The notes under the pieces were generated by a model, which had not been told where the DNA came from, ran no database searches, and saw only the letters and a list, made by a program, of their open reading frames with translations. This document shows positions 1 through 32,000 of a stretch of 32,000 nucleotides of DNA, one piece after another (the first letter of the stretch is position 1; the number at the start of each line of letters is the position of its first letter). The position numbers and the translations under genes are program-made. Source of the stretch: Thermoproteus tenax Kra 1 (GTDB taxonomy: Archaea; Thermoproteota; Thermoprotei; Thermoproteales; Thermoproteaceae); contig NC_016070.1 in the NCBI RefSeq assembly GCF_000253055.1, positions 540,001-572,000 of the forward strand, read 5' to 3'.

Positions 1-2
1 TA

Positions 3-233
3 GTGGGTCCCGAGGCCACTGTGGGCAGAGGCTCCTTCGTCTCCTACAGCGTAGTCGGCGCAGGCGCCGTATTGGAGCCCAATGTGGCGACCAGATCTGT
101 GTTGAGGGAGGGAAGGACGCGTTTACGCCCAATAGAGGTAAGAGGGCGCGAGTTCTACAAGCTTGGGGCTCTGATAGGGCGGGGCGAGAGGATAAGCGCT
201 GGGGCAGTCTTGGAGCCGGGCAGGGGCTTCTGA
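3..233 (+). CDS. 3' end of a hexapeptide-repeat (left-handed beta-helix) transferase-like gene; the 5' part lies upstream of the window
   Basis: The frame is open to the window edge. It shows imperfect hexad repeats (VGRGSFVSYSVVGAGAVLEPNV ... IGRGERISAGAVLEPG) typical of LbH C-terminal domains of nucleotidyl/acyl transferases. Its TGA overlaps the next ATG (TGATG, 231-235). Confidence 0.5.
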   Translation: MGPEATVGRGSFVSYSVVGAGAVLEPNVATRSVLREGRTRLRPIEVRGREFYKLGALIGRGERISAGAVLEPGRGF

Positions 234-1183
234 TGAGGCGCTCCATAGCAGACACAAAGGTTGAAGTAACTAGGCTGATCGCGCCGCACCATGTGAACCC
301 ATTGGGGACTCTCTACGGAGGATATATGCTACATTGGCTCGTCGATGCGGGGTCTATTGTGGCGACAGACCTGGCTGAGGCCAATGTGGCTCTAGGCTAC
401 CTCGACAGAATGCACTTCGTAGAGCCCATACGCGTCGGCGATATTGTGAAGTTCAGGTCTTGGGTCGTCTACGTAAGAAGAAGCAGTATAACTGTTCTAG
501 TAGAGTCCTACGTCAAGAGGGGAGATAAAATGCCCTTGGCGACTATTGCGCGTATGATCTTCGTGAAGCTTGGTGAGGACGGAAGGCCTGAGCCCGTCGG
601 AGCTGAGGTCTATGCGCAAAGCGAGTGGGAGCGCCTCCTCTTGAGCCACTTCTCGGAATGGAGGAACTCAATGGAGCACTTGTTGAGGGAGGAGAGGCCG
701 GCGGGCGATCTGCCAACTCTCGGCCACCTATTGGTGATGCCTGAAGATACAATCTACGGCAATATCATGTACGGCGGAAAGCTGCTCTATTACTTAGATC
801 AGCTGGCGGCCATAGCCGCCATGAACTTTAAGCCGAATATATACGTCACAGCGAGCGTCAACTCCATCAACTTCAGAAGGCCGATCCTGGTAGGTGATGT
901 AATCGAGGTGCAAGCCGATGTGGACTACGTGGGCCGGACGAGCCTTGAGGTCGCCTTTAAGGTCTACGCCAAGGGAACTAGAGGAAGACGCTATGTGGCC
1001 GGAGGATATATGACCTTTGTAAATATGACGGGCGGCAGGCCGACCCCCCTGGGCGAGGAGCTAATAAAAGATCCCGACGCCCTGAGGAGGAAGGAGATCG
1101 GTGTTGCGGAGGCGAAGGCCCTTAGGGCAGTGTACTACTCTGAAGAGGAGCCTGCGTATGCCGCTATGCTTCGAAGGTCTTGA
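233..1183 (+). CDS. acyl-CoA thioesterase/hydrolase with two tandem hotdog-fold domains
   Basis: The protein has two homologous halves with the acyl-CoA hydrolase pattern. The first half carries HHVNPLGTLYGGYMLHWLVDAGS...IRVGDIV and the second carries NIMYGGKLLYYLDQLAAIAA...ILVGDVI. Confidence 0.75.
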   Translation: MRRSIADTKVEVTRLIAPHHVNPLGTLYGGYMLHWLVDAGSIVATDLAEANVALGYLDRMHFVEPIRVGDIVKFRSWVVYVRRSSITVLVESYVKRGDKMPLATIARMIFVKLGEDGRPEPVGAEVYAQSEWERLLLSHFSEWRNSMEHLLREERPAGDLPTLGHLLVMPEDTIYGNIMYGGKLLYYLDQLAAIAAMNFKPNIYVTASVNSINFRRPILVGDVIEVQADVDYVGRTSLEVAFKVYAKGTRGRRYVAGGYMTFVNMTGGRPTPLGEELIKDPDALRRKEIGVAEAKALRAVYYSEEEPAYAAMLRRS

Positions 1184-1835
1184 TAATGTCCACTCCGTGG
1201 CTCGAGCCTATACGCGTGGCGCCCGCCTCTATCAACGAGAGGGCTTGTCTGGCGTTTCTAATGCCTCCAGCCGCCTTGATGCCCACGCTGTCGCCAACAG
1301 CCCTCTTGATCAGTTTGACGTCCTCGACGGAGACGCCTCTGGGGCCGTACCCTGTGTTCGTCTTTACAAAGTGCGCGCCGCTCTTGACGACGATCTTGGA
1401 CGCGTGGACGATCTCCTCTTGAGTGAGATACCCGGTCTCTATTATCACCTTGAGGATCACCCCGTAGTCGCGCGCCAGAGCGGCCAGAGCTCTTATATCT
1501 CTTTCAACTAACTCGTAGAGGCCCGCCTTGAATGCACCTATGTTCATCACCATGTCGAGCTCGTCAGCTCCGTCCTCTATAGCGGCCTCCGCCTCAGCCA
1601 ATTTGACTGAGGTCCTTGTTGCGCCGAAGGGGAAACCGACTACCGACATGACTTTGGCCCTACTACCTATGATGGACTTGGCCAAGGATACATACGCCGG
1701 GTTGACCATCACGCCCCAGAAGCCGTAGGTGAGGACCTCTCTGCAATATCTCTCTACGTCGGACGGCGTGGCGGCGGGGTTAAGTATTGTGTGATCTATC
1801 AACTTGGCCAGATCTTCGGCACTCTTTATCTCCAT
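1164..1835 (-). CDS. deoC: deoxyribose-phosphate aldolase
   Basis: The 223-aa class I aldolase shows DeoC-type motifs: LIDHTILNP, MSVVGFPFG, FVKTNTGY (Schiff-base Lys region) and IKAAGGIR. The ATG at 1835 lies about 23 nt from an AT-rich box. Confidence 0.85.
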   Translation of the reverse strand: MEIKSAEDLAKLIDHTILNPAATPSDVERYCREVLTYGFWGVMVNPAYVSLAKSIIGSRAKVMSVVGFPFGATRTSVKLAEAEAAIEDGADELDMVMNIGAFKAGLYELVERDIRALAALARDYGVILKVIIETGYLTQEEIVHASKIVVKSGAHFVKTNTGYGPRGVSVEDVKLIKRAVGDSVGIKAAGGIRNARQALSLIEAGATRIGSSHGVDIIKTFEA

Positions 1836-1850
1836 AGTTGAGTAGTGAAT

Positions 1851-1865
1851 CTTTAATATTTAATG
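1851..1865. promoter_or_regulatory. single AT-rich TATA-like box (CTTTAATATTTAATG) in the centre of the 43-bp divergent spacer between deoC and the PiT-like gene
   Basis: This is the only AT-rich element in 1836-1878. It lies about 21-25 nt from both start codons (ATG 1835 on the minus strand, GTG 1879 on the plus strand). Confidence 0.5.
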
Positions 1866-1878
1866 CGTCGGCAGCTCG

Positions 1879-2631
1879 GTGCTAATCGACTCCGTACTGT
1901 CGAATCTAGTGGTCCTCGCTCTGGTCTACAACAACGCCCTAGTCGTGTTGGGGCCCACTGTGTGGAGCGGCCTCAATCCCAGAAGGGCCTTGGTGGTCGC
2001 AATCGCCGCAGAGATGGCCGGAACGTTTCTGTCGCCTATGAGGACGGTGCATTTTCAGACCGACTATTATATCGTATCGCTCGTCTTCTATCTTATATTT
2101 ACTTATGTAAAGATTTCTTTACCCATTTCGGTATTTTTGTACTCGCTCAGAGGATTGACGGCTCAGTCTCTGGGGCTGTGGTTCGGAACGCCAGTGCCGG
2201 CCTTCGCCGTAGGCTACCTAATCTCCAGGACGTTGAAGCCCTCCATGGTGCTCGGCTATCTCGTCTTAGTGCTCGTCTCCTTCATGTTCGGCGCAAACAA
2301 CATAGCTTTCGTGAACAAGAGCCTATACGTCGTAGTCCCCATAGCTGTGGGCAACTACCTCGGGCTGAGTTTCTCCAGATGGATAGTCCGGCTCTACGCC
2401 TTCTCCTTCAGCGGCGCTATATCCGCCAGCCTTGCGGCGGCTGCGCTCGCCGCGTTGGGGACCGCGCTGGAGGTGCCCATGTCCTTCACGTTTCTGACTT
2501 ACAGCACTCTGTTGGGCGCAGCCGCCGCAAGGCGCCCGAGGATAATAAGAGTCTATGACTTCCTCAAAGCGCTCTCCTCTATTCTGCTGGCCCTGTTCTT
2601 GGCGTATGCCACTTTGTTAATGATAGGCTGA
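1879..2631 (+). CDS. polytopic membrane protein, short PiT/PHO4-like putative anion permease
   Basis: The 250-aa protein is hydrophobic throughout. YNNALVVLGPTVWSGLNPRRALVVAIAAEMAGTFL resembles the PiT signature GANDVANAfGTsVGSG..L..R.A...A...E..G. A second GANN motif occurs in FMFGANNIAFV. The start codon is GTG. Confidence 0.55.
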   Translation: MLIDSVLSNLVVLALVYNNALVVLGPTVWSGLNPRRALVVAIAAEMAGTFLSPMRTVHFQTDYYIVSLVFYLIFTYVKISLPISVFLYSLRGLTAQSLGLWFGTPVPAFAVGYLISRTLKPSMVLGYLVLVLVSFMFGANNIAFVNKSLYVVVPIAVGNYLGLSFSRWIVRLYAFSFSGAISASLAAAALAALGTALEVPMSFTFLTYSTLLGAAAARRPRIIRVYDFLKALSSILLALFLAYATLLMIG

Positions 2632-2666
2632 AGGAAATCGATTTAAGGACTTGAAACGTATGGAGT

Positions 2667-3986
2667 GTGAGACCTCTGGCCGAGCTGTTCTCCAAGCTGA
2701 TAGATAAAATTAGAGGAATAGATTACCTCGACGAGCAAGTCCTCACAGAGATAACTAGAGAGCTCCAGAGGTCCCTCTTGAAGGCGGATGTGCCCCTTGA
2801 TTTAATCAAGTCTTTCACAGACAGAGCAGTACAACGGATGAAGGAGGAGAGACCTCCGCCGGGGATACCTCTGAAGGACTACGTCATCTACATAATATAC
2901 GACGAGCTAGTCCGACTTTTGGGAGGGGAGGCTGAGGTCAATGTGGGTATCCCCAAGAGACCCTACGTAATAATGCTCTTGGGCGTTGAGGGTAGCGGAA
3001 AGACTACGACGGCCGCCAAAATAGCCCTCTTTTACCTCAAGAGGGGCGTCAAGCCAGGCTTGATCGAGACGGACACAATAAGGCCGGCGGCCTACGATCA
3101 ACTGAGGCAGTTGGCCGAAAAGATAGGCGTTCCCTTCTATGGCGAAAGGGAGGGCAGAGACGCGGTGGAGATAGCCAAGAGGGGGCTCGCGTCTCTGAAG
3201 AACGTCGACTTGGTAATTGTGGACACCGCGGGGCGCCATAGGAACGAGCAGGCCCTACTGGAGGAGGTGAGGGCCATCTACGAGGCGGTAAAGCCCGATG
3301 AGGTGATGTTGGTCGTCGACGCCACAGTCGGCAGACAAGCCGCCGCCCAAGCTGAGGCCTTTATGAAATATGTCCCCGTCCACAGCGTCGCCATCACCAA
3401 GATGGACAGCACCGCCAGAGGCGGCGGGGCGCTTGCAGCTGTGGCTAAGACGGGGGCTAGAGTGAAGTTCATAGGCGTGGGCGAGGGCGTCGATGAGCTT
3501 GAGCTATTCAATGCCAGAAAGTTTGTCGCAAGAGTGCTCGGCATGGGGGACCTCGAGAGTCTCGTCGAGCGCGTCAAAGCGGTCCTGGAGGAGGAGAAAA
3601 TCCTGGAAGACCTCGAGAGCGGCCGAATGGACTTATTGAGTTTCAAGAAACAATTGGACGCACTGCTCAAGTTGGGCCCATTGAGCAAAATAATGGAGCT
3701 TCTGCCGGGGACCCTCGCCTCTAAAATAAGCGAGGAGCAGATAGAGCTCTCTCAGAAGAACTTAAAGAAATGGCGAGCCATCTTGAGCTCGATGACCAAA
3801 GAGGAGTTGAAGGATCCGAGCATCTTAAACGCGTCGCGAATAAGGAGGATAGCTATTGGCGCCGGGGTGACTCCCAAAGATGTAAAAGATATGTTGAGGG
3901 CTTATGAGGCCATGAAGAGGATGTCTAAGGCCTTGAGGCGCCAGTATAGGCTTGCGTCAAGAAGAGGGGGCATTCCTCAGCCGTAG
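2667..3986 (+). CDS. srp54: signal recognition particle protein SRP54
   Basis: The SRP GTPase motifs are present: GVEGSGKTTTAAKIA, DTAGRH, TKMDS and LGMGDL. A C-terminal M domain follows. The GTG start is preceded by GATTTAAGG about 20 nt upstream. Confidence 0.95.
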   Translation: MRPLAELFSKLIDKIRGIDYLDEQVLTEITRELQRSLLKADVPLDLIKSFTDRAVQRMKEERPPPGIPLKDYVIYIIYDELVRLLGGEAEVNVGIPKRPYVIMLLGVEGSGKTTTAAKIALFYLKRGVKPGLIETDTIRPAAYDQLRQLAEKIGVPFYGEREGRDAVEIAKRGLASLKNVDLVIVDTAGRHRNEQALLEEVRAIYEAVKPDEVMLVVDATVGRQAAAQAEAFMKYVPVHSVAITKMDSTARGGGALAAVAKTGARVKFIGVGEGVDELELFNARKFVARVLGMGDLESLVERVKAVLEEEKILEDLESGRMDLLSFKKQLDALLKLGPLSKIMELLPGTLASKISEEQIELSQKNLKKWRAILSSMTKEELKDPSILNASRIRRIAIGAGVTPKDVKDMLRAYEAMKRMSKALRRQYRLASRRGGIPQP

Positions 3987-4444
3987 TGCGCACGTTCATA
4001 TTAGTGACCTCCCTCGATCGGTTCAACGAAGCTCCCTATTTACACGGAAAGGCGTTAGTCGCCTCGCTGCTTATCTCCAACGGCATCAGACACGATGCAG
4101 AATTCGTTATGTATCTGGTGGACGCCAGGATGGCGGTAAAAGTTCTGGGTAGCGCCGTGCGGTCGCTCTTTCCAGACGAAGAGTCGTCCACAGGTATCCT
4201 GAGGAAGGCGCTGAGGGGGGTGCGTCATCCTGGAGTCAGAGTTTTGAAAAATGTAGATCTGCGCGAGCTAAGTAGGGGGATCCTCGTCGATGGAAGGCCG
4301 GGCAACTGCAGAGTCAAAGGCGATTTCACCTATCTGGCCTACCTAGAGAGGCTGGACATCGACGTCGATTGCGGCTCAGGCCTCGGCGATATGCCGCCGC
4401 ACCATCAGTTCGCCGTAATAAACATCGAGGCCGATAGAGGGTAG
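3986..4444 (+). CDS. small SPOUT-like protein, possible TrmY (DUF358/COG1901) tRNA (pseudouridine54-N1)-methyltransferase homologue
   Basis: From memory, the 152-aa sequence resembles TrmY: an N-terminal (M)R.FI. start, the DAEFVMYLVD...VKVLGSAVRSLFPDEESSTGILRKAL block, and a C-terminal LGDMPPHHQFAVINIEAD similar to the knot region. It is coupled to srp54 (TAGTG) and abuts pus10. The call is unverified. Confidence 0.4.
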   Translation: MRTFILVTSLDRFNEAPYLHGKALVASLLISNGIRHDAEFVMYLVDARMAVKVLGSAVRSLFPDEESSTGILRKALRGVRHPGVRVLKNVDLRELSRGILVDGRPGNCRVKGDFTYLAYLERLDIDVDCGSGLGDMPPHHQFAVINIEADRG

Positions 4445-4446
4445 CG

Positions 4447-5679
4447 CTATTCAACCTCGAGCACATCTAGCTCCACTACATCGAGCTTGGCGCCTAGAGC
4501 TTCGGCGACGCTGGGAGTGGTCCTGCCCTCATCTCCGTTGATGAACTCCTTGACGTAGAGACCGCCCTGGCACCTCACGAAGAGCTCCAGTACGCGGTTG
4601 GTGATCAGGCGGCCTACGACGTTATAGACCATTCTCCTCCTCTTGGCCCTAGGGCTAAGCCTTTTGATCCTCCTCGGAGTCCTCTGGACTACGACGACGC
4701 CCTCTAGCTCTTTCAATTTCTCAAGGTCGCCGGCAGTTAACGGCTTGTCGGAGAGGGCGAGGGCTCTGTAGACTTTGATATTGGTCTTCGATTTTGCTTT
4801 CAATTCCCTTACGTCGTTCCTAGTCGCCGGCTTCAGCGGGGCCAATATTAGCTCCGCCGCTCTTAGTCCGGACAGATCGCCGGAGTATCTCCTAGGCTTC
4901 TTCACCTCTATGATCGCCGGGCGGCCGTTCCCCAACATACGGACGTCTACGTCCTCTCTCCCGGCCGCGTGGAGCACTAAGGCGGTGCCCCCGAATCTCT
5001 CTCTGACATGGTCTATTATCTCCTCTATGGTCTTCCTAGCCCCCGGCACTAGCTTGCCTTGAGACACCGATCTGCTCAACTTTATGTACGAGGTATATAG
5101 GAGAAGGGGGTTTTGCACCACTTTCACTTCGCCCGTTGTGAGATCCACAGTGGCCACTACGTCTGGCCTCTCCTTGTCGGCGGGCTTCCCGAGCCTCTCT
5201 CCGACCAGGCGCCCTATCCTTCGATTGACCTCGTGTTTTATAGACTCTGCAGTCTCCAGGCCCAATCTGGCTATCACCTCCCTCTCCCTATCTAGGACCT
5301 CCTTGGGAATATTGGAGCCGATTTGGAACGTGTTGATCTCCAGGCCCTCCAGCGCCTTCATGACTCCCTCTGAGTATTTCTCTACATCCTCCATTATGCC
5401 ACCGCATATATAGCACGAGGCCTCCTCGACGGCTATACCGTTCGCCCTCAAATAGCGACGAGTGGGTTGGTGGACTCGCGCGAGAGCCCGCAGGTCCTCC
5501 ACGACGTCGGACCCATATCTATACTCATAGATGAGGCGCATGTGGAGCACAGTCTTCAGAGCCCTCCCCCTCTCCTTGTTCTCTATGCCGTGTCCCATCG
5601 ACGCAAACAACCTCCCCAGACATGAGTCGCACAACGGGTATGCCCGCAACGCCTCTCTTGCCTTCTCGACCGGGTCCAC
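4447..5679 (-). CDS. pus10: tRNA pseudouridine(54/55) synthase Pus10
   Basis: An N-terminal Zn-ribbon is present (CDSCLGR...CYICGG). The catalytic block is AAGREDVDVRMLGNGRPAIIEV and the C-terminal motif is GGLYVKEFINGDEGRTTPS. The GTG start has AGCTTAAATAGCC about 24 nt upstream. Confidence 0.9.
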   Translation of the reverse strand: MDPVEKAREALRAYPLCDSCLGRLFASMGHGIENKERGRALKTVLHMRLIYEYRYGSDVVEDLRALARVHQPTRRYLRANGIAVEEASCYICGGIMEDVEKYSEGVMKALEGLEINTFQIGSNIPKEVLDREREVIARLGLETAESIKHEVNRRIGRLVGERLGKPADKERPDVVATVDLTTGEVKVVQNPLLLYTSYIKLSRSVSQGKLVPGARKTIEEIIDHVRERFGGTALVLHAAGREDVDVRMLGNGRPAIIEVKKPRRYSGDLSGLRAAELILAPLKPATRNDVRELKAKSKTNIKVYRALALSDKPLTAGDLEKLKELEGVVVVQRTPRRIKRLSPRAKRRRMVYNVVGRLITNRVLELFVRCQGGLYVKEFINGDEGRTTPSVAEALGAKLDVVELDVLEVE

Positions 5680-5712
5680 GGGCCTGCGGCGCCCAGGCTA
5701 TTTAAGCTTGCC

Positions 5713-6666
5713 TCAACTCGGCCAACGGCCTGAGAAAGGTATCTCCCGCCCCATGCCGGCCCTTAGAGCCCTCTCATACACTCTCTTCGCAACTACAAGG
5801 TCCTCGACGGCGATTCCCATCGACTTGAAGATAGTTATGGAGTACTCATTCGATCTGCCTCTAGCTTTGCCGGCCACTATGTCTGAGAGAGGCACAGCCC
5901 TCTCCAGGGCGTTGGCCTGAATGAGGTCGCCCGCCTCTTCTCTCGCCTGGACTACGTCGTCCACGGCGATTATGTCGGCCTTGGCCACCGCATCCGGCGC
6001 CAGCTCAGCTCTATGCGCCCAGTTGCTTCCGACCGCGTTTATGTGGATGCCGGGCTTGAGGTGCTCCCCTCTGATGAAAGGCTCTTGGGAGTTAGTTGCA
6101 GTACAGAGCACGTCAACGTCGGCAACCTCGGCGTAGCTCTCGGCGACGGTCGCCTCGTAGCCTCTCGATTTAACCATCTCGGCGAAGAGAATCGCATGGC
6201 CGGGCGTTCTGCTGTATATTTTCACTAGGGCCGGCCTCATCAGCTCGGCCAAGGCCTCAAACTGAGCCCTTGCCTGCCTCCCTGAGCCAACTATGCCCAA
6301 AGTCCTCGAGTTAGGGCGCGCCATATACTTTGTGGCAACTGCAGACGCGGCTCCGGTTCTGATCTGGCCCAGCCGATCGGCCTCAATTATTGCCAACAGC
6401 TCGCCCGACGCTACGTCGAACAGCAACACAACGAAACGGGACCCGCCTCGCGTGCTCAAGTATGTCTTAAGGCCTGCCACATTGTAGCTGCCGAGGACAA
6501 TGCCTTGAAGCGTGTGCAACACGGCCCCCTTAGTTATAGCCCTCCGTCTGGGGAGGTTTACAGCCTGGCCCTCAGCCATAAGGCGGAATGCGTCCTCGAC
6601 GGCGTTTATAGCGTCCCTGAAACTCAAAAGCTCGTTCACATCCCGCTCTGAGATCAGAAGAGCCAT
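5713..6666 (-). CDS. ornithine cyclodeaminase/mu-crystallin family NAD(P) enzyme (archaeal alanine dehydrogenase-like)
   Basis: The 317-aa protein has the family layout: an N-terminal RDAINAVEDAFR, then the Rossmann motif TLGIVGSGRQARAQ, then INAVGS. Confidence 0.75.
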   Translation of the reverse strand: MALLISERDVNELLSFRDAINAVEDAFRLMAEGQAVNLPRRRAITKGAVLHTLQGIVLGSYNVAGLKTYLSTRGGSRFVVLLFDVASGELLAIIEADRLGQIRTGAASAVATKYMARPNSRTLGIVGSGRQARAQFEALAELMRPALVKIYSRTPGHAILFAEMVKSRGYEATVAESYAEVADVDVLCTATNSQEPFIRGEHLKPGIHINAVGSNWAHRAELAPDAVAKADIIAVDDVVQAREEAGDLIQANALERAVPLSDIVAGKARGRSNEYSITIFKSMGIAVEDLVVAKRVYERALRAGMGREIPFSGRWPS

Positions 6667-6684
6667 GAAAAAGGTTGTAGTTAA

Positions 6685-7323
6685 TTATTTAGAGGTGCCG
6701 TACCAGGGCGCCCAGGTTCTCCACGCGGCCGTGTGGATAAATATGGCCTCTACGCCTATGAGCAACGCGATTATGCCAGCAACTACCAATAGAAACATAA
6801 GGAGGTACGCCATGCTTTTGCCCACGCTCTTCAGAGTCAGCGCTGGGCTTAAGACGCCCGCCAGACCTATTGAAAAGAACATCAAGCCTGCAAGCGCTGG
6901 CTCGTTCGTCAGCCCATAGACCCATATATCTACTCCATAGATGAGCGGGATTAAGGAGAGCGCCGCTATGCCAACGAGCGCCCCCCTCAGGCGGAGTTGT
7001 TCGCCCTCCCCCTGAGCTTCAGCCGTATACGTCAAATTGAAGAGGCCCAATATGATGAGCGCTACGCCGAAGATGGGCCACGCATCTGAGAAGATGAGAT
7101 TATACGAACTCGGGAAAGGCCATGTGGCAAGAGCCCACAAGCCGCTCGATAGTGCGTATATGCCCACTGCTAAATAGAAATAGCCAATAGATCTATTGAG
7201 AGAGGCCTTGCCGCTGCTCGGCGTTTTGGAGACTAGATTAACGTAAATCCAGTAGGCTGCGAGCAACGACGTAGTTCCTAATAGATCTAGCCACGAGTCA
7301 AGGGGGTCTATAAACAGAGGCAT
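6685..7323 (-). CDS. integral membrane protein of unknown function
   Basis: About six hydrophobic helices are visible. The ORF-track start at 7344 is a TTG codon, and the first ATG (MPLFIDPL) is at 7323. Confidence 0.65.
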   Translation of the reverse strand: MPLFIDPLDSWLDLLGTTSLLAAYWIYVNLVSKTPSSGKASLNRSIGYFYLAVGIYALSSGLWALATWPFPSSYNLIFSDAWPIFGVALIILGLFNLTYTAEAQGEGEQLRLRGALVGIAALSLIPLIYGVDIWVYGLTNEPALAGLMFFSIGLAGVLSPALTLKSVGKSMAYLLMFLLVVAGIIALLIGVEAIFIHTAAWRTWAPWYGTSK

Positions 7324-7449
7324 ATATCGATATATCGCCAACAATGAAATATCTTATTACATCGAAAAGAGAAATAGCGAAATATTATAAATTTTAATAT
7401 AATTATCATATTTTATTTTTTAAGCTTATAAAGTAATATTTTACATTAT

Positions 7450-8868
7450 TTATGATTTTCTCAATAGACTGTATGCCTTATAGCCCGACTTGCGCAGACG
7501 CTCCGCCACGTCCGCGCTCAACCCGCCGGTATAACAGTAGAAGACGTAAACGTTATCCCTTCCCATCTTCTCCACGAAGTCGAAGACCTTGTCTACGTCT
7601 ACTCTCACTGCGCCGGGCAGATGCCACTTGGCGTAGGACTCCTCATCGCGCAGATCCACTATGACGGCGCCCGGCGGAGGCTGGTCTATGACCACCGAGT
7701 GGGCCTCTGAAGACAACGATGTAGCTACCTCCCTCAGCTCGGTCTTTTTGTAGACCTTCGCCTCCGTAGCAGTTGCCTGTATTATGTCCCACAGAGCGAG
7801 GTCTATCGCCTCAATTTCGGCGGTTGAGGCCCAGCGTCTGGGCTCCCTTGAGAATATCGCGCAGTACTCAGGCACTTGCGTCGAGAGTTCGTAAGTCCCT
7901 ATCCTCTTGGCCGCCTCGACAATCTCCTCCTTGTCCAGGCCTATAAGCGGCCTCAAGACGGGCATGTCTATATCTTTCTCCACCGCGGAGAGAGCTTGGA
8001 GAGTCTGCGAGGAGACTTGGCCCAGGGACTCGCCCGTCACTATAGCTTGAGCCTTGGCCCTCCTCGCGATAACCTCTGCCAACCTGTACAAGGCTCTCTT
8101 GAACGCTATAGACCACAGATGGCTGTCGATGTTTCTCCTTATCGAGTCGGCTATCTTAGCGCAGTCAGCCACGTACACCCTCGCGTTGTAGCCGTACGAC
8201 CACTCGAGGAGCCTCTCGATCACCTTAAGTGTCGCCGAGAGAGCGAGCGAGCCTCCCAGGTTGCAGTGTAGAATGTCGGCGTAGGCCCCCCGCCTCATTA
8301 TATACCAAGCCGCGACCGGCGAGTCGATGCCGCCGGACACTAGGGCGAGTACCTTGCCCTCGGAGCCCAGGGGGAGCCCGCCGGGGCCGCGATACTCTTT
8401 ATCGAATGCGTACGCCCTATTTGCCCTAACTTCTATATAGAGCTCCACATCGGGGCGCTCTAGATCTACTTTGCCGCCGGCTTCCGCCAAGAGGGCCCCC
8501 ACCCTGGCGGCTACATCTCGCGAAGTGAAGTTGTGGACTCCTACTCTGTGAGCTCTCACGGCGAACTTCCTCCCGGCTACCTCCTTGGCCCACAGTCCAG
8601 CGGCCCATCTGGCCAACTCCTCTAGGCTGTCGAACGTAGTCTCATGGGCAGGGCTTGCCGACACGACTCCAAACACGCGGGCGGCCCTCGCGGCTACACA
8701 CTCGTCGTTCTCGCTATAGATAAATATACGGCCGGGCTCCCTCCTCATCGTGGACGTCCCGCATTCGGACGTCGCCTCTCTAATGGCTCTGATAAGTAGC
8801 TCTTCCATCTCCCTCCTAGTAGATCCTCTCTTGATCGCCAATTCGCCGTAACGCACAATTACTACCAC
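7450..8868 (-). CDS. thiI: tRNA 4-thiouridine synthase ThiI with C-terminal rhodanese domain
   Basis: The N-terminus VRYGELAIKRG leads into a THUMP region. The PP-loop is LVSGGIDSPVAAW. The C-terminal rhodanese-like domain carries Cys in VFYCYTGGLS. I place the start at GTG 8868 (VVVIVRYGELAIK). The 66 upstream codons of the track ORF are Arg/Ala-rich and overlap the divergent gene. Confidence 0.85.
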   Translation of the reverse strand: MVVIVRYGELAIKRGSTRREMEELLIRAIREATSECGTSTMRREPGRIFIYSENDECVAARAARVFGVVSASPAHETTFDSLEELARWAAGLWAKEVAGRKFAVRAHRVGVHNFTSRDVAARVGALLAEAGGKVDLERPDVELYIEVRANRAYAFDKEYRGPGGLPLGSEGKVLALVSGGIDSPVAAWYIMRRGAYADILHCNLGGSLALSATLKVIERLLEWSYGYNARVYVADCAKIADSIRRNIDSHLWSIAFKRALYRLAEVIARRAKAQAIVTGESLGQVSSQTLQALSAVEKDIDMPVLRPLIGLDKEEIVEAAKRIGTYELSTQVPEYCAIFSREPRRWASTAEIEAIDLALWDIIQATATEAKVYKKTELREVATSLSSEAHSVVIDQPPPGAVIVDLRDEESYAKWHLPGAVRVDVDKVFDFVEKMGRDNVYVFYCYTGGLSADVAERLRKSGYKAYSLLRKS

Positions 8869-8884
8869 GATGAAGTCTCCGACC

Positions 8885-8897
8885 AAAAATATTAAAT
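8885..8897. promoter_or_regulatory. single AT-rich TATA-like box (AAAAATATTAAAT) shared by divergent thiI and PEBP genes
   Basis: The box is centred about 23 nt from GTG 8868 (minus strand) and about 24 nt from ATG 8915 (plus strand). It is the only AT-rich element in the 46-bp spacer. Confidence 0.5.
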
Positions 8898-8914
8898 CGC
8901 TTATTAGACCGGGC

Positions 8915-9469
8915 ATGAGGAGGCTCCTTCTGATAATAGCCGCGGTCGCCGTCCTTGCTGCGCTGCTCCTCGCTCTGTGGAGCCAACAGCACAGGCCCGT
9001 AGGGCGCGTCGCCACGATCCTTGTTGCCTCCCCAGCCTTTGCGAACGGCTCGTTTATACCTGCCAACTACACTTGCGATGGAGCCGACGTCTCTCCACCT
9101 CTACGTTGGTCCGGCGTACCTCAAGATGCCAAGGCCCTCTTAGTGGCCGTCGTGGACGTCGACGCGCCTGGAGGATACTTCGTGCACTGGGTTTTGTACA
9201 ATATTCCGCCCAACGTCACAAGTCTGCCTTCCAATATTCCCAAGCAGCCCATTGTGAAGTATGGCGAACAAGGGACCAACGACTTCGGCAAGGTTGGGTA
9301 CGGAGGCCCGTGTCCACCGCCCGGTCCGCCCCATCGTTATATCTTCATAGTTTTGGCCCTAGACTCGCAGCTCGACGTACAGCCCGGCGCGTCTGACAGA
9401 GAGATACTCAGCGTCGCCTCCTCGCATGTGATCGCATCGGGCGAAATAGTCGGCCTCTACGGTCGTTGA
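8915..9469 (+). CDS. membrane-anchored/secreted PEBP (YbhB/YbcL, Raf-kinase-inhibitor-like) family protein
   Basis: The N-terminus MRRLLLIIAAVAVLAALLLALW is a signal or anchor helix. PEBP motifs follow: DVDAPGGYFVHW and GYGGPCPPPGPPHRYIF. I prefer ATG 8915 over track start 8870 on promoter spacing. Confidence 0.8.
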   Translation: MRRLLLIIAAVAVLAALLLALWSQQHRPVGRVATILVASPAFANGSFIPANYTCDGADVSPPLRWSGVPQDAKALLVAVVDVDAPGGYFVHWVLYNIPPNVTSLPSNIPKQPIVKYGEQGTNDFGKVGYGGPCPPPGPPHRYIFIVLALDSQLDVQPGASDREILSVASSHVIASGEIVGLYGR

Positions 9470-9500
9470 AATTTTTAAAAGAGCCGACAGATCGATCTTT

Positions 9501-11147
9501 ATGGAATACAAGCGCGCCGTTTTGTTGAACAGCTTTATCGGCGCCTTTATGGCTAGCATGAATATTTCGGCACTTGTCATAGCTCTACCTGCTGTCTTCC
9601 GCGGAATCGATATAGATCCATTCTCCCCTCTTGGCTTTGTCTCAATGCTCTGGCTGATCTTAGCCTATCCCTTCACGATGGCAATATTTGTGGCGATAAT
9701 CGGACGCCTCTCTGATATGTATGGAAAAGGTAGAGTATTCACGTTGGGCGCTCTGACGTTCACCGTATCCTCTCTGCTCTTGGGGCTGACTCCAGGCAGT
9801 GGGGCATTTGCTGCAGCCCTGCTAGTCGCCTTCAGAGTGCTCCAAGGCATCGGCGGCTCCATGATGTTCTCGAACAGCGCCGCCATAATCGCCGACGTCT
9901 TTCCCCCCAACGAGAGAGGATTTGCCCAGGGCGTAGTCGGTATATCGTTCTCCGCGGGCTCCATAGCTGGCCTCCTTGTGGGCGGCGCGCTGGCCGTAGT
10001 CGACTGGCGGTTGGTCTTCCTAGTCAACGTGCCGTTGGGCCTGCTCACCACTCTGTGGTCCTATAGGACTCTCTTCAACCTCTCTCAGACGGCCGGAGGA
10101 GTTGTGATAGATTGGCTCGGCGCTTCGATTTTGGCGGCCGGCCTCTTGTCGGCTCTCTCGGGGTTGACTCTTTCCATGATGCCCTACGGTGGATCTATGG
10201 TCGGCTGGGGCAACCCCGCCGTGTGGGCGTTGATAGGCACAGGCATTGCCTTATTGGCGCTCTTGATCCCGCTCGAGAGGAGGGCGGCAAGCCCCATGCT
10301 TCGCCTGGACCTCTTCTCAAAAAGACAGTTCTCATTCGGCGTCTTTAGCGCCTTTCTACTATTCTTGGCACAAGGCGCAAATATATTCGTGCTCTCCATA
10401 TTCCTCCAGGCGGTGTACTTGCCCATGAGGGGTATGCCGTACGAGGAGACCCCGCTCTGGGCCGGCATCTATTTGATACCCAATAGTGTAGCGAGCGCGC
10501 TCTTTGCCCCAATTGGGGGAAAGCTGTTGAACAAATTGGGCGCCAGGACAGTCTCGACGCTCGGCGCAGTTCTAGCCGGCATAGGCTTCGAGCTACTAGC
10601 GGCGCTACCTTTGTCCTTCGCCTACTCTCTATTTGCAGCTATAATAGCCCTCATAGGGACCGGCTTTGGGCTTTTTATGAGCCCGAACCTAGTTTCCATC
10701 CTCAGCTCAGTGCCGTCGAAACACAGAGGCGCTGCATCCGGCATTAGGGCCATGGTGCAGAACGTGGGAACTCTGATGAGCTTTGCGATCTTCATGACTC
10801 TCATCATCGCAGGCTCAGCGCCGCTTCTAGCGCCAGCCCTCTATCATGCCCTTTTAAATGCCGGCGTGCCGTCGGACGATGCTCGCTCTCTCCTCTCGAT
10901 ACCGCCCGTGGTGGCCTTCTTTGCCGCCTTTCTGGGCTATAATCCTATAGGCACCTTAGTGTCTCTGGCCCACGTCCAGATAGGCGGGACGGTGTACGCA
11001 ACAATCACAGAGCCCCGCTTCTTCGCAGACGCTATAGCTCCCGCCTTGCTCTCGGGGTTTCACAACGCCTACCACTTGGCGGCCATATTTGCTTTCGCCG
11101 CAGCGGTTCTCTCAGCGCTGAGAGGTAGGGAGACATTATTGGAATGA
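9501..11147 (+). CDS. major facilitator superfamily transporter, 14-TMS drug:H+ antiporter (DHA2/EmrB-like)
   Basis: The 548-aa protein has about 14 hydrophobic segments. The MFS motif A-like sequence is GRLSDMYGKGRV and the motif C-like sequence is GIGGSMMFSNSAAIIAD. Confidence 0.8.
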   Translation: MEYKRAVLLNSFIGAFMASMNISALVIALPAVFRGIDIDPFSPLGFVSMLWLILAYPFTMAIFVAIIGRLSDMYGKGRVFTLGALTFTVSSLLLGLTPGSGAFAAALLVAFRVLQGIGGSMMFSNSAAIIADVFPPNERGFAQGVVGISFSAGSIAGLLVGGALAVVDWRLVFLVNVPLGLLTTLWSYRTLFNLSQTAGGVVIDWLGASILAAGLLSALSGLTLSMMPYGGSMVGWGNPAVWALIGTGIALLALLIPLERRAASPMLRLDLFSKRQFSFGVFSAFLLFLAQGANIFVLSIFLQAVYLPMRGMPYEETPLWAGIYLIPNSVASALFAPIGGKLLNKLGARTVSTLGAVLAGIGFELLAALPLSFAYSLFAAIIALIGTGFGLFMSPNLVSILSSVPSKHRGAASGIRAMVQNVGTLMSFAIFMTLIIAGSAPLLAPALYHALLNAGVPSDDARSLLSIPPVVAFFAAFLGYNPIGTLVSLAHVQIGGTVYATITEPRFFADAIAPALLSGFHNAYHLAAIFAFAAAVLSALRGRETLLE

Positions 11148-11187
11148 CCGCGCTCCCCGCCCTAAAGGGCGAGGCCTTCGGTTGTAA

Positions 11188-12333
11188 TCAACTGGGAGAT
11201 CTCAAGACCTCTGAGACGGCAGATCTAATCAGCTCTACGTCCTCTCTAGTTATAGAATAGGGCGGGAGAAACCTCAACACGTTCATACCAGCCGTCAGAG
11301 CGAGCACGCCCTTGGACAGAAGTTGCTGTATAAACTGGTCGGCTTTAACTCTCAGCTCTAGCCCCCTCATGAGCCCCATGCCTTTAACTCTTAGCCCGAT
11401 CCTCGAGCCGTGCTCCGCCAGAGCCTTGGCCAGCTCCTCGCCCATGGCCTCGGCCCTCGCGGGCACGTCCTCCTTCAGCAGAAGCTCTGAGGCTGCGGCC
11501 GCGGCCGCCATGACTACAGAGTTGCCGGCAAACGTTGAGCCGTGTTCTCCCGGCTCGAACACGTCGCCGTAGTCCTCCCTGGCGATGACCACTCCTATGG
11601 GCAGACCGCCCCCCAGGGCCTTCCCCGCCGTGAATAAATCCGGCTCAACGCCGTACTTCTGAAAGGCCCAGACGGCGCCAGTTCTGCCGAACCCTGTCTG
11701 AATCTCATCAAAGATGAGCAAGGCGTTCTTCTCGGCGGTGACCTCGCGTAGGGCCCTCAAGAAGTCTGGAGTTGCGGGATTCACGCCGCCCTCCCCCTGT
11801 ATAGGTTCTACTACAACGCAACAGACGTCCTCGTCTACGAGTTTCTCGACCTCAGCTGCCACGTTGAATTTGCCGAACTTGACGTACGGATAAAGCGGCT
11901 CAAAGGCCTTTCTATAGGCCTCGTTCCAGGTTATAGAGAGGGAGCCCAAGGTCCTTCCGTGGAAACTGTTTGTGAAGGCCACTACCGTGCGCCTCCTAGT
12001 GATCTTTTTGGCCATCTTGATAGCAGTCTCCACAGCCTCTGTGCCTGTGTTCTGTAGAAAGACTACTCCAAACTTTGAGGGCAGAAGCCTCGAGAAAGCC
12101 GAGATGAACCTCTCTCTAGCCGGCGTAGAGAAATTGAGGGGCACGGCCCAGACCTCCTCCAGTTGCCTTCTGACGGCCTCAGCTATATAGGGATTGGCGT
12201 GTCCCAAGAAGGCCACGCCGTGATTGGTGTTGCAGTCGAGGTATCTTCTGCCCTGATCGTCCCAGAGATATTGCATATAGCCTCTCACGATCCGCACGCC
12301 GTACTCCCTATAATATCTGGCTATTCTGGCCAT
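11188..12333 (-). CDS. class III PLP aminotransferase, acetylornithine / LysW-lysine aminotransferase-like (ArgD/LysJ family)
   Basis: The 381-aa protein carries FLGHANP, NTGTEAVE and DEIQTGFGRTG, with the PLP-lysine region at FTAGKALGGG. Confidence 0.8.
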   Translation of the reverse strand: MARIARYYREYGVRIVRGYMQYLWDDQGRRYLDCNTNHGVAFLGHANPYIAEAVRRQLEEVWAVPLNFSTPARERFISAFSRLLPSKFGVVFLQNTGTEAVETAIKMAKKITRRRTVVAFTNSFHGRTLGSLSITWNEAYRKAFEPLYPYVKFGKFNVAAEVEKLVDEDVCCVVVEPIQGEGGVNPATPDFLRALREVTAEKNALLIFDEIQTGFGRTGAVWAFQKYGVEPDLFTAGKALGGGLPIGVVIAREDYGDVFEPGEHGSTFAGNSVVMAAAAAASELLLKEDVPARAEAMGEELAKALAEHGSRIGLRVKGMGLMRGLELRVKADQFIQQLLSKGVLALTAGMNVLRFLPPYSITREDVELIRSAVSEVLRSPS

Positions 12334-12353
12334 GTGGTCTGGTTTTTCTCTGT

Positions 12354-13163
12354 TTATAACTCTGATAGTATTCTATGGAAGCTCGATATATGGTCCCTGA
12401 AGCTACTGAAAAATCTGGCCCTCCTTAGATCGTCCTCATCTATACGAAAAACTCCGCGGTCCTCCTCCAAGGTCTTTAACTTGAGTTTGATCTCTCCCAA
12501 CGGCGAGACTATCATGGAGCCGCCCCAGAAGTATTCCTCCTCCTGGCTACCCACTGTGTTGACGAAGGCCGTCCAGACTGTGTTCATGAGCGAGTGGGCC
12601 TTTAGCAGCGCCTCCCAGGCGTCTTGTATGGCCAGTCTCTTTCCCAACCTCCTCATGGGGGATGCCGCTGGGATGAGGATCAAGTCGGCGCCCATCAGAG
12701 CAAGGGCCTCGGCTGGCTCGGGATGCCAGGCGTCCTCGCATATCATTACGCCGAATTTCCAACCGGCGTACTGAAATACCTTCAGGTCCTTCAGAGGGTC
12801 AGCCCTCTGGAAATATCGTCTCTCCTCAAAGAGGCCATAGGTGGGAAGGTAGAATTTATAGACGTAGTCGATGTTTCCGTCTATAATTACAGCCGCCGCG
12901 TTCCTCAGGACGCCCCTCCTCACCTCTTTAATGGTTCCCACCACGAGACATCTCCCCGAGGAGTGATCGGCAAGCTTTTCGACGGCCCTCATGCTCGCTT
13001 GATATATCTCGTAGGTGAGATCCTTCAGGACATAGCCTGTGAGCGAGAGCTCCGGGAAGACTATACAGTCGCTGGCGCTGGTCTCCACCACCTCCCTATG
13101 TTTTGCCAGATTCCTCTCGACGTCCCCCAGATATGGCCTTATCTGGGCCAGCTCGACCTTCAT
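12354..13163 (-). CDS. carbon-nitrogen hydrolase (nitrilase superfamily), candidate glutaminase partner of NadE
   Basis: Glu-Lys-Cys triad contexts are present: VFPELSLTGY, YKFYLPTYG and GVMICEDAWHPE. I place the start at ATG 13163 (MKVELAQ), which is preceded by GGAGGAG. The track start at 13181 is a GTG codon. Confidence 0.75.
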   Translation of the reverse strand: MKVELAQIRPYLGDVERNLAKHREVVETSASDCIVFPELSLTGYVLKDLTYEIYQASMRAVEKLADHSSGRCLVVGTIKEVRRGVLRNAAAVIIDGNIDYVYKFYLPTYGLFEERRYFQRADPLKDLKVFQYAGWKFGVMICEDAWHPEPAEALALMGADLILIPAASPMRRLGKRLAIQDAWEALLKAHSLMNTVWTAFVNTVGSQEEEYFWGGSMIVSPLGEIKLKLKTLEEDRGVFRIDEDDLRRARFFSSFRDHISSFHRILSEL

Positions 13164-13215
13164 GTCTCCTCCCCGCTCCACACTAAAATTTCGCGCTTCG
13201 AGGTGTACATGCCGT

Positions 13216-14061
13216 TCACCTTATGTTCCAATATCTCCTCGGATAGCGCCAGTCGGAGCCTATAGCTCTGCCGCTCAGCCTGAAGATCTCAGGTGGCAAC
13301 CTCTTGTGTTGGCTCTTCCTCACCATGGCGTCGACTCTGTTTATTATCGATATATCCACGCCGAGCATCTCCGCTACCTCCTGCGGAGGCCTCATTTCCT
13401 CATATCTAAGGTAGAGCACGGAGTCTATCGTCTCGTAGTCTACGCCGAGCTCCCCCTCTGCGGTCTGGCCCTCCCACAGAGCTGGCGATGGGGGCTTTCT
13501 GATTATACTTTCGGGCAAACCTAGACATGCGCCGAGCTGTCTCACTTGCGTCTTGTAGAGATCGCCTATGGGCAATATGTCCACTCCGCCGTCTCCGTAT
13601 TTGGTGAAATAGCCGAGCATGAGCTCGCTCTTGTCCCCCGTCCCGACCACCATATACCCGAGCTTCTGTGCAAATGCGTACAGCAACGTCATTCTCACGC
13701 GCGCCTTTATGTTGCCTATGATCTTTTTGTCGTTGGTCTCGACCGCCTTCGAGAGAGCATCGACGTAGCCGTCTATAGGGATCACTGCGTGTTTGGCCTC
13801 GCCCCCCACCATCTTCACTACAGCCATGGCGTCCTCCATGTCTCTCGCAGGCGTGCTAGAGGACGGCATCAAAAGGAGAAAGAAGTTAGGAGTAGCCTTG
13901 GCTAACAACACGGCCACGACGGAGGAGTCGATGCCGCCGCTGAGCCCCAACACGCCGCCGCTGAGCCCGCTCTCCTCCATGTATTCCCTCAGCCTCTCCA
14001 CTATATACGCAGACACAGTCTCGCAGTCTATCTGCAACATCCTTCTGACGTATTCGTTCAT
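13216..14061 (-). CDS. nadE: NAD+ synthetase, single-domain (NadE, PP-loop ATP pyrophosphatase)
   Basis: The PP-loop is LGLSGGIDSSVVAVL, and TGDKSELMLGYFTKYGDG is also present. The protein has 281 aa and no fused glutaminase domain. Confidence 0.9.
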   Translation of the reverse strand: MNEYVRRMLQIDCETVSAYIVERLREYMEESGLSGGVLGLSGGIDSSVVAVLLAKATPNFFLLLMPSSSTPARDMEDAMAVVKMVGGEAKHAVIPIDGYVDALSKAVETNDKKIIGNIKARVRMTLLYAFAQKLGYMVVGTGDKSELMLGYFTKYGDGGVDILPIGDLYKTQVRQLGACLGLPESIIRKPPSPALWEGQTAEGELGVDYETIDSVLYLRYEEMRPPQEVAEMLGVDISIINRVDAMVRKSQHKRLPPEIFRLSGRAIGSDWRYPRRYWNIR

Positions 14062-14065
14062 ATTA

Positions 14066-14764
14066 TTAGCGTATCAGGATCTCGCTTTTAACTCCTTCTC
14101 TCGATATAGTGATAAGTGTGCCGTTTGCCAACGGAGCCCAACCTTCAGAGCTCAGAGGCTCTGACGCCACAACTATGGCGTCCCCCTTGTGGACAACTGG
14201 GATAAAGTGGGGATCTTCGACTAGGCGATATGTAAAAACGTGGGCCTCTACGCGCTTGAGATCCACTAAGGCTACGTTAAGTACGGGCTCCTCTGGGTCG
14301 AGGTACTTGATAGCGACTTCCGCGGTCTGCCTCAGAGCCCGGATGTCCGCCCCCAGCTCCACGAAGGCCTTGAGGAAGAGCTCGGTATCTGTTGAGCCGC
14401 CTGTGGAGGTATCGATTCCCATGGCCCTCAGCTCTCCCTCGAACTTTACTCTATCTATAGTGCCGTTATGAGCTATCGCGAAATCGCCGTATATTATAGG
14501 ATGTGTGTTGGCGAGCGAGATGCTTCCAACCGATGCCAGACGCGAGTGGAAGAGGTAGACCGCGTACCCTCCTGGGGGCTCTCGGTACGACTCCCATATG
14601 GGCTTGACGGACTTGATAACGCCGAACTCTCCATCTCTGACGTACAAGACCCCCCAGCCCGATCCATGGCTCCAGCCCTTGGTCTTGTCTTGTCTAGAGA
14701 TCTCTATGAAGGATCTACGAAAAATAAATGGGGGATCCCCAAATGAGAGAAAAAATCTACACAT
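14066..14764 (-). CDS. stand-alone class-II (Ntn) glutamine amidotransferase (YafJ/COG0121-like)
   Basis: The start MCRFF... would give an N-terminal Cys nucleophile. HSRLAS, NTHP and AHNGTI blocks are present. Its ATG overlaps the glnA stop (TAATG, 14762-14766). The track extension to 14860 lies inside glnA and is Arg-rich. Confidence 0.7.
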   Translation of the reverse strand: MCRFFLSFGDPPFIFRRSFIEISRQDKTKGWSHGSGWGVLYVRDGEFGVIKSVKPIWESYREPPGGYAVYLFHSRLASVGSISLANTHPIIYGDFAIAHNGTIDRVKFEGELRAMGIDTSTGGSTDTELFLKAFVELGADIRALRQTAEVAIKYLDPEEPVLNVALVDLKRVEAHVFTYRLVEDPHFIPVVHKGDAIVVASEPLSSEGWAPLANGTLITISREGVKSEILIR

Positions 14765-16074
14765 TAAGCGACCTCCAAATACTGGTCGTACTCCCAGCGG
14801 GTTATGACGTTCCAAGTCGCGTCCCAACTGCCGCCCGCGTTGGCAAGATAGTCGTTCCACTCCCTCTCCTTGAGGCTCAGATACGCCTTGACCAACTGTT
14901 GAGGCAACATCTTGGCTGTGATCCCCTCGGTGGCCAGCTTGGCGGCCTCGCCCAAGTGCTTGGGCGTCTCCCTCACTCCTTGTAGATCGTAGGCTATCTC
15001 CTCCACGGGTCTCGGAGCCTCCAACTTCCTCTCGAGACCGTCAACCGCCGATAGAAGGATTGCCGAGAACGCCAGATATGGGTTTGCCGATGGGTCAGGG
15101 TGTCTGTATTCGAACCTGTTTATCTTCTGGGCGTAGTACGGTATTCTGACCATAGCGGAGCGGTTGCCTAAGCCCCAGACGACGCGGGTCGGCGCCTCGT
15201 GGTGCGGCACAAGTCTCTTGTAGCTGTTGACCAACGGGGCCACAAAGACGCTGTTGGCTAAGGCGTTCTCCAACACGCCGGCCACCGCCGACTTAAGCTC
15301 CGGAGTCGGCTCCTTATATGACGCGAAGAGGTTGGCTCCGTCCCTCCAGAGACTCACGTGTATGTGCATCCCGGAGCCGTTGACGCCCCAGAACGGTTTA
15401 GGCATGAAGGTGGCAGTCAAGCCGTATTTTTGTGCCACCGATTTGGCGAGTATCTTGAACACAAGTATCTGGTCGGCCACTTGTACAGGGTCGGCGGCGG
15501 GTATATTCACCTCGAACTGGCTCGGTGCAACCTCGTGGTGCGTCTTTGTGAAGCCTATCCCAGAGAGATAGAACTGCTCTATTATCTCCTCGATAACTGG
15601 CATAGTTTCCTTCAACGGATATCCCTCGAAGTAGGCTCCGTTGTCAACTAACGATGGTGGGTTGCCTCTTACAATGAAGAACTCGACCTCGGCGCCGAAT
15701 CTCGCCTCGTATCCCCTAGATTTGGCGTACTCAACCACTTGCTTGAGCGCGTTGCGCGGATCCATGGGATGCGGCTTGTTTCCGTCGAGCGTGCTAGTGA
15801 ACGCGAGCGCAGTCTTGCCCCCGCTCCACGTCTCTATATAGATTGCGTTAGTGTCCACTTGGGCCACGAAGTCGCTCTTGTTCACAGTGGTGTAGGCAGG
15901 TATCGATGATCCGTCGTAGGCTATCCCATCAACAAACGCGTCGCGTGCTGCGTCGATTGGAAGTATCTCCAGCTTTGGTCTACCGAAGATGTCCACTATC
16001 ACGAATTTGACGTATTTTACGCCGGCCCCCTTTAGTAGCCTCCACGCGTTTAATCCTTCCGGCATAACGCCCAT
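14764..16074 (-). CDS. glnA: glutamine synthetase type I
   Basis: GS motifs are present: YDGSSI, HHEVAPSQFEV, KPFWGVNGSGMHIHVS, NSYKRL and GNRSAMVRIP. The track start at 16137 is a TTG codon. The ATG candidates are 16074 (MGVMPEG) and 16065 (MPEG), and the latter is about 25 nt from GTTTTTAT. Confidence 0.9.
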   Translation of the reverse strand: MGVMPEGLNAWRLLKGAGVKYVKFVIVDIFGRPKLEILPIDAARDAFVDGIAYDGSSIPAYTTVNKSDFVAQVDTNAIYIETWSGGKTALAFTSTLDGNKPHPMDPRNALKQVVEYAKSRGYEARFGAEVEFFIVRGNPPSLVDNGAYFEGYPLKETMPVIEEIIEQFYLSGIGFTKTHHEVAPSQFEVNIPAADPVQVADQILVFKILAKSVAQKYGLTATFMPKPFWGVNGSGMHIHVSLWRDGANLFASYKEPTPELKSAVAGVLENALANSVFVAPLVNSYKRLVPHHEAPTRVVWGLGNRSAMVRIPYYAQKINRFEYRHPDPSANPYLAFSAILLSAVDGLERKLEAPRPVEEIAYDLQGVRETPKHLGEAAKLATEGITAKMLPQQLVKAYLSLKEREWNDYLANAGGSWDATWNVITRWEYDQYLEVA

Positions 16075-16194
16075 GTTCGAAGGGCATAAAAACTTTTCTT
16101 GTAAAAACATCAAAAGTATCCCGAAATATATAGGCAATATATACCATGTGAGTTCCCTTTTTTTTGGAACAAATTACTATAAAATCGGCGAATA

Positions 16195-18285
16195 TTAGTT
16201 TCCTGCTACTAGGACACCCAGCTTTTTGGCCACCTCGCCGTCCAAACTCCTTAACAAATCTCTATTTCCAACCATATGATAGTAGTCAGTTATACCGCCT
16301 GCACCCATAGCCAGCTTTAGTTCTTTAGTCAAACTATATATAGTATTTTCATACCATTTTCTTTTCACAGCGTAGCTACCTGCGGGCCTCTTGTGGATTT
16401 GGTCGAAGACTTCATAGGGCTCTACCAGATCAGCGCCTAGCGCGGCCATCTTATAGACGTCTGCGCCGTTGTTCAATTTGCCCACCGCTATTATCGTCAT
16501 CCTCTCTCTAACGCCCGTCTCTCTAGCCCTTATGTCCAACATAGAGACAGCCTCCTCGAGCCAAACATCGCCTCCCAACCTCTCGTCGACCACTATGACT
16601 CCCTCCTCGGGCTCCAGCCTCTTCGTGGGCGGGACTCTCACGTGGTCGTAGTCGTTTAGACAGTATCCGCGCTCCGGGCATCCGTTGCCGTTCACCAGAG
16701 CGCCGGCGGCGTAGCCGGCCATCACAGCCGCCCTCTCATAGCCGGGCACCACTACGGGCGTGTCTAACTCAAACCCATTTATATATACCTTAGTTCTCAC
16801 GTCCTCTCTGTACGGATCAACGGAGGGATGTGTCACTTGGGCCGCCTCAATCCTCAAGAGGTCCAGAGGTCTCCTCGCCGGATATGTGTAGCCGGGCACT
16901 ATCCCGCCCATGCCTATTACCGGCGCTGCGCCCTCCTCGTAGACCTCTCTGGGCAGAACTGGGGCGTAGTCCTGATAGAAGGCCAATTGCCCCCTCTCCA
17001 TTAGATCGACGCCCACAGTCTTGGCCACGTCTTCATCAACGTAGTAGATCCCCAATAAATCCCTTCTGGACACCAACTCTCTTACGCTGTTCATCCCTAG
17101 GGCATACAATATGGCCTTCAGGCCGTTCCTCAGCCCCCTCAGATAGTTGCGCAACGCCTCGGAGGCCCATGCAATGTCCAAGTCGGGCCTCATACCTATC
17201 ATATTAGTGAGGGAGGTCGGGCACCCGCCCGTATGGCATGAGTGGCACATGATACAGCCCATCGCCAGAAGGGCAGCCGTGCCTATGTTGGCCATATCGG
17301 CGCCGAGCGCTATCAGCTTCGCTATGTCCGCTGCGCTGTATAACATTCCGCCGCCTATCACTAAGAAGTTCTGCCTCGCTCCGTTCTCCCTAAGCCACTT
17401 GTCCACTACAGGTATCGCGTAGTCGATTGGTATCCCCAAGTGGTTTCTGACTGCAAGCGGCGTGGCGCCAGTGCCGGCACCTGCGCCGTCGATAATGATG
17501 CCCTCGGCAGTGGACCTGGCGGTACCCACAGCGACGTACATTATCTTGTTCACCGCCGCGACCTTCACGAGGACCGGCTTGCCGGTGAGATCTCTCAAGG
17601 CCTTGACCCTCTGTGCTAGATCCTCTATGGAGTATATGTCGTGATGCGGCGCAGGCGATAGGGCCTCGCTGCCCTCCGGTATCTTCCTCAGCTCGGCGAT
17701 TATCTTAGTGACTTTTCTGCCCGGCAGATGGCCGCCTATGCCTGGCTTTGCGCCTTGGCCTATCTTGATGTTGACGGCGAGCCCGGCCCTCAGCAAGTTC
17801 ATGTCCATGCCGAAGCGGGCTGAGGCCCACTGAACCACTATGTTCCTATACTTGGCGACCTCGGGATGGAGACCTCCCTCGCCTATTCCAGCCACGACTC
17901 CCTCCTCTGTCGCCGCCTTGGCTATAGCTATGTTCGGATTGCCGCTTAAAGCGCCGAAGGACATATCGCCGAGATACACAGGGAGGGAGAGCTTTGTGCC
18001 GAAGAAATCTATGCCAACGTCGACATCGAGCCTATCGGCGACCTTCACGAGCTCGTTGACATCTCTAGGCCTCAGATCCTTGAACGCCATTCTGTCTAAA
18101 AGCCGACCGGTCTTGGAGGGTCCCTCCTCCAGCGCGTAGGGCACTAAACCTGTCTGAGCCGCATATCTTACGTATTCTATCTTCTCGTGAGACCAAAACT
18201 CAGCTATTCTATGTATCGCCGGGCGCAAATATATATTAACCTGGCGCACTATATATGTTATCGACGAAATATATAAGCTTAACAT
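16195..18285 (-). CDS. GltB-like glutamate synthase FMN-binding (domain 2, COG0069) protein with an extra C-terminal degenerate barrel-like half
   Basis: Motifs present are LPVYLGDMSFGALS, IKIGQGAKPGIGGHLPG, SPAPHHDIYSIEDL and IIIDGAGAGTGATP. The Cys cluster is GCIMCHSCHTGGCP. The 696-aa length compares with roughly 450-500 aa for single-domain relatives. The ATG at 18285 has TTTAAAG about 29 nt upstream. Confidence 0.8.
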   Translation of the reverse strand: MLSLYISSITYIVRQVNIYLRPAIHRIAEFWSHEKIEYVRYAAQTGLVPYALEEGPSKTGRLLDRMAFKDLRPRDVNELVKVADRLDVDVGIDFFGTKLSLPVYLGDMSFGALSGNPNIAIAKAATEEGVVAGIGEGGLHPEVAKYRNIVVQWASARFGMDMNLLRAGLAVNIKIGQGAKPGIGGHLPGRKVTKIIAELRKIPEGSEALSPAPHHDIYSIEDLAQRVKALRDLTGKPVLVKVAAVNKIMYVAVGTARSTAEGIIIDGAGAGTGATPLAVRNHLGIPIDYAIPVVDKWLRENGARQNFLVIGGGMLYSAADIAKLIALGADMANIGTAALLAMGCIMCHSCHTGGCPTSLTNMIGMRPDLDIAWASEALRNYLRGLRNGLKAILYALGMNSVRELVSRRDLLGIYYVDEDVAKTVGVDLMERGQLAFYQDYAPVLPREVYEEGAAPVIGMGGIVPGYTYPARRPLDLLRIEAAQVTHPSVDPYREDVRTKVYINGFELDTPVVVPGYERAAVMAGYAAGALVNGNGCPERGYCLNDYDHVRVPPTKRLEPEEGVIVVDERLGGDVWLEEAVSMLDIRARETGVRERMTIIAVGKLNNGADVYKMAALGADLVEPYEVFDQIHKRPAGSYAVKRKWYENTIYSLTKELKLAMGAGGITDYYHMVGNRDLLRSLDGEVAKKLGVLVAGN

Positions 18286-18295
18286 TAGGCAGATG

Positions 18296-18305
18296 CCTAT
18301 ATAGG
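18296..18305. promoter_or_regulatory. perfect 10-bp palindrome CCTATATAGG between the TATA-like box and the start codon of the GltB-FMN gene
   Basis: I read this directly from the sequence. It lies 11-20 nt upstream of ATG 18285 and contains the GCCTAT core seen in other nitrogen-gene promoters in this window. Confidence 0.4.
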
Positions 18306-18347
18306 ATTCGTTTAAAGCAATATATCAATCAATTTGTTTTTGATGAG

Positions 18348-18368
18348 CTTATTAAGCTTCTTATTAAG
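18348..18368. promoter_or_regulatory. two tandem copies of the 9-bp palindrome CTTATTAAG with a 12-bp period; the first copy extends to the 13-bp palindrome AGCTTATTAAGCT
   Basis: I read this directly from the sequence (18348-18356 and 18360-18368). It lies 63-83 bp upstream of ATG 18285 inside an AT-rich spacer. Confidence 0.35.
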
Positions 18369-18439
18369 AAATCCATTTAATTTTATAATCTAATATAAGG
18401 TAGACTTGCTCTATTAATTTAATGTCGCACCGATATCCT

Positions 18440-20113
18440 CTATCTTTTAGGTTTTATGATAGTAAATATATCATTTTCTATTTTTATATTTTCATTAAAT
18501 ATTTCATTGAATCTTTTTATATAATAATTAAGTTTATTTAGTTCATCTTCATTGAGCTCCCTTTGTTCAATCTCTATTTCGTCCTCGCGTCTGCGTTCCT
18601 CTTTCAGCCCATCTAGTTCAAGCGACCTAAGGTAGCGCTCCCACGCCCTTCTATCCATGTGGCTTACGGCATCTCTCGGCACCTCGCCTCTTATAAAGAT
18701 CTCGCCGCCGACCATGCCTCTAGCTATCATGTCCCCTACAGGCTCGTCGTTCGTGGCCCTCAAGACGATTATAGTTCCTCTGCCCATGTACTCACCCAAG
18801 TATTTCCCGGCGGAGCCCCCTATAACGACCGTGGCTCCTCTCAACTGGATGCCCGCCCTGTTGCCCGCGTCCCCATAGACGTAGATCTCCCCGCCTCTAG
18901 CCGCTTGGCCTAATGTGTCTCCCGCGTTCCCATAGACGGCGGCCAGACCTCCGTTCATCGCGTCGCCGAAGTCGTCTTGTACGTCGCCGTAGACGTAGAA
19001 GAGGCCCCCCGACATTACGTTGGCTGAGGCGTTGCCCACAGTCCCCCACACCCTAAGAATCCCCGACTCCATGCCGTTGCCCAAATATCGATGTCCGTTG
19101 ACGTTGACCACTGAGACTTCGCCCCTTTTGGCCAACTCGGCTCTAACGATAGATGCCAACGATATTGCGTCGTAGAGAGATGCGTCTATGGCGTCTTGAG
19201 GTGGCTGAGGCAAGTCTGGGTAGATATACCTTCGTCTGAAGTTTCCCTTCAGCTCGTCGCCCTCAGCGATAATGTATTCTCCCCCTCTCAGTGCCCAGAC
19301 TGATGCGGAGGGCATGACGGCCCTAATGGCGCCAATCTCAGAGGCCACGGCGAGGACGCCGTCGGCTACGCCGACATACAGCGGTCTGAAGTGGTTCGGG
19401 TCCACGAACGCGCCAAATATGGGCTTAGATCCGCCTACGATGAAGGCCACGGCGTAGGGGCCGTCGAGCCGCGCCCATCGGTACCTCCTTCCGTACATTA
19501 GCTCTTGGACTGCCTCCTCGATGCCCACCTCGTTGGCCAAATAGGCCAACAGATACGCTATGGCCTCGCTATCGTTGCCAGTGAACTTGGCGTGCATTCT
19601 GTATTTAATGAAGTTGACGTTTGCGCCGTAGCTGCTTAGATCTCCGTTGTGAACTATCGCCACGTCACCTGCGGCAAACGGGTGGGAGTAGTATGGCATT
19701 CTGCCGGGACTGTTGGTTGGATAGCGCGTATGACCTATCCAGATCTTGCTTTTGAGCCCGTCCACTCCGTAGATTCTCGGGATGTCCTCCGGCCACCCTA
19801 CTACTTTATATATGTCTATCCATTTACTATTTAGATAAATATATCCCTCTATATCCTTATATTCGTTGAGCTCTACATCAAAAATATTGCCTGGAAGTTG
19901 TATAAATTTCTCGCCTATAGGTTTATAGGAAAAAGCCTTGATGCGGGGTCTATCGGAGGGTCTATAGAGGGCAACGCCGGCGCCATGCGGCGTACCCCTC
20001 TCCCTCATTGTGGCGAGGGCCCTCACCACGAGCTCTATCGGCACCTCAGATGAAGTCGAATAGATTCCAAATATGCCGCACATGAGCGCTCCATATAGCC
20101 TATATAAAAGCAT
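18440..20113 (-). CDS. fusion of a class-II (PurF/GlmS-like) glutamine amidotransferase domain with a GltB C-terminal GXGXG beta-helix domain
   Basis: The MCGIFGIY nucleophile context and IGHTRYPTNS and VHNGDL blocks mark the amidotransferase domain. GXGXG-type repeats follow: GNASANVMSGGLFYVYGDVQDDFGDAMNGGLAAVYGNAGDTLGQAARGGEIYVYGDAGNRAG...GSAGKYLGEYMGRGTIIVL. The mature N-terminus needs Cys. Either ATG 20083 (MCGIF) is the start, or 20113 is the start and a 10-residue propeptide is removed. Confidence 0.8.
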   Translation of the reverse strand: MLLYRLYGALMCGIFGIYSTSSEVPIELVVRALATMRERGTPHGAGVALYRPSDRPRIKAFSYKPIGEKFIQLPGNIFDVELNEYKDIEGYIYLNSKWIDIYKVVGWPEDIPRIYGVDGLKSKIWIGHTRYPTNSPGRMPYYSHPFAAGDVAIVHNGDLSSYGANVNFIKYRMHAKFTGNDSEAIAYLLAYLANEVGIEEAVQELMYGRRYRWARLDGPYAVAFIVGGSKPIFGAFVDPNHFRPLYVGVADGVLAVASEIGAIRAVMPSASVWALRGGEYIIAEGDELKGNFRRRYIYPDLPQPPQDAIDASLYDAISLASIVRAELAKRGEVSVVNVNGHRYLGNGMESGILRVWGTVGNASANVMSGGLFYVYGDVQDDFGDAMNGGLAAVYGNAGDTLGQAARGGEIYVYGDAGNRAGIQLRGATVVIGGSAGKYLGEYMGRGTIIVLRATNDEPVGDMIARGMVGGEIFIRGEVPRDAVSHMDRRAWERYLRSLELDGLKEERRREDEIEIEQRELNEDELNKLNYYIKRFNEIFNENIKIENDIFTIIKPKR

Positions 20114-20182
20114 TTCATCATATATATTTCATAAAACTGGCGTGCGAGACAACACATTTATACAAATAAGACTTTTGTAAAA

Positions 20183-20656
20183 GTGTTTGGAGGCCGAGGA
20201 AGGGGATATTATAAGGCCATTGTATTATATCTACTCTCGTCGGGGCCCTTAAGCGGCTACGAGATAATTAAGGCGATAGAGAACGCGTTCAAGGGCAAGG
20301 TAAAGCCTTCGCCGGGCACAATTTACCCCCTTCTAAAATATCTGGAGGAGGAGGGCTACATAACCTCGGAGGAACAGCCCGTGGGAAGGAAAAGGAAGAA
20401 GATCTATAGGTTGAACGAGAAGGGGAAGGAGCTATTAGCTCAATACTCCAACGACCCAGATTTTGTCCAACTCATGGCCTATTTTAAGGAGGGGGGCACA
20501 GCCCAGTTGGACATTATATCTTCTATAATCGAGGAAGTGAGGTTCCTCTCCGAGATCTTCGACGAGCTGGAGACGCACGATAGGGCGAGACTTCAGGAGC
20601 TCCACGCGACAGTGGCCGAGTTCTTAGAAAAAATAGCGAGACGCCTTGCGTCATAA
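20183..20656 (+). CDS. PadR-family winged-helix transcriptional regulator
   Basis: The wHTH pattern is LLSSGPLSGYEIIKAIENAF...PSPGTIYPLLKYLEEEGYITSEE...GRKRKKIYRLNEKG. The GTG start has CATTTATAC about 25 nt upstream. Confidence 0.85.
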   Translation: MFGGRGRGYYKAIVLYLLSSGPLSGYEIIKAIENAFKGKVKPSPGTIYPLLKYLEEEGYITSEEQPVGRKRKKIYRLNEKGKELLAQYSNDPDFVQLMAYFKEGGTAQLDIISSIIEEVRFLSEIFDELETHDRARLQELHATVAEFLEKIARRLAS

Positions 20657-20688
20657 AACTTAAATATATCGATATATCTATTCGCTCT

Positions 20689-22818
20689 ATGAATAAAGCG
20701 TGGTCGTTCGCGATAGTAGCGCTCCTCCTTCTCTTGGCACAGACCGAGGCCGCGGGCGTTATCCCGGTCTATATAGGCATCAGCGTACTCCAGGCTCCGC
20801 CTATAGCGCGCCCGGGCTCTCTAGTCCAACTTACCATCCTTATAACTACCACATCGCCTATGGGGCCTGTAGAGGTGATCGTGAACTCGACTAAGCTCCT
20901 CGTCTTGACCGGAGGTCGATACGAGCTGGCCGGCTTAGCTCCAGGTCAGCCCATCCGACTGACCTCTGTAGTAGAAGTCCCCATAGGCGTGGGCCCCGGC
21001 TCCTATAATGTGACAGTCTCCTTAGTGAGCCCGGCCGGCGGCCGGACGATCCGGAGCTTCAACTACACTGTAACGGTGGAGCCGCTCGACTTCGGCGCGC
21101 TGGTCGTCCCCGTCGTTAGACAGCCTCTTGTCCCAGGACAGCCCGTAGAGCTCCCAGTGTTGCTGTTCAACCCCACGCCTGACGCCATGAAGGCATATGT
21201 GGACGTCGTAGGGGGCCCCTTCGCGCAATACCTCAACGCTTCTGCGTCTTGCTCCTCCTACGTCCCCCCATTCTCCAACTCCACTTGTGTTATTCCCCTA
21301 GTGGTTAAGCCCAACGCTTCCTCAGGCGTCTACGTGGCTCAAGCGAATGTAACTTACGTTGATCAAAATGACGGGTCGGCGGTCGCATTCGCTAAGAAGT
21401 TCAACGTGACAGTGCTTCCGCCCCCAGACTTCAACCTGGCGCTTCTGCCGAACGGCGCCGTGATCGTAGGCCAGCCCACTATCTTGACTCTGGCCGTTTC
21501 AGCGTCGGGCGCCGTACCTCCTACAAACGTCACCATTATACCGCTCAATACGACCGACATCCATTTCGTCTTCAACGAGGTTAAAATGCCCATTTTGACC
21601 ACGGCACAGATACCGTTGGAGGCCTTCGTGGAGCACTACGGCACAGTAAAAGCCGACTTTGAGATCTGTTATTTTGTAGGCTCCTGCACAACGAGGGAGG
21701 TCACCTTGTTTGTACCGCAGCCAGACGTTGCTGTCGACGTCTTCGCCAACCCGCCTCTCTCATACCCAGGCTCGATAGTCCAGTTGAACATCGTCGTCTC
21801 GGCGAATAGGCCAACGGGGCCTATCACGATCAGTGTGAACTCCTCATATCTCAAGATACTTGAGGGAGCGATGGCCGAGCTACCTGGGTTAGCCCCCGGC
21901 GCGCCAGCGACGATAACCGCCGTTGTAAAGGTGCCCGACCAAACAACTCCGGGGGACTATCCAATTACCATGCAAGTTGGGGACGAAGAGTACACCTATC
22001 TGGTCCACGTAGAATCTCCGAGCGTCTTGATACAGAGCGTCCTCATAGAGCCTCCGGTAGTAGTGTCGGAGAGTCTGTTGCCCTATGTAAAGGCCATTGT
22101 CTCCTTAGTCAACACCGGCGTTGTACCCGCGCGCGATGTAGTGGTGCAGCTGAGCGGGGTCCCGGTCGTCGGGAACTCCACTGTGCCTCTCGGCGTGTTG
22201 CCGCCCGGCCAGCCTGTCCAGATACCGTTCCTCCTTAACGTCACTGGCTTAAGCCCCGGCGAGGTCGAGCTGAGGGCCGACGTCAGATGGCTCGGCGGCG
22301 CGGCAACGGCCAGCGCGCCGCTCACTGTGTTGCCCAAGGCCGATTTAGAGGTCAATTACACTGCTGCGAACGCACAGCCGGGTTCAACGGCTATAGTGAC
22401 TATCACTCTGACCAACAGAGGGCCGGTGGCTGCCAAAATGGTCTCACTCCAGTGGACGCCCAACCAGATCTTCCAGCTCCACACGCCCAGTTCTGCTACG
22501 CCTACTGCCAACCTGTTGGAGTCAAACGTCAGATTCTTGGGCGACATAGCGCCTGGGCAGAGCGTCTCTACTACATATCTCGTTGACGTCTCTAGCGATG
22601 TGCCCGCCGGAGTCTACTACGCGACTATAGTAATAGAGTGGAACGAGACGGGGGCTCTATATCCGGTTGTAGAGACTGTGACAATACCTATACGAGTGAG
22701 CCAGACCGTCAACTGGCTAGAGGTGGGACCTCTGGCGCTTGCCTTGCTCATAGCAATAGTCGGCGTCGCTCTGATCATCAGAAGGAGATCGGGGCATAGC
22801 AATAAGTCCCAGCCTTAA
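20689..22818 (+). CDS. large secreted, C-terminally membrane-anchored surface protein built of CARDB/Ig-like beta-sandwich repeats (COG1361-like)
   Basis: The signal peptide is MNKAWSFAIVALLLLLAQTEAAG and the C-terminal TM helix with basic tail is LALALLIAIVGVALIIRRRSG. At least 6 repeats carry the (L/I)xPGxxxxxxxxVxVPxxxxxGxY pattern. By my count there are about 15 N-x-S/T sequons. Confidence 0.75.
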   Translation: MNKAWSFAIVALLLLLAQTEAAGVIPVYIGISVLQAPPIARPGSLVQLTILITTTSPMGPVEVIVNSTKLLVLTGGRYELAGLAPGQPIRLTSVVEVPIGVGPGSYNVTVSLVSPAGGRTIRSFNYTVTVEPLDFGALVVPVVRQPLVPGQPVELPVLLFNPTPDAMKAYVDVVGGPFAQYLNASASCSSYVPPFSNSTCVIPLVVKPNASSGVYVAQANVTYVDQNDGSAVAFAKKFNVTVLPPPDFNLALLPNGAVIVGQPTILTLAVSASGAVPPTNVTIIPLNTTDIHFVFNEVKMPILTTAQIPLEAFVEHYGTVKADFEICYFVGSCTTREVTLFVPQPDVAVDVFANPPLSYPGSIVQLNIVVSANRPTGPITISVNSSYLKILEGAMAELPGLAPGAPATITAVVKVPDQTTPGDYPITMQVGDEEYTYLVHVESPSVLIQSVLIEPPVVVSESLLPYVKAIVSLVNTGVVPARDVVVQLSGVPVVGNSTVPLGVLPPGQPVQIPFLLNVTGLSPGEVELRADVRWLGGAATASAPLTVLPKADLEVNYTAANAQPGSTAIVTITLTNRGPVAAKMVSLQWTPNQIFQLHTPSSATPTANLLESNVRFLGDIAPGQSVSTTYLVDVSSDVPAGVYYATIVIEWNETGALYPVVETVTIPIRVSQTVNWLEVGPLALALLIAIVGVALIIRRRSGHSNKSQP
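20794..21024 (+). repeat. internal repeat A (77 codons) of the surface protein
   Basis: It aligns without gaps to 21748-21978 (APPIARPGSLVQLTI...LAPGQP...VVEVP..GPGSY against NPPLSYPGSIVQLNI...LAPGAP...VVKVP..TPGDY). I counted about 35 of 77 identical residues by hand. Confidence 0.7.
21748..21978 (+). repeat. internal repeat B (77 codons) of the surface protein
   Basis: See repeat A for the gapless hand alignment. Confidence 0.7.
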
Positions 22819-22850
22819 TAGATCTCATAAATCTAGATAGATTCTCCTGC

Positions 22851-23267
22851 GTGTTCGTATCTCTTGAAGATATCCTAGAGAGAGTTAAGGCAAAAACATT
22901 AAAAGAGGGGGCTCCATGCGCGCCCGGTAATATAGACATTGTGTTGTCCGACGATCTCTATCTTTCGGGCAACACAGCGGTTCTCAAAACGCCGGAGGGG
23001 CACAGATGTTTAGATATCGGCATTCTCTCGGAGGGTATACAGTCCGTTGCGTATCTCAGAATAGTTAAACAAGCACAGTTCAAGACTCTGGAGCCGCCCT
23101 ACGTCGAGATATCTGGCGATGAGGACAGATATCTGGTCCTGGGGGTCTACAATAACAAGGTCTATATGGCTGAGTGGTCGGGGATCAGGTTGTGTTGCTC
23201 ATGGATTGTCGATATAAGTTTAGATGAATATAAAAAATCATATGAAATATTAAAAACATATATATGA
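22851..23267 (+). CDS. hypothetical 138-aa protein with four cysteines including a CC pair
   Basis: The GTG start has CTCATAAATC about 23 nt upstream. The stop overlaps the next ATG (ATGA at 23264-23267). I recognise no family. The cysteines sit in APCAPG, HRCLD and RLCCSW. Confidence 0.55.
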   Translation: MFVSLEDILERVKAKTLKEGAPCAPGNIDIVLSDDLYLSGNTAVLKTPEGHRCLDIGILSEGIQSVAYLRIVKQAQFKTLEPPYVEISGDEDRYLVLGVYNNKVYMAEWSGIRLCCSWIVDISLDEYKKSYEILKTYI

Positions 23268-23836
23268 TATTTCAATCAATATTTGAAAAATTTAATCTCA
23301 ATATCAATGATAAGGAGATGGCCATATTGGCGTCCATTTTGGCCAACGAGCCCGTGACGGCGTACAAAATAGCCGTAGAGAATAGGATGCATTTCTCCTA
23401 CGTCTACAAGAAGGTTGAAAGTTTCGAGAAAGCAGAGCTCGTGGGCTATTACTGTGAGCCCTACGATGGAAGAAAACTGTACTACTTACTCCCCAAGGGC
23501 GTAATACTATTGTTGGGACACGAAAGGCCGGAGAGGCTCTATATTGATAAGCTGAGGGATAAGTGGCACTTGAAAGATTGGGGAGATCAGGAGATAATCG
23601 ACTTAGTCAATATAATTATTAGACACTATAGGCCGGGCATGCCCATAAACGACATTGTCATGGTCGCCTACGCGTTGTATACCAGATATCTAGCGGGTGA
23701 TATAGCCGTCGGAGATCGCGAAAGGGGCGTGCTCAACAAGCTGTTCAGAAGATCGTTCGAGGCTCTCGTAAGCCTCATAAGCTATGATTGTCTGGAAAAG
23801 TGTAAAGGGAGGCTGGCGAGTAGAGAGTATATATGA
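23264..23836 (+). CDS. hypothetical protein with N-terminal winged-helix (MarR/TrmB-like) DNA-binding domain
   Basis: KEMAILASILANEPVTAYKIAVENRMHFSYVYKKVESFEKAELVGYY...GRKLYYLLPKG fits a helix-turn-helix plus wing. ATGA overlaps occur at both ends of the gene (23264, 23833). Confidence 0.55.
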   Translation: MIFQSIFEKFNLNINDKEMAILASILANEPVTAYKIAVENRMHFSYVYKKVESFEKAELVGYYCEPYDGRKLYYLLPKGVILLLGHERPERLYIDKLRDKWHLKDWGDQEIIDLVNIIIRHYRPGMPINDIVMVAYALYTRYLAGDIAVGDRERGVLNKLFRRSFEALVSLISYDCLEKCKGRLASREYI

Positions 23837-24168
23837 CCTCGATTAAGTGCCCGGGCGAATACCGCGTAGGCAACGCAACCGTATCTCTGGACGAGTGGTG
23901 TTTTCTGAGAGATCCTCTCTCATGGAACGAGGAGGTAGCCGAGTGGCTTGCCGAAAACCTAGAGGGAATTCGCCTCACTGAGGCGCACTGGCGCGTCTTG
24001 AGATACCTCAGGTCCTACTGGGAGAAGTATGGCTTCTGCCCTCCGGTGAAGAGGCTCTTGATGGATTTGGGGGTGACCTTCAAGGATTTATACGACCTCT
24101 TTCCGTCGGGCCCAGCCGATGGCGCCTGCAAAATAGCAGGCTTGCCCCGGCCGGGAGGTTGCGTATAG
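23833..24168 (+). CDS. dsrC: DsrC/TusE family sulfur-relay protein with both C-terminal cysteines
   Basis: The 111-aa protein shows the family pattern ...W.EEVAEWLAE..GI.LTEAHW.VLRYLR.YW...G..PP.... The C-terminal arm is DGACKIAGLPRPGGCV, with CysB 11 residues before the penultimate CysA. Confidence 0.9.
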   Translation: MTSIKCPGEYRVGNATVSLDEWCFLRDPLSWNEEVAEWLAENLEGIRLTEAHWRVLRYLRSYWEKYGFCPPVKRLLMDLGVTFKDLYDLFPSGPADGACKIAGLPRPGGCV

Positions 24169-24265
24169 TATCGGATCGCCGCAAGGCGGGGCTATAGCCA
24201 AATCGGCGTTCCCTCTTAGTTTCAACGTCAAACTGCAATTTAAATACACGGTACTATCTACCCCC

Positions 24266-24694
24266 ATGAGCGCTGAGGAGAGAATCTTCAGAGCTTTGTC
24301 AGATCCACAGAAACAGGAGGCTTTGGCCGCTTTGTTGGAGAATATCGATGTAATAAAGGACCTCGTCGCTCTTCTGGCCGAACTTAAGAACGCCGGCGTA
24401 CTTGAGGGCTTGGCCGGCCTCCTGGCCCTCATGAGGGCCTTTTCCGGAGATCTATTGGGCAGAGATGTGGCAGAGAAGGCCGCCAAGATGTTAGACCTTG
24501 CCTCAGCTTTCTCCCTCCTTGGCGCAAACGTGAACAATGTGGCGTGTCTCTCGAGGGCTGTGGCCGAGGCTGACGCCTCAAATCCAGCGGGGATATACAG
24601 CCTTGTCAACTCTCTACAAGACCCAGACGTGCAGAGAGGGCTAGGCTACTTCCTCTCATTTATGAAGGCCTTGGGCAAGTGTATCAGGGGCTAA
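24266..24694 (+). CDS. DUF1641-like helical protein (orphan copy)
   Basis: The C-terminal motif LQDPDVQRGLGYFLSFMKALG and an N-terminal Leu-rich helical region are shared with the ORF at 29640-30242. CAATTTAAATAC lies about 25 nt upstream of the ATG. Confidence 0.6.
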   Translation: MSAEERIFRALSDPQKQEALAALLENIDVIKDLVALLAELKNAGVLEGLAGLLALMRAFSGDLLGRDVAEKAAKMLDLASAFSLLGANVNNVACLSRAVAEADASNPAGIYSLVNSLQDPDVQRGLGYFLSFMKALGKCIRG

Positions 24695-24723
24695 CACTAT
24701 TAAACTCGTAGTTTGAGTAGGCC

Positions 24724-25017
24724 GTGTCAGAGTTTCGAACTCCCGGCGAGGGCGAGATGTTGGGGAAAGTTTTGGAGATGTTGGGAGATAACAGAGTTAA
24801 GGTAATATGCCAGGATGGAAACGTGAGAGTGGCGAGGATACCGGGCCGTTATAGAAAGAGGCTGTGGCTTAAGCCCGGCGACTACGTGATAGTCGCCGTC
24901 TGGGACTTCGACCCGAACAAGGGGGATGTGGTACACAAATATGAGAAGAGGGATATCGATGAATTGAGGAGGAGGGGCTACGGAGAGGTCATCGATAATT
25001 TGGATAAGCTCGCCTAG
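24724..25017 (+). CDS. eif1a: translation initiation factor aIF-1A
   Basis: The S1/OB-type eIF1A pattern is GEMLGKVLEMLGDNRVKVICQDGNVRVARIPGRYRKRLWLKPGDYVIVAVWDFDPNKGDVVHKY. The start codon is GTG. Confidence 0.9.
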   Translation: MSEFRTPGEGEMLGKVLEMLGDNRVKVICQDGNVRVARIPGRYRKRLWLKPGDYVIVAVWDFDPNKGDVVHKYEKRDIDELRRRGYGEVIDNLDKLA

Positions 25018-26420
25018 GGGGCATAGACGTACGGTATCTGGAGCATCTCGGCCACATCTCTATCTAGTGAGGCCACGTCCTCGGGGCCTACGTCGGCCAC
25101 GTCGTATTTGCCCAATGCAGATGTCAACATTTGTATCTCCACCCTGAGAGACTCTATGTAGTTCTCAACTCCCTTCGAGCCGCGCGCCAGCGCGGCTATC
25201 AAGAAGGGGCGCGCCATATAGACTGCCGAGGCGCCGAGGGCCAAGCTCTTGACGACGTGGCCTCCGTCGTAGAGCCTCCCCGCTATCAAAAGCGATATCT
25301 TTCTGCCCTCGGCCCTCGCTTTTCTTATTATCTTGAGGCCGACCAAAGTGGGGTACCCCAGATCTTTCATAGCCGCGGTGGGGGCCATACCTGTGCCCCC
25401 CTCCTTTCCATCGATTACGACGGCCGAGGCGCCTTCCTCGTCGGCGATCCTTATTACGTCCAAGGCGTCGCGGAACGGCCCCAGCTTTATCCATATCCTC
25501 GCCCTTGGATAGGCCGTCTTCATGAATCTGATAGTCCCAGCCAGGATCTCGGCGGTGAATGTGCCAGGTACAGAGTATCTTGTTATGAACTTTTTGCCAA
25601 GCTCAGACTCGTCGAATTTGTACTTGGCCCTAAGCTTCTCCACTTGCTCCCTCGGTATCTTTATAACGCCGCCGAGTCCCGGCTTCGCCCCCTGCCCTAT
25701 CTTTATCTCGAAGCCTATCCTGCCCTCCTCAATGTAGGGCTCCACGTCCTTGTCGCTGTACACCCTGTTCCACAGTTCATCGTAGGCGTCCTCCACGCTC
25801 TGCTGTATTATTATGCCGCCTCTCTTGTCGATATTCGTCAAATACGCCATGAGCCTTTCCTTAAACGCAGGGTGGCCCCTCGTCGCCCTCTTGGCATATC
25901 CTCTGACTGTGGCCACGTTTTCCCCTATCGCGTAGACAATGCCCGCCTTGGCAGCCGCCTTGGCTATATCTATAGCTGTCTTGCTCGCTATATGGGTCGA
26001 TCCCATAGATCCCACAGCTACCGGCAAGGACGATATGAACCCGCCTATCTCGCTCTCAGTCCTCACGTCCATAAAGATGGGCTCCCTTAAGAGCTCGGCC
26101 GCCTTCTCCAACCTCTTGGGGGTAAATGCAGGCGGCATAAGCACTACTGTGTCCAGCGTCTTGAAACGGGGGGTACCCTTGTAGAAGGCCCCGGCGCCTA
26201 ACACGGCGGAGCCATACGACGATAAGAGGCCGAAGGGGTAAACCGACTCCTTGCCTCTCAAGGCTCTATATGCTATCTCTCCTACGGGATAGTCGGAGAG
26301 AAACTCCTTCACGCCTCTGAAGAGGTAGGTAAGGCCCTTGAACAGAACGGCCAGTCTAGCCGGCAACATCGCCTCCGCCATTGTCGCTGTTTTTATCCAT
26401 ACTCCGGCAAATTTTCGCAT
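25014..26420 (-). CDS. divergent GltB-like FMN-binding (COG0069) family protein, third paralogue in the window
   Basis: It shares IKIGQGAKPGLGG, VVIDGKEGGTGMAP and LIAGRLYDGGHVVKSLALGASAV with GltB domain 2. It has YSVPGTFTAE where the 16195-18285 protein has SPAPHHDIYSIE, and it has no Cys-rich segment after the barrel. Confidence 0.75.
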   Translation of the reverse strand: MRKFAGVWIKTATMAEAMLPARLAVLFKGLTYLFRGVKEFLSDYPVGEIAYRALRGKESVYPFGLLSSYGSAVLGAGAFYKGTPRFKTLDTVVLMPPAFTPKRLEKAAELLREPIFMDVRTESEIGGFISSLPVAVGSMGSTHIASKTAIDIAKAAAKAGIVYAIGENVATVRGYAKRATRGHPAFKERLMAYLTNIDKRGGIIIQQSVEDAYDELWNRVYSDKDVEPYIEEGRIGFEIKIGQGAKPGLGGVIKIPREQVEKLRAKYKFDESELGKKFITRYSVPGTFTAEILAGTIRFMKTAYPRARIWIKLGPFRDALDVIRIADEEGASAVVIDGKEGGTGMAPTAAMKDLGYPTLVGLKIIRKARAEGRKISLLIAGRLYDGGHVVKSLALGASAVYMARPFLIAALARGSKGVENYIESLRVEIQMLTSALGKYDVADVGPEDVASLDRDVAEMLQIPYVYAP

Positions 26421-26421
26421 A

Positions 26422-26458
26422 AATGGCCGTAATATGATAATATTTTTGCAGATAGGCC
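26422..26458. promoter_or_regulatory. promoter box 1: AATGGCC, then a 22-nt AT-rich TATA region, then GATAGGCC, directly upstream of the minus-strand ATG at 26420
   Basis: I read this directly from the sequence. On the gene strand it reads GGCCTATC-N22-GGCCATTT-ATG. Confidence 0.45.
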
Positions 26459-26623
26459 AGCAATTTAGAGTATTTATTTCATTTTATCCCTTGTAAAGAT
26501 GGTTAATTTCCTTATCGCCTACATGTTTTTTGTTTTTATTTCGCCACTATTTTCGGTAAAATTGCCAGCATATTCCGTGCTGTGAAAGAAAGAAAATGAG
26601 TTTAACTACGGATTTATTGGTAT

Positions 26624-26664
26624 AATGGCCTATCATTATTTAATAATATCACTTGGGATAGGCC
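26624..26664. promoter_or_regulatory. promoter box 2: an 8-bp inverted repeat GGCCTATC (26627-26634) / GATAGGCC (26657-26664) bracketing a 22-nt AT-rich TATA region, 2 nt upstream of ATG 26667
   Basis: I read this directly from the sequence. It has the same architecture as box 1, so it is a candidate operator overlapping the promoter. Confidence 0.45.
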
Positions 26665-26666
26665 CC

Positions 26667-27716
26667 ATGCCCTACGTTCACCCCGCCGTCCTTGAGTTTG
26701 AGAAAATGGTTTCAGACAAAGAGGCCTACCGCAGACAACTGGAGGAGTGGGTTAAGTACTCATGGCGGTGGGCCCGCAACGATAAATACAAGCTGGTATT
26801 CCGGGTACAAGCGTCAGCGTTGAGAGCCATGAGGGAGTTCTTGGACTCGAAGGGCTTCGTAGAGGTCCTGTCGCCGATAGTGGGGCCCGTCACAGATCCC
26901 GGGATTAGAGGCGCCAAACAGGCCACAATAGATTTCTATGGCGCTGAATACAAAGTGATGTCCTCCGCTATACTGTACAAACAGTACATGGCCGCCTCAC
27001 TGGGCAAGATATATTTCGTCAGCCCCAACATACGCCTTGAACCCAACGACAGCATCTATACAGGCAGACACTTAGTTGAGTTCTATCAGCTGGATCTCGA
27101 GATGTACAAGGCCTCATATGTCGACGCAATGGATCTAGCCGAGGAGCTTGTGGCGTATACAGTCAAGTACATAAAGGATGTCCACGGAAAGGAGCTCGAA
27201 GAAAAGCTGGGGAGACAACTGCCTGAGTTCAAGAGGCCCTTCAAGAGATACAGCCACAGAGAGGCGATAGAGTACGTCAATAAACTCGGCTGTAAGAATC
27301 CGCCTAGGGAGGAGCTCATGTGGGAGTGCGAAAAAATCATGTCGTCCTATCACGACTCGCCGTTCTTTGTGTACGACTACCCGAGGGGCGCAAGAGGCTT
27401 CTATGATAGAGAGGATCCCGAGAGGCCCGGGATTCTCCGCGACTTCGATATGCTTTACCCCGAGGGCTTCGGCGAGGCTATCAGCGGCGCCGAGAGGGAG
27501 TTCGAGCCCGCCAAGTTGGTCGCAAGGATAAGAGAGATGGGCGAGGATCCCATGAAGTACTCTTGGTTCCTCCAGATGGCTAAGGAGCTGTACCCTCTAC
27601 AGACCGCGGGGTTCGGCATAGGCGTGGAGAGGTTGACGAGATATCTGTGCGGCCTTAGGGCGGTCTGGGAGGCCCGGCCCTACCCGAAGGTGGCCGGAAT
27701 AGTCGGAGGGCCCTAA
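26667..27716 (+). CDS. class-II aminoacyl-tRNA-synthetase catalytic-core paralogue without anticodon-binding domain (AsnA-like / archaeal asparagine synthetase A-like)
   Basis: Motif 1 is GFVEVLSPIV, motif 2 is IRLEPNDSIYTGRHLVEFYQLDLEM and motif 3 is GFGIGVERLTRYLCG. Only about 45 residues precede the core, which leaves no room for an OB-fold. I prefer ATG 26667 over track start 26625 on promoter spacing. Confidence 0.7.
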   Translation: MPYVHPAVLEFEKMVSDKEAYRRQLEEWVKYSWRWARNDKYKLVFRVQASALRAMREFLDSKGFVEVLSPIVGPVTDPGIRGAKQATIDFYGAEYKVMSSAILYKQYMAASLGKIYFVSPNIRLEPNDSIYTGRHLVEFYQLDLEMYKASYVDAMDLAEELVAYTVKYIKDVHGKELEEKLGRQLPEFKRPFKRYSHREAIEYVNKLGCKNPPREELMWECEKIMSSYHDSPFFVYDYPRGARGFYDREDPERPGILRDFDMLYPEGFGEAISGAEREFEPAKLVARIREMGEDPMKYSWFLQMAKELYPLQTAGFGIGVERLTRYLCGLRAVWEARPYPKVAGIVGGP

Positions 27717-27732
27717 GAGGGCCCAAAAAAGT

Positions 27733-28140
27733 TTAGATAAACAGGACCTGGCCGCCCTTAGCTTGTTCTAAGAAGGTGGTGACGCCTACTACATCGTCGA
27801 CGAGCGTTGGGTCGAAGTCCTCCTTCTTCAGACCTGCGGCCTCGGCCATCATCGAACAGACGTATACTTTGGCGCCCATAGACTTCGCTTGTTTTAACAT
27901 GTCCTTCCAGCTGGGAGCCTTGAGGCGGGCCATCCCCTCCTTAAGTTTCGGAACCATGCCCTCAAACTCCTTGGGCCACACCTCGCCCATCGGCTGCTTG
28001 AGCAATTTGAACATGGCCCATCCAGTGAAGAATATGTATACCTCATAGCCCAAAGCGGCGGCCGCCTGAGATATTACTCCTACTGGTATCATTTTATCGT
28101 CGGTGCCCGTAAACACTATCATTGAAATTTTGTCTGCCAT
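27733..28140 (-). CDS. DsrE/DsrF-like family sulfurtransferase (DsrE3/COG2210-like)
   Basis: The 135-aa protein has MIVFTGTDDKMIPVGVISQAAAALGYEVYIFFTGWA, the conserved Cys context AKVYVCSMMAEAAG, and the C-terminal GGQVLFI. I place the start at ATG 28140 (MADKISM). Confidence 0.75.
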   Translation of the reverse strand: MADKISMIVFTGTDDKMIPVGVISQAAAALGYEVYIFFTGWAMFKLLKQPMGEVWPKEFEGMVPKLKEGMARLKAPSWKDMLKQAKSMGAKVYVCSMMAEAAGLKKEDFDPTLVDDVVGVTTFLEQAKGGQVLFI

Positions 28141-28172
28141 GAGTTTGTTGAACAAAATTCCTATTTCTACTC

Positions 28173-28193
28173 TATTACATGAAAAATGTAATA
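28173..28193. promoter_or_regulatory. inverted repeat TATTACAT-gaaaa-ATGTAATA in the dsrE/tusA divergent spacer
   Basis: The repeat has perfect 8-bp arms (28173-28180 and 28186-28193), read directly from the sequence. It lies just upstream of the GCTTTATTGG box that precedes ATG 28224. Confidence 0.4.
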
Positions 28194-28223
28194 AGAGCTT
28201 TATTGGGACTGGCCCTAGCTCCT

Positions 28224-28463
28224 ATGAGCGAGGGCCGAATCAAAGTCGACGCAAGGGGCATCGCGTGTCCTGGGCCTATAACGGAGCTCGTCAAGGCGTA
28301 CCGAAACGCGAAAAACGGAGATATAATTGAGGTATGGGCCACCGATCCCGGCTTCAAGCCCGACGTAGAGGCTTGGATTAAGAGGACTGGGAATCGGCTC
28401 CTCGAGCTCAGACAGGAAGGCAACGCCATAGTGGCCGTTATCAAGGTGACCGCCAAGAAATGA
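28224..28463 (+). CDS. tusA: TusA/SirA family sulfur carrier
   Basis: The CPxP motif is in DARGIACPGPITELVKAY and is followed by GDIIEVWATDPGFKPDVEAWIKRTGN. A start at ATG 28224 gives a typical 79-aa length. The track start at 28179 lies inside the inverted repeat. The stop overlaps the next ATG (ATGA, 28460-28463). Confidence 0.85.
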   Translation: MSEGRIKVDARGIACPGPITELVKAYRNAKNGDIIEVWATDPGFKPDVEAWIKRTGNRLLELRQEGNAIVAVIKVTAKK

Positions 28464-29647
28464 ACAAGAAGAGGGTCGTCATAGTGGGAGGCGGAGCTGG
28501 AGGGGCCATTGCGGCGAATAACTTGCCTACCAATGAATTCGACGTAGTTGTCGTAGATAAAAACGCCTATCATTACTATTGGCCTTGGCTATTATATATA
28601 GCTTTCAAGGGCTCCAAGAGGCCTATCAAAAAAGAAATAAGAGAGCTGTTGAGACCCAAAGTCTCCTTCATCCAGAGCTCTGTCACAACGATAGATCTGA
28701 ACGAAAGGCGCGTCGTCCTAGAGGGCGGCAAGGCGTTGAGCTACGACTACTTGATAGTCGCCACGGGGTCCTATCCAAATTACCAGCTCATCGGCGGGCA
28801 CGAGAAAGTAGCTGAGAAGTACGGAGACTACCATTCAACGGAGGGACGCGCTTGGGCCGTGTGGAATACTATCAACTCTCTTAGGAGGGGTACTCTGGCC
28901 ATCGTGGTCGGCGGAGATCCGTACAGGTGCCCCCCATCGCCGTTGGAGGGCGTCTTTCTGTCCGAGGAGTTCTTCAGAAGGAGGGGGCTCCAAGATATAG
29001 TGGATATAATATTCGCCGTCCCCTACCCGCGCCCCTACCCAGCTGAGCCCATGAACGAGGTGGTGGAGCCCATTCTGAAAGAGCGAGGGATCGATTACAG
29101 GACCTTTTTTACGTTGGACAGGATCGATGACGAGAGAAAGGTCGCCGTCTCCATGGAGGGCGAGGAGTTGAAATATGATGCGTTGATCGTAATTCCGCCG
29201 CACGTGGGCGCAGATATAAAGTATAGGCCTGAGGACGTTTTGACGCCCGATAGATTTGTCCAAGCCGATAAATTTACTAACAATATAAAGGGCTTCGACG
29301 ATGCGTTCGTAATAGGGGATGCGTCGGCGGTGCCTGTGGCCAAGACTGGTGTGACGGCCCATCTTCAGGCAACTGTAGTCGCCCAACGACTACAGGGCAT
29401 TGACGCGAGGAACACCGGCCGTACAAACTGTCCATTCGATCTGGGCTACGGCCTGGGCGCTTTCGTTATCAGCGACTACAACCACCCGGTGGTCAAGCTG
29501 CCGCCGTCTCGCTTCTCCCACTTGGCCAAGATGGCGTTCGCGGCCGCCTACTGGGATATGGTGAAGTATCCCGAGCTTTGGAACCCTATATTCGACGCCT
29601 ACTTTGAGGCCACCGAGCCGGAGAAGTTGGGTAGAATCTATGTCTGA
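28460..29647 (+). CDS. sulfide:quinone oxidoreductase-like FAD flavoprotein (pyridine nucleotide-disulfide oxidoreductase superfamily)
   Basis: Motifs present are KRVVIVGGGAGGAIAA, YDYLIVATGS and FVIGDASAVPVAKTG. There are only two Cys, in SQR-like contexts: DPYRCPPSPLEG (compare ..SCFGPAYE in SQR) and TNCPFDLGYGLGAFV. Confidence 0.75.
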   Translation: MNKKRVVIVGGGAGGAIAANNLPTNEFDVVVVDKNAYHYYWPWLLYIAFKGSKRPIKKEIRELLRPKVSFIQSSVTTIDLNERRVVLEGGKALSYDYLIVATGSYPNYQLIGGHEKVAEKYGDYHSTEGRAWAVWNTINSLRRGTLAIVVGGDPYRCPPSPLEGVFLSEEFFRRRGLQDIVDIIFAVPYPRPYPAEPMNEVVEPILKERGIDYRTFFTLDRIDDERKVAVSMEGEELKYDALIVIPPHVGADIKYRPEDVLTPDRFVQADKFTNNIKGFDDAFVIGDASAVPVAKTGVTAHLQATVVAQRLQGIDARNTGRTNCPFDLGYGLGAFVISDYNHPVVKLPPSRFSHLAKMAFAAAYWDMVKYPELWNPIFDAYFEATEPEKLGRIYV

Positions 29648-30242
29648 GCTCGACGTATTAGCCGCCCAGAACTTGAGCAAAGTGTTAAGCCCTGAGTCTC
29701 TGGGCGCGTTGGCCAAGTTCCTAAACATCCTTGTGAAGGCGGACAAAATAGGCTTGTTGGACACAATTAACGATCTCTTGGACGAATCGGTGACGGCGGA
29801 ATCGGCGCGGGCCCTCTTGACTACGGGCGTCTTTTCCGCCATGTTCAACTTTGAGAGGATATCCTCCCTCTTGGAGTCTCTATCCAAAAACGCCGAAGCT
29901 CTGGAGAGGGGCCTCAAGTTCATTGAGGCTCTGGACAGACTCGGGCTATTACAGAGTCTCGGCGATCTAGCCGATGAAGAGGTCGTAGGCGAGGCGGCAA
30001 GGGCGTTCTTGAACACCGGATCGTTCTATGTCTTAAACGAGATGCCCAAGATCCTCGATATATTTGCCAAGCTCAGGCTCTCCCACGCCCTCGAAAGCGC
30101 CGCGAGTGAGGTATCAGACGAGCCTCCCCCCTCGGCCGTAAACATCGTCTCACAACTGTTGTTAGACGAGGACGTGCGCAGGGGCCTTGCGTTCGTCATA
30201 AAAGTAGCGAGGGAAATAGGCGTCTCTCTGAGGGCTAAATAG
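29640..30242 (+). CDS. DUF1641-like protein with repeated helical units, translationally coupled to the SQR-like gene
   Basis: The ATG overlaps the upstream stop (ATGTCTGA, 29640-29647). Leu-rich units are LAKFLNILVKADKIGLLDTINDLLDE and LKFIEALDRLGLLQSLGDLADEE. The C-terminal LLDEDVRRGLAFVIKVAREIG matches the motif of 24266-24694. Confidence 0.6.
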   Translation: MSELDVLAAQNLSKVLSPESLGALAKFLNILVKADKIGLLDTINDLLDESVTAESARALLTTGVFSAMFNFERISSLLESLSKNAEALERGLKFIEALDRLGLLQSLGDLADEEVVGEAARAFLNTGSFYVLNEMPKILDIFAKLRLSHALESAASEVSDEPPPSAVNIVSQLLLDEDVRRGLAFVIKVAREIGVSLRAK

Positions 30243-30612
30243 GAACTTGAACCTCGACTTCGACCTCGGGCGGAGTCTGCGATCTATCCACTTTAATGTA
30301 GACCTCCCTAGTGGGAGACCCCAGAGAATACCCGCTGTTCAGAGCCCAGAAGAGCACAGTTGCGTAGGCGTTGTCGACCTTCTCTGCGGATCCCGCAAAT
30401 TTATATACAGCCATCCTAGCAGAGGGCAGAGTCTTGTCTCCGTTTGGGTCTGGGGAGAAGACCTCGACCACCATGTTGTTGCCCTCCTTTCCGTGGAAGA
30501 CTAGTATCACGCCCGGCTTGAGATCTTGCAGAAGGGCCGCCCTATTGGGGACTCTCTTCATTGCGCTGAACCCTCTAACCTCTTGAACTTCTTTGACCTC
30601 GACTTGGGGCAT
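30235..30612 (-). CDS. small GyrI-like / effector-binding-domain-like protein (tentative)
   Basis: The 125-aa sequence ARMAVYKFAGSAEKVDNAYATVLFWALNSGYSLGSPTREVYI resembles the GyrI-like pattern (..Y..H.G.Y..l...y..l..W....gy......p.eiY). The assignment is from memory only. Confidence 0.4.
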   Translation of the reverse strand: MPQVEVKEVQEVRGFSAMKRVPNRAALLQDLKPGVILVFHGKEGNNMVVEVFSPDPNGDKTLPSARMAVYKFAGSAEKVDNAYATVLFWALNSGYSLGSPTREVYIKVDRSQTPPEVEVEVQVPI

Positions 30613-30638
30613 GGGGCCAAGGTTTATCTATCAAATAA

Positions 30639-31334
30639 ATGTTGATGGCCCCCAGGCCCGGAGACGTAGTGTATAAGTTCGAGGGGCCGTTGAAGCTTGT
30701 CGAAATAGTGGACCGTCCAAACCGCTTTCTAGTTAGAGTGACTGAGAGCGGGACAATCAAGCTGTGCCACCTCCACGACCCCGGCAGATTGCCGGAGTTA
30801 GTGAGGCCTGGAGCAGAGACTCTCGTGAGGCCCACGAGAGGCGCCAAGACGGACTGCTCCGTAACGGCAATAAGGGCGCCCAACGGACACTGGGTAGTCG
30901 CGGACAGCCGTATACACAGCGCTATCGCTAGGAAGTTCTTAGGCGAGGGAGCAGAACAGGAGGTGAAAGTGGGCGGCCACAGACTGGACTTCAAGCTGGG
31001 CGATACATATATAGAGGTCAAGGGATGTACCTTGGTTATTGACGGCGTTGCTCTGTTTCCTGACGCTCCAACGAGGCGGGGGGCGGAGCACATGTCGTTG
31101 CTCAAATCCTTGATAGAGGCTGGCTACAGAGCCAAGGTTATCGTCTTGGTCATGAGACCTGATGCGTTGTGCTTCTCTCCGAACTGGCGGACTGACCCGC
31201 GGTTTGCGGGCGCGTTCGTCGACTTGATAGACGCAGGCGGCGAGGCGGCTGTATATAAGTTTGAGTTTGCAGAGGACGGCTCAGTCGTCTACGCCGGCGA
31301 CATCGGGCTGTGCCCAAACTGGAGGAAGCGCTAG
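30639..31334 (+). CDS. sfsA: SfsA family protein (OB-fold plus PD-(D/E)xK-like nuclease fold)
   Basis: Motifs present are RPNRFLVRV, CHLHDPGRLPELV, RLDFKL..TYIEVKGCTLV and ALFPDAPTRRGAEHM. An alternative ATG lies at 30645. Confidence 0.85.
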   Translation: MLMAPRPGDVVYKFEGPLKLVEIVDRPNRFLVRVTESGTIKLCHLHDPGRLPELVRPGAETLVRPTRGAKTDCSVTAIRAPNGHWVVADSRIHSAIARKFLGEGAEQEVKVGGHRLDFKLGDTYIEVKGCTLVIDGVALFPDAPTRRGAEHMSLLKSLIEAGYRAKVIVLVMRPDALCFSPNWRTDPRFAGAFVDLIDAGGEAAVYKFEFAEDGSVVYAGDIGLCPNWRKR

Positions 31335-31344
31335 GGGGCAATAC

Positions 31345-31354
31345 ATATAAATAA
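31345..31354 (+). promoter_or_regulatory. TATA-like box ATATAAATAA upstream of the unlisted ORF
   Basis: It is centred about 21 nt upstream of GTG 31371 and directly follows the sfsA stop. Confidence 0.4.
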
Positions 31355-31370
31355 GGCATAGAGGACGCTT

Positions 31371-32000
31371 GTGGATATTATCTACTTAGTTCTAGCGGCC
31401 CTTCTAGGTTTAGAGATATGGACCGCCATCTACATCTACAGAGGGCTCAAGTCTATAGAGTCTGTGGTATATCCTGTGCTCGCAAACTCGATATGGATAC
31501 GCGAGAACAACAACGCGGTCGTCGAGGTTTTGGCCGATATATTAGCCGCGCGGGGGGTAATAAACTCCGACGAAAGAACCCTCTTGACGTCGCTTGTGCG
31601 CCAGTCTAGGCTGACTCTAAGCGATTTGGACAAAGCTGAGGAGCTCCTAAACAAGAGGCCGGAGGAGCTGACCTCGGAGGATATAAAGGAGTTGAAGCGC
31701 ATAGCTTCCGCTTTGTTAACGTGGCCCACGCGGAAGGCGGTGCGGTTGGCCATACGCCTGTTGTCCTATGTCTCGCAACTTGAGAACGACCGCGGAGTCC
31801 TCTCCGCGGATAAGGTGGAAGTCTCCTACATCGCTGAGACGTGTACGATCAAACTACAAGTAAAGAGGGGCGAGACCGTCGAGACGCTAGAGGAGGCCGA
31901 TGAGGAGTGTGTAGACAAGAGGGCCTCAGCCCTGAGGGAGCTCGCGCGTAAACGGGACGTTAACAACGCCAGAGATGCTCTCTCTATGTACGCGTTGTGT
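31371..32000 (+). CDS. 5' part of a hypothetical protein with an N-terminal transmembrane helix; it runs off the window end and is absent from the ORF track
   Basis: My hand translation gives 210 codons with no stop from GTG 31371 to 32000: (M)DIIYLVLAALLGLEIWTAIYIYRGLKS...EELLNKRPEELTSEDIKELKRIASALL...KRGETVETLEEADEECVDKRASALRELARKR. An in-frame TAG lies at 31359-31361. The composition is more protein-like than that of the overlapping minus-strand ORF 31436-31753. Confidence 0.55.
   Translation, partial: MDIIYLVLAALLGLEIWTAIYIYRGLKSIESVVYPVLANSIWIRENNNAVVEVLADILAARGVINSDERTLLTSLVRQSRLTLSDLDKAEELLNKRPEELTSEDIKELKRIASALLTWPTRKAVRLAIRLLSYVSQLENDRGVLSADKVEVSYIAETCTIKLQVKRGETVETLEEADEECVDKRASALRELARKRDVNNARDALSMYALC

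Follow-up and report, generated by a model that had tools for sequence, protein, structure and literature searches.

In dissimilatory sulfite reduction, DsrC has the central place as carrier of sulfur and electrons. The role of extra DsrC copies and the control of dsr genes are poorly understood, above all in deep-branching archaea. In Thermoproteus tenax Kra1, one dsrC gene forms the end of a row of three overlapping genes, behind genes for a four-cysteine protein and a winged-helix protein that are not Dsr proteins, which raises the question of what a DsrC does in such company. We analyzed the locus within a window of 32,000 nucleotides (genome positions 540001-572000; window position plus 540000 gives the genome coordinate). 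The three genes, TTX_0632, TTX_0633 and TTX_0634 (ORF1, ORF2 and ORF3 below), occupy genome positions 562851-564168, and their coordinates are identical to those of the published genome annotation. Neither the locus tags nor the arCOG numbers turned up any paper in full-text literature searches.

Gene organization and promoter

The first-pass annotation of this DNA had described three ORFs chained by ATGA overlaps behind one TATA-like box, and all of these elements were recovered. The overlaps join ORF1 to ORF2 at 23264-23267 and ORF2 to ORF3 at 23833-23836. Four-base start/stop overlaps (ATGA, once GTGA) are found at both junctions in six Thermoproteus species, at a protein identity of just 46-66%, and their retention at that divergence is, by this comparison, beyond chance. 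The TATA-like box at 22824-22833 contains CATAAATC and lies at -27 to -18 relative to the GTG start of ORF1. Its position matches that of boxes in the other Thermoproteus loci, where CTTAATA or CTTTTAAA occurs about 17-28 nt (mostly 20-28 nt) 5' of the ORF1 start; a promoter-like box before ORF1 is retained across the same six species. The promoter region as a whole (22814-22833, forward strand) also includes CTTAATAG at 22814-22821, overlapping the stop codon of the S-layer gene. Judged by general knowledge of crenarchaeal promoters, this spacing would fit a leaderless or near-leaderless transcript.

On the 3' side the unit is bounded by a TTTAAATA box (24239-24246, forward strand), 20-27 nt 5' of the gene for a DUF1641 protein, and a box of this type stands at an equal distance before the DUF1641 gene in all six species. 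Taken together, the comparisons support a conserved three-gene unit with coupled translation.

The region around the first junction (23210-23330) had been noted as markedly AT-rich. The composition is real, with a GC content of 0.38 in 23100-23399 against 0.54-0.60 in the flanks, and of 0.44-0.45 in ORF1 and ORF2 against 0.57 in flanking sequence, but the dip is slight or missing in the five other Thermoproteus species and is largely a property of T. tenax. A search upstream of ORF1 found no operator conserved across the Thermoproteus cassette loci, and the T. tenax palindromes AGATCT and ATCTAGAT near the cassette are not conserved in the other species of the genus.

The DUF1641/COG2427 gene downstream, TTX_0635 (24266-24694, forward strand; Pfam PF07849, E 1.5e-17), has its own promoter and is a conserved neighbor of the cassette. 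Its product is 39% identical to TTX_0419, which adjoins an ORF1-like paralogue in the main dsr island. Outside the operon, a sulfur-carrier module at 27733-30242 consists of the DsrE-like TTX_0639 on the reverse strand and, on the forward strand, the TusA TTX_0640, the HcaD-type flavoprotein TTX_0641 and the COG2427 protein TTX_0642. Every family of the module is represented again, by a paralogue, in the main dsr island (TTX_0408-0420). The divergent promoter region between the DsrE and TusA genes carries a conserved palindrome (TTACAT-N-ATGTAA, 28175-28191) that the cassette promoter lacks, as do the Pyrobaculum and island loci.

The DsrC paralogue

TTX_0634 (23833-24168, forward strand, 111 aa) matches the Pfam DsrC family PF04358 at E 1.6e-29 (102.9 bits, cutoff 24.9) and TIGR03342 with 101.9 bits (cutoff 53.5), and so belongs to the DsrC/TusE/DsvC family. 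The best match among solved structures is the Pyrobaculum aerophilum DsrC, 1JI8 (E 1e-43). The arm cysteines Cys99 and Cys110 (C-x10-C, the CysB-x10-CysA spacing of dissimilatory-type DsrC, in which CysA is penultimate) are contained in ACKIAGLPRPGGCV and align with cysteines of 1JI8, 1SAU and 2XSJ, in agreement with the initial identification of a DsrC/TusE protein having both cysteines of the arm. Both are present in seven of seven cassette DsrC orthologues.

The first-pass annotation had gone on to call the protein a dissimilatory-type DsrC and not a TusE. This can be kept in part: there are two arm cysteines, and the match to the NCBIfam TusE equivalog NF008562, at 57.9 bits, falls short of its cutoff of 191, but the arm is relaxed and linkage to dsr genes is missing. 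The arm of TTX_0634 reads PRPGGCV in place of the canonical PKPTGCV and departs from the near-invariant (A/L)PKPTGCV of dissimilatory-type DsrC. Arms within the cassette clade are PRPGGCV, PRPGGCS, PRPGGCI, or PRPTGC or SRPLSC followed directly by a stop codon, the protein terminating at the arm cysteine in two sister species. PKPTGCV is invariant in all of the dsr-linked Pyrobaculum, L033 and L050 copies, as well as in bacterial copies. The cassette DsrCs form a long-branched clade of their own, with much faster evolution than the dsr-linked copies.

TTX_0634 is a divergent third DsrC paralogue. The two others, TTX_0415 and TTX_1185, are near-invariant and both lie beside dsrAB, in the dsr islands TTX_0406-0431 and TTX_1185-1193; against Pyrobaculum DsrCs they score 237 and 234 bits, and TTX_0634 scores 162. 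TTX_0634 is still about 60% identical to DsrCs from Pyrobaculum dsrMK-dsrAB clusters. The 32-kb window contains neither dsrAB nor dsrMK, and TTX_0634, being neither linked to dsr genes nor the sole DsrC of the genome, does not have the setting of a dissimilatory DsrC. The original description of the two upstream genes as standing in place of dsrAB, dsrMK or tusBCD is accurate for the window and misleading for the genome, given the two canonical copies adjoining dsrAB elsewhere. On these comparisons TTX_0634 is not the main DsrC of T. tenax. A genome scan with a DsrC query returned mainly Latescibacterota, and the Pyrobaculum loci were not among its returns.

The arCOG04014 protein

ORF1 (22851-23267, forward strand, GTG start) encodes a predicted cytoplasmic alpha/beta protein of 138 aa with cysteines at positions 23, 53, 115 and 116. 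It had been described as assignable to no family. In the annotation, TTX_0632 is listed under arCOG04014 with Pcal_1450 as its best match, and a profile search retrieves the sequence clusters to which Pcal_1450 (E 6e-23) and TTX_0418 (E 3e-17) belong. The arCOG is itself uncharacterized, and in that sense the description stands: searches of Pfam, NCBIfam, PHROG and PADLOC gave no match for ORF1, Pfam at E<=5 gave a single spurious match for ten family members, and a profile search of PDB sequences gave nothing at E<=10. Among 1.84 billion proteins the family counts only six true members, each of them from Thermoproteus or Pyrobaculum; Vulcanisaeta and Caldivirga appear not to have it. Look-ups for the exact products of ORF1 and ORF2 of the window returned no record. 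In hhalign comparisons, ORF1 had a probability below 1% with each of the 147/163-aa family encoded after dsrB, L050_164, the 87-aa arCOG04015 protein and L033_301. A metagenome scan with the ORF1 alignment recovered Thermoproteus-type loci only, and one orthologue among the metagenomic loci (L049) is frameshifted.

All four cysteines are invariant among the Thermoproteus orthologues. In the wider family, cysteines are three of the eleven invariant residues, and the fourth shifts position (Cys115 as against Cys118 plus Cys70). An AlphaFold2 model of ORF1 has a pLDDT of 90.1 and a pTM of 0.83, and a Foldseek search of this model against the PDB and BFVD found no match at E<=0.001. The protein is thus predicted with confidence to fold, into a structure without a known relative in the Pfam, PDB and Foldseek searches. 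Several candidate folds were rejected. Whirly-like, lipocalin, sliding-clamp and profilin matches all had TM scores below 0.3; for a Whirly/PUR-like fold the best matches, Pur-alpha, MRP1/2 and SsgB, reached only E 0.03-0.4 with TM of about 0.25. One source labels a P. aerophilum homologue SMI1/KNR4 (SUKH), a family that none of the ten members match in Pfam (E<=5) and that is absent from the Foldseek top 50.

The winged-helix protein

ORF2 (23264-23836, forward strand, 190 aa) belongs to arCOG00747, annotated as "predicted transcriptional regulator". Its predicted structure (AlphaFold2, pLDDT 85.8) has an N-terminal winged helix at approximately residues 11-76 and a helical C-terminal domain. 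The Pfam TrmB family matches at E 7e-4 with 19.8 bits, under the cutoff of 25.6, and there is no Pfam MarR match; the paralogue TTX_0416 matches TrmB in precomputed Pfam. In Foldseek the model matches MarR-family regulators with probability 1.0 but an E-value of only 2.5e-3 and TM scores from 0.38 (query) up to 0.57 (target), covering the N-terminal half, and nearly all of the top 50 are MarR-type DNA-binding regulators. By predicted fold, ORF2 is probably a MarR/TrmB-like winged helix; the first reading of the sequence had called it a winged-helix protein. Further weak matches were to MsvR (E 0.08), a phage regulator family and the F-93 winged-helix domain.

Cys64, Cys176 and Cys180 of ORF2 are invariant across Thermoproteus, the last two forming a C-terminal CxxxC. 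Homologues of the Pyrobaculum type have a C-terminal CxxC-x5-C-x4/5-C, and TTX_0416 lacks a C-terminal cysteine motif.

Co-location with sulfur genes

Distant relatives of ORF1 and ORF2 (24-35% identity) occur in three arrangements besides the Thermoproteus cassette of ORF1, ORF2 and DsrC, which has a constant location throughout the Thermoproteus loci examined. In the T. tenax dsr island, TTX_0414-0420 encode TusA, DsrC, an ORF2-like protein, an 87-aa protein, an ORF1-like protein, DUF1641 and HcaD, beside two dsrAB pairs. In Pyrobaculum calidifontis, Pcal_1447-1451 include TusA, ORF1-like and ORF2-like genes beside dsrAB. The apr/dsr cluster L050 has dsrAB, an ORF2-like gene, a gene for a 164-aa protein, an ORF1-like gene, dsrM, dsrC and DsrE. 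Both families were found only in Thermoproteus and Pyrobaculum, and in every locus with either of them hmmsearch placed the ORF1-like and ORF2-like genes adjacent or one gene apart. In the related loci they lie beside TusA or a few genes from DsrC, DUF1641 and dsrAB or dsrM.

The first-pass annotation had suspected a link between the unassigned proteins and sulfur carriers, and had held that the idea would fall if the genes were not neighbors in related genomes. The two partner genes are adjacent or one gene apart in all of the related loci, and the link extends past the genus Thermoproteus, so that this objection fails. The gene structure, family membership, paralogy and coupling described above, and the co-location with TusA, DsrC, DUF1641 and dsrAB, are direct observations. 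The gene neighborhoods make a functional link of the arCOG04014 and arCOG00747 families to Dsr sulfur metabolism well supported; both recur in the dsr islands of related archaea and are therefore probably uncharacterized parts of that metabolism. Part of the linkage could be inherited synteny, since the evidence comes from one archaeal family.

Comparison with known systems

TTX_0634 resembles characterized DsrCs (PF04358; 1JI8; the D. vulgaris DsrC in 2V4J) in fold family, in its length and in its C-x10-C arm. It differs from them in being a third genomic copy away from dsrAB and dsrMK, in its arm sequence and faster evolution, and in its translational coupling to two non-Dsr proteins.

Winged-helix repressors that sense thiols or persulfide include the MarR/OhrR type, archaeal MsvR and the bacterial persulfide sensors CstR and SqrR. 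ORF2 resembles them in a probable MarR-like fold followed by helices, in conserved cysteines and in a sulfur-gene setting. Unlike them, it has no significant sequence membership (TrmB below cutoff, MsvR at E 0.08); its C-terminal CxxxC is away from the known sensing positions, its DNA binding is putative, and two possible sensor partners, a DsrC and a separate cysteine protein, are encoded together with it.

In Archaeoglobus and in bacteria that reduce sulfate, DsrAB is activated allosterically by DsrD, a winged-helix protein of about 78 aa. DsrD is absent from most Dsr-containing archaea, and the bacterial dsrD gene follows dsrB (PMC10504309). ORF2 is also a winged-helix protein, and the gene directly after dsrB is ORF2-like both in L050 and in P. 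calidifontis, where Pcal_1445/1446 encode DsrBA and Pcal_1447 comes next. However, ORF2 has 190 aa, it has no match to the DsrD family PF08679 at E<=1, and its structural neighbors are DNA-binding MarR proteins, with DsrD structures absent from the Foldseek top 50.

As in the TusA-DsrE(FH)-DsrC relay of sulfur oxidizers, genes for TusA, DsrE-like proteins and DsrC co-occur with the cassette families. The arCOG04014 protein, in contrast, is unrelated to TusA or DsrE in sequence or predicted fold, and T. tenax is a sulfur and sulfate reducer, in which transfer along such a relay would be putative.

Proposed function and alternatives

The reading that we prefer, with a probability of about 0.4, is that TTX_0632-0634 form a regulatory thiol/persulfide unit that senses sulfur state. 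The overlaps and promoter-like box retained in six species, together with a next gene that has its own TATA box, speak for this, as do the deep co-location of ORF1 and ORF2 in four architectures, the probable MarR/TrmB-type fold of ORF2 with its C-terminal cysteine motifs, the prominence of cysteines in the conserved core of ORF1, and the divergence of TTX_0634 where separate dsrAB-linked DsrCs exist. Coupling to a regulator-type protein suggests expression at a regulator-like level and not at the abundance of a bulk carrier. Weighing against the regulatory reading are the failure to find a conserved operator before the cassette, the lack of the 28175-28191 palindrome in other ORF2-containing loci, the TrmB score of ORF2 under the curated Pfam threshold, and the absence of the cysteine motif from TTX_0416. 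Proteins of the Thermoproteaceae are rich in structural intracellular disulfides, and the conserved cysteines of ORF1 may for that reason be structural.

An accessory, non-regulatory unit is possible, though somewhat unlikely. The arCOG04014 protein would then transfer sulfur, or load or reduce DsrC, possibly with a metal or Fe-S center bound by its cysteines; the winged helix would be a protein-binding module with an action like that of DsrD on DsrAB, and the DsrC paralogue would supply an alternative partner, for instance the HcaD/DUF1641 flavoprotein or TusA/DsrE. In P. calidifontis an ORF1-like gene lies directly 3' of TusA with a 7-nt gap; the ORF2-like genes after dsrB occupy the position of bacterial dsrD; genes for DUF1641 and HcaD-type flavoproteins recur near the three T. 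tenax dsrC loci and in the Pyrobaculum locus L035; and tight translational coupling suits stoichiometric complexes. This account has difficulty with the lack of DsrD similarity in ORF2 and with the absence of homology between ORF1 and known sulfurtransferase folds in the Foldseek, PDB and Pfam searches. Having just three invariant cysteine positions while the fourth moves would also be unusual for a fixed four-ligand metal site. We consider it quite improbable that the genes are neighbors by descent with no joint mechanism, ORF2 being a local autoregulator, ORF1 a lineage-specific protein with structural disulfides and the DsrC redundant or decaying. Common ancestry could account for much of the co-location of families restricted to two genera, and the relaxed arm of the fast-evolving DsrC clade and the frameshifted ORF1 orthologue also speak for this reading. 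Descent does not readily explain why order and orientation were reshuffled four times while ORF1-like and ORF2-like genes stayed near each other and near TusA or DsrC, why 4-base overlaps persist in six species, or why the cysteines of the DsrC arm, ORF1 and ORF2 are invariant genus-wide; both partner proteins also gave confident models from shallow alignments.

Two other explanations have very little probability. The low GC content of ORF1 and ORF2 in T. tenax and the weak matches of ORF2 to the F-93 domain and the phage regulator family could indicate a recent mobile, viral or defence insert upstream of dsrC. This is close to refuted by the slight or missing GC dip in five other species, the constant location of the genes in Thermoproteus, the lack of a PADLOC or PHROG family match for ORF1, a negative tblastn search against 50,697 phage records, an IMG/VR scan that found no relative, and the occurrence of the sole homologues in chromosomal dsr islands. 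Equally improbable is a role in tRNA 2-thiouridine synthesis as a carrier of the TusE type, although some sources label close relatives of TTX_0634 "tRNA 2-thiouridine synthesizing protein E" and TusA and DsrE-like genes are 4 kb distant. TusE typically keeps just the last arm cysteine, whereas TTX_0634 has both; it falls far below the TusE equivalog cutoff, its gene is not adjacent to tusBCD or mnmA, and its nearest relatives are DsrCs within dsrAB clusters.

Under the regulatory thiol/persulfide reading, the cassette would be a satellite of the Thermoproteaceae dsr island that duplicates its accessory core, with one short-leader transcript and coupled translation of its genes. Rather than serve DsrAB as bulk substrate carrier, the DsrC paralogue would signal the sulfur loading of a cytoplasmic relay of TusA, DsrE and DsrAB, or its redox state. 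The arCOG04014 protein may exchange sulfur or a disulfide with it, and the winged-helix protein would then alter its DNA binding and tune transcription of sulfur-metabolism genes. The complex, the transfer of sulfur, the binding to DNA and the genes targeted by the trio are the parts of the model that we infer. A stronger version, which we regard as rather unlikely, is that the new-fold arCOG04014 protein, the specialized DsrC and the winged-helix regulator form a complex in which the persulfide or trisulfide state of the DsrC arm is read directly as transcription, and that the same pair of families does so in the main dsr islands of Thermoproteus and Pyrobaculum. To our knowledge, regulatory use of DsrC has not yet been demonstrated in archaea.

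Within one archaeal family, the Thermoproteaceae, the analysis picks out two uncharacterized protein families whose genes accompany those for TusA, DsrC and DsrAB, and a compact operon in which both are coupled in translation to a specialized DsrC. Three soluble proteins of 111 to 190 aa make a tractable system for asking whether DsrC paralogues signal rather than serve as substrates, and the cassette offers a route to accessory components still missing from the archaeal Dsr pathway.

A three-gene cassette in Thermoproteus

TTX_0634 (23833-24168, plus strand; 111 aa, annotated dsrC) is the last gene of a translationally coupled operon. It is preceded on the same strand by TTX_0632 (ORF1; 22851-23267; 138 aa, GTG start, arCOG04014, uncharacterised) and TTX_0633 (ORF2; 23264-23836; 190 aa, arCOG00747, predicted transcriptional regulator). 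The first-pass annotation had described three chained reading frames, and all are present with their start/stop ATGA overlaps at 23264-23267 and 23833-23836. The gene calls are not new, as they appear in the T. tenax Kra1 gene table (PMC3189178, supplementary file 10), whose listed genes correspond exactly to window coordinates plus 540000. That table gives both partner genes as hypothetical only, and it lists TTX_0630 as PadR, TTX_0631 as an S-layer-domain protein, TTX_0635 as COG2427/DUF1641 and TTX_0636 as aIF1A. Full-text literature searches turned up no paper that discusses these genes by locus tag or arCOG number.

The order PadR, S-layer protein, ORF1, ORF2, DsrC, DUF1641, aIF1A is kept in every recovered Thermoproteus locus. 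Identity to the T. tenax proteins is 46-50% for ORF1, 55-59% for ORF2, 60-66% for DsrC and 80-91% for aIF1A; despite the low protein identity, both junctions keep the four-base overlap (ATGA, GTGA once) in all six Thermoproteus species. Likewise kept in 6/6 species is a TATA-like box, either CTTAATA or CTTTTAAA, which lies about 17-28 nt (in most cases 20-28) 5' of the ORF1 start, so that the box noticed ahead of the T. tenax operon has counterparts at the same position, and a TTTAAATA-type TATA box precedes the DUF1641 gene in all six. The conserved overlaps and the two boxes mark the cassette as a discrete three-gene unit. Its transcript is probably near-leaderless, judging from general crenarchaeal promoter geometry.

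The AT-rich ORF1/ORF2 junction reported earlier is real in T. tenax, where GC drops to 0.38, but it is not a conserved feature; the dip in per-gene GC is small or absent in five other Thermoproteus species and is therefore a T. tenax peculiarity. GC3 is also reduced in T. tenax only (ORF1 0.49 and ORF2 0.58, window 22851-23836, versus 0.63-0.70 in neighbours) and is normal in the orthologues. On the metagenome contig L049 (5959-6430), a frameshift splits the ORF1 orthologue close to the conserved motif YMxEWSGIRLCCSW, either through a sequencing error or because the gene is a pseudogene in one population.

The DsrC paralogue

The reading of TTX_0634 as a two-cysteine DsrC is solid: it scores 102.9 bits with PF04358 and 101.9 bits with TIGR03342, and it matches Pyrobaculum aerophilum DsrC (1JI8) at E 1e-43 with both arm cysteines aligned. 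T. tenax has three genes in arCOG04486 (DsrC), each of 336 bp, and the genome paper assigns dsrABCGK to TTX_1185-1191 (PMC3189178). TTX_1185, in the dsrK/dsrM-dsrA-dsrB-dsrG-dsrC cluster, and TTX_0415, in a second island with two dsrAB pairs, have best Pyrobaculum matches of 234 and 237 bits, against 162 bits for TTX_0634. The dsr-linked copies are thus nearly unchanged between the genera, whereas the cassette copy has diverged. Its nearest relatives outside Thermoproteus (60-61% identity) are DsrCs within the dsrMK-dsrAB clusters of Pyrobaculum and another archaeon, and neighbour-joining places the cassette DsrCs in a separate clade on a long branch.

All dsr-linked archaeal copies and all bacterial copies compared have a PKPTGCV arm. 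The cassette clade has PRPGGCV, PRPGGCS, PRPGGCI, PRPTGC-stop or SRPLSC-stop, with both arm cysteines retained throughout. TTX_0634 belongs to the DsrC family but departs from canonical dissimilatory DsrC in both arm motif and dsrAB linkage. This pattern suggests a protein that keeps its thiol chemistry and may have been freed from the constraint of DsrAB docking.

The partner proteins

ORF1 had been considered unassignable. By annotation it belongs to arCOG04014, but that group is uncharacterised, and ORF1 has no match in Pfam, NCBIfam, PHROGs or PADLOC. An AlphaFold2 model from four sequences only (pLDDT 90.1, pTM 0.83) predicts a helix, four strands, a helix, five strands and a helix; Foldseek against PDB and BFVD gave nothing significant (best E 0.01-0.03, TM about 0.25), and the family profile matched 0 PDB sequences and 0 Pfam families. 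Eleven residues are invariant in the ten-member alignment (G20, C23, L36, C53, P82, P83, E86, V104, E108, C116 and L134). In the cassette clade C115 is the fourth cysteine; the Pyrobaculum/island clade has in its place C118 and a PDC cysteine near position 70. The UniRef label "SMI1/KNR4 family protein" on one P. aerophilum homologue (P0107) is unsupported by Pfam scans of the ten members or by Foldseek.

For ORF2 the sole family match is the TrmB winged helix, below threshold. The structure model (pLDDT 85.8) has a winged helix, as the first-pass annotation proposed, followed by about six helices, and its closest Foldseek structures are MarR-family regulators (probability 1.0, E 2.5e-3, modest TM). 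ORF2 thus appears similar to MarR/TrmB regulators by predicted fold, yet lies under their sequence thresholds. All Thermoproteus orthologues have C64, C176 and C180 (CxxxC); Pyrobaculum-type relatives carry a C-terminal CxxC-x5-C-x4/5-C motif, which TTX_0416 lacks. Among 5.8 billion proteins, ORF1 is represented by only four clusters and ORF2 by eight, and their named members are all from Thermoproteus.

Relatives in dsr islands

Among 1.84 billion representatives, the ORF1 profile picked out six true relatives (140-151 aa), those with names being from Thermoproteus or Pyrobaculum only, and one spurious repeat protein. The latter, P0093 (1223 aa), is the weakest match (E 2e-6), has recurring "GYTCDN" units, aligns in four stretches to query residues 23-59 and is most likely compositional. 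The two partner families are confined to Thermoproteus and Pyrobaculum.

In T. tenax the relative is TTX_0418 (P0089), grouped with ORF2-like TTX_0416, an 87-aa gene and the DUF1641 gene TTX_0419 (39% identical to TTX_0635), between TusA/DsrC (TTX_0414/0415) and HcaD (TTX_0420), with two dsrAB pairs following. In P. calidifontis (Pcal_1450; P0088/P0094), TusA is followed after a 7-nt gap by ORF1-like and ORF2-like genes, adjoining dsrBA (Pcal_1445/1446) and Pcal_1447, the best match of TTX_0633. The apr/dsr cluster L050 (P0090) reads aprBA, dsrAB, ORF2-like, a 164-aa gene, ORF1-like, dsrM, dsrC, DsrE and a second dsrAB-like pair. BLASTP supports the ORF2 relatives in these loci (E 5e-13, 8e-10 and 1e-6), and in HMM searches of all retrieved loci the ORF1-like and ORF2-like genes always co-occur. 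Rather than lying apart in related genomes, the pair stays together near TusA or DsrC in four distinct gene orders; this persistence argues most strongly for a shared function and upholds the linkage proposed for the trio. All three cassette families are rooted in dsr islands, near TusA and DsrE. With the DsrE-TusA-HcaD-COG2427 set 4 kb downstream, the cassette looks like a satellite group of genes paralogous to the accessory portion of the main island (TTX_0408-0420).

Neighbouring elements

HcaD-type flavoprotein and COG2427/DUF1641 genes recur near DsrC loci (window 27733-30242; 6368-9376 in the Pyrobaculum dsr locus L035). TTX_0635 adjoins the cassette and TTX_0641/0642 lie about 4 kb downstream; the second island has TTX_0419/0420, the TTX_1185 locus has COG2427 only (TTX_1193), and L035 has dsrC, a winged-helix gene, Pyr_redox_2, DUF1641 and another winged-helix gene. 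This recurrence suggests that the archaeal DsrC system has an NAD(P)H-linked partner, as yet uncharacterised.

A perfect palindrome, TTACAT-N5-ATGTAA (28175-28191; chance expectation in the window 0), occupies the divergent promoter region between DsrE-like TTX_0639 (minus strand) and TusA TTX_0640 (plus strand). The same element, TATTACAT-N4-6-ATGTAATA, recurs at this site in 6/6 Thermoproteus loci, with one mismatch in locus L007. A dimeric regulator probably uses the palindrome as its operator, candidate binders being TTX_0633, GyrI-like TTX_0643 and PadR. Upstream of PadR TTX_0630 (20083-20182), the blocks CTATATAAAAGCATT, CATATATAT and ACTTTGTAAAA, the last just ahead of the start codon, are strongly conserved in 6/6 species and probably serve the PadR/S-layer-protein gene pair as promoter and autoregulatory site.

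An unknown family of 147-163 aa lies directly 3' of dsrB in Pyrobaculum-type clusters (L035 5514-5957; L050 7961-8452, minus strand). The two proteins match at BLASTP E 1e-13 and are unrelated to ORF1 by hhalign. By position only, the family may correspond to arCOG04036, whose gene 3' of dsrB in T. tenax (TTX_1186; also TTX_0422) is annotated "dsrG, glutathione-S-transferase homolog" (PMC3189178). The cassette itself is embedded in a nitrogen-assimilation neighbourhood (16195-27716) conserved across Thermoproteus, which comprises GlnA, asparagine synthetase A-like TTX_0638 and two sets of glutamate-synthase genes (TTX_0628/0629 and TTX_0637); no functional connection is apparent.

Proposed function

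One operon with coupled translation encodes a DsrC paralogue whose redox cysteines are intact and whose docking arm is relaxed, a regulator-type winged-helix protein bearing cysteines, and a small cysteine protein. We infer, with a probability of roughly 0.4, that the trio forms a thiol/persulfide signalling unit, in which TTX_0634 would sample the relay's sulfur or redox state, the arCOG04014 protein would mediate exchange, and the winged-helix protein would turn the sampled state into transcriptional control. A doubtful alternative is a non-regulatory accessory or sulfur-transfer complex, with the winged-helix protein acting on proteins in the manner of DsrD; ORF2-like genes hold the post-dsrB position at two loci, but ORF2 has no similarity to DsrD. 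A recent study of Dsr evolution gives DsrABCMK(N) as the minimal set in archaea and reports that DsrD is missing in most Dsr-containing archaea (PMC10504309). A mobile-element origin is close to excluded, as is a TusE role for the two-cysteine DsrC. It is improbable that the trio reflects an inherited neighbourhood only, its cysteines forming structural disulfides, which are common in the Thermoproteaceae.

What is new is a module built around DsrC whose two partners are uncharacterised and lineage-restricted, and the cassette offers a concrete, tractable way into the function of DsrC paralogues and the regulation of archaeal dsr genes.

Follow-up and report, generated by a model that had tools for sequence, protein, structure and literature searches.

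The gene cluster at positions 27733–30242 of the stretch of Thermoproteus tenax Kra 1 DNA analyzed here (32,000 nucleotides; subsequently designated the window) adds a new case to two published pairings, namely that between a type III sulfide:quinone reductase (SQR) and sulfur carriers of the TusA and DsrE families, and that between an SQR and a DUF1641 protein, a family now named HMP (helical membrane plugin). We consider it reasonably likely that the SQR oxidizes sulfide, that the electrons reach quinone via the HMP scaffold and that the sulfane sulfur is passed on to TusA and DsrE. An earlier note on this DNA had put the cluster forward as a candidate undescribed module, a view that cannot be upheld: the combination of sqr, tusA and dsrE is on record for Metallosphaera (PMC4175335) and Methylacidiphilum (PMC10205796), and adjacency of SQR and HMP genes has been reported as well (PMC13433803). 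According to the latter paper, published in 2026, most HMP genes adjoin SQR genes, and the HMP literature regards SQR as the commonest and probably ancestral HMP partner; we found no SQR-HMP complex described there as solved or assayed. The T. tenax cluster provides a concrete target for this pairing, which is predicted from genomes and proposed to be ancestral.

Gene arrangement

Open reading frames at 27733–28155 (minus strand) and at 28179–28463, 28460–29647 and 29604/29640–30242 (plus strand), together with Pfam matches, bore out the claim that a DsrE-family protein, TusA, a 395-aa flavoprotein and a 200-aa DUF1641 protein are encoded here. The gene of the DsrE-family sulfur carrier (27733–28140, minus strand; 135 aa, CCC81299; DrsE_2, E = 5.7e-17) lies divergently to the other three, which are tusA with its CPGP motif (28179–28463, plus strand; 94-aa frame; TusA, 2.4e-20), the gene of the probable type III SQR (28460–29647, plus strand; 395 aa, CCC81301; Pyr_redox_2, 1.4e-21) and the HMP gene (29640–30242, plus strand; 200 aa, CCC81302; PF07849, 5e-5). 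Direct reading of the sequence confirmed both proposed junctions, i.e. the ATGA overlap of tusA with sqr and the 8-nt overlap ATGTCTGA of sqr with the DUF1641 gene. The open frame of dsrE reaches a TTG at 28155 (140-aa frame); the deposited start is at 28140, and the exact 135-aa sequence is recorded for T. tenax. For TusA, the 94-aa form has no database record and the homologues comprise 76–83 aa, which points to M16 (ATG at 28224) as the probable true start, yielding a 79-aa product. The short, AT-rich stretch between dsrE and this probable start (28141–28223), likewise read from the sequence, is the presumed bidirectional promoter region of dsrE and tusA.

As stated previously, the window also contains genes for a two-Cys DsrC (23833–24168), a second DUF1641 protein (24266–24694) and a ThiI with a rhodanese domain (7450–9066), and no genes for persulfide dioxygenase (PDO), Hdr or DsrAB were found within its 32 kb. 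The SQR module itself is flanked by unrelated housekeeping genes, and no PDO, Hdr or Sox genes were found in its vicinity.

The flavoprotein as a sulfide:quinone reductase

The 395-aa flavoprotein carries the N-terminal FAD Rossmann motif VGGGAGGA at residues 8–15 and is modeled by AF2 (pLDDT 90.2) with a fold of two dinucleotide-binding domains. It had been described as SQR-like, with exactly two cysteines in SQR contexts, and this description proved correct: C157 and C324 occupy the SQR positions, the third Cys typical of type I is absent, and both residues are invariant in 20 homologues as well as in all 76 aligned central genes of the loci surveyed below. The best PDB sequence match was human SQOR (E = 7e-26), in which both cysteines align with those of the motifs VKCAGAP and TSCP; we take these SQOR cysteines to be the catalytic pair C201/C379.

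A fold with two dinucleotide-binding domains is common to NADH:quinone (NDH-2) and CoA-disulfide reductases (CoADR), NDH-2 structures still reached TM scores of 0.65–0.69 in the Foldseek search with the AF2 model, and HMP is a proven partner of NDH-2 in Bacillus according to the literature. That the flavoprotein is an NDH-2 or a CoA-disulfide/persulfide reductase residing on an HMP scaffold, like B. subtilis Ndh, is nevertheless very improbable. The top 13 Foldseek matches were exclusively SQRs (TM 0.74–0.84), with human SQOR at 0.84 and Aquifex SQR at 0.81, and FCSD scored 0.72–0.74. At the sequence level, PDB matches to NDH-2 (~1e-13) did not extend beyond the first ~125 residues, and those to CoADR had E > 1e-4. 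Moreover, the second nucleotide-binding loop would lie at VVGGDPYRCPPSP, which contains no GxGxxG, and both cysteines of the SQR pair are invariant. A close relative argues in the same direction: the flavoprotein is 66–67% identical to a 397-aa Caldivirga sp. protein with F337 and F362, the published residues of the characterized type III SQR of C. maquilingensis. In the T. tenax protein, the quinone-site residues are F335 and F360, and C-terminal helices are located at 351–394. The best NCBIfam model was "type III SQR, selenoprotein subtype" (223 bits, E = 5e-66, below the subtype-specific cutoff of 525 bits). Judged by sequence and modeled structure, the flavoprotein is an SQR, probably of type III according to the NCBIfam match and the Caldivirga relative; NCBIfam, PDB sequence and Foldseek searches agree that it is an SQR and neither NDH-2 nor CoA-disulfide reductase.

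The C. maquilingensis enzyme (SqrC, type III) is the probable orthologue, with two redox cysteines and with C-terminal helices that have been linked to binding of the membrane and of quinone. Sulfide-dependent quinone reduction has been reported for it, and the type III SQRs characterized so far work oxidatively. By homology to this activity, the T. tenax protein would oxidize H2S at the C157/C324-FAD site.

HMP and the sulfur carriers as probable partners of SQR

A survey of gene neighborhoods comprised 80 related loci. In 64 of them dsrE adjoins sqr, and tusA does so in at least 48. The dsrE-tusA-sqr unit is conserved in Thermoproteales, Acidilobales, Thermofilaceae, Bathyarchaeia, Thermoplasmata, Micrarchaeia and three bacterial MAGs, and since the matching gene order recurs in dozens of genomes, the arrangement is not due to chance. 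In pairwise comparisons, the identities of HMP, TusA and DsrE correlate with the SQR identities (r = 0.81–0.85). Conservation as a unit held for SQR, TusA and DsrE as such, but not for the orientation: divergent dsrE is restricted to the Thermoproteus loci (L001–L005), whereas in the remaining lineages dsrE, where found, is co-directional with the other genes. TusA is not obligatory, as the Acidilobus loci lack its gene.

T. tenax TusA (Pfam PF01206, 72.6 bits) possesses a single Cys, C30 of the 94-aa frame, which is part of the CPGP motif and invariant in 50/50 aligned sequences. Likewise, the DsrE-family protein (PF13686, DrsE_2, 62.5 bits) has a single Cys, C100 in the numbering of the 140-aa frame, which is conserved in all 65 aligned sequences. 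Its designation as dsrE3-like is not supported. The DsrE3A subgroup is characterized by Cys-X7-Cys and by linkage to dihydrolipoamide dehydrogenase or hdr genes (PMC4175335); the T. tenax protein has Gly at the +8 position of its only Cys, and neither hdr nor lipoamide genes are nearby. The NCBIfam DsrE2 model yielded 29.8 bits at a cutoff of 210. Linkage to sqr defines the DsrE4 group, a proposed handler of reactive sulfur species (PMC4175335, Liu et al. 2014), and the T. tenax gene, which shows this linkage, is a candidate member.

Both cysteines are kept in all 63 SQRs linked to TusA/DsrE, and persulfide exchange between TusA and DsrE3 proteins is known from in vitro work. Conservation of the SQR-TusA-DsrE unit and the invariant carrier cysteines make hand-over of persulfide from SQR to these carriers a reasonable inference. 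In detail, strict co-occurrence with a two-Cys enzyme, together with the invariance of the cysteines and what is known of TusA and DsrE chemistry, suggests that sulfane sulfur on the SQR cysteines would be taken up as protein persulfide on TusA (Cys30) and the DsrE-family protein (Cys100) and not be released as polysulfide.

The DUF1641 protein had been described as a double DUF1641. A duplication does exist, but it concerns an N-terminal helical module of ~52 aa (residues 23–74 versus 87–138, 40% identity), and Pfam detects one DUF1641 domain only, the C-terminal head (PF07849, 23.5 bits versus a gathering score of 21, residues 186–206 of the 212-aa frame). Most family members share the motif D-x-D-[VA]-[RK]-[RK]-G-L, and conservation reaches 90% or more at G182, L183 and G194. 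No match was obtained when the PDB was searched with the single T. tenax sequence, and the AF2 monomer is all-helical, but with a pLDDT of 44.5 not usable. The profile of the SQR-adjacent DUF1641 family (A2), in comparison, matched ForE1 (8rqz, 1e-7) and, nearly over its full length (profile positions 30–198), HucM (7uus_Q, 2e-7); values for YjlC/Ncp were 0.025–0.05. HucM, ForE and YjlC/Ncp form tetrameric hydrophobic tubes, the quinone-channel scaffolds of Huc, ForCE and Ndh-YjlC, which join Huc hydrogenase, formate dehydrogenase and NDH-2, respectively, to the membrane quinone pool. The T. tenax protein resembles them in being small and helical (according to the low-confidence model) with a C-terminal DUF1641 head, and in all cases the HMP gene lies directly beside the gene of a quinone-reducing enzyme. 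It differs by the duplicated N-terminal module, and by homology it may build a comparable tube that takes up quinone or lipid and on which the enzyme docks.

In 33 of 34 loci, sqr and the HMP gene are separated by no more than 10 nt, and co-directional adjacency of the two genes was confirmed independently in Thermofilum pendens. In Ignicoccus, proteomics showed a DUF1641 protein and the flavoprotein encoded next to it increasing jointly. Translational coupling to sqr also speaks for a sulfur-relay model, in which DUF1641 serves as an adaptor channeling persulfide from the flavoprotein to TusA, DsrE and finally DsrC, as the earlier note had put forward; the genes of the two-Cys DsrC and of the second DUF1641 protein are located ~4 kb upstream, in other Thermoproteus genomes as well. 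We give this model very little credit. The 200-aa T. tenax protein contains no Cys at all and belongs to a family with homology to ForE1, HucM and YjlC, all of them quinone-channel scaffolds. The association of HMP with SQR-like genes is independent of that of TusA/DsrE: 35 TusA/DsrE-linked SQR genes have no adjacent HMP gene, and 17 HMP-linked SQR-like genes lack TusA/DsrE. Furthermore, the linkage to DsrC is confined to Thermoproteus, and the assumed onward route to DsrC and ThiI is founded on the shared 32-kb window only, as neither belongs to the conserved unit outside this genus. The lack of Cys, the homology to ForE1 and HucM and the occurrence independent of TusA/DsrE indicate that the DUF1641 protein is probably a quinone/membrane adaptor and not a sulfur adaptor.

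HMP genes also occur beside SQR-like paralogues without TusA/DsrE, of which 9/16 lack the second Cys. The survey suggests that the accessories fall into two separable sets, TusA/DsrE going along with two-Cys chemistry and HMP with SQR-like flavoproteins irrespective of the second Cys. Such a split links each accessory with one half-reaction and can help to annotate the many archaeal pairs labeled "NAD(FAD)-dependent dehydrogenase / DUF1641".

As to the quinone half-reaction, homology to HucM, ForE and YjlC/Ncp suggests that the two electrons would be transferred to quinone that reaches the SQR through or on the scaffold of the translationally coupled HMP protein, on which the C-terminal helices of SQR probably dock. 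SQRs with and without a linked HMP gene are best told apart by residues of these helices (F360, D366, a PE insertion at 371–372 and W374), a signature confounded by phylogeny, since HMP-linked enzymes are mostly from Thermoproteota and unlinked ones mostly from Thermoplasmata and Micrarchaeia. B. subtilis Ndh docks on YjlC through its C-terminal region.

In the Caldivirga genomes examined, an HMP gene is located immediately downstream of the close SQR homologues (loci L010, L011 and L013), as in T. tenax, and in L010 and L011 dsrE-tusA precedes sqr; by comparison, dsrE is inverted in T. tenax. Lencina et al. (2013, 2020) reportedly studied the Caldivirga SQR alone, by expression in E. coli without HMP, TusA or DsrE. 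The recombinant enzyme is said to have bound E. coli membranes and to have reduced decylubiquinone without an HMP partner, so HMP would not be strictly required for activity in vitro. The membrane binding of this type III SQR, studied without the HMP gene, merits a second look.

Physiological role and related systems

A point against sulfide oxidation is that T. tenax is a strict anaerobe and sulfide producer. The enzyme might run in reverse, with quinol delivered by HMP reducing persulfide on TusA/DsrE or polysulfide sulfur to H2S, which would turn the unit into a cytoplasmic sulfane-sulfur reductase. This would suit a sulfur-respiring anaerobe such as T. tenax; Thermofilum, Vulcanisaeta, Acidilobus and the Bathyarchaeia carrying the module are sulfur-reducing anaerobes, too. 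In addition, Ignicoccus proteomics revealed a joint rise of a DUF1641 protein and the neighboring flavoprotein, along with the NrfD subunit of polysulfide reductase. However, electron transfer from menaquinol (about -75 mV) to S0/H2S (about -270 mV) is strongly uphill, characterized type III SQRs operate oxidatively, and the operon is shared by Methylacidiphilum, an aerobic methanotroph in which sulfide elicits a response of the operon. On balance we regard the reverse reaction as unlikely.

Somewhat more plausible, though still doubtful, is an anabolic role, in which sulfide is converted to protein-bound persulfide on TusA/DsrE for tRNA thiolation, thiamine, Moco and Fe-S synthesis rather than for detoxification or respiration. 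TusA is a hub of biosynthetic sulfur transfer in bacteria, the module is widespread in strict anaerobes without an evident high-potential acceptor, and its flanks with housekeeping genes and without PDO, Hdr or Sox would fit, as would ThiI-rhodanese and the DsrC/TusE homologue within the window. Outside Thermoproteus, however, the latter two show no synteny with the module, and the homologous operon of Methylacidiphilum acts as a sulfide-detoxification system. More speculative, and ranking between these two alternatives, is the possibility that in strictly anaerobic, sulfide-producing Crenarchaeota SQR, HMP, TusA and DsrE form no sulfide oxidase for detoxification or respiration but a membrane-docked "sulfide activation" machine, with menaquinone as electron sink and a never-released persulfide entering biosynthetic or DsrC-linked trafficking. 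It would be the first archaeal and, by published inference, ancestral HMP-enzyme assembly, possibly filamentous like Ndh-YjlC, and would serve organisms that rely on sulfide as sulfur source.

Among the known systems, the "sulfur island" of Metallosphaera cuprina (Mcup_1722-1724) encodes TusA, a putative SQR and DsrE4 (Liu et al. 2014, PMC4175335), i.e. the three genes lie side by side as in T. tenax. However, no protein from Sulfolobales was among the 120 relatives listed for the T. tenax enzyme, and the Metallosphaera SQR is therefore probably of a different type. In Methylacidiphilum fumariolicum SolV, MFUM_v2_0219-21 encode a type III SQR, TusA and a DsrE2-like protein and are up-regulated in sulfide-adapted cells (Schmitz et al. 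2023, PMC10205796). The shared content is a type III SQR together with a pair of sulfur carriers, but the host is an aerobic bacterium, the gene order is sqr-tusA-dsrE, and no HMP/DUF1641 gene is reported in the operon (PMC10205796).

The cst operon of Staphylococcus aureus (SQR, CstA, CstB) resembles the module in that it combines SQR with TusA-like and DsrE-like carriers of persulfide, in line with the idea of a protein-bound hand-off of sulfane sulfur. CstA is reportedly a single rhodanese-TusA-DsrE fusion, and the operon is said to include a persulfide dioxygenase. A cst-type system was rejected for T. tenax: its carriers are separate small proteins, and no lineage examined has a rhodanese or PDO within the module or flanking it. 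In comparison with cst, the HMP gene is an extra component of the T. tenax module.

The four genes and the identity of the flavoprotein

ORF calling placed four genes where the earlier note had described them: dsrE (27733–28140, minus strand) and, on the plus strand, tusA (ending at 28463), the gene of a flavoprotein resembling sulfide:quinone reductase (SQR; 28460–29647) and a gene for a 200-aa DUF1641 protein (29640–30242). The ATGA and ATGTCTGA overlaps between the module genes were seen on direct reading of the sequence. Pfam models DrsE_2 (5.7e-17), TusA (2.4e-20) and Pyr_redox_2 (1.4e-21) matched the products, and the DUF1641 match of the 200-aa protein (5e-5) exceeded the gathering score. 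The exact sequences of the DsrE-family protein (CCC81299; start at 28140, 135 aa), the flavoprotein (CCC81301) and the 200-aa DUF1641 protein (CCC81302) are deposited for T. tenax Kra1, and the flavoprotein is 100% identical to a T. tenax record annotated ‘NAD(P)/FAD-dependent oxidoreductase’. Since database look-up of exact sequences found no record for the 94-aa form of TusA and the homologues measure 76–83 aa, translation of tusA probably starts at the ATG at 28224. TusA and DsrE contain one cysteine each (positions 30 and 100, respectively), the 200-aa DUF1641 protein contains none and the flavoprotein has exactly two, C157 and C324, as had been read from the sequence. Likewise, no genes for persulfide dioxygenase, Hdr or DsrAB were found within the window.

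The best NCBIfam model for the flavoprotein was ‘type III sulfide quinone reductase, selenoprotein subtype’ (E 5e-66, with a score below the cutoff of this subtype-specific model), while the remaining models gave E-values at or above 8e-9. A PDB sequence search returned human SQR (SQOR) at the top (7e-26), followed by FCSD and other SQRs (1e-11 to 1e-14). Matches to NDH-2 did not extend beyond the N-terminal Rossmann domain; for CoA-disulfide reductases (CoADR), E-values exceeded 1e-4. Both cysteines align with those of the VKCAGAP and TSCP motifs of human SQOR, which we take to be its catalytic pair, and both are invariant across 20 diverse homologues. Using a confident AlphaFold2 model (pLDDT 90.2), Foldseek retrieved exclusively SQRs as the top 13 PDB structures (TM 0.74–0.84); FCSD reached 0.72–0.74 and NDH-2 0.65–0.69. 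By sequence and fold ranking the protein grouped neither with NDH-2 nor with CoADR, so both readings were discarded and the proposed SQR-like identity was upheld. Residues F337 and F362 of the characterised type III SQR of Caldivirga maquilingensis are cited in a paper on SQR quinone sites. A 397-aa Caldivirga sp. homologue, 66–67% identical to the window flavoprotein, carries Phe at exactly these positions, and F335 and F360 are the counterparts in T. tenax. Taken together, the NCBIfam and PDB matches, the invariant cysteines, the fold ranking and the Caldivirga Phe positions indicate that the gene is probably an orthologue of the biochemically proven Caldivirga type III SQR, with the activity here being predicted.

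A dsrE-tusA-sqr unit in archaea and some bacteria

Scanning a single genome for each species yielded 80 loci (designated by L and a number) with relatives of the flavoprotein, ranging from 44 to 81% identity, and the neighbouring ORFs were assigned by iterated profile searches. The gene set proved to be conserved as a unit: a DsrE-family gene adjoins sqr in 64 of the 80 loci and tusA does so in at least 48. Unit-bearing archaea comprise Thermoproteales, Acidilobales, Thermofilaceae, Bathyarchaeia, a Thaumarchaeota MAG, Thermoplasmata and Micrarchaeia; among bacteria, three MAGs (Chloroflexia, Bacillota and a proteobacterium) carry it. The divergent orientation of dsrE holds for T. tenax but is not a general trait, as the gene is inverted only in the five Thermoproteus loci; elsewhere dsrE and tusA are co-directional with sqr and separated by small gaps. 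In Thermofilum pendens (CP000505.1, 3323–5577), independent gene calls and precomputed Pfam assignments place DrsE_2, TusA, Pyr_redox_2 and PF07849 (DUF1641) consecutively.

The carrier cysteine is invariant in all aligned DsrE (65/65) and TusA (50/50) sequences, and each of the 63 TusA/DsrE-linked SQRs retains both redox cysteines. Pairwise identities of the DUF1641 protein, TusA and DsrE correlate with those of SQR (r = 0.81–0.85). The flanks of the module in other lineages are variable and consist of non-sulfur genes (cupin, cobalamin adenosyltransferase, ArsR, Hsp20, MFS, PNP and others). NCBIfam models gave no subgroup classification of the window DsrE-family protein. In Acidilobus and relatives (L020, L022–L024, L029, L032) dsrE and sqr are 5–16 nt apart and tusA was not detected, which, at the level of gene content, indicates that some lineages can do without TusA. 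Directly upstream of dsrE in the window lies the gene of an archaeal asparagine synthetase of AsnA type (26625–27716, plus strand; class II aaRS-like, NCBIfam 659 bits), a neighbourhood conserved only in Thermoproteus.

The DUF1641 protein and its linkage to SQR

The current name of DUF1641 proteins is ‘helical membrane plugins’ (HMP). Three of them, HucM, ForE and YjlC/Ncp, assemble as tetramers into hydrophobic tubes that serve as scaffolds for Huc hydrogenase, the formate dehydrogenase ForC and NDH-2 of B. subtilis, respectively, and that conduct menaquinone between membrane and enzyme (PMC13524794; PMC8808070; PMC13433803). As PF07849 bears the label ‘HMP’ in precomputed Pfam data, the family is renamed in current Pfam. 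The 200-aa protein had been described as a double DUF1641, but Pfam recognises a single DUF1641 domain, at the C-terminus. What is duplicated is an N-terminal helical module (residues 23–74 versus 87–138, 40% identity over 52 aa). Thermoproteaceae and Bathyarchaeia have two copies of this module, and the ~130-aa forms from Acidilobales and Thermofilaceae have one. Word-indexed searches for homologues returned only 3 and 16 proteins, a single-sequence PDB search gave no match, and the AlphaFold2 monomer, built on a 19-sequence alignment, was unusable (pLDDT 44.5). ForE, HucM and YjlC were found only by a profile of the SQR-adjacent HMP family, which matched ForE1 (1e-7) and HucM (2e-7, almost full length) in the PDB and YjlC/Ncp at 0.025–0.05.

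According to Seduk et al. 2026 (PMC13433803), most HMP genes adjoin SQR genes, Crenarchaeota and Firmicutes are particularly rich in HMPs, and SQR is inferred to be the ancestral HMP partner, a proposal for which Broc et al. 2025 is cited. In our survey, 34 loci have an HMP gene downstream of sqr, with a gap of at most 10 nt in all but one (33/34). The loci contain 98 SQR-family genes, of which 29 are linked to HMP and TusA/DsrE, 17 to HMP only, 35 to TusA/DsrE only and 17 to neither. Among 16 paralogues linked to HMP but not to TusA/DsrE, 9 lack the second redox cysteine. These linkage and cysteine counts argue that HMP follows the flavoprotein regardless of persulfide chemistry, while TusA and DsrE follow the two-cysteine enzyme. 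Judging from the cysteine-deficient paralogues, HMP may also serve non-SQR quinone reductases. A role of DUF1641 as sulfur adaptor, suggested in the earlier note, found no support: lacking cysteine, the protein is unable to carry sulfur, its homologues are quinone-channel scaffolds, and its linkage to sqr is irrespective of TusA/DsrE.

The C-terminal helices hold several of the residues that best distinguish HMP-linked from unlinked SQRs, a comparison confounded by phylogeny: F360, D366, W374 and a PE insertion at 371–372. PMC13433803 describes this region as the one through which Ndh docks on YjlC. Among the 52 SQRs without adjoining HMP gene, the PE insertion is missing in 46, and extra cysteines occur at the positions of window Y155 (41/52) and H248 (38/52), in CKCPPS and PPC contexts; this pattern was noted in Thermoplasmata/Micrarchaeia loci, e.g. 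L043–L055. Acidilobales/Caldisphaera possess tandem dsrE-(tusA)-sqr-HMP-sqr2-HMP loci (L016, L017, L019, L020, L022–L025, L029, L030, L032), in which the second flavoprotein shares only 21–32% identity with the T. tenax enzyme. In eight Thermoplasmata loci (L031, L036–L038, L040, L042, L065, L077), sqr has other neighbours, with dsrE and tusA absent: a purine-nucleoside-phosphorylase-like gene and mostly also an MFS transporter gene precede it, an opposite-strand gene for a long HMP-like protein (204–296 aa) follows and, except in L037, so does a second SQR-like gene (380–383 aa).

Proposed mechanism, published associations and other genes in the window

The SQR identity, the conserved dsrE-tusA-sqr(-hmp) unit and the homology of HMP to quinone-channel scaffolds are shown or well supported. 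In the mechanism we propose, SQR would be docked on a tetramer of HMP, from which it would receive quinone and which would take the quinol away; the sulfane sulfur formed on C157/C324 would not be released but handed to TusA and DsrE, which would hold it as protein persulfide. Three observations support this handover indirectly: persulfide exchange occurs in vitro between TusA and DsrE3 proteins; linkage to an SQR gene in Metallosphaera served to define the DsrE4 group (Liu et al. 2014, PMC4175335); and Methylacidiphilum cells adapted to sulfide up-regulate a homologous operon, which encodes a type III SQR, TusA and a DsrE2-like protein (Schmitz et al. 2023, PMC10205796). T. tenax is a strict anaerobe that respires sulfur, and its genome carries dissimilatory sulfate reduction genes. 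Sulfide oxidation into the quinone pool is a possible role there, as is an anabolic ‘sulfide activation’; a reversed, reductive role is unlikely, being thermodynamically unfavourable.

The Caldivirga SQR enzyme was reportedly studied without its neighbour genes. The module had been put forward as a candidate undescribed one, a view that did not hold: associations of TusA, SQR and DsrE4 (Liu et al. 2014), of type III SQR, TusA and DsrE (Schmitz et al. 2023) and of SQR and HMP (Seduk et al. 2026, referring to Broc et al. 2025) are published. As each pairwise association is in the literature, the module is not an undescribed system. The literature searched contained neither a description of the four-gene unit as such nor a characterised SQR–HMP complex. 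The module is a well-defined candidate for the first SQR–HMP structure, and the survey suggests that its two accessory sets, HMP and TusA/DsrE, can be separated, each belonging to one of the two half-reactions.

Three further proteins reported earlier, a two-cysteine DsrC, a second DUF1641 protein and a rhodanese-containing ThiI, are all encoded in the window; their genes are not syntenic with the module outside Thermoproteus and were discarded as its parts. DsrC (CCC81294; canonical, with the C-terminal end ACKIAGLPRPGGCV) is encoded by the third of three translationally coupled genes that open the segment 22851–24694 (plus strand), together with a 138-aa protein without family and a 190-aa protein with a weak TrmB-like winged helix. 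The second HMP gene lies 97 nt further on; its product (CCC81295; 142 aa, PF07849 1.5e-17, Cys94 and Cys139) is an ‘orphan’, with no gene for a quinone-reducing enzyme adjoining. In Thermoproteus, loci L001–L003 and L005 conserve the DsrC-HMP pair, which lies ~4 kb upstream of the module. A nitrogen-assimilation block (12354–20113, minus strand) encodes a CN-hydrolase, NAD synthase, class-II GATase, glutamine synthetase and a split glutamate-synthase-like enzyme with Glu_synthase and GATase/GXGXG as separate polypeptides. At 20183–22818 (plus strand), a PadR-family regulator gene is followed by that of a 709-aa protein with NPCBM_assoc and DUF11 domains, which weakly matches the UpsA pilin subunit.
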